The notes: generated from the letters alone by a model not told the origin. A stretch of 64,000 bases of DNA from Spirochaetota bacterium (GCA_029562645.1 JAKQUI010000033.1:59146-123145), one strand, 5' to 3'; shown: positions 1 to 64,000, counted from the stretch's first letter. A program made the numbers and translations.

Positions 1-661
1 GGATCGGGTAGAGGATGTCCATGCGCGCGGGATCGACCAGCGCGGCGAATTCACCCCGCCGTTCGGGGGGTACCGGCACCGACGCGCGCTCGCGAAACTG
101 CGCCCGCGCCCGGGCGATCTCGGCCCGCCGGAGCCGCGCGGACTCGCTCTCCTTGAGCTCCATGTTCTGGAAGGAAAACGGGAGGATCCCGCGGCCATAG
201 CGCGCCAGACCGCCGGCGAAGACCTCGTCGTTGTTCACGATCACCTTGTCGAGCATCCCCCGCATCGCCTTCGCGCCCGTCCGGGACTTGAGCGCCTTCA
301 TGACCCCGGCGTCGACCGTGACCGGCGACTCGTTGGGGAATTCGATATCGAAGGCCGTGAGCCGCGATCCCGCCGACCGCATCACATCGAGGCCCCTCGT
401 GTAGACGTTCCGCGGCCAGGGGAACTTCCCGATCTGCTCGATGCTGTTGTCCTCCATGTCCACGAAGGTGAGGTGCTCCCACTGCGGCGTCGACGGCTTG
501 ATCCGGAAACGGATATCATACAACGTGAGCTCGAGGTGCTCGTAGGGCCTCGAGAACGAGAAGGCGAACACCAGCGCGAACATCGCCAGCGCGACCCCCG
601 CCGCGCCGAGCCGGCTCTTCTCGACGGCGCTCCAGAGGGGGGCCAGTTTTTTCAGGAGCAT
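1..661 (-). CDS. CHASE2 sensor domain protein, N-terminal part; the gene continues beyond the window start
   Basis: The minus-strand frame from the ATG at 661 reads MLLKKLAPLWSAVEKSRLGAAGVALAMFALVFAFSF...IEQIGKFPWPRNVYTRGLDVMRSAGSRLTAFDIEFPNESP, the usual CHASE2 opening. It is not in the supplied ORF track because it runs off the window edge. The listed ORFs here (15..200+, 51..482-, 473..730+) are alternative frames. Confidence 0.55.
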   Translation of the reverse strand, partial: MLLKKLAPLWSAVEKSRLGAAGVALAMFALVFAFSFSRPYEHLELTLYDIRFRIKPSTPQWEHLTFVDMEDNSIEQIGKFPWPRNVYTRGLDVMRSAGSRLTAFDIEFPNESPVTVDAGVMKALKSRTGAKAMRGMLDKVIVNNDEVFAGGLARYGRGILPFSFQNMELKESESARLRRAEIARARAQFRERASVPVPPERRGEFAALVDPARMDILYPI

Positions 662-766
662 TTCACGAACGGCGGAGATGGACGATATCATATTGAAAAC
701 CCCGATGGGAAGATGGCGGCATGGCAGTGACGGCCACGCCGGACGGGCGAAACCGCATGCGCGAAA

Positions 767-2155
767 CTAGAAGATGAAGTTGCAGCCGCCCTGGATAAAC
801 TGCCGGTTCTTCTCGCCCTCCACGTAGGCCTTGCCGGGAAAGAACATGGCGTAATTCACGAAGATCGAGAGATCGTAGAAGATGCGCCAGCGGAAGCTCG
901 CGTCGGCGCCGTGGCCGACCTCGGTCTCCTCAAGCGGCGCCTCGTTGTAGTTGATGACGCCCTTCGGCTTGTCCTTCATGTAATAGGAATATTTCGCCGT
1001 GACGTTCATGCGCCGCAGGAAGCGCGACTCGGACCAGGAAAACGGCGACAGAGAGAAACCGCCGCGCGCGATATGGAGATTGGACAGAAGCGGCCGGAGG
1101 GCGTAGCCGCCGAGAAATGTCCCGAAGTAGATGAAGCCGTTGTCCTCGCCCGCCTGATTGGCCGTGGGCGATGCGCAATCGTACCGGTCCTCGTCGCCCG
1201 AACCGTAGGCGTACTGGACCATGAATACCGGCTCGAGCGGCAGCGGCAGATACCAGTTGACCCCGGCCTGCGCCGCGGCCGCGTTCACGTTCCGCTTCTC
1301 GTTTTTCCCTTTCAGATAGCTTTCGCCGCTCTCATATACGAACTCGCCGAAGTATTCGACCGAGTCGGTGATCACGCCCTTGAGGCCGATCCCGTAATAC
1401 TGCGAATTATAGCGGCTCCGGATGAATTGCTGGCGCCCGTTGTCGAGCTGCGCCATCGCGAACAGATACAGGGTCTGGTTCCACAGCGTTCGCTGGACCA
1501 TGCTTCCCGCGAAATACCGCCGGGCGCCCACCGCGATGTCCTCGTCGCTGAGACCGTAGGGATTGAAGTCCTTCTGCAGCAGTCCCGTATACATGCCGAA
1601 CACGCGCACGTCCGCCACGCTGGTATTGAGGTCGACCTGGATGCCGTCGCCGCGCCCGTTGAGCGCAAGGCCGCTCCCAAGGATGAAGAACTTCCGGCCC
1701 GCGTACACCTGCAGCATGTTGTCGTCGGTGGACACGGCGAGATAGCCCACGTCGAGGTCGACCTTGTTTTCGTTTAGTTTAATTCCGTCTGAACCGCCGG
1801 CCTCGCGGATACCGATCCCATCATGCTTGAGGATATGATAGTACTGGTCCTTCCCGCGGACATAGACATAGCTCTTACCCCAGAGCGTGCTCTTGATCCA
1901 TAGCTTTGCGGTGTTCACCGACGTCGTGAGGACCTGATCATTCCGTCGCTCGTCGATGACCATGGGCATGAGCCAACCGCCGTAGCTTATCGAGAACGGC
2001 TCGCGCGTGAACCGCTGCGCGCGCATGTCCTCGTCCGACCGGAAATCGGGATAAAACGAATCGTCACGGTCGGCGTTCTCGGACCGTTGTGCGTACGCGC
2101 CGGACGCGAGCGCCATGCACACACACCATAGTATTGCCACTCTTCGGAGGTTCAT
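767..2155 (-). CDS. outer-membrane beta-barrel protein of unknown family
   Basis: 462 aa. N-terminal signal peptide MNLRRVAILWCVCMALASGAYAQ. Alternating amphipathic pattern throughout and a C-terminal ...CNFIF (terminal Phe). Confidence 0.5.
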   Translation of the reverse strand: MNLRRVAILWCVCMALASGAYAQRSENADRDDSFYPDFRSDEDMRAQRFTREPFSISYGGWLMPMVIDERRNDQVLTTSVNTAKLWIKSTLWGKSYVYVRGKDQYYHILKHDGIGIREAGGSDGIKLNENKVDLDVGYLAVSTDDNMLQVYAGRKFFILGSGLALNGRGDGIQVDLNTSVADVRVFGMYTGLLQKDFNPYGLSDEDIAVGARRYFAGSMVQRTLWNQTLYLFAMAQLDNGRQQFIRSRYNSQYYGIGLKGVITDSVEYFGEFVYESGESYLKGKNEKRNVNAAAAQAGVNWYLPLPLEPVFMVQYAYGSGDEDRYDCASPTANQAGEDNGFIYFGTFLGGYALRPLLSNLHIARGGFSLSPFSWSESRFLRRMNVTAKYSYYMKDKPKGVINYNEAPLEETEVGHGADASFRWRIFYDLSIFVNYAMFFPGKAYVEGEKNRQFIQGGCNFIF

Positions 2156-2200
2156 GTCCCTGCGTGCTCCTTGCTGCTGTTTGCGATACGTTCGTGCTCT

Positions 2201-2701
2201 CTATTTCGATTCGGCGCGGCGCGAGACCCGGTTCATCACCTCGATGAGCTCGGCGCCGCTCATGCGGTCCCACTCGCTCCCGGCGTAGTCCATGATGCCG
2301 TTGGCGACGCAGGCCCGAAAGGCATAGCGTTTCGTCTTGAAGATCGCGTACATCGCGAGATCACCGAGCTTCAGGTACTCGGCCGCCATGAGCGCCACGT
2401 CGCCCTTTCGCACCGGATCATTCTCGCCCATCCCCAGCTCCGCATCGATGCCGGCGGTTTTGAGCGCCGCCTTGTTCTCGTCGAAGGTCCCCGGCTCGCG
2501 TCCGATGACCATAACGAAAAAATTGAGGGCGTCGCCGCAGGTGACCCGGTCGCGCGAGGACACCTGCGCGATGAACTCGATTATACCGAGCCCCTGCTCG
2601 CCGGGGTTCCTGCTTTTATAAATCTTCACCGACGCGCCGTCCTGCGCCAGGACCGGCAGCGACAGCATGATGATGCACACGGCTGCGAACAATCGTTTCA
2701 T
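2201..2701 (-). CDS. secreted hypothetical protein
   Basis: 166 aa. Signal peptide MKRLFAAVCIIMLSLPVLAQ. No recognisable catalytic motif. Confidence 0.4.
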   Translation of the reverse strand: MKRLFAAVCIIMLSLPVLAQDGASVKIYKSRNPGEQGLGIIEFIAQVSSRDRVTCGDALNFFVMVIGREPGTFDENKAALKTAGIDAELGMGENDPVRKGDVALMAAEYLKLGDLAMYAIFKTKRYAFRACVANGIMDYAGSEWDRMSGAELIEVMNRVSRRAESK

Positions 2702-2711
2702 CGCGATTCCC

Positions 2712-3449
2712 TCAGTACGGCCAGATGATCCTGATTTTGAGTGTCGCCTTCTGCTTGTTCATGATGGTCGAAAAGCGATCGGGACGATCGCCGTTGTCCA
2801 GGTAATCGTCGAAATACTCGTGCAGCTGCTTCTCCTCGTCGGTGATGTCGTCGGCGTGCACGCGGACCAGCGCGCCGTCGCGCACATCGGAGAGGATATT
2901 GTCGGGAAGCGAGCGATCGGGCCGTTGTCGGTAGTTCTTCTTTCCGCGCAGACTGCGTTCGCTCCCGTTCCGGTTCTCGGCGTCCACCGTCCCCTCGGGG
3001 ACGCGGATGGTCATGCCGGACATGCCCCCGAAGAAGACCTCCTGTTCCGTACCGCGCACGCTGGAGGTCGCGACCGGCGTCTGGATCTTGAACACCGACT
3101 TGACGGTCTTGAGCTTCGGGACCTTCGCGTTCACGCCGCCGTACTTCAGGGCGATCTTCGTATCGGACGCGTCTTTGGAGACGGCATTGCGCGAGATCTT
3201 TATCATGGTGAGCGGGCGGACGGTGAGCGTCGCGCCGTCAATGGATATCTCGGCGGTCGACCGCGCCCCGGTGCTTACCTTGGTCCCCTCGCGGAGCGTC
3301 ATCCCCCGCGTGAGCGGGCGCCACTGCCGGTCCGCCTTGAAGGCGACCGTGCCGCTTACGGAGGCCACCTTGATATCGGCGTGCGCGGCGGCTACGAACG
3401 CAAGCGCCATGCACACGGCGATACACGATATAAACGATGATTTTCTCAT
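2712..3449 (-). CDS. FecR-domain secreted protein
   Basis: Internal start MRKSSFISCIAVCMALAFVAAAHA (signal peptide) chosen over the longer ORF to 3509. FecR-like core ...GTVAFKADRQWRPLTRGMTLREGTKVSTGARSTAEISIDGATL. Confidence 0.5.
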   Translation of the reverse strand: MRKSSFISCIAVCMALAFVAAAHADIKVASVSGTVAFKADRQWRPLTRGMTLREGTKVSTGARSTAEISIDGATLTVRPLTMIKISRNAVSKDASDTKIALKYGGVNAKVPKLKTVKSVFKIQTPVATSSVRGTEQEVFFGGMSGMTIRVPEGTVDAENRNGSERSLRGKKNYRQRPDRSLPDNILSDVRDGALVRVHADDITDEEKQLHEYFDDYLDNGDRPDRFSTIMNKQKATLKIRIIWPY

Positions 3450-3565
3450 GGCGTAAACCTCCCGGAAGCAGCCGCGCCTCCATTCAACGTATGTATGATG
3501 GCTGCACAATTCAATTCTTTACAATCAAAAAAATAAAATTTCCCCATTGGGCTTTACCAAAAAAG

Positions 3566-5410
3566 TCATCGTGGGCTTTTTGTTTTCGAATATATGCCTT
3601 TATACAACAGCACCCGGGCCTGTGGCGATCGTTCGATATCGAGGCATTTCGCAAGCGTCTCTTTCACATCGGGATACCGTTCGCGGTTCTTCACCAGGTA
3701 CTGGTACATGACATGGCGCGTGCTGTCGTCGGTTTCACGAAGCGTCTGCCGGCTCATGGATTTCATCGTATCGGCCGTGGCGGGCCGATTGAGCATGCTT
3801 CCCACGACCGCCTGCTTCACCTGCGGGTTCTCCTCTTTCGAGAGCATCTTCGAGAGCGCATTGAGCGAACCCTCGTCGTCCATGTTGCGCAGCGCATATG
3901 CGGCGGCGGAACGAATCTCGGGGCTGTCGGAACCGAGATAGCCCACAACCGCATCCGAGAGCGAGCTGTCGCGCGTATTTCCGATCGCCTGGAGCGCAAG
4001 CGACGCCTCCTTCGTGTCGATCGCGTTTTTCGCCATATCGACGAGACGGGCATTTATCTCCGACGAGACCTTGTCGTCAATATCGCGCTGAACCGCCGAG
4101 AGGCCTCCCAGCGCGAGCAATGTCGTGTTCGCCAGTTCCGCGCTCTCCCGATCGCCGCGGATGGCCGCGGTGCGCCAGAGCTCGTCAATCGTTCCCGCTG
4201 CGGGATGCACGACGCTCCCCAGCTCCGAAACCGCCCGCATCCGGTTCATGGTGTCGTGTATCGGGTTGTTCATGATGCCGATGAGGGCCTGCTGCGCCTG
4301 CGGCGTTCCGGCCAGTCCAAGCGCATGTATGATCGCGGCGGATCGGCTCGAGCTTATCCCGCCCCGCTGGAGCAGGTCCGGAATCTTCAAAGCGTCATCC
4401 GGTTTCATGAGGAGATAATCGCGCAATAGTTGTATCGCGCTAAACGGTATTTTCTTTTCGCCGGCGACCCCGGCCAGCACCTTGTCAAGCGTCACACCGC
4501 CCATCTGTCGATCGAGCGCGGCAAGACGCATTTCCGTGCGCAGAGAGACTGGGTTCTTCGATCCGGCGCCAAGCGCGCGCTTCACCGAAGCAGAATCGCT
4601 CAACGACCATATGCGCGCCCCGGGGTCCGGCTCGAAGGGAACGCGGGCGACATCCAACTCTATCCCGGTGCTCACCTGCACCGACTTGGTCTGCGGCTCC
4701 GAAATCTCCAACTGCTCCCGTCCGCGCAGATAGGTGAACCAGCTCCCCTCACGGTCGACCTGGAACCGGAACGCCGAGCGCGCGACACGAATCGCGACAT
4801 CCCTCCCGTGGCGAGTGCGCGTTTTCGGTTTGCGCACGTATGCGATCTTCCGTTTCAGGATATTGGTTTTCGATTCTTTATACCGCGACTCGAAGGCCCC
4901 ATTCTCGTCCTCGCCGGACTCCTTCCATGTGCTCAAGATCGTTCCCGGAACCGCAACCTCGAGGGCGCGGACAAGGTTTGCGACCATCTTTTCGTCTTCC
5001 TCGGAGATGGAATTGTCGAACATGAGTTTTTTCATTTTCCCCGACCGATCGAACGTCACCATGAAAACCATGGAGAAAAGCCGCTCCATGTTCGGATCGT
5101 TCTTTTCGCCCATCACCACGCTCACGGGGTGCAACTGCATGACCGCGCTCACCGCACCCTCCTCGGCGGAGAGGACCTTCATGTTCAACGTCCCCGATAT
5201 GCCCTGCGAGAAGCTCCCGAACATGCCCGTGAGAAGGTTCCTGGTCACCACGTGCGTATTCATCTCGAACGAATACATGTGACGGTCGCCGGCACGCCAT
5301 TGGAATCTCGTTCGCGGCAGCGCGATAAAGACGATAATCGCCAACCCCGCGAGGACGCCGATTCCAATCAAGATCGTTGAACGCCGAACGGATGGTATTT
5401 TCATATTCAC
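3566..5410 (-). CDS. membrane-anchored HEAT / PBS-lyase repeat protein
   Basis: 614 aa. N-terminal transmembrane helix (ILIGIGVLAGLAIIVFIAL). C-terminal repeated alpha-helical units of the form SPEIRSAAAYALRNMDDEGSLNALSKMLSKEENPQVKQAVVGSML. Confidence 0.5.
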   Translation of the reverse strand: MNMKIPSVRRSTILIGIGVLAGLAIIVFIALPRTRFQWRAGDRHMYSFEMNTHVVTRNLLTGMFGSFSQGISGTLNMKVLSAEEGAVSAVMQLHPVSVVMGEKNDPNMERLFSMVFMVTFDRSGKMKKLMFDNSISEEDEKMVANLVRALEVAVPGTILSTWKESGEDENGAFESRYKESKTNILKRKIAYVRKPKTRTRHGRDVAIRVARSAFRFQVDREGSWFTYLRGREQLEISEPQTKSVQVSTGIELDVARVPFEPDPGARIWSLSDSASVKRALGAGSKNPVSLRTEMRLAALDRQMGGVTLDKVLAGVAGEKKIPFSAIQLLRDYLLMKPDDALKIPDLLQRGGISSSRSAAIIHALGLAGTPQAQQALIGIMNNPIHDTMNRMRAVSELGSVVHPAAGTIDELWRTAAIRGDRESAELANTTLLALGGLSAVQRDIDDKVSSEINARLVDMAKNAIDTKEASLALQAIGNTRDSSLSDAVVGYLGSDSPEIRSAAAYALRNMDDEGSLNALSKMLSKEENPQVKQAVVGSMLNRPATADTMKSMSRQTLRETDDSTRHVMYQYLVKNRERYPDVKETLAKCLDIERSPQARVLLYKGIYSKTKSPR

Positions 5411-5525
5411 AGCTCCTGAGGTATTCCCAAAAAAAGACAGGCCATAAACAATGTTTACAGCCTGCCTTCGATTCGTCGTTTCTACCGATTACCGATACGC
5501 GTTACATGCGGTAGTCGCGCTCAAC

Positions 5526-7829
5526 TCAGCCTTCGGAACCCTCGCCATCGCCAGGGACCTCGACCGGCGGTTCGGCATCGTCACCGTCTCCGGTTTCGGG
5601 CGGCAGCTCCGGATCGGGTTCAGGCAGCACCGGCATCGGGAACTTGCCGAGAATGATCGTCTTGCTCTGCTCGGCCGAGAAGAGCGTCTTGTCGACCACG
5701 AATGCAGGGCCGAACCGGACCAGCGGCTTGGTCGCCTTCTTGATGTCGATGCCGCACGGGAACTTGATCGTCCAACACTTCCATGCGCAAATTCTCTTTC
5801 TGCACCACTCGATGGTCGGGTACTTGGCGTACAGCGATATCACCCCGTTGGGGCCAACCAGGTGCAGTCTGATCTGCTCCTTGAATCGCGCGTCGATGAG
5901 GAGCGCAATCTGCTTCGTTTCCGCATCCTGATGCACCGTAAAGCCCGGATTGAACCAACCAAGCACCGGCATGCTCGCGGTAATGAGGTCGACCTTGCCT
6001 TCGACACCGGCGCTGAATCCCGGAACGCCCACACCGGCGCTCGCATACGCGCCGATCTTGGCGTACGGGATGACGCCCGCGCGCATGTTGTGTCCCACGA
6101 AGATGAACGTATTGACGCCGATCTCGCCATAAATGCCGGCCTCGACAGTGACCGGGACGGGACCGATCCAAACGGTCTGCTCGATCGAATACGACTTGGA
6201 GTAGCTCAACGCGCTGGGCGAGAGGTTTGTTCCGAAGGAATTGCTCGGAATGCCCGGATCGAAGTCGATCTCAGGATCGACGTCGAAGCTTATCGACGGA
6301 ATATTGATGAAGTCAGCGGGCGCCGTCGCACCGAGATCGCCCATGCCCCACTTGAACGGACCGTTCGAATTGAAGGAATACAGGGAATTCCCAAAAAATT
6401 CGAACTTGAAGTTCATGCCGGTCGTATACCGAGGCCCGTACCCTTCCAGCATCTCGAAGCCGTCGAAGAAACCGCTCGGATAAGTACCCGCGTCGAAGAA
6501 ACTATACGACGCGCGCGCTTCAGCATACATGAAATTTCCGAGGTACCGGAACACCCACACCGGAACGCTGCAGCTGGCCTTCGCGTCAATCCCCGACGGA
6601 TCGATCTGGAAGTACGAGTTCAGATGAAGGCCGGTCCCGAAGGTCCCGATATTGTCGAAAATGAAATTTTGCCCCCAGCCCCACTCGTAGCGGATCTTCG
6701 GGTCGATCATGAGGACCGAAAGGTCGGGAACGAGCGACAATCCGAGCGTCTTCGTATTGTTGTGCGTAAACGGCTCGTAGGTTTCAAGCGCGCTCGATAC
6801 GCGTGCGACAATCCGAAGATTGAACACCTCTTGCATCGACTGGGAGGTCACATAGGTCAGAAGCGCCCCGAGAGCGTCATCCGTGCACTTGAGGGCAACG
6901 TTGATGTTTTTCTTCTCGTACTTGTCGAGCGTCCCCACCGGGAGCGTCGCGGCATACTGCTGCGTGGCGCTATTGAAGGCGACCAGATCGCACAGCTTGT
7001 CGCCGCTGACCGTGGTTATCTCGAAACGCAGGGTCGCGTCGTTTGTTATCATGTTGCCGTAGGCGCTCACATCGACGCGGGCCTTGATGCTGTTTGAGAG
7101 CTGGTTCGTTTTCGCGTTATTGGCAAAAAGAACGAACACGTCGCTGCCATTGTCGAGGACGACATCATCAATGACGATGTCGAGCGAATTGAAGGCGCTG
7201 CTGTCCATGCAGGCCATCACGGTGGAGTTGTTGGCCTCGTTGGTAAGAGCGGCGGCGGCCTCCTCGTCGTCCATGGCGTCCTCGACATCGCGCTCGTGAA
7301 CGTGACCGAGTACATAGTACTCGCCATTGGCCGGGAGCTCCGGAATGTTCATCTGGACGGTGTAATCGTTCACGCCCGGCGTGACGTCCTTGATCTGGTA
7401 CAGGCCCACATAGTATTGCTCGGGCGCGGGAACGGGCGTCTCGGAATCGCCAACGCCATCGCCGTCCGTCTGCTCGATGTATTCATCGTACTGGTCTTTT
7501 TTTACGATATAGAGGCTGACCGGGAGCGATGAAATAATGTGCCGTTCTTCGGAATTGAGCGTAAGTACCACTTCGCCATAATGGCCGGTAAAGAGACAGT
7601 TCTGATCGCTCGCGCGACCACGCACGGCCATCTTTTCGACACGCACATTGTCGTATTCGATCTCATAGGCGCCGGCATTGCCGAGACTGGCGGAACCATA
7701 GGGAACTCCCGATGCGCCGCCACCGGCGCTCTCGTTATTCGCCGCCCCGGAACAACCGATGTACAGCAATGGAATAACGCACGACAGGAAAATGGACAAA
7801 AGAATGGATGTGCGCTTGATGGAGTGCAT
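5526..7829 (-). CDS. large lipoprotein of unknown function
   Basis: 767 aa. Signal plus lipobox (VIPLLYIGCSG). Acidic Pro/Glu-rich C-terminal tail. No known domain recognised by eye. Confidence 0.5.
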   Translation of the reverse strand: MHSIKRTSILLSIFLSCVIPLLYIGCSGAANNESAGGGASGVPYGSASLGNAGAYEIEYDNVRVEKMAVRGRASDQNCLFTGHYGEVVLTLNSEERHIISSLPVSLYIVKKDQYDEYIEQTDGDGVGDSETPVPAPEQYYVGLYQIKDVTPGVNDYTVQMNIPELPANGEYYVLGHVHERDVEDAMDDEEAAAALTNEANNSTVMACMDSSAFNSLDIVIDDVVLDNGSDVFVLFANNAKTNQLSNSIKARVDVSAYGNMITNDATLRFEITTVSGDKLCDLVAFNSATQQYAATLPVGTLDKYEKKNINVALKCTDDALGALLTYVTSQSMQEVFNLRIVARVSSALETYEPFTHNNTKTLGLSLVPDLSVLMIDPKIRYEWGWGQNFIFDNIGTFGTGLHLNSYFQIDPSGIDAKASCSVPVWVFRYLGNFMYAEARASYSFFDAGTYPSGFFDGFEMLEGYGPRYTTGMNFKFEFFGNSLYSFNSNGPFKWGMGDLGATAPADFINIPSISFDVDPEIDFDPGIPSNSFGTNLSPSALSYSKSYSIEQTVWIGPVPVTVEAGIYGEIGVNTFIFVGHNMRAGVIPYAKIGAYASAGVGVPGFSAGVEGKVDLITASMPVLGWFNPGFTVHQDAETKQIALLIDARFKEQIRLHLVGPNGVISLYAKYPTIEWCRKRICAWKCWTIKFPCGIDIKKATKPLVRFGPAFVVDKTLFSAEQSKTIILGKFPMPVLPEPDPELPPETGDGDDAEPPVEVPGDGEGSEG

Positions 7830-8098
7830 TCTCTATTTCCCCCTACATATCTTGAATAATGTTGTATGCTATTATATGTATATTTCCTGACCAGTTGGCC
7901 AGATAATTGCCGAAAACACTACCCGCAATAGCCATCAATGTCAATAAAAAAATTTACTTTGCCATTAAAAAAGTTCATACTTGACCAAACGATGAATATT
8001 GTAAAAAAATATTGAAAAATAGCGGGATGATATCATATCTGTTTCATAAAAACACCTACGCCATTCGACATATCAACCATATCCGGAAATGAGGGAAT
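7830..8098. promoter_or_regulatory. AT-rich divergent intergenic region, the likely promoters for 5526..7829(-) and 8099..8815(+)
   Basis: A 269-bp stretch that is clearly AT-rich in a window that is otherwise about 65% GC. It lies between two divergently oriented genes. Confidence 0.35.
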
Positions 8099-8815
8099 AT
8101 GAAACACCGTAAGTCGATGCTCATCGATAAAAGGTTCCAATTACGGACCGCGTTCACCATCATCGGGATCGTCATCCTCGCCTGCTCGATCATCATCGCC
8201 GCGATCGGCGTGATCGCCGCGATCAACAATCGCACCCTGCGGGACGTCGCGCGCAACCAGCAGGAAATCATCGCCACGCAAAGCGAAATGCTCAAGGCCC
8301 TCAACGTGTTCGCGCAGGAGAAGACCTGGCAGAACCTGCGGATCGCCACCGACAAGGTCTCCGGCGACCTGAACCGCAACGCCGGCAAGATCGAGGTGAA
8401 CAACGCCCTCATCAAAAACATCTCCGAGACCAACACCGTCCTCATTGCGGCCATCATCCTGTTCGTGATCGTGCAGGGGGTGGCGCTGTTCGTCATCATA
8501 CTCCGCAAGACGCACCGCATCTCCGGGCCGCTGTACCTGCTGTCGATGTACACGCAGAAGATCATCGACGGAGAGCATCCGCACATCAGGCCGCTGCGCG
8601 AAAACGACGAGTTCCAGGAATACTACGAGCTCTTCACCCGCATGGCGAAGGCGATCAAGGAACGCGATGAGGCGCACGGAAAGAAACATGCCGCGAAAAA
8701 ACGGACGCCGCGCAAGACGACCGCACGCGAGGAGCACGCCGGATCAGGCGAGGCGGAAGATGCGGGAACGCCGGCGCCAGAGGAACCGACGGATACGCCT
8801 AAAACAGATATCTAG
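8099..8815 (+). CDS. two-transmembrane protein with a HAMP-like linker
   Basis: 238 aa. TM1 AFTIIGIVILACSIIIAAIGVIAAI, a periplasmic loop, then TM2 VLIAAIILFVIVQGVALFVIIL followed by RKTHRISGPLYLLSMYTQKIIDG (R-x-I-x-x-P-L, HAMP-like). Lys/Glu-rich tail with no output domain. Confidence 0.45.
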   Translation: MKHRKSMLIDKRFQLRTAFTIIGIVILACSIIIAAIGVIAAINNRTLRDVARNQQEIIATQSEMLKALNVFAQEKTWQNLRIATDKVSGDLNRNAGKIEVNNALIKNISETNTVLIAAIILFVIVQGVALFVIILRKTHRISGPLYLLSMYTQKIIDGEHPHIRPLRENDEFQEYYELFTRMAKAIKERDEAHGKKHAAKKRTPRKTTAREEHAGSGEAEDAGTPAPEEPTDTPKTDI

Positions 8816-9896
8816 CGCCCAGCCCCAGGCCCAGGAACTGCCCGGCGTTCGACTTTTGCTGGAAAAAGAGGCCGCAGAAGGGGCTAATGAAAATCGCGAG
8901 ATTCTCGAGGGGGAGCACGCCGATCTCGCATCCGGCGACGAAGGCCGGATCGAAGAGATAGCGCATGCGGTATGAATACCGCCCGGCGGCGTCGGCCCCG
9001 TTGGGATCGCCGTCGATCAGGTGCAGCATGCAGCCGAAACCGGCATGCGGGATCACGAACAACGGTCCATAGGGCGTAAAGCGGTATCCCGCGCCAAGGA
9101 TTGCGGACGACAGGGCGTAGGACCGGATGCTCGCACGGTCGTCGTCCATCACGAAGTACCCGAGGGAAACCATCGCGAGCGCACGTCGTCCCGGCAGGAG
9201 GCGCGCGTTCAGGCCCACAACGGCCCCATACCCGCCGCCTGCCATGTCCGCCATGATCCCGACCGGCCGCAGGAGCGCCAGCGTCAATGAGACGCCGTCG
9301 AGCTCGATCCCGAAGGCGCGCTCGCGTGCTCGGTCGGCCAGCAGCTTGCGATACAACTCGACGATCTCGCGGGCGATCCGTTCGGTTTTCGCGCGCGCCT
9401 CGGCGAGGGTCGGGGCCGTTTCCGTTCGACTCAGGTCAGCCGCGCCGGTCTTCACATCGATCGCTTTCACCTCAACGACGAAGGACTCGCGATACTGGTC
9501 CCTGACGACATACTCGCTCACTTGCTCCTCGCCGGTCTTTTCCGTATAACGCGTGAGACGACCCACGACTATCTTCTCCGACGAAAGAAACGCCCCCTGC
9601 GCGGCGGCGCAGTCCTCCGCGTCACACGCGGCCCGCCCGAACCCGGCGGCCCGCTGGACCTCGTAGACGACCGCATCGTCGGGGACGGCGAAATCACGCT
9701 CCGCCCTGAGCGCGCGACGGACGATACTCGCAAGCTGCGCGGCGCTGCCGGCATCGACGTTGCGCGGAACGAAGTCGAGCGCGGCGATGGCGAGCCGCGC
9801 GCTTGCGGGCTTTTCCGCCGCCGAGAGCGCGCTTGTGCACGCGATAAGCGCGATACCCACGAGGGCCGATCGCAGGAACATGCGAAAAACGAGCAT
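8799..9896 (-). CDS. two-domain outer-membrane protein, paralog A (periplasmic alpha/beta domain plus C-terminal beta-barrel)
   Basis: Start set at MLVFRMFLRSALVGIALIACTSALSAAEKP (signal peptide). The longer ORF to 10034 would overlap the SBBP gene on the other strand. Ends ...GLGLGARYLF. Clear paralog of 11417..12499: ...GIELDGV..., a shared C-terminal barrel and the same terminal (Y/R)Y(L/Q)F. Confidence 0.5.
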   Translation of the reverse strand: MLVFRMFLRSALVGIALIACTSALSAAEKPASARLAIAALDFVPRNVDAGSAAQLASIVRRALRAERDFAVPDDAVVYEVQRAAGFGRAACDAEDCAAAQGAFLSSEKIVVGRLTRYTEKTGEEQVSEYVVRDQYRESFVVEVKAIDVKTGAADLSRTETAPTLAEARAKTERIAREIVELYRKLLADRARERAFGIELDGVSLTLALLRPVGIMADMAGGGYGAVVGLNARLLPGRRALAMVSLGYFVMDDDRASIRSYALSSAILGAGYRFTPYGPLFVIPHAGFGCMLHLIDGDPNGADAAGRYSYRMRYLFDPAFVAGCEIGVLPLENLAIFISPFCGLFFQQKSNAGQFLGLGLGARYLF

Positions 9897-10035
9897 ACCC
9901 CGGGATGATTTTGTCTTGACTTTATTGTTCGGAGCCATTATTGGGCAAAAATTACAAATCGCCGGAATCATTGCAATCCATTTCCTCCGGGCTTGCAATA
10001 AAAATACAGTGTGCGACCGCCATCGAGCGGGCACT

Positions 10036-11415
10036 ATGATTGGACAATTGAAAATAGGACGCCGATTTCTCTTTCGCTACGCGCTCGCACTTGCACTTGC
10101 ACTGTGCGCCATCGCCGCATGCAATAACACCCTCAACGAATACAAGGACGGATCATACTTCGTCGGGTCGCAGCGGATGATTACGTGGGCGAAGACATAC
10201 GGCGGGAGCTTCGAAGACGCCGCGATGGCCATCACCCAGACCTCCGATGGCGGATATGCCGTTGCCGGATACTCATTTTCGAACGATGGCGACGTGACCG
10301 GCAATCACGGCATGGCCGACTTCTGGGTGGTGAAGGTTGATTCCGACGGGAACCTCCAGTGGCAGCGCAATTACGGCGGCAGCGAGGATGATAGGGCTTA
10401 TGATATTAAACAAACCGCGGATGGCGGATTCATTCTCGTGGGCAACACCAAGTCAACTAACGGCGACATCACCGTGGAAAGCGCGCATCATGGTGGATAC
10501 GACATCTGGGTGCTCAAGATCGATGCGCTCGGCGATATTCAGTGGCAGCGGTGCTTCGGGGGCAGCCTCAATGATTATGGAACAAGCATACAGATTATCT
10601 CCTCCGGGTATGTCGTCGCAGGCTATGCGCTTTCCTCGAACGGCAACCTGACGGGAAACAACGGAAGCGCAGACGTGTGGGTGTTCACGATTGACAACAC
10701 CGGTACGCTCACCCGACAGGCGAATTTCGGCGGTCCGGCAACCGACAGCGCAACGTCGATCCAGCAAACCAGTGACGGAGGATACATTGTCGCCGCCCAC
10801 ACGCAATCGAACTCCGGAGACGTCTCCGGAAACAATGGCGCGATGGATGCGTGGATCATCAAACTCAACTCCTCGCTCTCAATCACCAATTCGACATGCC
10901 TCGGCGGAACCCTCGACGATCAGGCCAATGCCATCCGACAAACGGGAGACGGCGGGTATATCGTCGCCGGGTACGCCAACTCTGGAAACGGCGACGTGGT
11001 CGGGCAACACAATGCGGGCACGGCCGACCAGTGGGTCGTCAAGCTGAGCGGTTCGCTCGCTATCCAATGGCAGCGGTGCCTGGGGGGCTCGTCGAACGAT
11101 TTTGCCGAAGCGGTCCGGATCGCAAATGACGGCGGATATATCGTGGCAGGATACACGAGCTCCAGCGACGGCGACATAGCGGGCAAGCACGGGCAGGAAG
11201 ACGTGTGGATCGTCAAGCTTACCGCATCCGGCGCGATTCAGTGGGGCAAGTGTTTCGGCGGGGACGACAATGACCGCGCGAACAGCGTATATCCGGCATC
11301 CGACGGAGGATTCATCGTTGCCGGATATTCGAATTCGACAAACGGAGACGTCACCTTCAATCACGGGATCAGCGACTTCTTCCTCGTAAAAGTCAACGAC
11401 TGGGGCAACTGGTAG
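10036..11415 (+). CDS. seven-bladed SBBP-type beta-propeller lipoprotein
   Basis: Start at MIGQLKIGRRFLFRYALALALALCAIAACNN (lipobox). Seven tandem units of about 47 aa of the form (Y/F)GG...D.A..I.QTSDGGY(I/A)VAGY..S.DGD(V/I).G.HG..D.W(V/I)VKL...G..QWQ(R)C. Confidence 0.6.
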   Translation: MIGQLKIGRRFLFRYALALALALCAIAACNNTLNEYKDGSYFVGSQRMITWAKTYGGSFEDAAMAITQTSDGGYAVAGYSFSNDGDVTGNHGMADFWVVKVDSDGNLQWQRNYGGSEDDRAYDIKQTADGGFILVGNTKSTNGDITVESAHHGGYDIWVLKIDALGDIQWQRCFGGSLNDYGTSIQIISSGYVVAGYALSSNGNLTGNNGSADVWVFTIDNTGTLTRQANFGGPATDSATSIQQTSDGGYIVAAHTQSNSGDVSGNNGAMDAWIIKLNSSLSITNSTCLGGTLDDQANAIRQTGDGGYIVAGYANSGNGDVVGQHNAGTADQWVVKLSGSLAIQWQRCLGGSSNDFAEAVRIANDGGYIVAGYTSSSDGDIAGKHGQEDVWIVKLTASGAIQWGKCFGGDDNDRANSVYPASDGGFIVAGYSNSTNGDVTFNHGISDFFLVKVNDWGNW

Positions 11416-11416
11416 G

Positions 11417-12499
11417 CTAAAACTGGTAGCGCACGCCCAGCGATCCGGTCACATAGTGTCCGAAGGAGCTGCGCTCGAAGAACACGGTGTACGCCGGGAT
11501 GAACAGCACATTCAACCGCTCGCCGATCGCGACATCGAGCTCGCACCCGCCCGTGACCGTGGGATCGTAATAATAGTCCTTTTTATATTCGTACCGCCCC
11601 GACGCGTCCGGCCCGTCCTTGTCCCCGTCGATCACGTGCAACAGATACCCGACCCCGGCGAACGGCAGCACCCGCACGGACCTGCCGGGCTGGAAGGCGT
11701 ATCCCGCGTTGACTGAAATCGCCGCGAGCCAGGCCGATTGAATGCTCTCGCGATTGTCCTTGAGCGAGTAGTACGACAATGCGAGGATAGGAACGATGTT
11801 CCGGTACGGCACCACCCGTCCTGCGGCGTAGAGGGTCCCGCCGTATCCCTCGGTGATGTAATTCGCGAAATCCCCCAGCGGCTTCATGAAGCTGAACGTG
11901 AACGCGACGCCGTCGAGCTCGATGCCCTTGAACCGCTCGTCCCGCTCGATCGGTCGGCGGCGGTAGTATTCGATGATGTCCTTCGCGATGGCGCGCGTGC
12001 GCTCAATGAGCTGCGGCCTGCCGCCCGCGTCCTCCTGGAAGCGCAACTCCCCGGTCCCGGTGCCCGCGTCCACCACCTGCACCGTGATCACATACACGTC
12101 ACGAAAGAGCTCCTTGACCACATAGGGGCCGATCTGCTGCTCCCCGTACTTCTCGACCCGACGCCGTACCTCGCCGATGACGATCTTGTCGCTGGGCAGC
12201 GCCTTGCCGAGCGAAACGGCGCATGCGCTCTCGAAGCACTCCACGGAGGCGAGGCCGGCCTTCTGCGCGCCCGCCGCCACCTCCTCCCTGCTCGCGACGG
12301 CAATGAAGCCCGAGGCGCGCAGGTCCGCACGCAGCGTGTCGGCCACCTCGGCGACGACATTCGCGGGCGCATTGTCCGGCCGCGGATCGAGCACCATAAA
12401 TCTGAGCGGGGCGGACGCCTGCTCGTCACTCCCGAATGCGGACGCGGCACCGGCGAGCAATGCGAGCGCCATCATACAAAAATGAATTTTTTTGATCAT
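11417..12499 (-). CDS. two-domain outer-membrane protein, paralog B
   Basis: 360 aa. Signal peptide MIKKIHFCMMALALLAGAASAFG. Same architecture and clear similarity to 8799..9896. Ends ...SLGVRYQF. Its stop lies 1 nt from the stop of the SBBP gene (tail-to-tail). Confidence 0.55.
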   Translation of the reverse strand: MIKKIHFCMMALALLAGAASAFGSDEQASAPLRFMVLDPRPDNAPANVVAEVADTLRADLRASGFIAVASREEVAAGAQKAGLASVECFESACAVSLGKALPSDKIVIGEVRRRVEKYGEQQIGPYVVKELFRDVYVITVQVVDAGTGTGELRFQEDAGGRPQLIERTRAIAKDIIEYYRRRPIERDERFKGIELDGVAFTFSFMKPLGDFANYITEGYGGTLYAAGRVVPYRNIVPILALSYYSLKDNRESIQSAWLAAISVNAGYAFQPGRSVRVLPFAGVGYLLHVIDGDKDGPDASGRYEYKKDYYYDPTVTGGCELDVAIGERLNVLFIPAYTVFFERSSFGHYVTGSLGVRYQF

Positions 12500-12665
12500 T
12501 TAAATATCAATGTGTAATTTATAATATGTATTTCCGGATAGCCGCTTTGGCATTTTTCGCCGTTTAGAAAAAAAAGTTCAAGTAAAAAAATATACATTTG
12601 ACAGAAAATAAATATTGTTGATTAGTGTTGCACAATTTTCGATCGACCTCCGAATCGAATACAAT

Positions 12666-12851
12666 ATGAAGCCCCTATACATAGATGTCGGAAAAGACGA
12701 GAATGATCGCTTCCCGCTCTGCCCGCACTGCGGGAGCGAGCTTCGGACAATCACCGACTATCGCAGCCACTTGAAGTTCATGTCGAACATGCATGTGTTC
12801 TGCTGCTCGAAATGCAATACGGCATTAGGCGTTACGGCCGTCTCGAAATAA
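12666..12851 (+). CDS. small zinc-ribbon protein
   Basis: 61 aa from MKPLYIDVGKDENDRFPLCPHCGSELRT...VFCCSKCNTALGV, giving CxxC...CxxC. A TTGACA-17-ATTAGT promoter-like motif lies at about 12598-12626. Confidence 0.4.
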   Translation: MKPLYIDVGKDENDRFPLCPHCGSELRTITDYRSHLKFMSNMHVFCCSKCNTALGVTAVSK

Positions 12852-12885
12852 ACGGACATTCCCCCATGCCGCGAAGGCGAGGTAT

Positions 12886-15393
12886 ATGATGAAATCGATC
12901 ACGCGCTATATGAAATATTTTTCCGGAATTGGCATTGTGATACTGCTGATCGTTTCAACAGGCTGCGGGAATATGATGGACGGGTATAGTGAAGGGGATG
13001 GGCCGGGCTCCGGGGACGCGAGTGGCGCAAATCCCTCCTTCAATGCCGCACCGGAGGTCTCCTTTACCAATCTTCGCAACAGACAACTGGTAAACAGCCC
13101 CATCGTCATTACCGGAGCTTCAGACGACGACCTGAGCGTGGACACGGTGCAGCTTTTTATCGATGGCGTCCCCCATGACGCAACGACCACCACGATGTGG
13201 TCGACCTGGACCTTCGACCTGGCGGGCGTCGCGCTGTCTTCGGGCCGGCACGAGTTTCGTGCCGTTGCAACGGACGCGAGCGGCGCCGAAGGATCCACGA
13301 CCGTTATCGTATACTTCCAGGACGGCCCCGACATGCTCCCCGTCGATGTCGATGCCGCTTCACTCGTATATGACTCGCAAACTCTTGCAGTAAACGGGAC
13401 GGTTTCCGTGACCGTTCGCAATCCCAGCGCCTACGCGGTGGAAGAACCCTATCGCGTGACTCTCTTCGCCGACGCGAACGGCAACGGGACCTACGAATCC
13501 GGAACCGACAGCATTCTCGGCGGCACGACCGTGGCGGACGGGCCCGCCGCGAACAGCGAATCGACGATTTCCATACCCGTAAACGCGACTGCCCTCTTCC
13601 GCGACAATCCCGTGTATGCGTTTGTCGATTCCGACGAAGCTATCATGGAGACCGATGAAATCAACAACGTGTATAACAGCATGGCGAGCTGCACTTATAC
13701 GGCACCACCAGGGACGTTTAATCCGGTGGTGAAGTGGCAGTGGACGGGGAGTACGGTGAATCCAAGTTCAAACCAAGTCATGTGTTCTCCCGTGGTAGCG
13801 AACCTCAACGATGACAATGGAGACGGGAAAATCGACAGCAATGACATTCCTGACATTATCTTCAATACTTTTTACAGTTACTACTACCACGACAGCGGAA
13901 CTCTCCGTGCAATCAGCGGTGACGGCACAATGGAATTATTCTCCGTCACCGGATATCCAACTTCACCAGGAGGGAATCCTGCCGTTGGAGACATCGACAA
14001 TGACGGCTTTCCGGACATTCTTGCAATTGGCCAAGAATCGGAAGGGAGCAAATTATTGTGTTTTAATCATGATGGAACTCTCAAATGGATATCTACAGAA
14101 GGAACGGGGAGTTATCTCTCCTGCCCTGCAATCGCAGACATCGATCACGATGGCGTTCCAGAGATCATTGTCGGCTCAAAGGTTTACAATAACAACGGGA
14201 CACTTCGCTGGCAAGGAACTCTTGGGACTGGGAGGAACAATTCTACCGTTGCCGACATAGACATGGACGGAGACATGGAAATCATTGCCGGGAATACTGT
14301 TTATCGTTCGAATGGTGATGTTTACTGGCAAAATGATCTTGTGTATGACGGCTATACGGCGATCGGAAACTTTGATGACGATTTCCTCCCTGAAATTGTT
14401 GTCGTAATGCAAGGCAATGTGTGGCTTCTGGAACATGATGGCGCAATCAAGTGGGGCCCGATAAATCTGCCGCATGGAGCCACACCAGCGCGTGGTGGAC
14501 CGCCCACCATAGCTGACATTGATGGCGATCAAGAGCCAGAAATCGGCATCGCCTGCGCCGAGTTCTTTGTTGTTCTTGAAACTGATGGAACAATTAAATG
14601 GCAGCAGCCAATTGACGATACGACCTCTTCAATCACTGGCTCATCAGTATTCGATTTCGAAGGCGACGGTAAAGCTGAGCTCGTATATGCTGATCAATAC
14701 AAACTCCGTATTTTTAACGGCCAAACTGGCGCGATCATTTTCGAGCACACTGCGGGTTCGGGAACGCTTCTCGAAATACCGATTGTTGTCGACGTCGACA
14801 ACGACAACAAGGCCGAAATTGTTGTTGTCGCGAATAATTACTGGAATTCATCGGTCAATCAAGGAGTTTACGTCTTCGGCGATGCGAACAACACCTGGGT
14901 AAACACCCGCAAGATCTGGAACCAGCACTCGTATCACGTAACCAACGTGAACGACGATGCCACCATCCCGCGCGTAGAACAGAACAACTGGATTACGTAC
15001 AACAACTACCGCCAGAACCAGCTTGAGCGACCATCCGGATGCTTTGACGTGTCCGCGTCGTACGTCCGCGTCACGCCTGATGCAAATCCAGGCGATTATA
15101 CCATCACCGCCCGCATCGGCAACAGCGGCGCGCTCGCAATTGGAAACACTATCGATGTAGCACTCTTCGACGGCAACCCGGAGACCGGCGGAACGCTGCT
15201 TGGCGTGAGTCAGATAACCAACCGCATGGAGGTTGGCGCATGCGTGGACGTCACATTCACGTGGAGCGGACCGGCGGCCGGGACACATTCGATCTATATC
15301 GTCGCTGACAGTAATGGGACAGGATTGAGTCGGTTGCGGGAGATGAATGAGGGGAATAATACGGGGACAACGTCAATAAATATTACTCCCTAG
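12886..15393 (+). CDS. FG-GAP/VCBS repeat lipoprotein with a C-terminal CARDB-like domain
   Basis: 835 aa. Lipobox LLIVSTGCG. Repeated D-x-D/N-x-D-G Ca-binding loops (DIDNDGFPDILAIG, ADIDHDGVPEIIVGS, ADIDMDGDMEIIAGN, DFEGDGKAELVYAD, VDVDNDNKAEIVVVA). The central part of the gene is markedly lower in GC than its 5' end. Confidence 0.6.
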   Translation: MMKSITRYMKYFSGIGIVILLIVSTGCGNMMDGYSEGDGPGSGDASGANPSFNAAPEVSFTNLRNRQLVNSPIVITGASDDDLSVDTVQLFIDGVPHDATTTTMWSTWTFDLAGVALSSGRHEFRAVATDASGAEGSTTVIVYFQDGPDMLPVDVDAASLVYDSQTLAVNGTVSVTVRNPSAYAVEEPYRVTLFADANGNGTYESGTDSILGGTTVADGPAANSESTISIPVNATALFRDNPVYAFVDSDEAIMETDEINNVYNSMASCTYTAPPGTFNPVVKWQWTGSTVNPSSNQVMCSPVVANLNDDNGDGKIDSNDIPDIIFNTFYSYYYHDSGTLRAISGDGTMELFSVTGYPTSPGGNPAVGDIDNDGFPDILAIGQESEGSKLLCFNHDGTLKWISTEGTGSYLSCPAIADIDHDGVPEIIVGSKVYNNNGTLRWQGTLGTGRNNSTVADIDMDGDMEIIAGNTVYRSNGDVYWQNDLVYDGYTAIGNFDDDFLPEIVVVMQGNVWLLEHDGAIKWGPINLPHGATPARGGPPTIADIDGDQEPEIGIACAEFFVVLETDGTIKWQQPIDDTTSSITGSSVFDFEGDGKAELVYADQYKLRIFNGQTGAIIFEHTAGSGTLLEIPIVVDVDNDNKAEIVVVANNYWNSSVNQGVYVFGDANNTWVNTRKIWNQHSYHVTNVNDDATIPRVEQNNWITYNNYRQNQLERPSGCFDVSASYVRVTPDANPGDYTITARIGNSGALAIGNTIDVALFDGNPETGGTLLGVSQITNRMEVGACVDVTFTWSGPAAGTHSIYIVADSNGTGLSRLREMNEGNNTGTTSINITP

Positions 15394-15443
15394 CGAAATA
15401 TTGTGCAATTTTTTATTTCGTTCATTAATGTTTTTTTTCACAT

Positions 15444-16322
15444 TCACGAAAGAAGGTATTCATCCACCAGCTGATCAGCGCCGTTTTGCGAGAAATCAAA
15501 ATCACGATACTCCCGCATTCGGCGCTGCCCCGTCTCGAATGTACGTACCGCGGGAACAAATATCGCTTCTTTGTTAAAGTAAATCATTTCCCAGAAAAAA
15601 TTATACCCGGCCCCGCACACAACGAGATCGAAAGCATTGTAGTAATCCGCAATTGGGAACAAGCCGTTCTCGTAATTCGATGAAAATTTTAACACATAGC
15701 CCTGCTCTTGCAAATACGAATATTCTTTTACCACTTGATGATACTCGCCAGGTTCCCCATTGTAGGCGATTAAACAATTCTGTTCGTTATGCGACAAGCC
15801 GATGCGTGCACAAGCCTGCTCTCTCGAAAGCAATTCATCCCGATTGCGTACAATGATTGGGCTAATGGCCTTCATTCGCACTTTTGAGTCAAACGGTTCA
15901 ATTCTCAAGACAAAATCGAAGGCGTCAGGATTAAAATCTAACAAACCACCATTCAGTTCCATTTGGAAAAATCGATCGTTCACCTGACGACAGAGAAATA
16001 TTTTTTTACATGCGAGATCACCAATGAAGTGGTACAACGGAAACCAGAGGAGATCAACAATGAGGACATCCGGACGCAAGCGCGACAACTCATTAAACAA
16101 ATGGGAAGACTTATAATTTCTGTCTGAGAGTGCCTCCTCGTCCTCTAATGGTATTTCTCTATGTGCAAATTTTAATTCGTCGCAAAGAAACGCGAAATCG
16201 GAACTACTCAAGATGGCATACTCTGCATCAAGCCCCTTACGACGAAGGGCATTGCCGATTGCAATGCCCCTTACGATTCTACCGGAACCAGTTATTCCTG
16301 AGGTATAATAAATTATCCGCAA
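15444..16322 (-). CDS. glycosyltransferase-like protein (GT-B / MurG-like N-terminal nucleotide-sugar motif)
   Basis: 292 aa. N-terminal MRIIYYTSGITGSGRIVRGIAIGNAL resembles the G-rich loop of GT28/MurG-type transferases. The gene is about 40-45% GC, far below the window average. Confidence 0.4.
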   Translation of the reverse strand: MRIIYYTSGITGSGRIVRGIAIGNALRRKGLDAEYAILSSSDFAFLCDELKFAHREIPLEDEEALSDRNYKSSHLFNELSRLRPDVLIVDLLWFPLYHFIGDLACKKIFLCRQVNDRFFQMELNGGLLDFNPDAFDFVLRIEPFDSKVRMKAISPIIVRNRDELLSREQACARIGLSHNEQNCLIAYNGEPGEYHQVVKEYSYLQEQGYVLKFSSNYENGLFPIADYYNAFDLVVCGAGYNFFWEMIYFNKEAIFVPAVRTFETGQRRMREYRDFDFSQNGADQLVDEYLLS

Positions 16323-16325
16323 GGA

Positions 16326-17597
16326 TCAACACTCGTAGAATTTAAAGTACCCGACACCCACACCTTTCGAGCCATATGATTGCCAATTTTCACCATCAAT
16401 ATCATCAAAGGCAAGTAACTGATCATACCCAGGATCACTTTCATCAATCACAAAAATCTTTCTATTTGTTTTTGCAACAATACGTTCCGGACCATAAAAT
16501 TTGCCAGGCCCAGATGGAGAACCCCCCGGTAAAACTGAACCATACCCCCGTACAAACCTTAGATTCTTATCAAGCTCAATAAATCTATAGCCATTCGCTC
16601 CAGCATTATTTGAAACAAACACCTTGTCATCCTTAACACAAATATCCCTAGCCCCGTTGATTTGAAAAGTATACGACCCAATCAGCGTCCCACTTCCACT
16701 TGGATTAAATTTATGAATCTTCTGCGTAGTTGCTATATATAAAATTCCATCGGTGTCAACCGCAAGGCCACGGATAAACTCCACGCCGTTGAGTGTAAAG
16801 GACTGGAGATTACCCCCAGCCGTATCTCTTCTATATACAGTACTAGGATCGTTAGCATTTTGAGTATAATAAACAAGGTTACTTTTTCGGTCAATCGCGA
16901 TCGAAGGATTCGTAAGCCCAGCAGTAACAATCGTATCGCACGTGGTACTATAAATATTATCAATCCTCACCATAAGTGGGGTCGTTGAATTAGAAATTAT
17001 ATAAATCCTCCCTTGGGCATCAAAGTCAATATCATATGGCTGCATTGCTCCCCCATAACCGATCTGCGAACCATTTCGATCAATCCAATTCTTCCCAGCC
17101 ATGTTTTCTATTTGAACGATACGATAATTTCTAAAATCCGGAATCACCAACTTCGTTTCATATGTCACCATCTGCATGGCGACTTCTTTCGTCTCCCCCG
17201 GCTCGAGATCCGCGGTGAGCGTCCCGCGATAGGAGAGCACCGCGCTCGGATCGCCGTCCTTCACGTAGCCGATCACCTGTATAAAACGCGACTTGCCCGC
17301 GGGGACAGTCACGGTGATATAGGTGGGCGGCGGCGAGTAGGAATTCTCGAAGGTCTTGATGTCCTCGGCGCTCACCACGATGGACACGCTCGCGATGTTC
17401 GACGGCGCCGCATACGCCTTCGGCATGATGAAATTCATGAACCGGTCGAACCGGGTCTTTGGAGCATTGAAGGCCTGGTCGAGGCCGAGGTTGATCACCA
17501 CGGTGGAATCGCCAAGCTCTCCGTCGGATTTGATGCAGCGAACGGATAGCATGCACAATGACGCCGCCAGAACGGTAATTGTGATTTTCTTTATCAT
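16326..17597 (-). CDS. secreted NHL-repeat (six-bladed beta-propeller) protein
   Basis: Start at MIKKITITVLAASLCMLSVRC (signal peptide). Repeated units such as ...LVYYTQNANDPSTVYRRD..., ...GILYIATTQKIHKFNPSG... and ...DKVFVSNNAGANGYRFIELD... fit NHL blades. The distal two-thirds is AT-rich and the 5' third is GC-rich. Confidence 0.5.
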   Translation of the reverse strand: MIKKITITVLAASLCMLSVRCIKSDGELGDSTVVINLGLDQAFNAPKTRFDRFMNFIMPKAYAAPSNIASVSIVVSAEDIKTFENSYSPPPTYITVTVPAGKSRFIQVIGYVKDGDPSAVLSYRGTLTADLEPGETKEVAMQMVTYETKLVIPDFRNYRIVQIENMAGKNWIDRNGSQIGYGGAMQPYDIDFDAQGRIYIISNSTTPLMVRIDNIYSTTCDTIVTAGLTNPSIAIDRKSNLVYYTQNANDPSTVYRRDTAGGNLQSFTLNGVEFIRGLAVDTDGILYIATTQKIHKFNPSGSGTLIGSYTFQINGARDICVKDDKVFVSNNAGANGYRFIELDKNLRFVRGYGSVLPGGSPSGPGKFYGPERIVAKTNRKIFVIDESDPGYDQLLAFDDIDGENWQSYGSKGVGVGYFKFYEC

Positions 17598-17719
17598 ACA
17601 GAAACTCCTCACGCACATACTCTTCCGCAAAAAACACACTGGGAGCGAGTTGGACGGTCTCTTTATATTCGGTACGTTTATAAAAGTACGATTTTCCGCG
17701 GAAATGTCAACAAAAATAT

Positions 17720-18445
17720 CTAGTTCGCGGTGATGACGACCGGCGTCCCCAGGCGAACGAAGCGGTCCAGCTCCACCACGTCGTTGTTGCGCATACGCAC
17801 GCAGCCGCTCGAGGAGAGCTGGCCCACGCCGGGCGCGTCGTTGTTGCCGTGGATGGCGATCCCGAAGCCGATCCCCGCCGGCTCGTCCGGGTCCTCCGCC
17901 GAGCGCGGGATGGAGCCTTTCTTGAGCGCAGCGGCGTACCTGCGCTCGTCGGCGGCGTTCGGATAGCTGATGCGAAAGAAGCGCGGGCCGTATACGTCGG
18001 TCCCCAGGTCCTCCTTCGGACGGCCGAACTTGAAGTGGCCGTCCTTGGCGTAAAAATGGGTCTCGTTCATCATCTTGAGTTTGCGGTACGATTCGGTGTT
18101 TTTCCCGGCGTCCATGCTCAGGATCTCGGTCACCTCGTAGGTCCCCTCGGGGGTGCGCAGGTCGCCCTCGTAGAGCTTCGGCCGGCGATCGCCGTTCCGG
18201 CCGTACCCGACGCGGTAGCTGGCGACCGTCTCGAGCTTTCGATTGATGACGCGCAGCGTGAACTCGCCCTTGCTCACATGGATGGCATACGGCCCCGGGT
18301 GCTTCGCAAAGGCCTTCCGCAGCTCGCTCTTAACGTCCGCAACGCACGACGTCGAGAACGCGACCATGAGACCGAGCGCCAGGACGAGCGATCTCGCGAC
18401 ATTCAACCGAGGCTTCAGTACGTTCTCATGCGATTGTTTGTTCAT
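17720..18445 (-). CDS. L,D-transpeptidase (YkuD domain)
   Basis: Start at MNKQSHENVLKPRLNVARSLVLALGLMVAFSTSCVA. C-terminal GIGFGIAIHGNNDAPGVGQLSSSGCVRMRNNDVVEL contains the conserved His...Ser-x-Gly-Cys-x-Arg catalytic motif. Confidence 0.65.
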   Translation of the reverse strand: MNKQSHENVLKPRLNVARSLVLALGLMVAFSTSCVADVKSELRKAFAKHPGPYAIHVSKGEFTLRVINRKLETVASYRVGYGRNGDRRPKLYEGDLRTPEGTYEVTEILSMDAGKNTESYRKLKMMNETHFYAKDGHFKFGRPKEDLGTDVYGPRFFRISYPNAADERRYAAALKKGSIPRSAEDPDEPAGIGFGIAIHGNNDAPGVGQLSSSGCVRMRNNDVVELDRFVRLGTPVVITAN

Positions 18446-18470
18446 TTCGATTCCATCCAGTGCGGCATTT

Positions 18471-18565
18471 ACCCCCTCTGGCCTCCGGCCATCTCCCCCT
18501 TCGCTAGGGGGAGATGCCAACAAGAAACCTCTCGCCACCCCTCCCCTAACGAAGAGGGAGGCTCC
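18471..18565. repeat. G/C-rich palindromic repeat element (CCCCT...AGGGG family), copy A
   Basis: Perfect hairpin ATCTCCCCCT-tcgct-AGGGGGAGAT (18491-18515) plus an imperfect hairpin CCTCCCCT-aacgaag-AGGGAGG (about 18540-18561). Sits in the lpxA-ldt spacer. Confidence 0.5.
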
Positions 18566-18631
18566 CAACAGGATATTGCAGTGCCGAGCGTGGACAGGAC
18601 GTCTAATAACGCTCGGCCCGGGAGGGGGCGG

Positions 18632-19399
18632 TTACTTATTGATCCCCCGGTCCGATCGCTCGATAAACGCGAGCATCTCCTGTCCGTCGGGATCGTTGCC
18701 GTATTCGGCCTTGATGCGCTCGACCGCCTGCGTGGTGTTGAGCTTGGAACGCACCAGCAGCTTGTAGAGGTTCTTGATGGTGCGGCGGCGCTCCTCGGAG
18801 AACCCGCGGCGGCGCAGGCCCACGATGTTGATGCCCGCGATGCGCGAGGGGTTGCCCTCGTGGATCATATACGGCACGCAGTCCATGTTGATGCGCGACA
18901 TCCCGCTGATCATGCAGTACTTCCCGATCTTCACGAACTGATGGAAGCCCACCAGTCCCGAGACGAAGCAGAAGTCGTCCACCTCCACGTAGCCGGCAAG
19001 CACCGTGTTGTTCGCGATGATCACCTCGTTGCCGACCTTCGTGTTGTGCGCCAGGTGCACGCCCGCCATGAGCATGCAGTTGGAGCCCATCGTCGTCGTG
19101 GTCCCCTCCTTGGTGCCGCGGTGGATCTGCACGAACTCGCGGATGAGGTTGTCGTCGCCCACCGACACGAACGACTGCCCGCCCTTCCAGGCGACGTCCT
19201 GCGGCGGCGCGCCGAGGTAGGCGGCGTGATAGATCTTGTTCCGCTGGCCGATGCTCACGTAGCCCTCGATGTGCACGTTGGGGCCGATCTCGGTGCCGTC
19301 GCCGATGGTGACGTCGCCGTGGATGTAGGCGAAGGGCCCCACCGTGACGTTCTGTCCCAGCTTCACGTTCCCCTCAATGATGGCCGTGTTGTGTATCAT
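18632..19399 (-). CDS. lpxA: UDP-N-acetylglucosamine O-acyltransferase
   Basis: 255 aa. MIHNTAIIEGNVKLGQNVTVGPFAYIHGDVTIGDGTEIGPNVHIEG... with left-handed beta-helix hexapeptide repeats and the LpxA C-terminal helical domain. Immediately follows lpxD. Confidence 0.9.
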   Translation of the reverse strand: MIHNTAIIEGNVKLGQNVTVGPFAYIHGDVTIGDGTEIGPNVHIEGYVSIGQRNKIYHAAYLGAPPQDVAWKGGQSFVSVGDDNLIREFVQIHRGTKEGTTTTMGSNCMLMAGVHLAHNTKVGNEVIIANNTVLAGYVEVDDFCFVSGLVGFHQFVKIGKYCMISGMSRINMDCVPYMIHEGNPSRIAGINIVGLRRRGFSEERRRTIKNLYKLLVRSKLNTTQAVERIKAEYGNDPDGQEMLAFIERSDRGINK

Positions 19400-20412
19400 T
19401 TCTTCATCTCCTCGATGTCTTGTTCGATTTTTTTCACGCGCTTCAGGAGCTCCGGCAGGAACCCGAGCGCGCTGGTGATGCGGTGCTGCTCGCGCACGGG
19501 CCGCGCGGGCGTCCCGAAGAGGATCTCGGCCTTCTTGACATCATTGTAGATGCCGCTCTGCCCCATGATGACCGCGCCAGAGGCGATAGAGATATGATCG
19601 GCCAGCCCCACCTGGCCGGCGATGATCACCTTGTCGCCCACGGTGACCGTGCCGGACATGCCCACCTGCGCCACGATGTAGCAGCGCTCGCCGATCACGC
19701 AATTGTGCGCGATGTGCACCAGGTTGTCGAACTTGGTGTCGTTGCCCACGGTGGTGGAGCCCACGGTGGCGCGGTCGATGCAGGTGTTCGCGCCGATCTC
19801 CACGCGGTCGCCGATGACCACGTTCCCGATCTGCGGGATCTTGATGATCTTTCCGTCCTTCTCGTAGAACCCGTAGCCGTCGGCGCCGATCACCACGCCG
19901 GAATGCAGGATGCAGTCGGCGCCGATCACGCAACGCTCGCGGACCACCACGCCCGAGTACAGGACCGTGTTCGCGCCGATCGACGCGTCCGTCTCGACCA
20001 CGCAGTTCGGATAGATCACGCTGCCGTCGCCCACGCGCGCGCCGGCCATCACCGCCGCGCCGGCCATCACCGTGGCGTTCGCGCCGATCGCCGCGGCCGG
20101 ATCGACATGCGCGCCGGGCTGCACGCCCGCGGAACGTTTCGGTTTCGGCCCGAAGATCCCGAGGAGCGCGATGAAGGCGAGCTTGGGATCGTCAACCTCG
20201 ATATACGGACACTCGATGGCGTCGGCCGCGAAATTGCGCGGGATCACCACCGCGGCGGGTTTTTTCGCGAGCACGCCGGCAAGCGCCTTCTTCCCCTCGA
20301 TGTACATGATCGCCCCGGCGCATTCGACATCGAGCGCACCCACCCGGTCGATCTCGACGTCGGATCCGTGCAGGGTCCCGTGAAGCGTTTCGGCAATCGC
20401 GGACAGTTTCAT
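19396..20412 (-). CDS. lpxD: UDP-3-O-acylglucosamine N-acyltransferase
   Basis: 338 aa. Hexapeptide repeats throughout and an N-terminal LpxD-type domain. 4-nt overlap with lpxA. Sits in the conserved bamA-skp-lpxD context. Confidence 0.9.
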   Translation of the reverse strand: MKLSAIAETLHGTLHGSDVEIDRVGALDVECAGAIMYIEGKKALAGVLAKKPAAVVIPRNFAADAIECPYIEVDDPKLAFIALLGIFGPKPKRSAGVQPGAHVDPAAAIGANATVMAGAAVMAGARVGDGSVIYPNCVVETDASIGANTVLYSGVVVRERCVIGADCILHSGVVIGADGYGFYEKDGKIIKIPQIGNVVIGDRVEIGANTCIDRATVGSTTVGNDTKFDNLVHIAHNCVIGERCYIVAQVGMSGTVTVGDKVIIAGQVGLADHISIASGAVIMGQSGIYNDVKKAEILFGTPARPVREQHRITSALGFLPELLKRVKKIEQDIEEMKK

Positions 20413-20429
20413 GGGCCATCCTCCTTGGC

Positions 20430-20933
20430 TTACCGTGACACGGGGGCGTTCCGGTTGTGCAGGCGCACGATCTCGCGGATCACCTCGTCGGTGATGTCGT
20501 GCTCCTTCTTCGAGTAGACCAGCGCGTCCCCGACCGTCAGTATATAGTCCAGGTCCATCCGCTTCGCGACGATCGCGACGGACCGGTTGATCTCAGCGTA
20601 GAGCCTCGCCTTGACGGACTCCTCCCGCTTGCCGAGCTCCTTGAGCTCGCCCTCGTTCTTCTTCAGCCGCGCGTCGAGCTCGGCGCGCTTCTTCGGATCG
20701 CCCTCGTCGGCGCGCTGCGACGAGATCGCCGCGTCGTCGGCCGCGAGCTTCGCGCGGCGCTCCCGAAGGTCCTTCGCGTCGGCGTTCTTGGCAGCCAGAA
20801 AGTCGAAGATGAGCGAGAGGTTCACCGCCCGGACGCGCAGATCGCGCGGCTCGACGCGTTTTGGCTCAGAGGAGCACCCGGCGTTGGCGGCGATCAGCGC
20901 GGCGGCGAGAAATGACGTGAAGCGCGAAATCAT
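20430..20933 (-). CDS. skp: periplasmic chaperone Skp/OmpH
   Basis: 167 aa. Signal peptide followed by a Lys/Glu/Arg-rich coiled-coil region. Conserved position between bamA and lpxD. Confidence 0.75.
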   Translation of the reverse strand: MISRFTSFLAAALIAANAGCSSEPKRVEPRDLRVRAVNLSLIFDFLAAKNADAKDLRERRAKLAADDAAISSQRADEGDPKKRAELDARLKKNEGELKELGKREESVKARLYAEINRSVAIVAKRMDLDYILTVGDALVYSKKEHDITDEVIREIVRLHNRNAPVSR

Positions 20934-20969
20934 GGTCGAACATAGCGCGATGCGGGTAAATCTGTCCAG

Positions 20970-23501
20970 CTAAAATCGCATGTCCCCGATCGCGAACTGG
21001 AACTGGAAGTCGCTGACCTCCTTGAAATAACCCTTGAAGGTCTGCTTGTTGTCCTGCACCCACATCATGCGCCGCCCGAACCAGAAGCGAAGCGGCATCA
21101 CCGGGATCTGGATCTTGAACCCGAGGCCCCACGAATATTTCGAATACCACATCACGTCGACCTTGGTCAGCTGGTCGATGCGGTACAGCTTTTCGGCGTC
21201 GAGGTCGGCGTCAATGTCGGTTTTCGCGTACGAGTCCATGTTCGCCTCCCAGAACTCGTCGGTCCACAGCGACCCGGCGTCGAAGAAGGCGACGAACCAC
21301 AGCATCTGCGGATGGATGGGAATGCGGAACTCAAGCCCGTAGAGAATTCGATGGAACAGGCCCCATCGCCACGACTTGGGGAACTTGTCGTCGTAATAGT
21401 CCCAGCCGCGCAGCGTCTCCGGGCCGCCCATGTAGAGGCGGTCTTCCGATTCGAGCCAGCGGTTTCGCCATTGGGGCTGATAGCGCTCCAGCGCATCCGT
21501 GTTCATCGGCGGGGTAAGGAACGCGGCGTTCGCGCGAAGCTCGATCACGCAGGGATGCGTCTTCAGGAACGGAAGATTGAACGGGCTGAAGTACACGTAC
21601 AGGTCGGGAGAATACTTGATGAAGTGGTCGTGCCCGTACAGGACGGTGCCCCCGGTGAAGGCGACGTCCAGTTCGATCTTCCATCCGCGCGTGGGATTGA
21701 GATAGTTGTCGATGGAGTTGCGGATGACGAAGAAGGCGAGCGTCCGCTTCTCCTGGTCGCCGTACGATTGCTCGATGAAGATCTCGTCCGAGCTGTTGCC
21801 GGTCGGATTGAGGATGGACTTGAAGGCGTGCGTCCACCCCGAGCCGATGCCATAGTAATACCAGAAGCGATAGGTGAGGCTCACCGAGTAGCCGATCGCC
21901 TGCTTCTCGTACTGCGCGGGCTTGTTCTGCCCGTAAATGGACGCGCCGGGAACGGTGTAGAGCGAATAGAATACCGAGGTGTTCAGCGCCAGCGGATAGT
22001 CGAAGAGCCACGGCTCGCGGAAGCTCAACGTGATCGAGGTGCGCTGCGGGCCGTACTCGAAGCGCGCCCCGATGCGCTGGCCGTTCCCCATGAGGTTGTT
22101 CTCCGCGACGTCGGCGAAGATCGAGAAGCCGGAGGTGGTCCCGTAGCCGCCGCCCAGCGATATGGTGCCGGAGGGCTGCTCCTCGACGTCGACGATGAGG
22201 TTCATATACCCCTCCTTGCTGCCCGGGCGGACGTCGAAGTTCACCTCCTTGAAGTATCCGAGATTGTACACCTTCTCGCGCGATATCCGCATCTTCTCGG
22301 CGTTGAACAGCTCCCCCTCCTTCATGAGGAGCTCCCGCCGGATCACCTTGTCCTTGGTCTTCTTGTTCCCCTTGATGATGATGTTTTCGATATAGGCCTG
22401 GGTCCCCTCGGTGATCTCGAAGTCGATGCGCACGTATTTTCGGGCCACCATCACGCCGTCGTCGTCGATCTGCCGCTCCTCCACGGTGCGCTTGGGGATC
22501 ACGCGCGCGAAGATGTAGCCCATCGTGGAGTAGGAATAGCTGATCATCTGGCGGTCTTTCTGGAAGAGCGTGTCGTTGAAGATCGCGCCGCTCTTGGTCT
22601 GCTCGAACTGCTGCTCGAACACCCGGCTCTCGATCACCTTGTTGCCGGCGATGGTGTACCGGTCGAAAAAGTAGCGGTCCCCCTCGCTGAGCTTGATGGT
22701 GACGAAGATCGCCCGCTTCTCCTGCTTCTCGGGGTTCTCCCACTCGTATTCGACCTTGTCCTCGATGATCTGCGCGTCGAGGTAGCCGCGCTCGCGGTAC
22801 AGCGCCAGGATCTTCCCCTTGTCCTTCTCGTACTCGTCGCGCTTGAAGTCGCCGTCGGAGAAAAACCCGTCCTCCTTGAGCTCGAGGACGCCCATGATCT
22901 CGTCGACGGGGATGCGGCGCGCGCCCATGATGATGATCTTGGCGATCTTCACCTCCTCGCCCTCGTCGATCACGAACACCACGTTCACGCGCTCCTCGTC
23001 CTTCTCCGAGCGCTCCACCCGGTAGGTGATGACCGCGTTGAAGAGCCCCTCCTTGTCGTACTTCTCTTTCATCGCCCGGACGCTCTTCTCGACCAGGTCG
23101 ATCCGGAGCGGCTCGTCCTCCTTCTGGAGGACGATCTCGGCGAGCTCGGTGCGGTGGACCTCGTCGTTGCCCTTGATGACGATCTCCTTGACCACGGGAC
23201 GGACCTTGCAGATGATGCGCAAACGCACGCCGTCCTGGAACTCGCTCGCCGCGACGCGCACGTTCTCGAAGTTGCCCTTCTTGAAGATCGCATCCACGTC
23301 CTTGCTCAGGTCCGCGGAGACGAGCGGGTAGCCCTCCTCGGTGATCATGATGTCGAGCAGGTCGTCGGGGTCGATGTTCCGGAGGCCCTCGAACTCGATC
23401 TTCTTGACGATCTTTCCCTCAAACGGGGACGGCGCGGTCACGGCGCCATCGAGCACGAAGAAGACAGTGCCGATACAGGCGATAAGTAGGAGTTTCCTCA
23501 T
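20970..23501 (-). CDS. bamA: outer membrane protein assembly factor BamA
   Basis: 843 aa. Signal peptide, POTRA repeats (GKIVKKIEFEGLRNI..., ...VKEIVIKGNDEVHRTEL...) and a C-terminal Omp85 barrel ending ...AIGDMRF. Confidence 0.9.
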   Translation of the reverse strand: MRKLLLIACIGTVFFVLDGAVTAPSPFEGKIVKKIEFEGLRNIDPDDLLDIMITEEGYPLVSADLSKDVDAIFKKGNFENVRVAASEFQDGVRLRIICKVRPVVKEIVIKGNDEVHRTELAEIVLQKEDEPLRIDLVEKSVRAMKEKYDKEGLFNAVITYRVERSEKDEERVNVVFVIDEGEEVKIAKIIIMGARRIPVDEIMGVLELKEDGFFSDGDFKRDEYEKDKGKILALYRERGYLDAQIIEDKVEYEWENPEKQEKRAIFVTIKLSEGDRYFFDRYTIAGNKVIESRVFEQQFEQTKSGAIFNDTLFQKDRQMISYSYSTMGYIFARVIPKRTVEERQIDDDGVMVARKYVRIDFEITEGTQAYIENIIIKGNKKTKDKVIRRELLMKEGELFNAEKMRISREKVYNLGYFKEVNFDVRPGSKEGYMNLIVDVEEQPSGTISLGGGYGTTSGFSIFADVAENNLMGNGQRIGARFEYGPQRTSITLSFREPWLFDYPLALNTSVFYSLYTVPGASIYGQNKPAQYEKQAIGYSVSLTYRFWYYYGIGSGWTHAFKSILNPTGNSSDEIFIEQSYGDQEKRTLAFFVIRNSIDNYLNPTRGWKIELDVAFTGGTVLYGHDHFIKYSPDLYVYFSPFNLPFLKTHPCVIELRANAAFLTPPMNTDALERYQPQWRNRWLESEDRLYMGGPETLRGWDYYDDKFPKSWRWGLFHRILYGLEFRIPIHPQMLWFVAFFDAGSLWTDEFWEANMDSYAKTDIDADLDAEKLYRIDQLTKVDVMWYSKYSWGLGFKIQIPVMPLRFWFGRRMMWVQDNKQTFKGYFKEVSDFQFQFAIGDMRF

Positions 23502-23804
23502 TCGTACTCGGTTACCTTGTGTCTGTTCAGTCTGAACGGGCTGGCCGGCGATCGGCTGTGTCGGTGTGGCGTATCCGACATCGCACCGTCAGTGAGATGC
23601 GGGACCGGACGGTTTTGTTACAGCTTTTCCCGCATCGATGACGCCCTGAGAATTCTGGCCTTGCTATCGCGGTCGCCCCCCCATGTCAAGAAAATATGGC
23701 CGCCGGCGCGCGCCGGATCATGCGCGGATAAAAAGAATTGACAGATCCCTCGCGCCGAACCCAATCGTGCCAGACTCGCGCACTCTCGCACACGGGACGG
23801 TACC

Positions 23805-24440
23805 ATGAACATGCTCACCGACAATGTGATTGTCAAGGGCGGCTGGGTGATGATTCCCATCATCCTGGGCTCCATCATCGCGCTGGGGATCGCGATCGAG
23901 CGCGGCATCCTGCTCTGGCGCATCCGCATGGACCTCGCCCGGTTCACCGACGAGATCTACGCGCTCGTGCGCTCGGGCGAGCTGGAAACGGCGGGCGCCG
24001 TCTGCGCGCGCACCCTGCACCCCATCGCGCGCGTGTTCAAGGCGGGACTGGAGCATCACGGCGAGGAGCCGTCGGTTGTCGAGAAGGCCATGGAGCGCCA
24101 GGGCAACGCCGAGGTGGCGCGCCTCGAGAAGAACATGAACTACCTCATGGCCATCGTGGGCGTGGAGCCGATGCTGGGGTTCCTGGGGACCATCCTGGGG
24201 CTCATCGGCGCCTTCATGGCCTGGGAGGTGAGCGCGGAATCGGTCACCGTCTCGCAACTGGCCGCGGGGATCTACCAGGCCATGATCACCACCGCGAGCG
24301 GCCTCGCGGTCGCCATCACCTATTACGTCGTGTACAGCGTGTACGCGAACCGCATCGCCGCCATCACGCGCGACCTCAACAGCCACGGGGAGGAGCTCCT
24401 CGCCCTCATCACCGGCGCCGGCAAGAAAAAGAAGCGATGA
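23805..24440 (+). CDS. exbB: MotA/TolQ/ExbB-family proton channel
   Basis: 211 aa with three transmembrane segments. Conserved ...MAIVGVEPMLGFLGTILGLIGAFMAWE... and ...TTASGLAVAITYYVVY.... Confidence 0.8.
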   Translation: MNMLTDNVIVKGGWVMIPIILGSIIALGIAIERGILLWRIRMDLARFTDEIYALVRSGELETAGAVCARTLHPIARVFKAGLEHHGEEPSVVEKAMERQGNAEVARLEKNMNYLMAIVGVEPMLGFLGTILGLIGAFMAWEVSAESVTVSQLAAGIYQAMITTASGLAVAITYYVVYSVYANRIAAITRDLNSHGEELLALITGAGKKKKR

Positions 24441-24865
24441 AGATCCGCTCCGCGGGACGGCCGCAGCTCACCCTCGAATCGGTCGCGATGACCGACATCA
24501 TCATGAACATGTTCGTGTTCTTTTTTATCTCGTTTAGCCTGCTGTACACCTTCAACCCGCAGCGCGAATCGAAGATCAAGGTGAACCTGCCCAAGGGGGT
24601 CACGGACGTGAAGAGCCGGGGCGAGAAGCCGCTGGTCGTGACCGTGACCGGCAAAAACGAGATCTACATCGGCAGCACCAAGGTCTCCTCGCTCGCGCTG
24701 TCCGAGTCGCTCAAGTCGGCGGCGCCCACGGCGAAACAGCACGGCGTGATCGTGAAGGCCGACCGGCAGGCCGCGGTCGATTATTTCGTGAAGGTGCTCG
24801 ACGCCGCGAAGCAGGCGGGCATCGACAAGGTCGGCGTCTCCATCGAGCTGCAACCCCGCCAGTAG
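24437..24865 (+). CDS. exbD: ExbD/TolR biopolymer transport protein
   Basis: 142 aa. The ATG overlaps the exbB stop by 4 nt. MKIRSAGRPQL...TDIIMNMFVFFFISFSLLY (single TM) plus a periplasmic domain ...PLVVTVTGKNEIYIGSTKVS.... Confidence 0.75.
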   Translation: MKIRSAGRPQLTLESVAMTDIIMNMFVFFFISFSLLYTFNPQRESKIKVNLPKGVTDVKSRGEKPLVVTVTGKNEIYIGSTKVSSLALSESLKSAAPTAKQHGVIVKADRQAAVDYFVKVLDAAKQAGIDKVGVSIELQPRQ

Positions 24866-24875
24866 CGCCGCCCCA

Positions 24876-26501
24876 TCACAGCATGATCCGCAAACCGCCC
24901 AGCACCGTGATCCCGGGCTCGGGATAGCCGTCGCGCAGATTGTACTTGTTGTTGTAGAGGTTCTCCACGCGCAGGTTCGCGAACAGCCCGTCGAGCAGCC
25001 GAAACTGCGCCCCGAAGGAGCCGATGAGCGCGCGGTCGAGCCGGTCCGCCCGGTCGGGATCGATGAAGACCGGGTCGATGTAGCGGTTCCCCCACTGGAC
25101 CTTCCACCAGGCGCCGTTGTAGCTGAGCTTGCCGTCGAAGGCGTGATCGGGGCGGTAGGTGACGCGCCGCTCGGCGACGAAGTTCGCGTACTCGTAGCCG
25201 AAGGCGATATCGACGAGCCGCCGCAACAGGAAGATGTTCGCCTCGCAGTTGCCGCCATAGCGCGTGGCGGGCATGGTCTCGGCGCGAAGAACGTTGCCCG
25301 ACACTGGACGGAAGTTGTAGAAGGCGCTGTTCTGGTCGGCGGTGGCGCCGATCTTCATGTTCACCGCCTCGCCCACGCGCACCTCGGCCTTCATCTCCCC
25401 GCGGTGGGCGCGGCCGGGCGGCAGGTCGTAGACCGGCATCACGAACTTCTGGCTGGGATACAGCCGCTCCGGCCTGAAGGGCTCCAGGTGGTATCGGTAT
25501 TGCATCTGCACCGACGCGTAGCGGAACCCCTTGAGCGTGACCCCCACGATGGGGCCCGCCAGGGAGTCGAAATATTCGCTCCAGGCGCCGTTCACGCCGG
25601 CGGTCAGGGCGACGTGCTCGGTGAGGTTGAAATCGTCCGCCACCTCGCCGAGCACGATGCTGCGGTTGTCCAGCTCCCGATCGTGGAAATTGTAATAGCG
25701 GTACTCGATCGCGTACCGTACGCGATTGAGCGCCGACCAGACGAGCTCTCCGCCCGTTTCCGCCATTCCCATGTTCAGATAACTGCTCGCCTCCACGCCG
25801 TCGCCCGGAACGACCGGGCGGAGCCGATGCGCGAAACCGGTCGTTCCCACGGCGGCATAGGCCTCGAATGAGTCGGTGAAGCGGAACTGGCCCCGGAACG
25901 TCGCCGAGAGCAGGTCCTGCTCCTCGCGCCGGAACACCGGATTGTCGAACATGCCCCGCGAATAGTTTTCCACCGAGGCGTTGAGCTGCAATCGCAGGCG
26001 CTCGCTGGCGGCCAGCATCCCGCTGAAGCCGATTCGATTCTCGAAGTAATCCGTATTGTCGTAGATCTCGCCGCCATACCCGAAGTCATTCGACTTCTTG
26101 TACGACGAGCTCAGCCGGTACACCACGTCCTTCTGCTCCTGCGACAGGCTGATCGTCGAGAGCATGTTCTCGAACTGGCCGTACACCAGCTGCATGTCGA
26201 TGCTCAACCCCGGCCGGGCGGGACCGCCATACGCCGATGCGCCGTCGCCGGCCTCCGGATCATCCTCGCTAAAGGCGTGCCAATCGGCGGGGGTTTCGCT
26301 TCCGTCGGGTCCATGCGCCACGGCGCCGGAACCGTTCTCACGCGTTGCCGCGGCATCGCGCGTCCCCGTATCGGCGGCGGGAACGGCCGTTGGGAGCGCC
26401 CGGGCGAAAACACCGCGGACAAGCGACGGCCGCGCCTGCACGGCGATGGCGGCCGCGAGGCAAACGGCACAACACAGGGAAACGAGAGTACGCACCGGCA
26501 C
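24876..26501 (-). CDS. outer-membrane beta-barrel protein with a disordered N-terminal region
   Basis: 541 aa. Signal peptide MPVRTLVSLCCAVCLAAAIAVQA, then an Ala/Gly/Asp-rich 90-aa segment, then an alternating aromatic/amphipathic barrel-like pattern. No plug or TonB-box motif recognised by eye. Confidence 0.45.
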   Translation of the reverse strand: MPVRTLVSLCCAVCLAAAIAVQARPSLVRGVFARALPTAVPAADTGTRDAAATRENGSGAVAHGPDGSETPADWHAFSEDDPEAGDGASAYGGPARPGLSIDMQLVYGQFENMLSTISLSQEQKDVVYRLSSSYKKSNDFGYGGEIYDNTDYFENRIGFSGMLAASERLRLQLNASVENYSRGMFDNPVFRREEQDLLSATFRGQFRFTDSFEAYAAVGTTGFAHRLRPVVPGDGVEASSYLNMGMAETGGELVWSALNRVRYAIEYRYYNFHDRELDNRSIVLGEVADDFNLTEHVALTAGVNGAWSEYFDSLAGPIVGVTLKGFRYASVQMQYRYHLEPFRPERLYPSQKFVMPVYDLPPGRAHRGEMKAEVRVGEAVNMKIGATADQNSAFYNFRPVSGNVLRAETMPATRYGGNCEANIFLLRRLVDIAFGYEYANFVAERRVTYRPDHAFDGKLSYNGAWWKVQWGNRYIDPVFIDPDRADRLDRALIGSFGAQFRLLDGLFANLRVENLYNNKYNLRDGYPEPGITVLGGLRIML

Positions 26502-26525
26502 GCGTCGCTGCTGGAATCGAGCGGC

Positions 26526-26669
26526 CTAGTCGACCAGCTCCCGTGTGATCTCGCGATTGCAGGACCGGCACCGCGCCGTCTCCTGCGGCATGCCGGCGTC
26601 CAGAAACACGTTGAGGGAAAATCCGCACGAACACCGGTAGGTGAAATTTTTCATCTTATATTCAGCCAT
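26526..26669 (-). CDS. small zinc-ribbon protein (47 aa)
   Basis: Minus-strand translation MAEYKMKNFTYRCSCGFSLNVFLDAGMPQETARCRSCNREITRELVD, giving CxC...CxxC. Not in the ORF track because it is under 60 aa. Directly upstream of, and co-oriented with, the barrel gene 24876..26501. Confidence 0.4.
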   Translation of the reverse strand: MAEYKMKNFTYRCSCGFSLNVFLDAGMPQETARCRSCNREITRELVD

Positions 26670-26761
26670 GCCGTTTCTCCATGTTGATGATGGTATCGTC
26701 CATTTTCATTATCGGCCGCGTCGAGGCGCAATGCGAGCAGAATACCCTCGCGCACCAACGC

Positions 26762-26786
26762 GAAACCCCGCCATGGGCGGGGTTTC
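26762..26786. terminator. perfect GC hairpin downstream of metK (terminator-like, no U-tract)
   Basis: GAAACCCCGCC-atg-GGCGGGGTTTC, an 11-bp stem with a 3-nt loop, 28 nt past the metK stop. Confidence 0.35.
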
Positions 26787-26813
26787 ACAGGGTGCGAAGC
26801 CGAACGGATGATG

Positions 26814-27971
26814 CTATTTCTTAAGCGCCTCGGCCTTGTCGGTCTTCTCCCAGAAGAATTCCGGCAGCTCGCGGCCGAAATGGCCGTACGCCGCGGTCTT
26901 CAGGTAGATGGGGCGCAAGAGGTCCAGCGTCGTGATGATGCCGGCCGGCTTGAGATCGAAGACGGAACGGATGCGCTTCGCGATCTCATCCTCCGACAGC
27001 TTCCCCGTCCCGAAGGTGTCGACCATGACCGACACGGGCTCCGCGACGCCGATGGCATAGGCGACCTGCACCTCGCATCGGTGCGCCAGCCCCGCGGCGA
27101 CCACGTTCTTGGCGATGTAGCGTCCCATGTACGCGGCCGAGCGGTCGACCTTTGACGGGTCCTTGCCGGAGAAGGCGCCGCCGCCATGACGGCCCATTCC
27201 GCCGTAGGTGTCCACGATGATCTTGCGGCCGGTGAGGCCGGTGTCGCCGTGCGGTCCGCCGACCACGAAACGGCCGGTGGGATTGATGTAAATCTTGGTG
27301 TTCGCGTCGATGAGGCTCGCGGGAATCACCTTCTTGATGACCAGCTCGACCATCGCCTCGTAGATCTGCGTATGCTCGACGTCGGGCGCATGCTGGGTCG
27401 ATATCACCACCGCCTCCACCCGTTTCGCCTTGCCGTCGACGTACTCGACGGTCACTTGCGACTTCGAGTCGGGGCGGACGAACGTGATCTCGCCGGACTT
27501 GCGAAGGTCCGCAAGCTTTTTCACCAGCATGTTCGCATACTGGATGGGCATGGGCATGAGCTCGGGGGTTTCGTTGACGGCGTAGCCGAACATCATCCCC
27601 TGGTCGCCCGCGCCCTGCTCCTTGAACAACCCCTCTCCCGCAGTGACGCCCTGGGAGATGTCCGGGGACTGCGAGTGGACGTAGATCTCGACCTTGCAGG
27701 TCTTCGCATCGAAGCCGATGTCGGCGTGCGTATAGCCGATGTCGCCGATGGTTTTCCGGGCGACCTTCTCGTAATCGACCTTCTGGGTCGAGGTGATCTC
27801 GCCGGAGACGATGCAGCGATCCGTCGTCACGAGCGTTTCGCACGCGACGCGCGAACGCTTGTCGCCGGCCAGATGCGCATCGAGCACGGCATCGGATACC
27901 TGGTCGGCCACCTTGTCGGGATGGCCTTCGGACACCGACTCGGAGGTGAATAAATAGTCTTTGGGGCCCAT
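26814..27971 (-). CDS. metK: S-adenosylmethionine synthetase
   Basis: Start at [32 protein letters not shown]... Conserved GAGDQG and GGGAFSGKD motifs. Confidence 0.92.
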
Positions 27972-28068
27972 TGGGAACTCCTTGATAATGAAATGAGGTG
28001 CGACTGGCGCGCCCACAGGCTATGACAGCGGCACCGTCCGTTGAAATGCGATTTTTTTTGCGTGAACG

Positions 28069-28257
28069 CTATTTCCAGTGAAGGCACTCGGCCGGACAGC
28101 TGTCGATCACTTCCTGGATCTTGTCTTCGCTCGCGCCGGTGGGGTCCTTGATGCGACAGAGGCCGTCGGCATCCATCTCGAAGACCTCCGGGAGCGTGTC
28201 GGCGCACAGCTCGCAGCCGGTGCATTCATCGCGATTCACGATAACCGTTTTCGCCAT
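28069..28257 (-). CDS. small 4Fe-4S/3Fe-4S ferredoxin
   Basis: 62 aa from MAKTVIVNRDECTGCELCADTLPEVF...SCPAECLHWK, giving CxxCxxC...CP. Confidence 0.65.
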   Translation of the reverse strand: MAKTVIVNRDECTGCELCADTLPEVFEMDADGLCRIKDPTGASEDKIQEVIDSCPAECLHWK

Positions 28258-28372
28258 GGCGTATCTCCTCATCATTATTGTAGATCGCCGGGAGAGTGGC
28301 ACCGGCGTTCGCCCTGCCCCGTTCGGCATCAGCCGTGCGAGGGGGAACGGGCGTACTGGCGCAGGAATTGGA

Positions 28373-28771
28373 TTACTTGGCTGGCGCCTGCTGCACCGGT
28401 TGCGCCGGCGCCGTCTTCGGTGCGGTCGCGTCCTTTTTCGCGTCGACCGGTTCTTTTTTACCGTCCTGAACGCCCGGTCCGATAACGCCGCTCGGCTTTT
28501 TGTCGCCGACCAGATCCCGCTCAATGGCCCTATCGCGGATCGATTCCAGGATCGACAGCCCCAGGGAGCCGATCATAAACAGGGCGACCATGGCCGTCGT
28601 GATCTTGGTGATGATGTCGGCGGTCGACGATCCGAAGGTGGATTGGCTCGACCCGCCGAGAATCCCCATCCCCGAGCTCTTGTCCGATTGGAGCAGGATG
28701 ATGACGATCAACAAACCGCTCAGAATGACGAAAACGACGGTGAGGACGGAAATAAGGATGCTCATTGACAA
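28373..28771 (-). CDS. secG: preprotein translocase subunit SecG
   Basis: 132 aa with two transmembrane segments. ...GMGILGGSSQSTFGSS... is the SecG hallmark. Immediately downstream of tpiA, the conserved tpiA-secG arrangement. Confidence 0.75.
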   Translation of the reverse strand: MSMSILISVLTVVFVILSGLLIVIILLQSDKSSGMGILGGSSQSTFGSSTADIITKITTAMVALFMIGSLGLSILESIRDRAIERDLVGDKKPSGVIGPGVQDGKKEPVDAKKDATAPKTAPAQPVQQAPAK

Positions 28772-28814
28772 ATCTCCCGGGCGTTCTGCGGCGCGTCGCG
28801 CACCGTGCCATTAA

Positions 28815-29570
28815 TTATTTCACTTTTATTATGTCAAGAAAAGAATCGCTCGCAAGGCTCGCCCCGCCCACGAGACATCCATCGATGTTTTCCATGGCAT
28901 AGAGCCCGGCGATATTGTCCGGCTTGACCGACCCGCCGTAGAGAACGGGAACCATGGCCGCGGTGGCGCCATCGTAGAGCGCGCCCAGCGTTTCACGGAT
29001 AAACCGATGCATGGTCTCCGCGATCTCCGGCGTCGCCACCTTGCCGGTTCCGATCGCCCAGACGGGTTCGTAGGCGACCACCACCTTCGCCATCCGCTCT
29101 TTCGTGACGCCCTTGAGCGCCTCGACGAGTTGAGTCTTCACCACCGCCTCGGACGTGCCGGCCTCGCGCTCGGCGAGGAGCTCGCCAACGCACACCATCG
29201 GGTCGAGGCCCACGGCGAGGGCCGCAGCGACCTTCTTGTTCACCTCGACATCGGTCTCGCGAAAGACATGGCGCCGCTCCGAGTGGCCGATTAGGATGTA
29301 GCGCGCGCCGCAGTCCTTCACCATCGCCGGCGCGAGCTCGCCGGTAAAGGCGCCCTCCTTCTCGAAGTACATGTTCTGCACGCCCACGTCGATGCGGGTT
29401 CCCGTGCAGAGGGACACCATTTCGCGCACGTACAGCGCAGGCGGAAAGATGGCGACCTCGCGCGCCCCAATGTCGCCCAGGCCCCCCTTGAGGCCGTTCA
29501 CCAGCGCGACGGCGCCATTGTAATCCTTGTACATCTTCCAGTTGCCGGCAAAAATCTCGCGACGCTTCAT
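28815..29570 (-). CDS. tpiA: triosephosphate isomerase
   Basis: 251 aa. ...AGNWKMYK..., ...ILIGHSERR..., ...VAYEPVWAIGTGKVAT..., ...YGGSVKPDN.... Confidence 0.92.
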   Translation of the reverse strand: MKRREIFAGNWKMYKDYNGAVALVNGLKGGLGDIGAREVAIFPPALYVREMVSLCTGTRIDVGVQNMYFEKEGAFTGELAPAMVKDCGARYILIGHSERRHVFRETDVEVNKKVAAALAVGLDPMVCVGELLAEREAGTSEAVVKTQLVEALKGVTKERMAKVVVAYEPVWAIGTGKVATPEIAETMHRFIRETLGALYDGATAAMVPVLYGGSVKPDNIAGLYAMENIDGCLVGGASLASDSFLDIIKVK

Positions 29571-29600
29571 TGTGATGTCCTTTTACGTGCAAAGTTTCCC

Positions 29601-29623
29601 CCTCCCCCTATCGAAGGGGGAGG
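29601..29623. repeat. G/C-rich palindromic repeat element, copy B
   Basis: CCTCCCCC-tatcgaa-GGGGGAGG in the gap-tpiA spacer. Shares the TCCCCC(T)-tcg-AGGGGGA core with copy A. Confidence 0.45.
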
Positions 29624-29642
29624 TCGGGAGCGGGTCGAACCC

Positions 29643-30653
<1,011 letters not shown>

Positions 30654-30797
30654 GGTGCTGCCCCCTCTTTTCGTTGTAGATTAGTAGAATACTCGCGTTG
30701 TGATTGCCGCCGAAGACCTTCGCCCTCTGGTACGGCCGCGTTCGGCGCGCGGTGACTGATAGTGCGCTCCGCATGGCGGTATTTTTCAAGAAAAAAT

Positions 30798-31820
30798 TTA
30801 TTTTTCGTACCCGCGAAGCATGTGATAGATCGCTTTATCAAAAAAGAGCACTACACGATTGTTTACCTCGAGGCTCCGGTACAGCTCGAGAAAGGATATG
30901 TGGAATCCCTGTCCGAGAATGAACTGCCAGATCGCCTTGCGGAAGAGCGTGTAGGCGCTCATCACATCGGCCGCGGGAATGCCGCCCGCGCAATAGCCGC
31001 TCCCGAGTGACACGAACGAGTGCAGGTCGTCGGGCGCGAAACGCTTGTCGCGCATCCATCGGGTGAGGCCGGTGAGAATGAACGCGCCGTCTTCATAGAT
31101 CTTTTTCGGGGGCAGCGCGAGATAGCGTTTCGCGGTGTCCTTCGCCTTGAGGTACTCCAGCCAGAAGATGATGATCCCGTCGATCTTCTGCTCGAGCGTG
31201 CCCATCACCAGGTCGGAGAGGAGCCCCTCCACGCCAACGGCGCTGTGCATGTCGATATCGACCCGCCCGCCCTTCGGGAACATGGCGGCGAAGGAATCCT
31301 GAATCTTCCAGAGATCGCGGTAGAGCTCGCGGAATTTCTCCACCGCGCGGTCGTTCGGGGGAAACGCCAACCGGGGCACCTCGTCGATCGGGAAAAACCG
31401 CGCATCCAGCGCATCGTCCCCCGCGCGGACCTCCCCGGAAACATGCTCCACCTCGTAGCAGAGAATGGCCAGGTTGCCATAGAAGGAATCGTCGGTCGTC
31501 TCCGCATCAAGGAGCCGTATGATCCGGCCCTTCACGCTGGTCTCCTCCTCGAGTTCGCGCAGGGCCGCGTCCTGTATGTTCTCGTCGATTTCGGCGAAGC
31601 CCATCGGCAGACACCACTGGTTGCTGTACGGCTCCTTCTTGCGCAGCACCAGCAGGATCTCGCGGCGGTCATTGGGCAGGATGGAGCTCACCACCGGAAG
31701 CGGATTCACATAGACGACGGCGCCGCAGGAGGCGCATCGTTCGCGCGGGCGATCGTCGAGCATCACCCGCTCGAGCTTCGCGCCGCAGCGCGAGCAGTAT
31801 TCCGCCGGTTTGTTCGCCAT
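30798..31820 (-). CDS. zinc-ribbon plus NUDIX hydrolase (NudC-like) fused to a C-terminal domain of about 170 aa of unknown function
   Basis: Start at MANKPAEYCSRCGAKL...CASCGAV (CxxC...CxxC). Nudix box GFAEIDENIQDAALRELEEETSV. The C-terminal half (...AMFPKGGRVDIDMHSAVGVEGLLSDLVMGTLEQKIDGIIIFWLEYL...) is unrecognised. Confidence 0.6.
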   Translation of the reverse strand: MANKPAEYCSRCGAKLERVMLDDRPRERCASCGAVVYVNPLPVVSSILPNDRREILLVLRKKEPYSNQWCLPMGFAEIDENIQDAALRELEEETSVKGRIIRLLDAETTDDSFYGNLAILCYEVEHVSGEVRAGDDALDARFFPIDEVPRLAFPPNDRAVEKFRELYRDLWKIQDSFAAMFPKGGRVDIDMHSAVGVEGLLSDLVMGTLEQKIDGIIIFWLEYLKAKDTAKRYLALPPKKIYEDGAFILTGLTRWMRDKRFAPDDLHSFVSLGSGYCAGGIPAADVMSAYTLFRKAIWQFILGQGFHISFLELYRSLEVNNRVVLFFDKAIYHMLRGYEK

Positions 31821-32061
31821 GAGCACCTCCCGATATGCGCCCGGATCATCGCCACAATACACGTCGCGACCGCCACTGGCTTACAAAGTACCAACAATCG
31901 CCATCGGCGGCAAGGAAAGGAAGAAAAAAACGCGCCTGGCGGTACACTCCGATGGGTGATGTTTCACTCGAGTGAGCCGAAGGGCCATCACGAGGGGGGC
32001 AGACGCGAAACGGCCGTATCCATCGACACGGCCGTTTGCGCGCGACTGAACAGTATGGAAA

Positions 32062-32505
32062 TTACTCCGCGCCGCCGATCACCCGCTTCTTGAGTCCGGG
32101 AGCGGTGATCTCATAGACAACCTCGCACTCGTCGCCGTCGTTGTAGGTTTCCTTTTGGACCGATCCGCCGCGCACGAGCCCGCCGAATTCCTTCGCGATC
32201 GCGATGCCGGTGGAGGCGCCGTCGGCCATGCCGGACGCGCCCTCGATCCGCGCGCCCTTGAATTTCTCGAGCACGGTCTTCTGGGCGTAGAGCAGCGCCG
32301 CCTCGCGCGCGGTGAGCCGCCGCTGAGTCTTGTTCGTGAGGCCCTTCTTGGGAACGCCGGTCGCGGTGGTCCGGAAGGTGTTGTCGTCGACCCACCCCTC
32401 GGTCACGAACTTGTCGCCCTTGATCTGGCCGCCGATGGTCTGACCGCATGCGGTAAACGCGAATGCGCACGCCACGATCACGGCTACGGTAATGAAGTTC
32501 TTCAT
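32062..32505 (-). CDS. lipoprotein (possibly LPP20/FlgP-like)
   Basis: 147 aa. Lipobox VIVACAFAFTACG. Confidence 0.4.
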   Translation of the reverse strand: MKNFITVAVIVACAFAFTACGQTIGGQIKGDKFVTEGWVDDNTFRTTATGVPKKGLTNKTQRRLTAREAALLYAQKTVLEKFKGARIEGASGMADGASTGIAIAKEFGGLVRGGSVQKETYNDGDECEVVYEITAPGLKKRVIGGAE

Positions 32506-32613
32506 TTTACTCCTCCCTGATGCATGGTAACTGTAATCAGCCCGGGTGATGCTCCCGCCGGACTGTACCGTATCTGACGACGAGGGCCGTTCTTTTGGGA
32601 AAAAAAAGTGCTG

Positions 32614-33309
32614 CTAACGAGCCTTCTGCCCGCCCGCAGGCTCCATCAATCGCCTGTTGACGAGGGGCGACCAGCCCGATTCCGCGAATTCCTTGGCGGC
32701 TGCGCGATACAACCCTACCATGATTTTCGGCCCGCGATCGATGTTCTTCAGGTCGCCAAGGTAGAGGAATGGGCTGTCGGGGAATTTGACCTTGCCCAGG
32801 TAATTGGCGATCGCCATGTCGACCTTTTCGGTATTCAGAATCAGTATGGAGAGGTCCACGACGATATCGCCCATGAAGACGAACTCATTTTTGCCGACCG
32901 AAACCCGGGAGGCGCCAATAACCTTTTCCCCGAAATAAGTGCAGTAAAACTGTTCCTCCCCCGGGCTCATGTCGGGCTTGCTGAAATCCTTCTGGTGCTT
33001 GAACGCCTGCTTCCTCGTATACGCGGCGACGGCGACATACTCCCCCGGTTCGCAATCGACAAGATAGGCTCGTCCGCGCGCCACGAAGTTCGCTGGGATG
33101 ACTCGCTTCGCGGTGAGATGCGTTTCACCCTTCTCGATTTTGGCAAAATACACCGCGGTCGGATAATCGGTAAATATGGCGATTGGCGCGCGCAGGGTGA
33201 TGGCAACGCCGAGAACGGAATTTCCCGCCTTCGATGGATACTTCAGGTGTACGGGCAGCGTGACGCATCCGGCGAGAACGAACACGAGTACCGGCAGAAA
33301 TCTTTTCAT
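32614..33309 (-). CDS. lipoprotein of unknown function
   Basis: 231 aa. Lipobox VFVLAGC. Confidence 0.45.
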   Translation of the reverse strand: MKRFLPVLVFVLAGCVTLPVHLKYPSKAGNSVLGVAITLRAPIAIFTDYPTAVYFAKIEKGETHLTAKRVIPANFVARGRAYLVDCEPGEYVAVAAYTRKQAFKHQKDFSKPDMSPGEEQFYCTYFGEKVIGASRVSVGKNEFVFMGDIVVDLSILILNTEKVDMAIANYLGKVKFPDSPFLYLGDLKNIDRGPKIMVGLYRAAAKEFAESGWSPLVNRRLMEPAGGQKAR

Positions 33310-33369
33310 TTCGTTGACACCTCCATGGTCAGGTCGATCTCGGTTATTCCGTGTCGTTGTTCAAAGTCG

Positions 33370-33957
33370 TTATTTCGCCCCGGGAACCGCGTTGACTGCG
33401 GTCGCGGTCATCAAACCGGGGAATGACTCCTTCATAATCCTGTCGGTGAGTTCCTTTTTCGCCGTGATTACCGGCTTAAGATCTGAAAACGCCCACTCGC
33501 CCACATAACAGACTTTGTCGGGTTGCAGCTGTATGCTGTCGTGTTCCAGCGTTTTAAAGGCGAGATATTTATTGCCCACATATGTCCCCGTCAGCTTTTT
33601 CAACTCACTGGCGTTTTTGACCAAATAGTACGTCTGGTAGGATGCTTTTTGACCCGACGCCTGACCCACCGTAAAACTGAACAGCTCATAGGTTCCCGCC
33701 GGCAGCTCAAACGCAAACGGCAGGCTCGTCTCGGGAGCCCAATTGCTTTTTATCGCCAGTTGATACGTTGAATCATTTTTTCGGTCGTATAAATCGATGC
33801 TAAACGAGTTCCCGAATCCGGGCATCTCGATCATAAGGCCGTAGATAATCGCTCGCCCGGGTTTCGGCGCGGATTGGTTTTTTGAAATCATGAAAAAACC
33901 GACACACGAGAAAAAGACCGGCACCGAGCACAGAAGGACTATGATACTTCGTTTCAT
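33370..33957 (-). CDS. lipoprotein of unknown function
   Basis: Start at MKRSIIVLLCSVPVFFSCVG (lipobox). The upstream extension of the ORF was discarded. Confidence 0.45.
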   Translation of the reverse strand: MKRSIIVLLCSVPVFFSCVGFFMISKNQSAPKPGRAIIYGLMIEMPGFGNSFSIDLYDRKNDSTYQLAIKSNWAPETSLPFAFELPAGTYELFSFTVGQASGQKASYQTYYLVKNASELKKLTGTYVGNKYLAFKTLEHDSIQLQPDKVCYVGEWAFSDLKPVITAKKELTDRIMKESFPGLMTATAVNAVPGAK

Positions 33958-34237
33958 GAAGCCTCCGAACGGTCGTTCATTGATAGCTACAATCAAAAAA
34001 AATCGAAAAACGCTCGCCGCCTGCGAGCTCCCCGCGGGACATCGTTCACGCCACATTCCTCTCGCAGAAAGCATACGAAGCGGCACCATGAAAGGTCAAG
34101 GCTTTATCTGCCGGCAAGGGAGATTGCGCGACTCGGACATGGCGGGCGCCTCATGCCGCCGGCGACCCCATAGTGCTTGACGGACTGATTGCGCGATAGT
34201 ATCGTCGCCCTATGAATTCACGCCCATCAGGCCGCGC

Positions 34238-35212
34238 ATGAGGAGCTTCGCCCGGCCCATCATCGCCGTGAGCGCCTGCCTCGAATTCGAGGCGTGCCGC
34301 TACAATGCGCTCAGCGTCGCCTGCCCGCTGGTGCGCGACCTCATGCCCTTCGTCGATTTTCGGCCGGCCTGTCCCGAAAAGGCCATCGGCCTGGGGGTGC
34401 CGCGCGATCCCATCAGGCTTGTCCGCGACGGCGACGCCGTGGCGCTCTATCAGCCGGCGACCGGGCGCGACGTGACGGCGCTCATGGACGACTTCACGCA
34501 GCGACATCTCGCGACGCTGCGCGATGCGGACGGATTCATCCTGAAAGGACGGTCCCCGTCCTGCGGCATCAAGGACGTGAAGGTGTACCCGGACCGCGAC
34601 CCGGCGAAAACACCGATCACCGGAAAGGCGGCGGGACTGTACGGCGGAGCGGTGATTGCGGCGTTTCCCGGCCGCGCGATCGAGGACGAGGGGCGTCTCG
34701 AGAACTTCACCATCCGCGAGCACTTCCTCACGCGCATCTTCGCCCTCGCGGAATTCCGGGGCGTGTACGCATCGGGCTCGATGGCGCGCCTGGTGCAATT
34801 CCAGGCCGACAACAAGCTCCTCCTGATGGCCTACAATCAGACGGAGATGCGCGCGCTGGGGCGGATCACCGCGAACCCGGGCGGACGCCCATGGCGTGAA
34901 ACGATCGACGAGTACGAGACGCATCTGCGCGCGGCGCTGTCACGGGTCCCGCGCTTCCAGTCCAATATCAACGTCCTGCAGCACGCGATGGGGTATTTCT
35001 CGGAGGGGATGTCCGCGTCCGAGAAGCGCTTCCTTCTCGGAGAGTTCGAGACCTATCGGGCCGGCAAGATCCCCTTAAGCGCCGTGACCGGCATCATCCG
35101 CGCTCTCATCGCGCGCTTCGGGAGCGACTACCTCTCGCGACAGACCTACTTTGCGCCCTACCCGACCGAGCTCGTCTCGATTACCGACTCCGGCAAGGGC
35201 CGCGGCGCCTGA
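34238..35212 (+). CDS. DUF523/DUF1722 two-domain protein (YbbK/YbgA-like)
   Basis: 324 aa. N-terminal Cys-rich PIIAVSACLEFEACRYNA...CP..., the DUF523/TudS-like opening. The C-terminal helical half resembles DUF1722. Confidence 0.45.
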   Translation: MRSFARPIIAVSACLEFEACRYNALSVACPLVRDLMPFVDFRPACPEKAIGLGVPRDPIRLVRDGDAVALYQPATGRDVTALMDDFTQRHLATLRDADGFILKGRSPSCGIKDVKVYPDRDPAKTPITGKAAGLYGGAVIAAFPGRAIEDEGRLENFTIREHFLTRIFALAEFRGVYASGSMARLVQFQADNKLLLMAYNQTEMRALGRITANPGGRPWRETIDEYETHLRAALSRVPRFQSNINVLQHAMGYFSEGMSASEKRFLLGEFETYRAGKIPLSAVTGIIRALIARFGSDYLSRQTYFAPYPTELVSITDSGKGRGA

Positions 35213-35229
35213 CCGATTTTGCATTTCGA

Positions 35230-36087
35230 CTAACGCGGCCGGCCGCAACGGAATATCGCGTCGTTTTTATTGAGACGAAAGCCGCCGCGCTCGACCGAGA
35301 TGCGGTGCGCCATCGCAAAGAGCATCTCCACCGCGTTTTGCTCCAGCTGCGGCTTCTGGTCCATGAGCTCCTTGAGCAGCAAGTACTTCTTGTTTATGAT
35401 ATACCCATAGAGATGCTTCATGCCGTCAAGGGGGAACTCGAGGCTGTTCTCCCAGCCGATCGTCTCCACGGATCCGAAATGCGGCGCGAGGAGATCGGCG
35501 CCGTTTTCCGCACAGAACGACTCCAGCAGACGCTTGATGTGGATCCGGTCGCGCTCGATGGTCACGCCGAGGCGACGGTAACACTCCGGAATGAGATCGA
35601 TGATCTCGCGCAGGCTCTCGCGGCTGTGCGTGAGCGTTACGAAGATCCCCATGGGCCGCAGGATTCGTGCGATCGCGGGGACGAGCTCCGGAAAAAAATA
35701 CAGCGAGTAGCTCGCGGAAATGAGATCGTACGTCTGCGGCTCGAATTCCTCGATCGCCTGCGACGGGGCGCACAGAAACTCGGTCGCGAGGCCCGCCTCC
35801 GCGGTATTGTGCAGGTAGGGGTCCCGGTTCTCCTCCAGCATGTCGACACCCAGCACGAGCGCGTTGCGCGGGATCAGCCCCGAAAGCCCCATGCTGAAAA
35901 ACCCGAACCCGCACCCAAGATCAAGGACAGTGCGAACACCCGAGAGGTCGAGACCGCCTAACGCGACGGCGCGGATATCGGCCCGAGCGCGTGAAAAGCT
36001 CACGATGGTCTTGTGCACCGAGACGTGGTCCGCAGGCTTTCCGAACGTGCCCCGAATCTCCTTTTCGGAGTATTCCGCCTTATCCAT
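35230..36087 (-). CDS. class I SAM-dependent methyltransferase
   Basis: Start at MDKAEYSEKEIRG. Motif I VLDLGCGFGFFS, acidic residue after beta-2 (VLGVDM). Confidence 0.6.
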   Translation of the reverse strand: MDKAEYSEKEIRGTFGKPADHVSVHKTIVSFSRARADIRAVALGGLDLSGVRTVLDLGCGFGFFSMGLSGLIPRNALVLGVDMLEENRDPYLHNTAEAGLATEFLCAPSQAIEEFEPQTYDLISASYSLYFFPELVPAIARILRPMGIFVTLTHSRESLREIIDLIPECYRRLGVTIERDRIHIKRLLESFCAENGADLLAPHFGSVETIGWENSLEFPLDGMKHLYGYIINKKYLLLKELMDQKPQLEQNAVEMLFAMAHRISVERGGFRLNKNDAIFRCGRPR

Positions 36088-36259
36088 GCCATGCCTTTCA
36101 GAGAACAAAAATTCAACAGGATGAAGATACGGCCTGATGAAATCAATTACAAGTAAAATGCGAATTTTCAGGGACGAAATCCTGAAAAATAAAGTATTTA
36201 TTTCAAAAACGGGTCTCGCGTTGCGTATTACTGAAAAAGACTTCCGTATGGAGATCGAC

Positions 36260-36718
36260 ATGCCAATCGACACGACCCTGTACGTCCATCAAACGACTTT
36301 GCAGCTTATTGAAGCCGCATGCGTCATGACGGGAATCAGACGCGGACAGCTCGTAGTTCTGTTGCTCGCGCGGGCCATCCTGAACCGCGGGAAGGCGCTC
36401 AAATCGGGCTCTGCGACGCGATATCAAACGCGCGACCGCAGGGAGATGTGGCGGACCATTCATGTTCGCATGTTAGCGGACGATGCCGATTACTTCAGGG
36501 ACGCTCGGTGTTTTTTCAATGAATCGGTTTCGTTGATTCTGGCGCAGGCGGCGAGAGAATACCTCCGTGAGATACTTCAACGATCGAGAAGCGGCGAGAA
36601 AGTGGATAACTATCCACTTAAAAATTACATCATCTGCAGGGAGGAACGGGACGGATTGATTTTCTGGCACATCTGCTGGGGATTCCCAGAAAAACCTGAA
36701 AAATACTTCCGTCTGTAG
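36260..36718 (+). CDS. hypothetical protein, paralog 1 of a two-member family in this window
   Basis: MPIDTTLYVHQTTLQLIEAACVMTGIRRGQ...REMWRTIHVRMLADDADYFRD...AQAAREYL...ERDGLIFWHICWGFPEKPEKYFRL. Diverged paralog of 48452..48910 with a conserved GLIFWxICWGFP terminus. Confidence 0.45.
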   Translation: MPIDTTLYVHQTTLQLIEAACVMTGIRRGQLVVLLLARAILNRGKALKSGSATRYQTRDRREMWRTIHVRMLADDADYFRDARCFFNESVSLILAQAAREYLREILQRSRSGEKVDNYPLKNYIICREERDGLIFWHICWGFPEKPEKYFRL

Positions 36719-36837
36719 CTCGCGACAGACGCACCCGGAAACGAAAAAACGCCATTATACATTCGGCAATCGAGTTGTTGCGATACACGGCGTCCGGCAA
36801 CTACAGCGCGCTTCGGAAATTACCGCCGCACCCCGCA

Positions 36838-37485
36838 TCATTCCTCGGCCGCACCGGCGTCTTCTTCATCGTCGAGCGGACCAAGCTCCCGCAGCACCGC
36901 ACGAATTACCGCGGCATCGAAACCCCGGCCCTGCAGATAAAAGGCGAGCCGCGAGGCGCGGTTTTTCTTTCCGGCGCGCTGCCGAAGTTTCTTTCGCGCG
37001 CATGCGAGCGCCGCTTCCCGCTCGTCGTCTTCCGACGTTGCGCGCGAGATCGCGGTTGCGATAATGTCCCGCGAAACCCCCTTTCGCTGCAGCTCGCGCG
37101 TGACGAGGTTCCTGCCCACGCCGCCGCGGCGTTTTCGCGCACCGGCATACTCCGTCGCGAAGGCGAGATCGTCGATATAGTGTCGCTCGCACAGATCGCG
37201 AACGGTTTCCGCGATACTGTCGCCGGAATAGCCCTTGCGGCGAAGGTACGACTCCATCTCATGCGCCGAATGGGCGCGCACCGCCAGATATGAAAGCGCC
37301 GCCCGTCGGCACATGTACCGATCGCTCTCGTCCCTGAGCTGGCGATACGCCGCCGCGTCGATCTCGGTCCCGGCCGCGAGCCGATACTGCGCAAAGACCG
37401 CGGCGGAAACCATGAGCGCCTCCCCCGTATCGACGGATATCATCACCCCGTCGCCCTTGAACTTGATTTTTTCCACCAGCGGCAT
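36838..37485 (-). CDS. recX: recombination regulator RecX
   Basis: Start at MPLVEKIKFKGDG. Three-repeat helical RecX pattern (...YLAVRAHSAHEMESYLRRKGY..., ...ELQRKGVSRDII..., ...YLQGRGFDAAVI...). Confidence 0.6.
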   Translation of the reverse strand: MPLVEKIKFKGDGVMISVDTGEALMVSAAVFAQYRLAAGTEIDAAAYRQLRDESDRYMCRRAALSYLAVRAHSAHEMESYLRRKGYSGDSIAETVRDLCERHYIDDLAFATEYAGARKRRGGVGRNLVTRELQRKGVSRDIIATAISRATSEDDEREAALACARKKLRQRAGKKNRASRLAFYLQGRGFDAAVIRAVLRELGPLDDEEDAGAAEE

Positions 37486-37495
37486 GGAGACGCCC

Positions 37496-37900
37496 CTAGA
37501 GACCGCGCAGGAAACCGGCAAGACCGGGGCTGATCCGCTTCGAATGGAGCGAATCGCGGTAGACGAATTTCACGTGCAGGCAGGCGGGCGACAGGTTGAA
37601 TTCCATGGGCTCGGGGAGCAGGGCGACGCCGCGGCAGAAGAACTGGATGGAGCCGTCATAAGCGCATTTGTACAGCGGGGCGCTCTCGGATGCGACGCCG
37701 TCGACGACGAGCCGCACCGTGACGGGATCGGTGACGGCGACGACGCGCGACCCGCGGCGTATCTCGATCCGGTCCGTTTCGGCGTGAAGCCGGCGCTTCA
37801 GCTCGCTGAATCCATGGGCGCCGCAGCCGGCCATGGACAGCACGAGCGCCAGCGTCATCATCAACAACCATGTCCGAAATATGCCCTGCATAGCGCACAC
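37496..37900 (-). CDS. small lipoprotein
   Basis: Lipobox LVLSMAGCG. Confidence 0.4.
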   Translation of the reverse strand: MCAMQGIFRTWLLMMTLALVLSMAGCGAHGFSELKRRLHAETDRIEIRRGSRVVAVTDPVTVRLVVDGVASESAPLYKCAYDGSIQFFCRGVALLPEPMEFNLSPACLHVKFVYRDSLHSKRISPGLAGFLRGL

Positions 37901-37924
37901 ACCTCACCGGTTGGATGCACCGCA

Positions 37925-37957
37925 TGAAAAAAGGGTGCCGATAAAATCGACACCCTT
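37925..37957 (-). terminator. rho-independent terminator after rpsI (also terminator-like on the plus strand)
   Basis: On the minus strand AAGGGTG...CACCCTT (7-bp stem, 13-nt loop) is followed by a T-run (plus-strand A-run 37925-37930). On the plus strand it is followed by TTTTGTTT. Confidence 0.55.
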
Positions 37958-37993
37958 TTGTTTCCAAAGGCAAGTAAAAAACTGGCGTTTCGT

Positions 37994-38386
37994 TTAGCGC
38001 TTGGAGAACTGGAAGCGCTTACGGGCCTTTTTACGGCCGTACTTCTTTCGCTCCACCTGGCGCGAATCCCGCGTGAGAAAACCGGCCTCGCGGAGCGCCT
38101 TCTTGTTGCGCTCATCATGCTGGATCAGGCACCGCGCGATCCCCATGCGCACCGCACCGGCCTGGCCGGACCAGCCGCCGCCGAGCGTTGTCGCTTCAAT
38201 GTCGAATGCGCTGACGGCGCTCAGGAGCTCGAGCGGCTGCCGTACGATGAGCTCGAGGGTTTTACGGCGAAAAAACTCGGATACGTCCTGCTCATTTACG
38301 AGAATCTTCCCCGAACCGGGCTTGAGCCACACCCGCGCGACCGAGGTCTTTCTTCTACCGGTTGCATAATACCGTTCTGCTGCCAT
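37994..38386 (-). CDS. rpsI: 30S ribosomal protein S9
   Basis: 130 aa. ...[15 protein letters not shown]... and the C-terminal ...[18 protein letters not shown]. Confidence 0.92.
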
Positions 38387-38413
38387 GCGATCCTGCTCCT
38401 GTCGTATATTCGA

Positions 38414-38860
38414 TTATTTCTTGATATCGTACGTTTCGGGCTTTTGCGCCTGATGGGGGTGGGCGGTCCCCGCGTAGACCTTCAGGTTCTTGAACATCTT
38501 GCGGCCCAGCCGATTCTTGGGAAGCATCCCCTTCACGGCGTGCTCGATGATGAATTCCGGATTATCCGCCTTGTACTTCTTGATGTTGGTGAACTTCACG
38601 CCGCCGGGAAAGTGCGAATGGCTGAAATACTCCTTGTCGTCGCCCTTGCTGCCGGTGAGCACCACCTTGTCGGCGTTGATGACGATGACGTTGTCGCCAT
38701 CATCCATGTGCTGGGTGTAGGTGGTCTTGTGTTTTCCGCGAAGCAGGTGCGCGACCTCCGTCGCGAGCCGGCCGAGGACCGCCCCATCGGCGTCGACGAG
38801 GAGCCACTTCTTCTCGATTTGCGATGCCTTGATTGAAAACGTGCGCTGCGAACTATTCAT
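38414..38860 (-). CDS. rplM: 50S ribosomal protein L13
   Basis: Start at MNSSQRTFSIKASQIEKKWLLVDADGAVLGRLATEVAHLLRGKHK.... Confidence 0.92.
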   Translation of the reverse strand: MNSSQRTFSIKASQIEKKWLLVDADGAVLGRLATEVAHLLRGKHKTTYTQHMDDGDNVIVINADKVVLTGSKGDDKEYFSHSHFPGGVKFTNIKKYKADNPEFIIEHAVKGMLPKNRLGRKMFKNLKVYAGTAHPHQAQKPETYDIKK

Positions 38861-38996
38861 TGGGTGTTTCCTGAAAACCGATAAAAATTGAGCCGGTGGC
38901 ATCACGAACGAGGCCTACGGCGATGCAGTGGGCAACGCTAAATGTGAGCACCTGATACGTCAATAAAATTTTTTCATCAAAAATCCACCTTTCCGC

Positions 38997-39106
38997 TTGA
39001 CGGTACCGATAACTATCGGTATATTATGACCGAACAGTCGGTCAATATAAAAACTATCCCCGGTGGGGATTTTTAAAAGAATCTTTAATGACCGAATAGT
39101 CGGTCA
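38997..39106 (+). promoter_or_regulatory. sigma70-type promoter with two TetR operator palindromes and a 5'-UTR hairpin
   Basis: TTGACG (38997-39002), a 17-bp spacer and TATATT (39020-39025). Operator 1 TGACCGA-acag-TCGGTCA at 39027-39044. Operator 2 TGACCGA-atag-TCGGTCA at 39089-39106. An extra palindrome ACCGATA-ac-TATCGGT sits inside the spacer. The hairpin ATCCCC-ggt-GGGGAT plus TTTTT at 39056-39078 lies between the operators. Confidence 0.55.
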
Positions 39107-39119
39107 AACAGGAAAAGAG

Positions 39120-39740
39120 ATGTCTCCAAAGATTGTGGATGTTGATGAGAAAAAGAAGCAGATAACCGACGCCGCCATACGGGTCCTCGCCAGGAAGGGC
39201 CTCAAGGAAACGAAGATGGAGGACGTCGCCGAAGCAGCGGGTATCGGGAAAGGCACCCTGTATGAATACTTCAAGTCAAAAGATGAACTCTTCTTGGTCG
39301 CCTATCGTCATATTATGGAAGAATTCGAATGCCAAACCGATTTGAAGCTGCCGGAAAATGTAACCACGATAGACACCCTGAAAGCGATCATTTCGATGAT
39401 GACCTCGATGCACACTTCGGACTTCCCGCTGGATCACTTCCAGGTGCTCACCGAGTTCTGGCTCGAGGAGGTCAAATCGGCAAACCAGGGGAAAAAGCGG
39501 CAATTCGACATGCTCGCCACTTACCGCGAGTATATCGACCTCGTGAAAGCGGTGTTCGAACAGGGGATTCAAAAAGGGGAAATCCGCGACATCAACCCCG
39601 AACACGCCGCCACCATTCTCATGATGATCTTCGACGGCCTCATGCTCCTCTGGATGCTCGACAAGAACTCCTTCGACTTCAAGGGCACCGTGGACACGTT
39701 CGGTGGCATATTCATAAAAGGAATTCAAAAGCAGGGGTAG
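39120..39740 (+). CDS. TetR/AcrR-family transcriptional regulator
   Basis: Start at MSPKIVDVDEKKKQITDAAIRVLARKGLKETKMEDVAEAAGIGKGTLYEYFKSKDELF, the TetR helix-turn-helix signature. Confidence 0.8.
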   Translation: MSPKIVDVDEKKKQITDAAIRVLARKGLKETKMEDVAEAAGIGKGTLYEYFKSKDELFLVAYRHIMEEFECQTDLKLPENVTTIDTLKAIISMMTSMHTSDFPLDHFQVLTEFWLEEVKSANQGKKRQFDMLATYREYIDLVKAVFEQGIQKGEIRDINPEHAATILMMIFDGLMLLWMLDKNSFDFKGTVDTFGGIFIKGIQKQG

Positions 39741-39777
39741 GATATGGCGATCAAAACGGACGCGCCATCATGCGGCG

Positions 39778-39884
39778 CAACCTCACCCCCTACCCCTCTC
39801 CCATAGGAGAGGGGAGTGGAAAAAGCTACTTCCCACGAAGCCCCCTCCTATGGGAGAGGGCGCGCCGGAGGCGGGGTGAGGTTG
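39778..39884. repeat. MITE-like composite palindromic element (copy C of the CCCCTC family)
   Basis: A 12-bp terminal inverted repeat, CAACCTCACCCC at 39778-39789 and GGGGTGAGGTTG at 39873-39884. It encloses the perfect hairpin CCCCTCTCC-ata-GGAGAGGGG (39794-39814) and an imperfect second hairpin (about 39843-39860). Spurious ORFs read through it as ...SPLLWERG. Confidence 0.5.
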
Positions 39885-39927
39885 AACGAGCGTATGTATG
39901 AATAAATCAAGGATAAGGAGAAAACCC

Positions 39928-40683
39928 ATGAAGTCATTAATGATCATTCTCGCGCTGATCACGGCGCTCGCGTCAACGGCACTGCCGTCATACGCCCTCA
40001 CGGGCAAGGAGATCATCAGAAAGACCGAGGACGCCATGCGCGGCACCTCCGTCGTGGGCACCTACCTCATCACCGTGAAGACGAAGCTGTGGACGCGGAC
40101 GATGAAGTTGAAGGCATACGACCAGCGCGCCGGGAAGAAGTCCTTCAACGAGATCTACGAACCGAAAAAGGACGCGGGCAACCGGTTCCTCATGATCAAC
40201 AAGAACATGTGGCACTATGTCCCCAAGCTCCAGCAGACCATCAAGATTTCGCCGTCGATGATGCTCCAGTCGTGGATGGGGTCGGACTTCACCAACGACG
40301 ACATCGTGAAGGAATCCAGCATCGAGGAGGACTACACCCACACGGTCACCGGGACCGCGACGGTGGACGGGCACCCCTGCCATGTCATCCTGCTCACGCC
40401 GAAGCCCGACGCCGCCGTCGTGTGGGGCAAGATAATCTACTCCGTGCGACAAAGCGACTACCTCCCCGTGCGCGAGGAATTCTACAACGAGCATAACGTC
40501 CTCAAGCGGGTGATGACCTTCGGCCAGTTCAAGAAGATGGACGATCGCGTGATCCCCACCCTCTGGAAGATGCAAACCGTGAGCAAGCCGGAGGCGCACA
40601 CGATCCTCGAGATCGCGAGCATCCGGTTTAACACCGCGATCCCGTCACGCACCTTCACCATGCAGAACCTGACGAGGAAGTAG
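39928..40683 (+). CDS. outer-membrane lipoprotein-sorting protein (LolA-like fold), exported
   Basis: Start at MKSLMIILALITALASTALPSYA (signal peptide) with an AAGGAG RBS 8 nt upstream. About 230-aa mature protein of the type that accompanies FtsX/MacB-like ABC exporters. Confidence 0.55.
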   Translation: MKSLMIILALITALASTALPSYALTGKEIIRKTEDAMRGTSVVGTYLITVKTKLWTRTMKLKAYDQRAGKKSFNEIYEPKKDAGNRFLMINKNMWHYVPKLQQTIKISPSMMLQSWMGSDFTNDDIVKESSIEEDYTHTVTGTATVDGHPCHVILLTPKPDAAVVWGKIIYSVRQSDYLPVREEFYNEHNVLKRVMTFGQFKKMDDRVIPTLWKMQTVSKPEAHTILEIASIRFNTAIPSRTFTMQNLTRK

Positions 40684-40685
40684 CC

Positions 40686-41933
40686 ATGAACCGAGAAGCG
40701 ATCGCACAGCTCGCCTGGCGAAACGTGTGGCGCAACAAGCGCCGGACGATCCTGACGCTCGCCACCATCGTCGTCGGCTGCGGCATGATCATCCTCAACA
40801 ACGCCCTGGCCAAGGGCGGGCATGACGGGATGATCAACGACGCGGCGATCACGAGCGCCGGGCACATCCAGGTGCACCGCGCCGGCTACTGGGCGAGCCG
40901 CACCATCGACTACGCGTTCCAGGTGCCGGACGGCCTCACCGCCGCGCTCGGGCGAGACCGTCGGATCGCCGCGCACACCGAGCGCATCCATGCCGCCGGG
41001 CTCCTCGCCTTCGGCGCGAACACCTCCGGCGGGCAGATCCAGGGCGTGGATCCCGCGCGCGAGCCGGCGGTGACCAACCTGCACACGTGGGTCCTTCCCG
41101 GCGGGCGCTATCTCACCGCGGAGGATTCGACCCACGCGATCGTCGGGGAGACGCTCGCGAAGAACCTCGGCGCGAAGGTCGGCGACGTCGTCTCGATCAT
41201 CTCGCAGGGGCTCGACGGGTCCATCGCCGCCGAGAAGCTCACGGTGGTGGGCGTCTTCCGCTCGGGCAATCCCGAGTACGACCAGACGCTCCTCGTCATG
41301 CCGATCGAGCAGGCGCGCGCGACCTTCTCGATGGAGCGCTACATCCACGCCATCGTCGTCCGTCTCGCCGACATAAAGCACGATGCGGCGGTCATCGATT
41401 CGCTGCGTGCGTCCCTGCCGGAGACGGAGCGGTCCTCGATCGAGGTGCTGGGATGGGACACGCTGATGCCCGAGCTCGTCCAGTTCATCGCGCTCGACGA
41501 CATCAGCGCCTACATCTTCGATTTCATTCTGTTCCTGGTGGTCGCCTTCGGCATCCTGAATACCGTACAGATGGCGGTCTTCGAGCGCACGCGCGAGTTC
41601 GGGGTGATGCTGGCGGTGGGCACGCGGCCGGGCCAGGTGGTCCACATGGTGCTCATCGAATCCGCGATCATATCGACGTTAGGCGTCATTGCCGGCGGCA
41701 TCGCGGGGTTCCTGGCGAGCCTGTACTTCAAACTGCGGCCGCTGGATTTTTCGGACTACTCGAACGAGATGGCGACGATCGGCGTGAGCATGACAAAACT
41801 CCCGGCCGATGCGACGGCGGCGAACATCGCCGTGACCGCCGTCATCACCCTGGCGCTGACGATCGTCTTCGCCTATTTCCCGGCGCGTCGCGCGTCGAAA
41901 CTCAAGCCGGTCGAAGCGATCCGGCAACTGTAG
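40686..41933 (+). CDS. ABC transporter permease, FtsX/MacB-like
   Basis: 415 aa. N-terminal TM, a large periplasmic domain, then three C-terminal TMs containing the FtsX region ...LVVAFGILNTVQMAVFERTREFGVMLAVG.... Confidence 0.8.
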   Translation: MNREAIAQLAWRNVWRNKRRTILTLATIVVGCGMIILNNALAKGGHDGMINDAAITSAGHIQVHRAGYWASRTIDYAFQVPDGLTAALGRDRRIAAHTERIHAAGLLAFGANTSGGQIQGVDPAREPAVTNLHTWVLPGGRYLTAEDSTHAIVGETLAKNLGAKVGDVVSIISQGLDGSIAAEKLTVVGVFRSGNPEYDQTLLVMPIEQARATFSMERYIHAIVVRLADIKHDAAVIDSLRASLPETERSSIEVLGWDTLMPELVQFIALDDISAYIFDFILFLVVAFGILNTVQMAVFERTREFGVMLAVGTRPGQVVHMVLIESAIISTLGVIAGGIAGFLASLYFKLRPLDFSDYSNEMATIGVSMTKLPADATAANIAVTAVITLALTIVFAYFPARRASKLKPVEAIRQL

Positions 41934-41946
41934 CGGGAGGATACAC

Positions 41947-43182
41947 ATGCAGACCATATTCGCCATGGGCTGGCGCAACATCTGGCGACACCGCCGCCGC
42001 TCCCTGGTGGTGATCTCGTCGATCGCCCTGGGCATTTTCGCCATGATATTGTCGATGGGCATCATGAACGGCATGAACAACCAGGCGATCGAGAACACCA
42101 TCCGGACCGCGCTGGGACACATCGCCATCCACCGGAAGGGATTCCACGAGGACATGAAGATCGCGCACAACTTCAAATCGACCGATCGCATCATGCGGTC
42201 GATCGCGGCCGACCGGCGCATCGCCGCCGCCGCGCCTCGGGTGAAGCTCCCCGGCATGGTCCGCTCGAGCGAGACCTCGCAGGGCGTCCTCATCGTGGGC
42301 ATTGATCCCGAGAAAGAAATGAAGATCTCGAACCTGTACCAGTACACGTCGAAGGAAAACGGCAGCCGCTTCCTCGCCTCGCCGGACGAGAACGCGGCGC
42401 TCATCTCGCAGCAGACGGCCGATCGCCTCAAGCTCGTCGTGGGCGACAAGCTGGTGCTGATGCTCCAGGACCGCAACAACGAGATCGTGGGCGTGGGCAT
42501 GACCGTCGCCGGGACCTTCCAGACGCCCGTGGAGAGCTTCGACAAGCTGGTGGTCTTCACGGGGATCGGAAAGCTGCAGGAGATCACGGGGCTCGGGGAG
42601 AACATCTCCGAGATCTCCATCGCGATCACGGACCCCGCGGCGATCACGGACATCAAGCGGCGCCTCATCGGCGCGATCGGCGACGATTCGCTCGAGGTGC
42701 TCACCTGGATGGACATGGCGCCCTACCTGGTGAGCGCGGTGAAGTTCTTCGACACGATCATGTACATCACCTTCGTCATCATCTTCCTGGTGGTCGTCTT
42801 CTCAGTGGCCAACACCCTGGTGATGGCGATCATGGAGCGATTCCACGAGATCGGCGTCATGAAGTCGATCGGCACGCGCCCGTCGTGGATCGCAACGATG
42901 ATCGTCTTCGAGGCGGTGAACCTGGGCCTCGTGGGGCTCGTCGCCGGTGTCGCCGCGGGAACGCTCTCGGTCGCGGCGCTCTCGATCGGCGGGATCAACC
43001 TGGGGCTTTTCATGGAGTCGCTGCGCGCCTGGGGGACCGGCAGCGTCATCTTCCCGGTCATCAAGGGCATGGACATCGTCGTGGCGGCCCTGATCGTCCT
43101 CGCGACTACGGTCCTCGCGGCGGTCTACCCGGCCGTCAAGGCCGCGCGCATCAAGCCGCTCGAGGCGCTTCATTTCGTATAA
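41947..43182 (+). CDS. ABC transporter permease, FtsX/MacB-like (second copy)
   Basis: 411 aa. Same architecture. ...VVFSVANTLVMAIMERFHEIGVMKSIGTRPS.... Confidence 0.8.
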   Translation: MQTIFAMGWRNIWRHRRRSLVVISSIALGIFAMILSMGIMNGMNNQAIENTIRTALGHIAIHRKGFHEDMKIAHNFKSTDRIMRSIAADRRIAAAAPRVKLPGMVRSSETSQGVLIVGIDPEKEMKISNLYQYTSKENGSRFLASPDENAALISQQTADRLKLVVGDKLVLMLQDRNNEIVGVGMTVAGTFQTPVESFDKLVVFTGIGKLQEITGLGENISEISIAITDPAAITDIKRRLIGAIGDDSLEVLTWMDMAPYLVSAVKFFDTIMYITFVIIFLVVVFSVANTLVMAIMERFHEIGVMKSIGTRPSWIATMIVFEAVNLGLVGLVAGVAAGTLSVAALSIGGINLGLFMESLRAWGTGSVIFPVIKGMDIVVAALIVLATTVLAAVYPAVKAARIKPLEALHFV

Positions 43183-43210
43183 CGCAATAGACCATCATGT
43201 GGAGAAAACG

Positions 43211-43930
43211 ATGAATATCATAGAACTGCAATCGATCACCAAGACCTACGACACCAACGGGCTCACCGTCCCGGCGGTGCGCGGCGTCGATCTCGTCGTG
43301 GAAAAGGGCGAGTTCTCCGCCCTCGCGGGGCCCTCGGGCTCCGGCAAGACGACGCTCCTGAACCTCATCGGCGGCCTGGACAATCCGTCGGGCGGAACGG
43401 TGTCGGTGGGCGGCGAGAACATCACCGGCTATTCGCCGCGGCAGCTCTCGGACCTGCGCCTGCGGAAGATCGGCTTCATCTTCCAGGCGTACAACCTCAT
43501 CCCGGTGCTCAGCGCGATCGAGAACGTCGAGTACATCCTGCTTTTACAGGGCATGGAAAAGACCGAGCGCCGCCGCCGCTCGGCCGCGATGCTGGCCGAG
43601 GTGGGCCTGGAGGGACTGACGGACCGGCGGCCGCACCAGCTCTCCGGCGGACAGCAGCAGCGCGTGGCCGTCGCGCGCGCCATCGTCTCCGAGCCCGACA
43701 TCGTGCTGGCCGACGAGCCCACGGCCAACCTGGACCAGAAGACGGGCGCGGCGCTCCTGGACCTGATGCACGAGCTCAATCGTACAAAAGGAATCACCTT
43801 CCTCTTCTCGACCCACGACGGCATGGTGATGGAGCGCGCGGAGCGCCTCATCAGCCTGCGCGACGGCGTCGTCGAGCACGACCGCGTGAAGCGGCGGGCA
43901 AAACCTCGATCCGCGAAACGGAAGCGGTGA
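43211..43930 (+). CDS. ABC transporter ATP-binding protein (LolD/MacB-ATPase-like)
   Basis: ATG start at 43211, downstream of the GTG used by the ORF track, with a GGAGA RBS. Walker A GPSGSGKTT, signature LSGGQQQRVAVARA, Walker B ...IVLADEPT. Confidence 0.9.
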   Translation: MNIIELQSITKTYDTNGLTVPAVRGVDLVVEKGEFSALAGPSGSGKTTLLNLIGGLDNPSGGTVSVGGENITGYSPRQLSDLRLRKIGFIFQAYNLIPVLSAIENVEYILLLQGMEKTERRRRSAAMLAEVGLEGLTDRRPHQLSGGQQQRVAVARAIVSEPDIVLADEPTANLDQKTGAALLDLMHELNRTKGITFLFSTHDGMVMERAERLISLRDGVVEHDRVKRRAKPRSAKRKR

Positions 43931-43940
43931 GCGATCCTGC

Positions 43941-45350
43941 ATGAGTCTCTTGCGGTACATCAGTGCGCTGATTCTGCTCGCCGTCCTCGCGACGCCCGCG
44001 TTCGTGGGCGCACAGACGAACGGCGGTTCGAAGGCGGACATGCCGGATGGCGCGGCATCGCCGGATCGGCCCGACATAACCGAAACAAAAAAGGATGCGA
44101 ATGACGAGGAGGCGAAAGTGTTCTCGTTCAAGGCGCAGTTCAAGGAGCTGTTCACCTACACGGACACCATCGAGCGCTCCTTCGCGGTAAACACGTACAT
44201 CGACGAGTCGACCGGTGAGGTCGGCTACAGCGTGAAAGAGAAGGCGCGCAACAAGTCGCTCTTTGCGAATCTCATGCGGCTGCGCCTTTCGCCCGAGATC
44301 AAGGGCGGGGAGCGCTTTCTTCTGCACGTCGATCTCGACAACGAGATCATCAGTTCGGATTACATGAAGAGCCGCGAGTTCGACCAGTACTGGCGTCCGT
44401 CAGACTACAACGATTTCGCAGATCTCTCCTGCGAGCCGGTCTACGACGACATGAGCTACTACCGGATGAAGCTCCATCGGGCGTACGCCAAGATCCTTCT
44501 GGACAAGTTCACCGCGACCATCGGGCGGCAGCAGATCCGCTTCGGCAGCGGCCGCCTGTGGAATCCGCTGGACATCCTCAATCCGATCTCGCCCACGTAC
44601 GTCGAGGGGCCCGAGGACCAGAAGGGGACCGACGCGCTGCGTCTCGAGTACTATCCCTTTGACAAGACGGAGCTCGGGCTCATCATCGACCCGAAGCGCA
44701 TGGACAACGACGAGGACATCGGGAAGCTCAACAGCGACAACACCAACGTGCTGGCCCGCTTCAAGACGTCGTTGTACGAAACAGAAATCGCGCTCATGGG
44801 CGGGCGCGTCTCGCATCGCCTGGTGGGCGGCGCCGACGCATCGACCCACCTGCTCGACGGGCTCCTCCGCGGATCGGTGCTTTACGCCAAGCCCGATCCC
44901 GGGCGCGAGTACGCCCAGGCGAGCGCCGGCTACGAGTATAACTTCTCCTTCGGCCTGTACTTCCTGATCGAATACTTCTACAACGAGAACGGGATGAACT
45001 ACAACTCGAACCTCGCCAACGCCTACGAACGGTTCGTGATGGAGGGCATGAGCGAAGCGATCTACCGCAAGCTCGCCAATCAGCTGCTCACCTGGAACCA
45101 GCACTACGGCGGCATCGCGCTCGGGTACGACATCACCCCGCTCGTGCGCGGGGAGCTCTTCTCGATATACGACTTCCAAGGAAAGGGCCTCTATGCAGCG
45201 CCGTCGCTCAAGTACAACATCGTGCAGAACGCGGACCTCGCGATCGGGGTCATGAAGGCATACCGGATGGGGATTTCGCGCACGCCGACGGACTTCGAGA
45301 GCCTCATCAATCACCCGTATTTTTTCTTCTCGCTCGTCGCGTATTTCTGA
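43941..45350 (+). CDS. secreted beta-barrel-like protein (alginate-export/DUF1302-like), the putative outer-membrane component of the cluster
   Basis: 469 aa. Signal peptide MSLLRYISALILLAVLATPAFVGA. ...TIGRQQIRFGSGRLWNPLDILNP.... Terminal ...FFFSLVAYF. Confidence 0.45.
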   Translation: MSLLRYISALILLAVLATPAFVGAQTNGGSKADMPDGAASPDRPDITETKKDANDEEAKVFSFKAQFKELFTYTDTIERSFAVNTYIDESTGEVGYSVKEKARNKSLFANLMRLRLSPEIKGGERFLLHVDLDNEIISSDYMKSREFDQYWRPSDYNDFADLSCEPVYDDMSYYRMKLHRAYAKILLDKFTATIGRQQIRFGSGRLWNPLDILNPISPTYVEGPEDQKGTDALRLEYYPFDKTELGLIIDPKRMDNDEDIGKLNSDNTNVLARFKTSLYETEIALMGGRVSHRLVGGADASTHLLDGLLRGSVLYAKPDPGREYAQASAGYEYNFSFGLYFLIEYFYNENGMNYNSNLANAYERFVMEGMSEAIYRKLANQLLTWNQHYGGIALGYDITPLVRGELFSIYDFQGKGLYAAPSLKYNIVQNADLAIGVMKAYRMGISRTPTDFESLINHPYFFFSLVAYF

Positions 45351-45454
45351 GGGGACGCGGCGGGATCAGACCTGGAAAATGGGATTGACATATTTGCATT
45401 CGAGCCGGTTTATTTGCCATAGTGAAAGATATCTTGATTGTTCACGGCGGCACA

Positions 45455-45709
45455 ATGAAAGCCTTACGATTCGTAGAAAGAATAGCAAACGGCAGGATCG
45501 TTGTTGCGAAACTCGACAAGTACTCGGGGATGGATGCCGAGGTAATCATCATCCCGCTCATCGAAACCAAATCAAACGGAAAGAACGCAACGACGAAAAA
45601 AACGGCAAGCATGCGAGGGTGCTTGAAAAAATACGCCAATCCGCTCCTTGTGCAGGACGAGAAGGAGGCATGGGCGACGGCAGCCGGAAAAAAGCATGCG
45701 GGTTTGTGA
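45455..45709 (+). CDS. vapB: AbrB/SpoVT-type antitoxin (VapB-like)
   Basis: 84 aa. MKALRFVERIANGRIVVAKLDKYSGMDAEVIIIP is a swapped-hairpin-like motif. Overlaps the PIN gene by 14 nt. AT-rich. Confidence 0.5.
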   Translation: MKALRFVERIANGRIVVAKLDKYSGMDAEVIIIPLIETKSNGKNATTKKTASMRGCLKKYANPLLVQDEKEAWATAAGKKHAGL

Positions 45710-46106
45710 CGCAAATGTAGTACTCCGATATATACTTGATGACATTCCGGAACAGGCATCCATTGCTGCAAAAATAATCGACAACGAGAACGTATATATT
45801 CCGTTTGAGGTTGTCGCCGAGATTGTATATGTGCTCGAAAAGGTATATCGCATACCCCGAAGGGTAATATCAACAAGCATCAGAAATCTTTTACGGCACA
45901 ATACTATTCAAACCGTCGATAAGACAGTAGCCTTCCATGCTCTTGATGTATATAAAGACACGAAACTTGACATCGTTGACGCTTTTCTGTGCGGCTATCA
46001 GAAAAAACACCAGCATACAATAGTGACGTTCGATAAAAAACTCTTGAAACAGTTGTCACGAATGAAATCTTCATCGAGAAGAGAATCAAAAAAACTTAAA
46101 CCTTGA
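45696..46106 (+). CDS. vapC: PIN-domain ribonuclease toxin (VapC-like)
   Basis: Start at MRVCDANVVLRYILDD (Asp at position 5). Further acidic residues ...EIVYVLEK..., ...DIVDAF... and ...TFDKK... fit the PIN catalytic quartet. Confidence 0.65.
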   Translation: MRVCDANVVLRYILDDIPEQASIAAKIIDNENVYIPFEVVAEIVYVLEKVYRIPRRVISTSIRNLLRHNTIQTVDKTVAFHALDVYKDTKLDIVDAFLCGYQKKHQHTIVTFDKKLLKQLSRMKSSSRRESKKLKP

Positions 46107-46157
46107 AGCGACACCGATGATTAGTCCAGCAGAAAACTATGCGCGTCCCGGATCAAT

Positions 46158-47117
46158 ATGCTCCAAAAAATAATTAACGCCGTAAAAATCTACTTCTCGA
46201 TGCTCAACATGACGCCGGGCAGCGCACCGCCGATCTTTCGGAAACCGACGGTTGATGTCCCTCAGGCGAAGCCGACGCCGTTCTGGGTGCATGTGCTGCT
46301 GTTTGCGATCACGTTTGTGACGACGACGGCGTCGGGCGTGGTCATGTGCGCGCAATCCGACGATTTCATCGCCGAGATTCCGCGGGTGGGGATCCCCTAT
46401 GCGCTGGCCATCATGACGATCCTGCTCGCGCATGAGCTGGGCCATTACTATGCCGCAAAACGATTCGACGTTGCGACGACGCGGCCGTTCTTCATCCCCT
46501 TCATTCCGCCGGTGGGCACCATGGGCGCCGTGATCCGGATAAAATCGAAGATTCACGACAAGCGAACGCTCCTGTACATCGGCGCAGCGGGACCGATGAT
46601 CAGCTTTACCCTCAGCCTTGTCGCGACTGTCGTTGGATTGCTCCTTTCCGAGGTAAAGGCCTTTCCCGCCGCGCCTCCCGGCGGCGAGCTCATCGAGCTG
46701 GGCGATTCGATCATTCTTTTAGGCCTCACGCGACTTATTCACGGCGAGATTCCCCCAGGCTTTGGCATGATCATATCGCCGCTCACCTGGGCGGGCTGGA
46801 TCGGTTTCCTGGTAACCAGCCTCAATCTGATGCCCATCGGCCAGCTCGATGGCAGCCATATTCTCTATGCGCTCATCGGGCGGCGGCAGGTCTATGCGGG
46901 CTGGCTCGCATTCGCCGGTCTTGTGGCCCTTGCGGTCGTGTGGCCGGGGTGGATCGTGTGGATCGCGCTTGCGCTCATCGTGCTCATGATCGGCCATCCC
47001 CCGATTGAAGACGGAGAACCGATAACTATCGGCGAACGGATAGCCGGATGGTTCTGCATCGTCATTCTTATCATCACCTTTATCCCCCAGCCGGTTAACA
47101 TACTTCCGATTAAGTAA
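46158..47117 (+). CDS. M50 / site-2-protease family zinc metalloprotease
   Basis: 319 aa, polytopic. HELGHYYAAK (HExxH) and the downstream ...LMPIGQLDGSHIL (LDG motif). Confidence 0.75.
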   Translation: MLQKIINAVKIYFSMLNMTPGSAPPIFRKPTVDVPQAKPTPFWVHVLLFAITFVTTTASGVVMCAQSDDFIAEIPRVGIPYALAIMTILLAHELGHYYAAKRFDVATTRPFFIPFIPPVGTMGAVIRIKSKIHDKRTLLYIGAAGPMISFTLSLVATVVGLLLSEVKAFPAAPPGGELIELGDSIILLGLTRLIHGEIPPGFGMIISPLTWAGWIGFLVTSLNLMPIGQLDGSHILYALIGRRQVYAGWLAFAGLVALAVVWPGWIVWIALALIVLMIGHPPIEDGEPITIGERIAGWFCIVILIITFIPQPVNILPIK

Positions 47118-47284
47118 TTCCAGCCTCTTTCTTTTTCAACCGTCCCGAAGGTTTGGAATATTTTTTCGCATTAAGTATTGACCGTCCGTCCAAATTTTTA
47201 AGCCTGCCATCAACACGAATGAGAACGGCGTTCATGCGCCGCAACATCATTCGGATATCACTGGATACGTCAGAGGAGTTTCAC

Positions 47285-48295
47285 ATGTCACTTCGCACCG
47301 GGCTTTTCAGGCTCATTTCGATGTTCGTCATCGCCGCAAGCGCATTCATGTTCTCGTGCGACGAGCCGCAGGATTCGAATAACGTGTACGTCGCAGGCTG
47401 GTATAACAAGGGCGACATCTATTATCCCTGCTACTGGAAAAACGGCACGCGCGTCGATCTCGGATCGAGATCATCGACCTATTCTTCCATCGCGGTATCG
47501 GGCAGCGACATCTTCGTCGCCGGAAACATGAACTTCCAGCCGACCGTCTGGAAGAACACGGCATCGAACAAGACCACGCTTGAGACCTCCTTCTCCATGG
47601 CGATGGGGATCGCCCTTTCGGGCAATGACGTCTTCGTAAGCGGTAACTACTTCCTGCCCTCCGACATAATGATCGCCTGCTACTGGGTGAATGGTTCGCG
47701 CGTGGAACTCGAGAACGTCGAATCGCTGGCGCACAATATGATGATTCAGAATGGCGACATCTACATCGCCGGCGCCGTGGGACCGATCGGGTCAAGCGTC
47801 CCCTGCTACTGGGTGAACGGCTCGCGCGTCGAGCTCGCAAACGACACTCCGACCGCCTTCGCCCGCTCGGTGTTCTCGACCGGCAACGACGTATACGCCG
47901 CCGGCGGCGCCGACGACGCGAACGGCTCGCGCCGCGCGGTCATCTGGAAGAACGGCGTAAAGACCGTCCTGCACAATGGCGACTCCGAGGCCTTCTCGGT
48001 GTTCGTAAACGGAAACGACGTATACGTGGCCGGACATGCGTGGATCAACGGTATTCGGACCGCCTGCTATTGGAAGAACGGCGTGCGCACCAACCTGGGC
48101 GACGGCTCCAAGCACTCCGACGCCTACAGCGTGTATTTCTTTGGCGGGAATGTGTATGTGAGCGGCGACTACATCGACAACGGAAAGTACGCCTGCGTAT
48201 GGCGCAACGACAAGAACAACCGCTACAAGCTTTCCGACGGCGGCGTGACCTCGCACGATGCGGCCGGCACCTCGATATTCGTGACCGCGAAGTAA
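47285..48295 (+). CDS. repeat lipoprotein with about 40-aa CYW(K/V)NG repeats, probably a beta-propeller
   Basis: Start at MSLRTGLFRLISMFVIAASAFMFSC (lipobox). Units CYWKNGTRVDL / CYWVNGSRVEL / CYWVNGSRVEL / VIWKNGVKTVL / CYWKNGVRTNL / CVWRNDKNNRYKL, each followed by ...IAVSGSDIFVAG-type strands. Confidence 0.5.
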   Translation: MSLRTGLFRLISMFVIAASAFMFSCDEPQDSNNVYVAGWYNKGDIYYPCYWKNGTRVDLGSRSSTYSSIAVSGSDIFVAGNMNFQPTVWKNTASNKTTLETSFSMAMGIALSGNDVFVSGNYFLPSDIMIACYWVNGSRVELENVESLAHNMMIQNGDIYIAGAVGPIGSSVPCYWVNGSRVELANDTPTAFARSVFSTGNDVYAAGGADDANGSRRAVIWKNGVKTVLHNGDSEAFSVFVNGNDVYVAGHAWINGIRTACYWKNGVRTNLGDGSKHSDAYSVYFFGGNVYVSGDYIDNGKYACVWRNDKNNRYKLSDGGVTSHDAAGTSIFVTAK

Positions 48296-48451
48296 TCATT
48301 ACTCCGGTCCCGCAACGACGGGTCGCCTCCGTGCGGCCCGTTTTGTTTTCCGCCGTGCCGTCCCGCAATTGAACTCCCGCATGATGGACCGCGTTTCAAT
48401 TTTTTCCGATCGGCTTCGTAATACGTACAGATACGACCGGAGGATATCCAC

Positions 48452-48910
48452 ATGGCAATCGACACCACGCTCAACGTTCACGAGAGCACCCTGCGCCGCA
48501 TCGACAGGATCACATCAATAACGGGCCGCGCGCGCAATCGGGTCATCGTCGATTTGCTTACACGGGTGATGTCGGATCGGGGCAAGCAATTCGCGACGGG
48601 CTGCACGGTGCGCTATCAACGGCGCGACAACAAGGAGAAATGGCGAACGGTCCATGTTCGATTGAGCGAGGATGAGGTTGATTACTTTCGGGATCTGCGG
48701 GGGGTGTATAAGCGGTCGGAGTCGCTGCTACTGGCGGAGGCCGCCCGTGAATATCTGAGCGATATTATCAGGGAGGCGCTGCGCGGTGTGAAAAGCGATA
48801 ACCATCCGTTCCAGAACTACGTTCTGTCACGGCATGAGGCGGAAGGATTGATTTTCTGGACCATCTGCTGGGGATTCCCCCCAACCCCCCAAAACCACTT
48901 CAAGCTCTGA
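48452..48910 (+). CDS. hypothetical protein, paralog 2 of the 36260..36718 family
   Basis: MAIDTTLNVHESTLRRIDRITSITGRARN...KEKWRTVHVRLSEDEVDYFRD...AEAAREYL...EAEGLIFWTICWGFPPTPQNHFKL. Confidence 0.45.
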   Translation: MAIDTTLNVHESTLRRIDRITSITGRARNRVIVDLLTRVMSDRGKQFATGCTVRYQRRDNKEKWRTVHVRLSEDEVDYFRDLRGVYKRSESLLLAEAAREYLSDIIREALRGVKSDNHPFQNYVLSRHEAEGLIFWTICWGFPPTPQNHFKL

Positions 48911-48931
48911 CCCGTGCATCGCCGAAATGCG

Positions 48932-49420
48932 TCACTTCTTGCTCAGCTCGCCGTACAGCATCTTCGCGAGCCCCATATTCGCGGTCTTCGACATCTCCAG
49001 CGCATAGTTGTCGTACAGCATATCCTCGAAGATCTCCTCGGCGAAACCGCCGTGGAGCATCTCCCCCTTCTGGACGGTCTTGCGCATCTCCTTGAGCATC
49101 TTGGACACGAACAACGACTCCATCTCCACGCAGGCGTCCATGAGGCGCGTGTCCACGGGCTTGCGGTCCAGCGGGATCGCGTTATGCGGCGCACGGAATG
49201 TGTGGTTCGCCTCGGGCATGCGCATCCCCGCCGACTGCGACGCGCGTTTCCCGGGACCCGCAGCAAGACCCTCCACGTCGAGCACCTGGTGCATCACGCT
49301 CGCGAAATCGGCGTGTTTTCCGGATGTATCGACGCGCTTCTTCACGCCCTGCGCCGTCCCGCTCTCGAGAGCCGTGCGCCGCGCGTCCATGATCATCGAC
49401 AGGTCGTTTTGGGTAATCAT
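48932..49420 (-). CDS. flgJ: flagellar rod-binding protein (FlgJ N-terminal domain only)
   Basis: Start at MITQNDLSMIMDARRT. ...LESLFVSKMLKEMRKT...GGFAEEIFEDMLYDNYALEMSK... is the rod-binding motif. No muramidase domain. Confidence 0.6.
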   Translation of the reverse strand: MITQNDLSMIMDARRTALESGTAQGVKKRVDTSGKHADFASVMHQVLDVEGLAAGPGKRASQSAGMRMPEANHTFRAPHNAIPLDRKPVDTRLMDACVEMESLFVSKMLKEMRKTVQKGEMLHGGFAEEIFEDMLYDNYALEMSKTANMGLAKMLYGELSKK

Positions 49421-49430
49421 GCTCGCCTCA

Positions 49431-50444
49431 CTACCGTATGATAAGCTCCGCGTGGAGCGCCTTTGCCTCGTCCATGGCCTTGAGTATCGCGATAATATCA
49501 CGGGTGGACGCCCCGATGGAGCCCAGCGCGTCCACCAGGTCTTTCACCGTGGCGACATCCTTGATATGCGCAACCGACGTGGTGCCCGCACTCCCCTTGT
49601 CCTTCTTCTCGATGCGGACGGTCATCCCCTCCTTGCTCACAACCACCTCGGAGATCCGCACGGCGCCGCCCATCACGATGGTGCCGGAACGCTCGTCCAC
49701 CACGACCCGGGCGCGCGCGCTGGCCGGAACCTCGATCGCCTCGATCTTCGCGATGAACTCGTCCACGCTCGTTTCCTTGGGGACCACCAGTTTGATTTTT
49801 CCGCCTTTGGCGATCGCCGCCTTCGATTCGGGAAACGCGTCATTGAGCGCCTTCACGATGCGGCTGGCCATGGTAAAGTCCCAGTTCTCGAGCACCACCT
49901 GTATGGCGCTGTCGGCGCCGTACTCGGGCAGGCTTTCGCGCTCCACAATCCCGCCCCCGGAGATGCTCCCCACGGTCTTCACGGTCTTCGTCCGTCCGCC
50001 CGGAGCCCCCGCGCCGTCCATGGAGAGCGTCCCCTGCGCCGCCACGTACACCCGATCATCCGCGCCGCGCAGCGGGGACTGCACCAGGATCCCGCCCTCG
50101 AGCGACTTCGCATCTCCGATGGACGATACCGTGATGTCCACGCGGTCGCCCACGCGCGCGAAGGCCGGCAGCATCGCCGTGACCATCACGGCGGCGGTGT
50201 TCTTCGAGCCGATGTCGTCGCCCTCGATGCCCATGTTCTTCAGGAGATTGCGCAGCGACGTCTTCGTGAGCGCGGATCGCGTATCGCCGGTCCCCGGCAG
50301 GCCCACGACGATCCCGAAGCCCATGAGCTGGTTTTCCTTGAGGCCGTCCACATACGAGATGTCGCGAAGCTTCACCATCACCTCGGCGCGCGCGGCGAGC
50401 GCGAGCATCATCATGCACACAATGAATGCCGGTATCCGTTTCAT
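49431..50444 (-). CDS. flgI: flagellar P-ring protein
   Basis: 337 aa. Signal peptide. ...GFGIVVGLPGTGD... and ...GGILVQSPLRGADDRVYVAAQGTLS.... Confidence 0.9.
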   Translation of the reverse strand: MKRIPAFIVCMMMLALAARAEVMVKLRDISYVDGLKENQLMGFGIVVGLPGTGDTRSALTKTSLRNLLKNMGIEGDDIGSKNTAAVMVTAMLPAFARVGDRVDITVSSIGDAKSLEGGILVQSPLRGADDRVYVAAQGTLSMDGAGAPGGRTKTVKTVGSISGGGIVERESLPEYGADSAIQVVLENWDFTMASRIVKALNDAFPESKAAIAKGGKIKLVVPKETSVDEFIAKIEAIEVPASARARVVVDERSGTIVMGGAVRISEVVVSKEGMTVRIEKKDKGSAGTTSVAHIKDVATVKDLVDALGSIGASTRDIIAILKAMDEAKALHAELIIR

Positions 50445-50448
50445 GCCG

Positions 50449-51129
50449 TTAGCGGGTGATCTCCTGGAGCATTTTTTTCACGTAGTCGAGGATGATCCTC
50501 TGCTTCTCCTCCTCGGTAAGCTTGAAGGCGGCCGATTCGCCCTCCTTGAGCGGCTCGCGCTTCAGGTCCACCGGCGCGCCGGACTTGCCGCCCACGATGT
50601 CCATGCGGAAGTCGGCGATGTCGTCGGCGAGGACGGTCTTCCCCTTCACGAGCGCCGGATCGATGATGCCGCGGACGCGAAAGCTGCTGCGCACGCCATG
50701 GAAGGTGTAGTCGCGCCGGCCGTCCACCGTGAACTTGCCGTCGTCGCGCCGCCCCGTTACGCGCGCGGCGATCGACACCAGCATGTTGTTCTTTCCGGAG
50801 AAGTCCGTCTTGCCGGTGGACGCGCTCTTGCGGTCGGTGGACACCTTCGGTAAAAACGGGGTGATCCCCTGATCGGGGTTGGCGGTGATATTAAAGGTAT
50901 TGTTGTCCGCAACGGTGACGGAGAATTTCATCTGCGAGACGTCCTCGATCTTCACGATGAGGATGTCGCCCACCTTGAGGCTCGCGGCGGAGGAATAGAC
51001 ATTGCGGTCGGTCCAGAGCGATTTCGGGAACACGGCGGCCGCCGACAGGATGAACACCAGCACGAATGACACGATGAGAAACCCGACGATGGCGCCGGTC
51101 GCGTCATCGGCATATGCGTTCCGCCTCAC
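50449..51129 (-). CDS. flgH: flagellar L-ring protein
   Basis: 226 aa. ...VGDILIVKIEDVSQ..., ...NMLVSIAARVT...DGKFTVDGRRDYTFHGVRSSFRVRGII.... No cysteine anywhere in the protein. The N-terminus is a hydrophobic anchor rather than a lipobox. Confidence 0.8.
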   Translation of the reverse strand: MRRNAYADDATGAIVGFLIVSFVLVFILSAAAVFPKSLWTDRNVYSSAASLKVGDILIVKIEDVSQMKFSVTVADNNTFNITANPDQGITPFLPKVSTDRKSASTGKTDFSGKNNMLVSIAARVTGRRDDGKFTVDGRRDYTFHGVRSSFRVRGIIDPALVKGKTVLADDIADFRMDIVGGKSGAPVDLKREPLKEGESAAFKLTEEEKQRIILDYVKKMLQEITR

Positions 51130-51644
51130 AGCGTCACCTCCACCCGGCCGCCCTCGACGATCCGGCCGGTGAGCCGCGCGGCGCCCTTCAGGCGGACGGA
51201 AACAGTCTCGCCCGCGCGCCCGTCGCCCAGCGCCACGCCGGGAAGCTCAATGGCAACGCCGTTCTTGCGAACGACCACGGTGATCCGCTCGCCCGCCTTG
51301 ATCCCGACGTCCCGCGCCGGCCCCGCGGGGGCCTCGTCGCGCGCGCCGTTCGGCCGGACGATGCGCACGGCGTTACCCTCGATGAACACGAGATCATTCG
51401 TGAGCCGCGCGACAAGCGCCGCGATCTCGGTGCGGTCCAGCAATCCGTCGCGGCAGAGCTCGCCGGGAATCAGGATTGCGCCGATCGCGTCGGTGGCCGC
51501 GCCGGCCTCCACGCGGGCGACGTCCGACAACGCAAGCGGCGCGTCGCCCCGCTGCGCGGTGGGATAGAGCAGCAGCCGCACCTCGGCCGCGGCGACGCCG
51601 AGCGCCGTTATGAGAAACGCGACGATGAGGGCCGCGCGCAGCAT
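51126..51644 (-). CDS. flgA: flagellar basal-body P-ring formation protein FlgA (SAF domain)
   Basis: 172 aa. Signal peptide. C-terminal ...IKAGERITVVVRKNGVAIELPGVALGDGRAGETVSVRL.... Confidence 0.65.
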   Translation of the reverse strand: MLRAALIVAFLITALGVAAAEVRLLLYPTAQRGDAPLALSDVARVEAGAATDAIGAILIPGELCRDGLLDRTEIAALVARLTNDLVFIEGNAVRIVRPNGARDEAPAGPARDVGIKAGERITVVVRKNGVAIELPGVALGDGRAGETVSVRLKGAARLTGRIVEGGRVEVTL

Positions 51645-51645
51645 C

Positions 51646-52440
51646 TTACCGCTTGAGCCCGATCGCCGTGCCGAGCATGTTGTCGGAGGTGAGGATCGCC
51701 TTGGAGTTGAGTTCGTAGGCGCGCTGCGCCACGATCATGTTCACCATCTCCTCGACCACCTTCACGTTGGACATCTCGAGGAAGCCCTGGTGCGTCTTGG
51801 CCATACCGCCCAGGCCCGGCTGGCCCGCGATCTCGGGGCCGGATGCCGGCGTGGTCTTGTAGAGGTTCCCGCCGATGCTGGCCAGGCCCGCCGGGTTCAC
51901 GAAGCGATAGATCTCGAGCTGGCCCACGTCGATGGGATCGTCCTCGCCCACCAGCTTCACGGTGATGCGGCCGTCCTGGCTGATGGCCAGCGAATCGTGG
52001 ATGAAATTCTCCGGCAGGATGAGCGGCGGCTCGAGCAGGTAGCCGTTGGAGGTGACCACCTGGCGGTTGGAGTCGATCTTCCAGGAACCGTCGCGCGTAT
52101 AGGCGAACGTGCCATCATACAACTGCACTTTGAAGAACCCCTCGCCCTCGAGCGCGAGATCGAGCTTGTTTTCGGTGTTCTGGAGGCTGCCCTGCATGAA
52201 CATCTTCTGCGAGGCCGAGGTCTTCACGCCGTGGCCCACCTGGATGCCGGTGGGGACCTCGCTCACCTCGGTCGCGGGCGTTCCCGCCATCAACATGGTC
52301 TGATAGATCAGGTCCTCGAACTCGGCCCGGCTCTTCTTGAATCCGGTGGTATTCACATTGGAAAGGTTGTTCGATATCGTATCGATATTGAACTGCTGGC
52401 CGATCATGCCGGAAGCGGCCGTCCAGAGCGATCTCATCAT
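51646..52440 (-). CDS. flgG: flagellar basal-body rod protein FlgG
   Basis: 264 aa. MMRSLWTAASGMIGQQFNIDTISNNLSNVNTTGFKKSRAEFEDLIYQ... ...SNVKVVEEMVNMIVAQRAYELNSKAI.... Collinear with enterobacterial FlgG over its whole length. Confidence 0.9.
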   Translation of the reverse strand: MMRSLWTAASGMIGQQFNIDTISNNLSNVNTTGFKKSRAEFEDLIYQTMLMAGTPATEVSEVPTGIQVGHGVKTSASQKMFMQGSLQNTENKLDLALEGEGFFKVQLYDGTFAYTRDGSWKIDSNRQVVTSNGYLLEPPLILPENFIHDSLAISQDGRITVKLVGEDDPIDVGQLEIYRFVNPAGLASIGGNLYKTTPASGPEIAGQPGLGGMAKTHQGFLEMSNVKVVEEMVNMIVAQRAYELNSKAILTSDNMLGTAIGLKR

Positions 52441-52558
52441 GGCGCGTACCTCGCGAACCTGCGGGAATGATACATCTTCTACCGTTCCCTATCGGACAAA
52501 TCGCGCAATGCCTGAAGCAACAAAATGCGCCATTTCTGCTTGCCGAAACGCGCCGGAC

Positions 52559-54766
52559 ATGCACAATGCCGTCATGGGCACGGGCGATACAATCGGCGCA
52601 TACGGCGCCCCGGCGGGTGGCGGCGTCCCGCTCGATTTCGTGGAGCTGCTGCCGCAGGTCGTGTTCGAAACCGACGCCGCCGGGATCATCCTCTACGTAA
52701 ACCGCATCGCGTCGGAGCTGTCCGGCTACAGCATGGACGAGCTCCGATCCGGAAAAAACATCCTTTCCTTTCTAACGCCCGAATGCCGCGAAATTGCCGT
52801 TACAAACATGACCGAGGTGATGGCGGGACGTCGCCCGCGCACCGCCGAGTACACGATCATTCGCAAGGACGGAAGCACCTTCCCGGTAAACATCTACTCG
52901 ACCGCCATCATACGCGACGGAAACTTCGCGGGCCTGCGCGGCATCATCGTGGACATCACCGACCAGAAACAGACCGAGAGCGCCCTCTCGCAGAGCGAAG
53001 CGCGCTTCCAGACGCTCATCCACAACCTTCCGTACGGCATCGTCCTCATCGCACCCGACGGCTCGCCGGAATACCTCAATCCGACGTTCACCCGGCTGTT
53101 CGGCTACACGCCAGCGGACATCCCCAGCGCCCAGGCGTGGTTCGAGCGCGCATACCCGGACCCCGTCTACCGTGCGTCCATGATGGCGCTGTGGAGCGAG
53201 ACCGACGCCGAGAAGACGGCCTCAACCACTACCGATTTCGTCGTCCGCTGCAAGGACGGCTCCGACAAGAGCATCCAGTTCCACCGGGTGAACATCGACG
53301 GCGGCAGGACCATCCTCACCTGTATCGACATGACGGCGCGCGTGAAGGCCGAGGAGGCGCTCCGGGAGAGCAAACACGAGCTCGATTTCATCACCGGCAA
53401 CATGATCGACCTCATTGCCCATGCCGGGCCCGACGGGCGGTATCAGTACACCTCGCCCTCGTATCAAACGGTGCTTGGCTATAGCGAAACCGAGCTGCGC
53501 GCCATGTCCGGATTCGATATCGTCCATCCCGATGACATTCAGCGCATCTGGGCAACCTACATCGAGGCAATCATCAATCGTGAACCGCGAATCCGATACG
53601 AGACGAGGCTGCGCCGGAAGGACGGCGAGTACCTCCCTTTTGAGGTGACCGCCAAAATCCTGTACGATGACGCCGGTCGCCTCGCCGGGGGCATTCTCTC
53701 GGCGCGCAACCTTACCGAGCGCCGCGCGGCCGCTCGCGCACTCCGCGAGAGCGAGGAGAAATACCGCGCCATCTTCGCGAACAGCTCGGAGGGCATCTTC
53801 CAATCCACGCCGGCGGGGAGTTATCTCATCGCGAACCCGGCCCTCGCGCACATGTACGGCTTCAGCGGCCCGGCCGAGCTCCTGCGCGAGGTGACCGACA
53901 TCGCCGCGCAGATCTACGCGGACCCCGCGGACCGTTCGCGCTTCATTGAGCTTCTCGAGAAACACGGCGCCGTTACGAACATGGAGATGCGGATGCGGCG
54001 GCGCGACGGATCGCTCTTCTGGGTTTCGACCAATGCGCGCGCCGTCCGCGACGCCGGGGGCGCGATCGCCTACTACGAGGGCACCAGCCGGGACATCACC
54101 GAGCGCAAACAATCGCGCGAGCGCATCCAGGACGCCCTGCGCGAGAAGGAGGTGCTGCTCCGCGAGGTCCATCACCGGGTCAAGAACAACTTCCAGATCA
54201 TTTCGAGCCTCATGAACCTGCAGCGCCAGCGGATCGCGGACGAGGGGCTCCGCTCCCACTACGGCGACGCCATCAACCGCATCGCCGCCATGGCCGCGGT
54301 GCACGAGCGCCTCTACCGCTCGGCCGACCTCTCGCGCGTGGACCTCGCCGATTATATCGCGGACATCGCCGCCGAGCTCATGACCGGCTTCCGGCGTCCG
54401 GACCGCCCGGTCGCGCTTCACTGCGATACCGCGCCCATCACGGTGCCCGTCGAGATCGCCATTCCCTGCGCCCTCATCATCAACGAGGCGCTCACCAATT
54501 CGCTCAAACACGCCTTCCCGCCGGACTGGCGCGGCGATCCGGAAATTCGCATAACGCTCCGCCGCCGGGGACCCGGCGAGGTCGAGCTCGCGCTCGCGGA
54601 CAACGGCGTCGGCATCCCCGACCAACCGCCGGGACCCGCCCAATCGCTCGGCCTGCAGATCATCCCGCTCCTTGCGCGACAGATAAACGGACGCCACAGC
54701 ATCGAGCGCGGGGACGGCGCCTGCCACCGTATCGTCTTTGCGAACATCCCCGCGGCGGCCCGATGA
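52559..54766 (+). CDS. multi-PAS sensor histidine kinase, HisKA_2/HWE type, no receiver domain
   Basis: Start at MHNAVMGTGD; the longer ORF from 52337 would overlap flgG on the other strand. Several PAS/PAC units, then HRVKNNFQIISSLMNLQ (HisKA_2 H-box) and NEALTNSLKHAF...DNGVGIP (HATPase). Confidence 0.8.
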   Translation: MHNAVMGTGDTIGAYGAPAGGGVPLDFVELLPQVVFETDAAGIILYVNRIASELSGYSMDELRSGKNILSFLTPECREIAVTNMTEVMAGRRPRTAEYTIIRKDGSTFPVNIYSTAIIRDGNFAGLRGIIVDITDQKQTESALSQSEARFQTLIHNLPYGIVLIAPDGSPEYLNPTFTRLFGYTPADIPSAQAWFERAYPDPVYRASMMALWSETDAEKTASTTTDFVVRCKDGSDKSIQFHRVNIDGGRTILTCIDMTARVKAEEALRESKHELDFITGNMIDLIAHAGPDGRYQYTSPSYQTVLGYSETELRAMSGFDIVHPDDIQRIWATYIEAIINREPRIRYETRLRRKDGEYLPFEVTAKILYDDAGRLAGGILSARNLTERRAAARALRESEEKYRAIFANSSEGIFQSTPAGSYLIANPALAHMYGFSGPAELLREVTDIAAQIYADPADRSRFIELLEKHGAVTNMEMRMRRRDGSLFWVSTNARAVRDAGGAIAYYEGTSRDITERKQSRERIQDALREKEVLLREVHHRVKNNFQIISSLMNLQRQRIADEGLRSHYGDAINRIAAMAAVHERLYRSADLSRVDLADYIADIAAELMTGFRRPDRPVALHCDTAPITVPVEIAIPCALIINEALTNSLKHAFPPDWRGDPEIRITLRRRGPGEVELALADNGVGIPDQPPGPAQSLGLQIIPLLARQINGRHSIERGDGACHRIVFANIPAAAR

Positions 54767-55590
54767 ACAAGGCCGAACTCATCGCGCGCTGCGCCGACGC
54801 CGGCATCAGCCCGAACCGTCGACTGGGACAGAACTTCCTTTTCAACGAAACCATCATTGCGCGGATCGTCGCTGCCGCCGGGATACAGCCGACCGACCGC
54901 GTGCTGGAGATCGGGCCCGGCATGGGGACTCTCACCGAGGCGATCGCCGAGCGCGCGGCGTCGGTGCATGCGATCGAGATCGACGCGGGCCTCGCGCGAC
55001 ATCTCCGCGACGCCTTCGCGCACCGGGACACCGTGACCATATCGCACGCGGACTTCCTGAAGAGCGCGCCCGTCCCCGGGATCACAAAAATTATATCCAA
55101 TCTCCCCTACTATTGCGCCTCGGAGATCCTCTTCGCGATCGCGACCGGCTACGCCAACCCCGAGACCTACGTGATGCTCCAGAGGGAGATGGCCGCGCGC
55201 ATCGCTGCGCGCCCCGGGGGGAAGGACTACGGCGCGCTCACCGTGACGCTCGGGTTCTATTTCTCCATGGAGCGGCTCTTCGACATCGACAAGCAATCGT
55301 TTCATCCCGCGCCGGAGGTCACCTCCACCTTCATCCGACTCGCGCGCACAGACATCGCGGCGCACGACGCGCGCTGGATCGAGCGCTTCCACACGGTGGT
55401 CAAGTCCGCCTTCTGGGGCCGCCGCAAGCCCATTCTCGGCGCGCTCGTGGAATCGCCGCACGCCCGCTTCGTCCGTGACGGGGTCATCGCCGCGCTCGCC
55501 TCGTGCATGATCCCGCCCAACACGCGCGCCGAGCGCCTCTCCGTCGACGACTACCGGGCGCTGACCGAAGCGCTCGCAGAGCGTGAATAA
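54763..55590 (+). CDS. rsmA: 16S rRNA (adenine1518/1519-N6)-dimethyltransferase
   Basis: 275 aa. ...RRLGQNFLFNETII..., VLEIGPGMGTLTE, ...IISNLPYY.... Confidence 0.9.
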   Translation: MNKAELIARCADAGISPNRRLGQNFLFNETIIARIVAAAGIQPTDRVLEIGPGMGTLTEAIAERAASVHAIEIDAGLARHLRDAFAHRDTVTISHADFLKSAPVPGITKIISNLPYYCASEILFAIATGYANPETYVMLQREMAARIAARPGGKDYGALTVTLGFYFSMERLFDIDKQSFHPAPEVTSTFIRLARTDIAAHDARWIERFHTVVKSAFWGRRKPILGALVESPHARFVRDGVIAALASCMIPPNTRAERLSVDDYRALTEALAERE

Positions 55591-55765
55591 TTATTATTGC
55601 ATTTTTTCATTCTCTACCGGCACTGTCTCGATGTCGCATCGACAGCATACGCACCTCACCCCTGTCCCTCTCCCACACGATAGGGAGAAGCGGCGGAACG
55701 CTTCCGTAAAACGCACCTCGGAACGGAAGGTGCGGCCCGGGGAGCGGGTGAGGCAACAGAATTGT

Positions 55766-56098
55766 ATGATCATCTACAACACGCAACTTGTCCGGCTCAT
55801 TACGTTCGGCTTCGCCGCAGGGATCTGCATCTTCCCGTTCATCCTGGTGCGGGACGATGCGCGCGACGACGCCGTCGTGATCAACCACGAGCGCATCCAC
55901 TACCGCCAGCAGGCCGAGCTCCTGGTCCTGGGATTTCATCTCCTCTATCTTGTCATGCTGCTGGCGAACCTCGTCCGTCATCGCAGGCTGCTGCCGGCCT
56001 ACCGCGCGCTCTGCTTCGAGCGCGAGGCGTACGCGCACGACCGCGACGCGGACTACCTGCGCACCCGAAAGCCCTATGCGTGCTTTCGAACCATCTGA
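55766..56098 (+). CDS. small membrane protein with an HExxH-like motif
   Basis: Start at MIIYNTQLVRLITFGFAAGICIFPFIL. ...VINHERIHYRQQAELLVLGFHLLYLVMLL... The start choice is uncertain. Confidence 0.35.
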   Translation: MIIYNTQLVRLITFGFAAGICIFPFILVRDDARDDAVVINHERIHYRQQAELLVLGFHLLYLVMLLANLVRHRRLLPAYRALCFEREAYAHDRDADYLRTRKPYACFRTI

Positions 56099-56114
56099 AA
56101 CACGGAGCGACCCC

Positions 56115-56459
56115 ATGCCCTATGTGAAAATCCAAACCAATCAAACGCCCACCGACGCCGACGCGGCGCGCATCAGCGAAAAGGCCTCGGCCTTCGCCGC
56201 GGCCGAGCTCGGCAAGCCGGAGCGCTACGTGATGGTCGCGCTCGAAACGGGCGTCACCATGCGCTACGCCGGGTCCGACGCGCCCTGCGCCTATCTCGAG
56301 GTGAAGAGCATCGGCCTCGCCGAGCAGGCGATCGAGACGCTCTCCGCCTCCTTCTGCGACTTTTGCGCCGCCGAGCTTGCCGTCGCGCCCGACCGCGTAT
56401 TCATCCGGTTCGAGGCGCCGCCCGGCGCGTGGTGGGGCTGGAACCGGAGGACCTTCTAG
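56115..56459 (+). CDS. MIF / tautomerase-family protein
   Basis: Starts MPYVKIQTN with Pro immediately after Met, the catalytic Pro-1 of tautomerases. About 114 aa. Its stop is adjacent to the metH start. Confidence 0.55.
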   Translation: MPYVKIQTNQTPTDADAARISEKASAFAAAELGKPERYVMVALETGVTMRYAGSDAPCAYLEVKSIGLAEQAIETLSASFCDFCAAELAVAPDRVFIRFEAPPGAWWGWNRRTF

Positions 56460-56461
56460 CC

Positions 56462-58894
<2,433 letters not shown>

Positions 58895-59156
58895 ATTTTG
58901 CCATATTTTTGTTGACAATATCCCTTCACGCCAAAAAAGTGATGGGGACGCACATCGTGTAATCCGTTCATTTTTTCGGTTTCCCGTCGTCTTCGGCAAT
59001 GCCGGCGGGCGCCCGGTCGGGCGCGCCGAGGGGACCGGACACCAGCAATTCTACATGCCGGCGCGCGTCCGCGCGGGACCGGCTGGAGGGTAACAGGCCG
59101 TACGTCAATCCCGAGCGCCCCACACACGCGACACTAAATTAGTAAGGAGATTATTC

Positions 59157-59690
59157 GTGAAACGGACATTGATTTTAATCTTCCTGCCGTTCCTCGTCGT
59201 GCTACCGTTTTCTTACGTCATTTCCGAAAAAGCCTGCGGCTCGCTAATGAGCTTTCACGCGAAAAAACCCATCCCGTTCAACCACAAGTCCCACATCACC
59301 AAGTATGGGGCGGCCAACTGCGAAACCTGCCACGGCTATTACGAGAACGGCCGCTTCAAGGGGCTGCCCACGGTGGGCGAATGCAAGGCATGCCACACCG
59401 ACAACGACGCCGGGAAAACCCCCGAGCAGGCGCGAAGCAAGCCGTTCTTCGCGAACTACAAGGACGGCGATCGCCCCTGGGAGGCCTTCGCGAAACAGCC
59501 CGACCTGGTCTACTTTAGCCACATGGCGGTCATGAAAAACGAGAAGCAAGCGCGCTGCTCGTCCTGTCACGGGCTCAAGGAAGACTCGATGACCACCGCC
59601 AAGATCAAGGGCAAGATGCCGATGGGCCAGTGCATGGACTGCCACACCGCGCTCAAGATCAGCAATGCCTGCATGGTCTGTCACGACTGA
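59157..59690 (+). CDS. membrane-anchored pentaheme cytochrome c (ActA/QrcA-like)
   Basis: GTG start with an AAGGAGA RBS. N-terminal TM. Five CxxCH motifs (CETCH, CKACH, CSSCH, CMDCH, CMVCH). Confidence 0.8.
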   Translation: MKRTLILIFLPFLVVLPFSYVISEKACGSLMSFHAKKPIPFNHKSHITKYGAANCETCHGYYENGRFKGLPTVGECKACHTDNDAGKTPEQARSKPFFANYKDGDRPWEAFAKQPDLVYFSHMAVMKNEKQARCSSCHGLKEDSMTTAKIKGKMPMGQCMDCHTALKISNACMVCHD

Positions 59691-59738
59691 TATACCGGCT
59701 GCCATCCGGAAAATCTACGACAAGGAGTCATTACCTGT

Positions 59739-61751
59739 ATGAAAATAGACCGAAAAGATTTCCTCAAAGTTGCCGGCGGCGCCGTCGTGGGAGGCGCGGC
59801 GGGATTCGTGTTCTCCGGCGCTCCCTTCAACGCCTTTCAGTGGATCGTCGAATGGACCCAGGACCAGTACGTTCCGGGCAGCGGCGCGGAGCGCTATCTC
59901 CAGAGCATCTGCCAGGCCTGCCCCAATGCCTGCACCGTCTCGGTGCGCATGATCGGCGAACGGGCCGTGAAGATCGAGACCTCGGTTGGCGGCGGATGCC
60001 CCATCGGACAGAACCTCATACAGCAACTCTATCACCCCGACCGCGTCGCCTTCCCCATGGAGCGCGCCGGCGCGAAGGGAAAAGCGAAATTCACCGCCCA
60101 GATCGGGGACGCGGCATGGAACACCGCCGTGGAAAAAATAGCGAAAAAGATCGGCGAGCTCCGCGCGGCGAACAAGCCGTTGTCCATCGCCGCCATCAAC
60201 GGCGCGCACGCCGGCGTTTCGGGCCTCCTGCTCGACCGGCTCGTGAAGGCATGCGGCAGCCCGCACGTGTACACGGAACCCTGCGTGCACGGCGCCTCAT
60301 CGGCCGCGGTCAGGGCGCTGTACAACAAAGAAGGATCGCTCGGCTACGATTTCGCCGGCGCCGACTACATCCTCAGCTTTAGCGCGCGCCTCTTCGAGGG
60401 CTGGGGGATGATGGCCGACATGCACAAGAACCTCCTGGCCTGGAAAAAAAGCGGCACCCGGCTCGTCCAGATCGACGCCCAGTGCACGCGCACCGCGTCC
60501 CTCGCCACCGAGTGGGTCCCCCTCCCCAAGGCGGGCACCGAGGCGGTCCTGGCGATGGGCATCGCCCACCTGCTATTCAAGGCCGGCAAGCGGTCGAACG
60601 CCGCGAACGCCGCCGCCTGGACGCAGATCGTGATGAACGACTACACCCCGGACCGGGTGGCGAAGGTCACCGGCGTTCCGGAAGCCACGCTCAAGAAGAT
60701 CGCCGACGCCCTGATGCGTGCGCGCAGGCCCATCGCGGTCGCCGGGCGCGGCGCCAAAAGCGTATCATCCTCGACGCTCGAGATAGCCGCGATCGAGGGC
60801 CTCAATTCCATGCTGGGCGGCGGGACCTTCATTGAGACGCCCCCGACGCTGGGCGCGCCGCGATACGATGCGGCCGCGGCCGCCTCGATCAAGAACGCCA
60901 AGACCTTCGCCGGGCTGGACGAGTTCATCAAAAGCAAGGACGCCTTCGACGTCGTGTTCATCAACGATGCCGATCCGGTGTACCGCAGCGTCTTCGGCAA
61001 AGAGCTCGCGAAAAAGCTCGAACAAGCGTCGCTGGTGGTCGCGTTCACCACCCTGATAAACGACACCGCGGCCTATGCCGACATCGTGCTTCCCACGGTC
61101 ACCTCGCTTGAGCTGCCGTCGGTGGACAAGAAGACCGTTGTCGCGCCGCGTTACAAGGCGATGCACGCGGGGGACGCCATCATCGCCATCGCCAAGAAGA
61201 TCGCCGGCGTTGCGGACTCCTTCCCCTATGCACGCTATTCCGACGCCGTCGCGGCGGCCGGAAAGGGCGGCCGGGCGGCAGGCGGCGCACCTACGATCCC
61301 GATCGCGCTTTTCGAAAAATACTACAACACCATCAGCAAAAAGGTGGACGACACCGCCTTTCCGCTCTCGCTCATCCCCTTCGAGGTGCCCAGCATCGGC
61401 GATGGGGCCGGCCTGGCCCTGCCCTACACGCTCAAGAGCATCGACGAGAAGGTCTACTCGCGCAACAAGCTCTGGGTCCACATGAACCCGGAAACAGCGA
61501 AGAAATTCGGGAAATGCGAGGGCTCTCGCGTGGACCTCGAATCACAGCGCGGCGAGGTGGGCTCCGTTCGCGTGCACCTCACCAAGACCGTCGCCCCGGA
61601 CACGGTCGCCGTTCCGCTCGGATTCGGCCACCGGCACTATACCGCATATGGCGAGGACAAGGGCGTAAACCCCAAGGAAATCATGTGCGACGATATCGAT
61701 CCCGTATCCGGTAACGCCGACTGGTGGTTTACCAGGATCAAACTGAGCTAA
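59739..61751 (+). CDS. molybdopterin-oxidoreductase-family subunit (QrcB/ActB1-like)
   Basis: 670 aa. Degenerate twin-arginine-like leader MKIDRKDFLKVAGGAVVGGAAGF. N-terminal FeS-binding CQACPNAC...C. AAGGAG RBS. Confidence 0.8.
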   Translation: MKIDRKDFLKVAGGAVVGGAAGFVFSGAPFNAFQWIVEWTQDQYVPGSGAERYLQSICQACPNACTVSVRMIGERAVKIETSVGGGCPIGQNLIQQLYHPDRVAFPMERAGAKGKAKFTAQIGDAAWNTAVEKIAKKIGELRAANKPLSIAAINGAHAGVSGLLLDRLVKACGSPHVYTEPCVHGASSAAVRALYNKEGSLGYDFAGADYILSFSARLFEGWGMMADMHKNLLAWKKSGTRLVQIDAQCTRTASLATEWVPLPKAGTEAVLAMGIAHLLFKAGKRSNAANAAAWTQIVMNDYTPDRVAKVTGVPEATLKKIADALMRARRPIAVAGRGAKSVSSSTLEIAAIEGLNSMLGGGTFIETPPTLGAPRYDAAAAASIKNAKTFAGLDEFIKSKDAFDVVFINDADPVYRSVFGKELAKKLEQASLVVAFTTLINDTAAYADIVLPTVTSLELPSVDKKTVVAPRYKAMHAGDAIIAIAKKIAGVADSFPYARYSDAVAAAGKGGRAAGGAPTIPIALFEKYYNTISKKVDDTAFPLSLIPFEVPSIGDGAGLALPYTLKSIDEKVYSRNKLWVHMNPETAKKFGKCEGSRVDLESQRGEVGSVRVHLTKTVAPDTVAVPLGFGHRHYTAYGEDKGVNPKEIMCDDIDPVSGNADWWFTRIKLS

Positions 61752-61766
61752 GGAGCAGAACGACCA

Positions 61767-62573
61767 ATGGCAACAATGAAACGTAAGTGGGGAATGGCGA
61801 TAGATCTTGATAAATGCACCGGCTGCGGGGCATGTTCGATCGCGTGCATGCAGGAAAACAACCTGCCCATGTTCACGGACGATTCGGACTCGCCCAAGCG
61901 GGTCACCTTCCTGGACCTCATGCGCGTCACCAACGACCGCGACACGGACAAGAAGTTCGGCGACGTCGAGACCGCCTTCATCCCCAAGATGTGCCAGCAG
62001 TGCGAAGGGAACGACCCCAAGAACCCGAAGCCCCCGTGCGTGTCGGTATGCCCCGTCGTGGCCACCGACGTCGGCGACGACGGCGTGGTGAGCCAGATCT
62101 GGTCGCGCTGCATCGGTTGCCGATACTGCCAGGCGTCGTGCCCGTACGAGGCGCGCGTGTTCAACTGGTGGAAACCGGACTACGAGGGCTCCTTCAAGGA
62201 GGGACTCAGCCCCGACGTATCGGTCCCCTCGCGCGGCACCGTGATCAAGTGCACCTTCTGCAGCCACATCTGGAAGCGTGAGCGCGACCGCATGCTCGCC
62301 AAGGGCGTCAAGGACATCAACGCCGTCCTCTACACCCCGAGCTGCGCATCGGCCTGCCCCACCGGCGCCATCATCTTCGGCGACCTCAACGATCAGGCGT
62401 CCGAAGTGTCCCGCCTGGCCAAGGACAAGCGCGCGTTCCGCCTGGTGCACACCATCGACGACAAGCCCGAAGAGGAAAAGAAGCGCCTGATGGCGATCAA
62501 GCACTATCCGAATCCCAAGGTTTACTACCTTTCCAGTAAGCAGTGGATCAAGGATATGCAGAAGTTCAAATAA
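61767..62573 (+). CDS. 4Fe-4S ferredoxin-type iron-sulfur subunit (PsrB/NrfC/QrcC/ActB2-like)
   Basis: 268 aa. Four Cys clusters: CTGCGACSIAC, CQQCEGN...CVSVCP, CIGCRYCQASCP and CTFC...CASACP. Confidence 0.85.
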   Translation: MATMKRKWGMAIDLDKCTGCGACSIACMQENNLPMFTDDSDSPKRVTFLDLMRVTNDRDTDKKFGDVETAFIPKMCQQCEGNDPKNPKPPCVSVCPVVATDVGDDGVVSQIWSRCIGCRYCQASCPYEARVFNWWKPDYEGSFKEGLSPDVSVPSRGTVIKCTFCSHIWKRERDRMLAKGVKDINAVLYTPSCASACPTGAIIFGDLNDQASEVSRLAKDKRAFRLVHTIDDKPEEEKKRLMAIKHYPNPKVYYLSSKQWIKDMQKFK

Positions 62574-62596
62574 TCCTGAGACAAGGAAGGGATTCA

Positions 62597-63907
62597 ATGG
62601 AAATACTCAATCAGATCAAAGACGAATGGAACGCCGCGAAAACGGCCTGTTTAAACGGCATCACCGGCGCGATGAAATTCTGCAAAGACGAGTGGAACGG
62701 CTACACCAGAAACATCAAGATCACGCTCCTGGTCCTCTTCGGGCTTGTGGGGCTGTTCATCATCTTTGGCATCCAGATCCTCGGCTGGGGCCTCGGGTAC
62801 ACCGACATGAGCAACCTGTACCCCTTCGGCCAGTGGATCATCGGCGACCTGGGTCTCGTGGGACTGGGCGGCGGCGCGTTCACCATGGGATTTTTCCTCT
62901 ACATCCTGCGCGTGGACAAGCTGAAGCCACTCATCAACTCCACCGTGCTCATCGGGTTCATGTGCTACCTGTTCACCCTGGTGTTCCTGGTGTTCGATAT
63001 CGGCCAGCCGCTCCGCGCATGGTTCGGCTACGCCTACCCCAACTGGGGACACGGTCTCATGCCGCAATCGATGCTCACCGAAGTGGTTTGGTGTCTCACC
63101 TTCTACTTCTGCGTGCTCATCATTGAGCTGGTGCCGCTCCCGCTGGAGCATCCGGTCCTGCAAAAGTTTCCCTTTATCCATGGCCTCACGCACTACATGC
63201 ACAAGCTCATGTGGATCATGGCTGCGGCCGGCACCTTCCTTTCCTTCTTCCACCAGGGATCGCTCGGCGGCGGGATGTGGGGCGTTCTATACGGCAAGGT
63301 GGTCTGGTATCGCCCGGCATATTTCTTCACGGCGATAGTCGCCGCGACGGCCGGCGGCACGGCCTTCATGGCCTTGTGCGCCTACATCGCCGGCAAGGTC
63401 ATGAAGAAGGAAGTGGTGCCGTGGGACTCCTTCCAAACGCTTGCGCAGATTTCCGGCGTACTCACCATCTTCGCCTTCCTGTTCCAGGCGTGGCACGTCT
63501 ACATGCAGGCGACCCATTTCGTCCCCGCATTCGACCGGAGTTTCCTCGACATCTGGGGCGGCTACTATGGGATCTGGATGGTGGTTCTCATGTTCGCCGC
63601 CTATATCGGAGCGATCGTGCTGCTCAATGTCGGAGCGCTTCGCTCACAGGAGCGCTTCTTCGTGGCGGGGATATCCTGCGGAGTTGGCGCAATCTCCTTC
63701 GACAAGATGATCGTGGTGCTGCATGGATCGTCCACCCCCAACTTCCCCTGGAAGTCGTTCGCCGGGTACAACCCGACCATCCAGGAATGGGGGATCTTCC
63801 TCGGGGGGCTGGCCACCATGATACTCATCTACATGCTCTTCGCGAAGTACTTCCCGCTCTTCCCGCACCTGAACAAGCACGGGCACGGCGAGGAACACGC
63901 GCATTAG
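62597..63907 (+). CDS. NrfD/PsrC-family integral membrane quinone-interacting subunit (QrcD/ActC-like)
   Basis: Start at MEILNQIKDEWN. About 10 predicted transmembrane helices. Follows the FeS subunit gene after a 23-nt gap. Confidence 0.8.
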   Translation: MEILNQIKDEWNAAKTACLNGITGAMKFCKDEWNGYTRNIKITLLVLFGLVGLFIIFGIQILGWGLGYTDMSNLYPFGQWIIGDLGLVGLGGGAFTMGFFLYILRVDKLKPLINSTVLIGFMCYLFTLVFLVFDIGQPLRAWFGYAYPNWGHGLMPQSMLTEVVWCLTFYFCVLIIELVPLPLEHPVLQKFPFIHGLTHYMHKLMWIMAAAGTFLSFFHQGSLGGGMWGVLYGKVVWYRPAYFFTAIVAATAGGTAFMALCAYIAGKVMKKEVVPWDSFQTLAQISGVLTIFAFLFQAWHVYMQATHFVPAFDRSFLDIWGGYYGIWMVVLMFAAYIGAIVLLNVGALRSQERFFVAGISCGVGAISFDKMIVVLHGSSTPNFPWKSFAGYNPTIQEWGIFLGGLATMILIYMLFAKYFPLFPHLNKHGHGEEHAH

Positions 63908-63932
63908 AAATTCTATTTAAATAATGCACCCG

Positions 63933-63967
63933 AAACGGGAGCGAGTTATCGCTCCCGTTTTTTGTTT
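63933..63967 (+). terminator. rho-independent terminator closing the respiratory operon
   Basis: AAACGGGAGCGA-gtta-TCGCTCCCGTTT followed by TTTTGTTTG. Confidence 0.7.
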
Positions 63968-64000
63968 GATTATTGCATGCCATCAAGCAAATAATGCATA

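Follow-up and report, generated by a model that had tools for sequence, protein, structure and literature searches.

The closest known system to the locus reported here is Qrc, a cytochrome c3:menaquinone oxidoreductase whose activity was found to be electrogenic in proteoliposome assays, with an H+/e- ratio of 1 (PMC6303296). The complex of Nitratidesulfovibrio vulgaris (DVU0692-0695) and the NCBIfam families NF041781-NF041784 were used as the Qrc reference. Mutagenesis of the N. vulgaris complex identified Tyr113 of QrcC, which is essential for quinone reduction, and Asp70, Tyr110, Ser138 and Tyr150 of QrcD as essential residues (PMC13059093). In the literature Qrc counts as a hallmark of sulfate reducers of the Desulfobacterota and is confined to the Deltaproteobacteria/Desulfobacterota; the 2018 paper stated that QrcD had so far been found only in Deltaproteobacteria, and the 2026 paper still keeps this framing (PMC6303296, PMC13059093). 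Comparison was extended to alternative complex III (ACIII, ActABCDEF; PDB 6F0K, 6BTM, 6LOD and 8K9E) and to the Mo/W reductases PsrABC (2VPZ), PhsABC and ArrAB (6CZ7).

The locus was analysed within a 64-kb stretch of DNA (hereafter named the window). Four co-directional genes on the + strand (59157-63907), followed by a strong terminator, form a real operon. They encode a pentahaem cytochrome c (qrcA-like, subunit A; 59157-59690, 177 aa, GTG start), a subunit with the Mo-bisPGD fold (qrcB-like, B; 59739-61751, 670 aa, Pfam Molybdopterin and Molydop_binding), a four-cluster iron-sulfur subunit (qrcC-like, C; 61767-62573, 268 aa, with 16 Cys in four ferredoxin-type groups) and an NrfD-family membrane subunit (qrcD-like, D; 62597-63907, 436 aa, Pfam NrfD) with a putative quinone site. 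The start of qrcD was set at the ATG at position 62597, as in public gene callers; the longest ORF begins with a GTG at 62543 and overlaps qrcC. Shine-Dalgarno sequences were located 5-11 nt 5' of all four starts (TAAGGAG for A, AAGGAG for B, TAAGGAG for C and AAGGAAGGG for D). The intrinsic terminator that ends the operon (63932-63967, + strand) consists of a hairpin at 63932-63961, whose 13-bp stem (7 G-C pairs) closes a loop of 4 nt, and a T-run. The folding energy is -25.3 kcal/mol, a stability reached by none of 200 shuffled sequences (z = -5.35). The ORF calls and the Shine-Dalgarno and terminator scans thus bore out the four ORFs, sizes, ribosome-binding sites and clean terminator given in the preliminary description. 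Upstream, metH ends at 58894, and the intergenic region between this gene and the operon (58895-59156, + strand) is the presumed promoter region; no promoter-like site was found there on the + strand by a sigma-70 scan, and no riboswitch, including the Moco riboswitch, by Rfam. In the 8 kb past the window, where sdpI, eamA, folD, archease and rtcB are located, no more respiratory genes were present.

The best NCBIfam family of each subunit was its Qrc counterpart (QrcA, QrcB, QrcC or QrcD), with a wide gap to the next family. Subunit A scored 105.6 bits against QrcA (cut-off 180). Subunit B scored 317.3 bits against QrcB (cut-off 440), followed by PhsA (161.5, cut-off 694), ArrA (110.4, cut-off 1600) and TtrA (36.4, cut-off 1750). 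Subunit C reached 279.9 bits with QrcC (cut-off 400) and 130 with the next family, DsrO, and subunit D reached 287.2 bits with QrcD (cut-off 570), 81 with HybB and 61 with HmcC. The four scores are all below the equivalog cut-offs of NF041781-NF041784, so that a strict functional equivalence with canonical Qrc goes beyond what they support. As canonical comparators, loci L092 and L093 were used, both of which pass all four cut-offs. The preliminary description had matched the gene order and subunit sizes to QrcABCD, and this match held: the order is identical in L092 and L093, the sizes are similar and A is pentahaem in all of them. Moreover, the A-B-C-D order is kept in all of the ~80 related loci with a long enough contig, which excludes a chance arrangement. 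The word "minimal", which had also been applied to the module, adds no meaning, as four genes are the normal Qrc complement. The operon differs from canonical Qrc in that its proteins, which align end to end, are only 32-46% identical to the canonical ones and stay under the cut-offs, in that the host belongs to the Spirochaetota and not, unlike the cytochrome-rich sulfate reducers known for Qrc, to the Desulfobacterota, and in that the small ORF and aroA found 3' of canonical qrcD are missing. We consider it likely that the product of the operon is a cytochrome c:menaquinone oxidoreductase of the Qrc type, from an uncultured spirochaete.

Subunit A contains exactly five CxxCH motifs and is the sole ORF of the window with two or more of them. 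Among 70 A sequences of the clade there was no variation in these five motifs, nor at His43, His46, His122 and Met156, and Met154 is kept in 68 of the 70. The N-terminal hydrophobic helix is followed by Cys27, which probably serves as a lipid anchor. This residue, lipobox-like and usually followed by Asp, is invariant in the clade and missing from canonical QrcA, which has only a plain N-terminal helix. Five haems and an N-terminal anchor had previously been read as more ActA-like. However, five CxxCH motifs and an N-terminal helix were present in both of the canonical QrcA proteins recovered (L092 and L093, above the NCBIfam cut-off), and QrcA/ActA are described as penta/hexahaem (PMC6303296). 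The pentahaem feature does not discriminate between Qrc and ACIII, because it is common to QrcA and ActA.

The residues essential for the N. vulgaris complex lie in subunits C and D, and every one of them is invariant in the 70-71 clade sequences compared. Subunit C matches canonical QrcC in its 16 Cys and in the essential Tyr. This Tyr (Tyr120, corresponding to Tyr113 of D. vulgaris QrcC) is located between a pair of proximal-cluster Cys and, like all 16 Cys, showed no variation in the 71 clade and 2 canonical sequences compared. Subunit D aligned end to end with canonical QrcD and has, like it, ~10 transmembrane helices according to hydropathy. Its Asp84, Tyr124, Ser158 and Tyr170 (D70, Y110, S138 and Y150 of D. 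vulgaris) are invariant in 70 clade sequences. D120 is also kept, whereas R358 is replaced by Lys and E413 is not kept. In a neighbour-joining tree of 44 sequences, from which ActC and PsrC references were left out, the D clade was placed as sister to canonical QrcD, apart from HmcC/HybB-like proteins, in 200 of 200 bootstraps; the phylogeny proposed in the preliminary description thus also points to QrcD. A single-sequence search of the PDB with D gave no match at E <= 0.01, either to ActC or PsrC or to any other chain.

One alternative is that the operon encodes a stripped-down ACIII, that is, a menaquinol:cytochrome c oxidoreductase, possibly proton-pumping, that would feed a terminal oxidase or a periplasmic reductase. 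ACIII is present in some cultured Spirochaetes (PMC8076601), and the solved chains nearest to subunit A are those of ActA (E 6.5e-12). The same makeup of a pentahaem, membrane-anchored cytochrome, a Mo-bisPGD-like module (cofactor-less in ACIII), a four-cluster iron-sulfur module and a 10-helix NrfD protein with a quinone site on the periplasmic side is found in ACIII (PMC6303296). However, in place of an ActB fusion there are two ORFs, B and C, each preceded by a ribosome-binding site of its own; similarity of B to ActB is marginal (29.5 bits, E 2.5e-6), and D has no detectable match to ActC. Subunit D groups with QrcD and keeps the proton-uptake residues of QrcD, and the Arg proposed as the ActC gate is a Lys. 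The absence of actDEF-like genes, already pointed out from the window, was confirmed on a larger scale: the single NrfD gene is followed by the terminator, and neither a second NrfD (ActF) nor ActD or ActE was found in ~80 loci, or in the set of genes that recur next to the operon in 82 loci. Oxidase genes are not adjacent to the operon. A reduced ACIII is, hence, very unlikely.

Subunit B required separate consideration, since it might instead be the active site of a Psr/Phs/Arr-type Mo/W-bisPGD reductase with an acquired cytochrome, acting on polysulfide, thiosulfate, arsenate or another substrate, in which menaquinol would supply B with electrons by way of D and then C. These enzymes also share with the operon the type of iron-sulfur subunit and of NrfD-family anchor. 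B has the full Mo-bisPGD fold: its AlphaFold model (pLDDT 86.8) gave ArrA and PsrA as top matches (TM 0.74-0.76), which are also the best solved matches by sequence. It retains the four Cys of the FS0-type motif (C58, C61, C65 and C87) and a Tat-type leader, and has a Cys (Cys182) two residues before the Mo-ligand column. However, the ligand itself (Cys193 of ArrA, Cys173 of PsrA) aligns with His184, and this column is variable in the clade (K, N, D, C, W or E). Cys182 is Cys in only 14 of 77 clade sequences, the others having Ser, Gly or Thr, and in 24 of the 77 the first FS0 Cys is missing. In length, B falls 100-150 residues short of ArrA and PsrA, and its PhsA and ArrA scores lie far below the cut-offs of those families and below its QrcB score. 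It also evolves faster than C and D: mean pairwise identity in the clade is 52% (B), 74% (C) and 64% (D), and the subunits rank alike in the canonical loci L092 and L093 (51%, 73% and 70%, respectively). In addition, the cytochrome is always present and conserved, there is no Moco riboswitch in the upstream region, and the anchor has 10 helices versus 8-9 in the reductases. A catalytic reductase is therefore highly improbable.

The ligand column was thus variable and the best family of B was QrcB, not that of a Psr, Phs or Ttr reductase, so that the outcome which, in the preliminary description, would have made the locus an ordinary Psr/Ttr-type reductase was not observed. As far as sequence can tell, B lacks a conserved Mo ligand, which it shares with canonical QrcB together with the Mo-bisPGD-like fold, the Tat leader and the FS0-type Cys motif. 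We infer that B would act as a Mo/W-free scaffold, retaining no more than a remnant FS0 cluster; the lack of a protein Mo ligand would, by itself, be compatible with a pterin cofactor. The leader had been compared, as a degenerate twin-arginine motif, to that of cofactor-less QrcB. This argument is wrong: the motif of canonical QrcB is a perfect DRRSFL, and the clade has mostly an R-K variant (61 RK, 15 RR) with the remaining consensus intact. No signal peptide was found on subunit C, so B is presumably still needed for the export of C. The idea of a Qrc/ACIII hybrid was discarded, as Qrc was the best family for all four subunits, B and C are unfused, the ActB match is marginal and that to ActC nil, and actD, actE and actF are absent.

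The source records of the operon are Spirochaetota/Leptospirales MAGs, and the A-B-C-D operon was found in ~100 species-level genomes, nearly all of them uncultured Spirochaetota/Leptospirales. Neither the window nor the adjoining 8 kb was found to encode a formate dehydrogenase, a hydrogenase, a soluble cytochrome c3 or a quinol oxidase, which agrees with the earlier remark that no partner is encoded nearby. In nine relatives, FdhA, FdhB and FdhE are encoded up to 10 kb upstream of qrcA, and they are directly adjacent in three listed loci. FdhA of these relatives is a Tat-exported selenocysteine protein that scores above its family cut-off (1013 bits), and FdhB has no membrane anchor. A five-haem lipoprotein, paralogous to QrcA, is encoded at the formate dehydrogenase site in six of the nine. 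As for canonical Qrc, the association is with a soluble periplasmic FdhAB without membrane subunit, and the formate dehydrogenase-cytochrome-Qrc logic is the same as in Desulfobacterota (PMC6303296), although the neighbouring cytochrome is this pentahaem QrcA paralogue instead of the tetrahaem TpIc3. Judging from these nine relatives, the partner of the complex is likely a soluble periplasmic selenocysteine FdhAB, connected through the pentahaem lipoprotein cytochrome.

The model proposed for this Qrc-type complex starts from the observed gene content, homology, residue conservation and synteny, and assigns to it a putative cofactor content, quinone species, partners in this genome and direction of electron flow. 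As C lacks the Tat leader carried by B, the two subunits are probably exported together, and they would dock at the periplasmic face of the 10-helix subunit D. The N-terminus of A would tie this subunit to the membrane, with a lipidated Cys27 as the probable anchor. The electron path would link periplasmic multihaem cytochromes, via the five haems of A and then the four iron-sulfur clusters of C, with a menaquinone site that, according to the conserved residues, may be formed at the periplasmic side of the C/D interface. The protons for quinone chemistry would cross D, either from or towards the cytoplasm. As measured in the Desulfovibrio complex, membrane potential would be generated when the quinone is reduced and spent when the quinol is oxidised. 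Electrons may flow from formate to menaquinone; alternatively, in syntrophic fatty-acid oxidation, the proton-motive force would drive them the other way, with menaquinol as donor and formate as product. In a tentative scheme for this reverse mode, acyl-CoA dehydrogenase, ETF and ETF:quinone oxidoreductase would reduce menaquinone, and menaquinol would in turn deliver electrons through QrcA and the pentahaem lipoprotein cytochrome to the periplasmic selenocysteine FdhAB, yielding formate for methanogens.

The divergent Qrc clade in spirochaetes is new, whereas the mechanism itself is already known. Its presence as a well-conserved sister clade in ~100 uncultured spirochaete species would extend the soluble formate dehydrogenase/cytochrome/Qrc design beyond the Desulfobacterota, and possibly beyond sulfate respiration. 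The operon is carried by MAG UBA5550, whose family has been proposed to comprise syntrophic butyrate/LCFA degraders with Fdh and FdhE (PMC13248872, PMC7382037); Qrc is not mentioned in either of these two metagenomic papers proposing the syntrophic lifestyle. Tentatively, and with a rather low likelihood, the clade might supply the membrane step so far missing from syntrophic spirochaetes that oxidise fatty acids (class UBA4802, families such as UBA5550). If so, Qrc would be at work outside sulfate respiration, in a reverse-electron-transport route unlike the cytochrome b-linked formate dehydrogenase/hydrogenase of Syntrophomonas and Syntrophus. The clade offers a testable candidate for the connection between the quinone pool and periplasmic formate in the proposed syntrophic spirochaetes of anaerobic digesters. 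In GenBank the clade proteins carry generic labels (molybdopterin oxidoreductase, polysulfide reductase NrfD), and some of them are labelled "menaquinone reductase" by JGI.

The four genes form a real and intact operon on the forward strand of the window. The gene of the cytochrome c (A, qrcA-like; 177 aa, GTG start) spans positions 59157-59690 and is followed by those of the large subunit with the Mo-bisPGD fold (B, qrcB-like; 670 aa, 59739-61751), the FeS subunit (C, qrcC-like; 268 aa, 61767-62573) and the NrfD subunit (D, qrcD-like; 436 aa, from the ATG at 62597). This start of D is the one used by public gene callers; the longest ORF, opened by a GTG at 62543, overlaps C. A Shine-Dalgarno sequence is present before every start (TAAGGAG for A, AAGGAG for B, TAAGGAG for C and AAGGAAGGG for D), and the block is closed by a terminator hairpin at 63932-63961, with a 13-bp G+C-rich stem and a T-run (-25.3 kcal/mol, z = -5.35; 0 of 200 shuffled sequences folded as well). 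Both of the sub-threshold matches obtained with Rfam overlie this hairpin. Pfam assigned A to the class III/c7 cytochromes, B to Molybdopterin plus Molydop_binding, C to the 4Fe-4S dicluster domains and D to NrfD. The preliminary description of the block was accurate with regard to the ORFs, the Shine-Dalgarno sites, the five CxxCH motifs and the terminator. It had also stated that no physiological partner is encoded nearby, and no respiratory gene other than those of the operon was found in the 64-kb window, which otherwise carries housekeeping genes (bamA, lpxD, glycolysis genes, an ABC transporter, flagellar rod and ring genes, a PAS histidine kinase, ksgA and metH).

Judged from its sequence, this operon belongs functionally and phylogenetically with QrcABCD, the quinone reductase complex of Desulfobacterota sulfate reducers, as a divergent sister clade specific to Spirochaetota. 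Qrc was the best NCBIfam family for all four subunits: A scored 105.6 bits against QrcA (next TmcA, 35), B 317.3 bits against QrcB (next PhsA, 161, and ArrA, 110), C 279.9 bits against QrcC (next DsrO, 130) and D 287.2 bits against QrcD (next HybB, 81, and HmcC, 61). All of these scores are under the curated equivalog cut-offs, which are 180, 440, 400 and 570 bits, respectively. The QrcB cut-off is exceeded by a group of remoter B homologues (P0107-P0120, ~30-33% identity; 517-569 bits), from which two loci, L092 and L093, were drawn as canonical comparators. These pass all four cut-offs (A 269/248, B 524/537, C 445/439 and D 671/675 bits), and in end-to-end alignments the window proteins share with them 32-33% (A), 33-34% (B), 45-46% (C) and 36% (D) identity. 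Both canonical loci carry a conserved ORF of 52-56 aa directly after qrcD, followed by aroA (L092:12352-12522, L093:12557-12715), whereas nothing like this small ORF was found in the spirochaete clade, and D is followed by the terminator in the window.

A search with D against 1.84 billion representative proteins gave 663 matches, and a neighbour-joining tree of D was built with 44 full-length sequences and 200 bootstraps. The spirochaete D clade and three divergent offshoots were monophyletic (200/200), and this clade together with canonical QrcD was split from all other sequences in the tree (200/200), so that the NrfD phylogeny proposed as a check in the preliminary description groups D with QrcD. 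Two of the non-Qrc NrfD matches were checked, and the HmcC and HybB scores were about equal for both. Three shorter (373-389 aa) and very divergent NrfD proteins (P0123, P0124 and P0127), encoded on short metagenome contigs that carry no taxonomic assignment, were placed on long branches within the spirochaete QrcD clade (200/200).

The residues of C and D, and those of A described below, suggest that the electron path is intact in the clade. None of the 16 cysteines of C varies across 71 clade sequences and the two canonical ones, and neither does Tyr120, which lies between two cysteines of the proximal cluster and corresponds to Tyr113 of Desulfovibrio vulgaris QrcC. In D, all of 70 sequences keep the equivalents of D. 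vulgaris Asp70, Tyr110, Ser138 and Tyr150; at the position of Asp120, 67 have Asp and three have Glu. When QrcC Y113 or QrcD S138, D70, Y110 or Y150 is mutated, both growth on formate and electron transfer to MK4 are lost, whereas QrcD D120, R358 and E413 are dispensable (PMC13059093). The replacement of R358 by Lys in 67 of the 70 clade sequences and the loss of E413 fit the dispensability of both residues in that work. Hydropathy analysis of D gave about ten hydrophobic segments, and its alignment with the 413-aa canonical QrcD contains short gaps only.

One reading of the operon is that it encodes a Psr/Ttr-type reductase. ArrA (TM 0.76) and PsrA (TM 0.74) were the best Foldseek matches of the AlphaFold model of B (mean pLDDT 86.8, only ~56-77 in the leader and in the region of the FeS cluster site FS0), and both also topped the sequence searches of solved structures with B; the fold alone is silent on cofactor binding. 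When B was aligned with these proteins, as had been advised beforehand for PsrA, no conserved Mo ligand was found. ArrA (HSSVC) and PsrA (VSLC) have their Mo-ligand cysteines in one column of the profile alignment, where the window protein has His184, the clade has K, N, D, C, W or E, and canonical QrcB has D or Q. The nearby Cys182 of the window protein recurs in 14 of 77 clade members only; Ser (36), Gly (16) or Thr (11) takes its place in the others. Both the window protein and canonical QrcB have all four FS0-type cysteines (C58, C61, C65 and C87), the first of which 24 of the 77 clade members have lost. B also has the lowest mean pairwise identity in the clade (52%, compared with 60% for A, 64% for D and 74% for C), and the subunits rank identically in the canonical pair (B 51%, A 55%, D 70%, C 73%). 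The Rfam scan detected no riboswitch, including no Moco riboswitch ahead of the operon. Taken together, these features speak for B as a scaffold of the QrcB kind rather than a catalytic subunit, and a Psr/Ttr-type reductase is unlikely. Canonical QrcB (P0107-P0120; L092:8001-10199; L093:8001-10277) carries a complete CxxCxxxC...C motif of the FS0 type that matches Pfam Molybdop_Fe4S4, whereas QrcB was described in 2026 as having no redox cofactors (PMC13059093); FS0 may or may not be assembled in Qrc complexes.

Of the clade members, 61 have R-K in the Tat leader of B and 15 have R-R; the consensus, [DE]R[KR]DFLK, is otherwise maintained. A degenerate Tat motif had been taken as a mark of cofactor-less QrcB, but canonical QrcB has DRRSFL, and this view was abandoned. 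Tat hitch-hiking occurs in the CISM family. No signal peptide was found on C, which by analogy presumably still relies on B for its export.

The cytochrome A contains exactly five CxxCH motifs and is the sole ORF with at least two of them in the 64-kb window. In 70 clade sequences the five motifs, His43, His46, His122 and Met156 are invariant, and Met154 is present in 68. Cys27 (window 59235-59237), located just past the N-terminal hydrophobic helix, is likewise invariant in the 70 sequences and is mostly followed by Asp, whereas canonical QrcA has Tyr or Phe at this position. Cys27 is probably a lipobox cysteine, with atypical residues at positions -3 and -2, in which case A may be anchored by a lipid and not by a transmembrane helix. 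The closest solved relatives of A in the PDB search were ActA chains of alternative complex III (ACIII), in a setting where no Qrc structure was among the results of any PDB search to compete with them. Five haems and an N-terminal anchor had initially been considered more ActA-like; however, the number of haems has no discriminating power, because both canonical QrcA proteins also have five and the literature describes 'penta/hexaheme' QrcA/ActA (PMC6303296).

The B profile gave only 29.5 bits against ActB, and D, used alone as the query, matched no solved structure, ActC and PsrC included. Unlike in the ActABCDEF locus, B and C are separate genes and there is a single NrfD gene; as had been noted for the DNA that follows the operon, actD, actE and actF are absent, both from the window and from every related locus. 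A hybrid of Qrc and ACIII, or a minimal ACIII-like module as first proposed, is not supported by these results, and the family scores and the D tree agree with this in indicating a cluster of Qrc type on every count.

B of the window is identical to the GenBank proteins HOS41661.1 and HPU88822.1, from 'Spirochaetota bacterium' MAGs; the contigs that carry it reach 296 kb, and that of a near-identical protein in its cluster 396 kb. Homologues with 42-56% identity to B form more than 100 protein clusters, and the named ones are almost all from MAGs of Spirochaetes, Spirochaetota or Leptospirales. One genome per GTDB species was scanned with a clade-only alignment, the two canonical loci being fetched separately. 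This gave 103 genomes, with 80 loci kept, nearly all from Spirochaetota MAGs; carriers include RBG_13_51_14, HGW-Spirochaetae-5, UBA5550 (L070), UBA5763 and UBA2205. The order A-B-C-D was kept in every related locus whose contig extends far enough. Among 82 loci, the recurrent neighbours were metH upstream (36; window 56363-58894), folD downstream (34; L001:15043-15933, just past the window end), a trans-polyprenyl diphosphate synthase gene (29) and a formate-THF ligase gene (10). This setting amid one-carbon and folate genes may reflect either a functional linkage (formate, quinone side chain) or conserved synteny only.

No redox partner of the window operon is encoded within reach. In nine relatives (L057, L063, L051, L009, L053, L058, L059, L065 and L078), a periplasmic formate dehydrogenase (FDH) operon was found upstream of qrcA, at a distance of no more than 10 kb. 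Three of these loci were listed gene by gene (L057:3255-8846, L063:3511-9104 and L051:4152-8914), and there the operon ends 0.3-0.6 kb before qrcA. Its FdhA has a Tat leader and an in-frame TGA (selenocysteine), and the part C-terminal to it exceeds the TIGR01553 cut-off with 1013 bits. The match of FdhB to the 283-position FDH-N beta profile is confined to positions 22-230, so that the membrane anchor at its C-terminus is apparently missing. FdhE is also encoded. Six of the nine loci carry a five-haem cytochrome with a clear lipobox, a paralogue of QrcA, and no cytochrome b subunit was present in the FDH loci examined. The nine loci reproduce the arrangement of Desulfobacterota, in which a soluble FDH without membrane subunit passes electrons to a periplasmic cytochrome and then to Qrc (PMC6303296, PMC13059093).

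For uncultured Spirochaetota of class UBA4802, with the named families UBA5368 and UBA5550 (PMC13248872), a life as syntrophic oxidisers of butyrate or long-chain fatty acids in anaerobic digesters has been proposed. In these organisms FDH, FdhE, ETF:quinone oxidoreductase, multihaem cytochromes and cytochrome bd are expressed or encoded; Qrc is unmentioned in either metagenomic study (PMC7382037, PMC13248872). Since Desulfovibrio Qrc is reversible and required for syntrophic growth (PMC6303296), a role of the spirochaete Qrc in reverse electron transport is plausible by analogy, in which electrons would flow from menaquinol to formate, driven by the proton-motive force. Forward flow from formate to menaquinone and on to cytochrome bd or another quinol oxidase would be equally compatible with the sequences.

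This Qrc differs from those known in its phylum, in its scores below the cut-offs, in the probable lipoprotein anchor and in the pentahaem paralogue as partner. The taxonomic range of Qrc is widened, and probably its physiological range too, and the operon is a testable candidate for the link between quinone and periplasm in putative syntrophic spirochaetes.

Elsewhere in the window, flgJ-like, flgI, flgH, flgA and flgG genes are located at ~48900-52300 (L010:8676-12184), with flgI and flgH representing P-ring and L-ring genes in a genome of the spirochaete phylum. These ring genes are a trait of Leptospira-like lineages and are not known as one of Treponema or Borrelia. The stretch at 14001-18000 has a low GC content (0.48, against ~0.61 elsewhere) and may be acquired DNA; it holds an 835-aa protein with FG-GAP/Big_7 repeats (12886-15393) and two ORFs on the minus strand.
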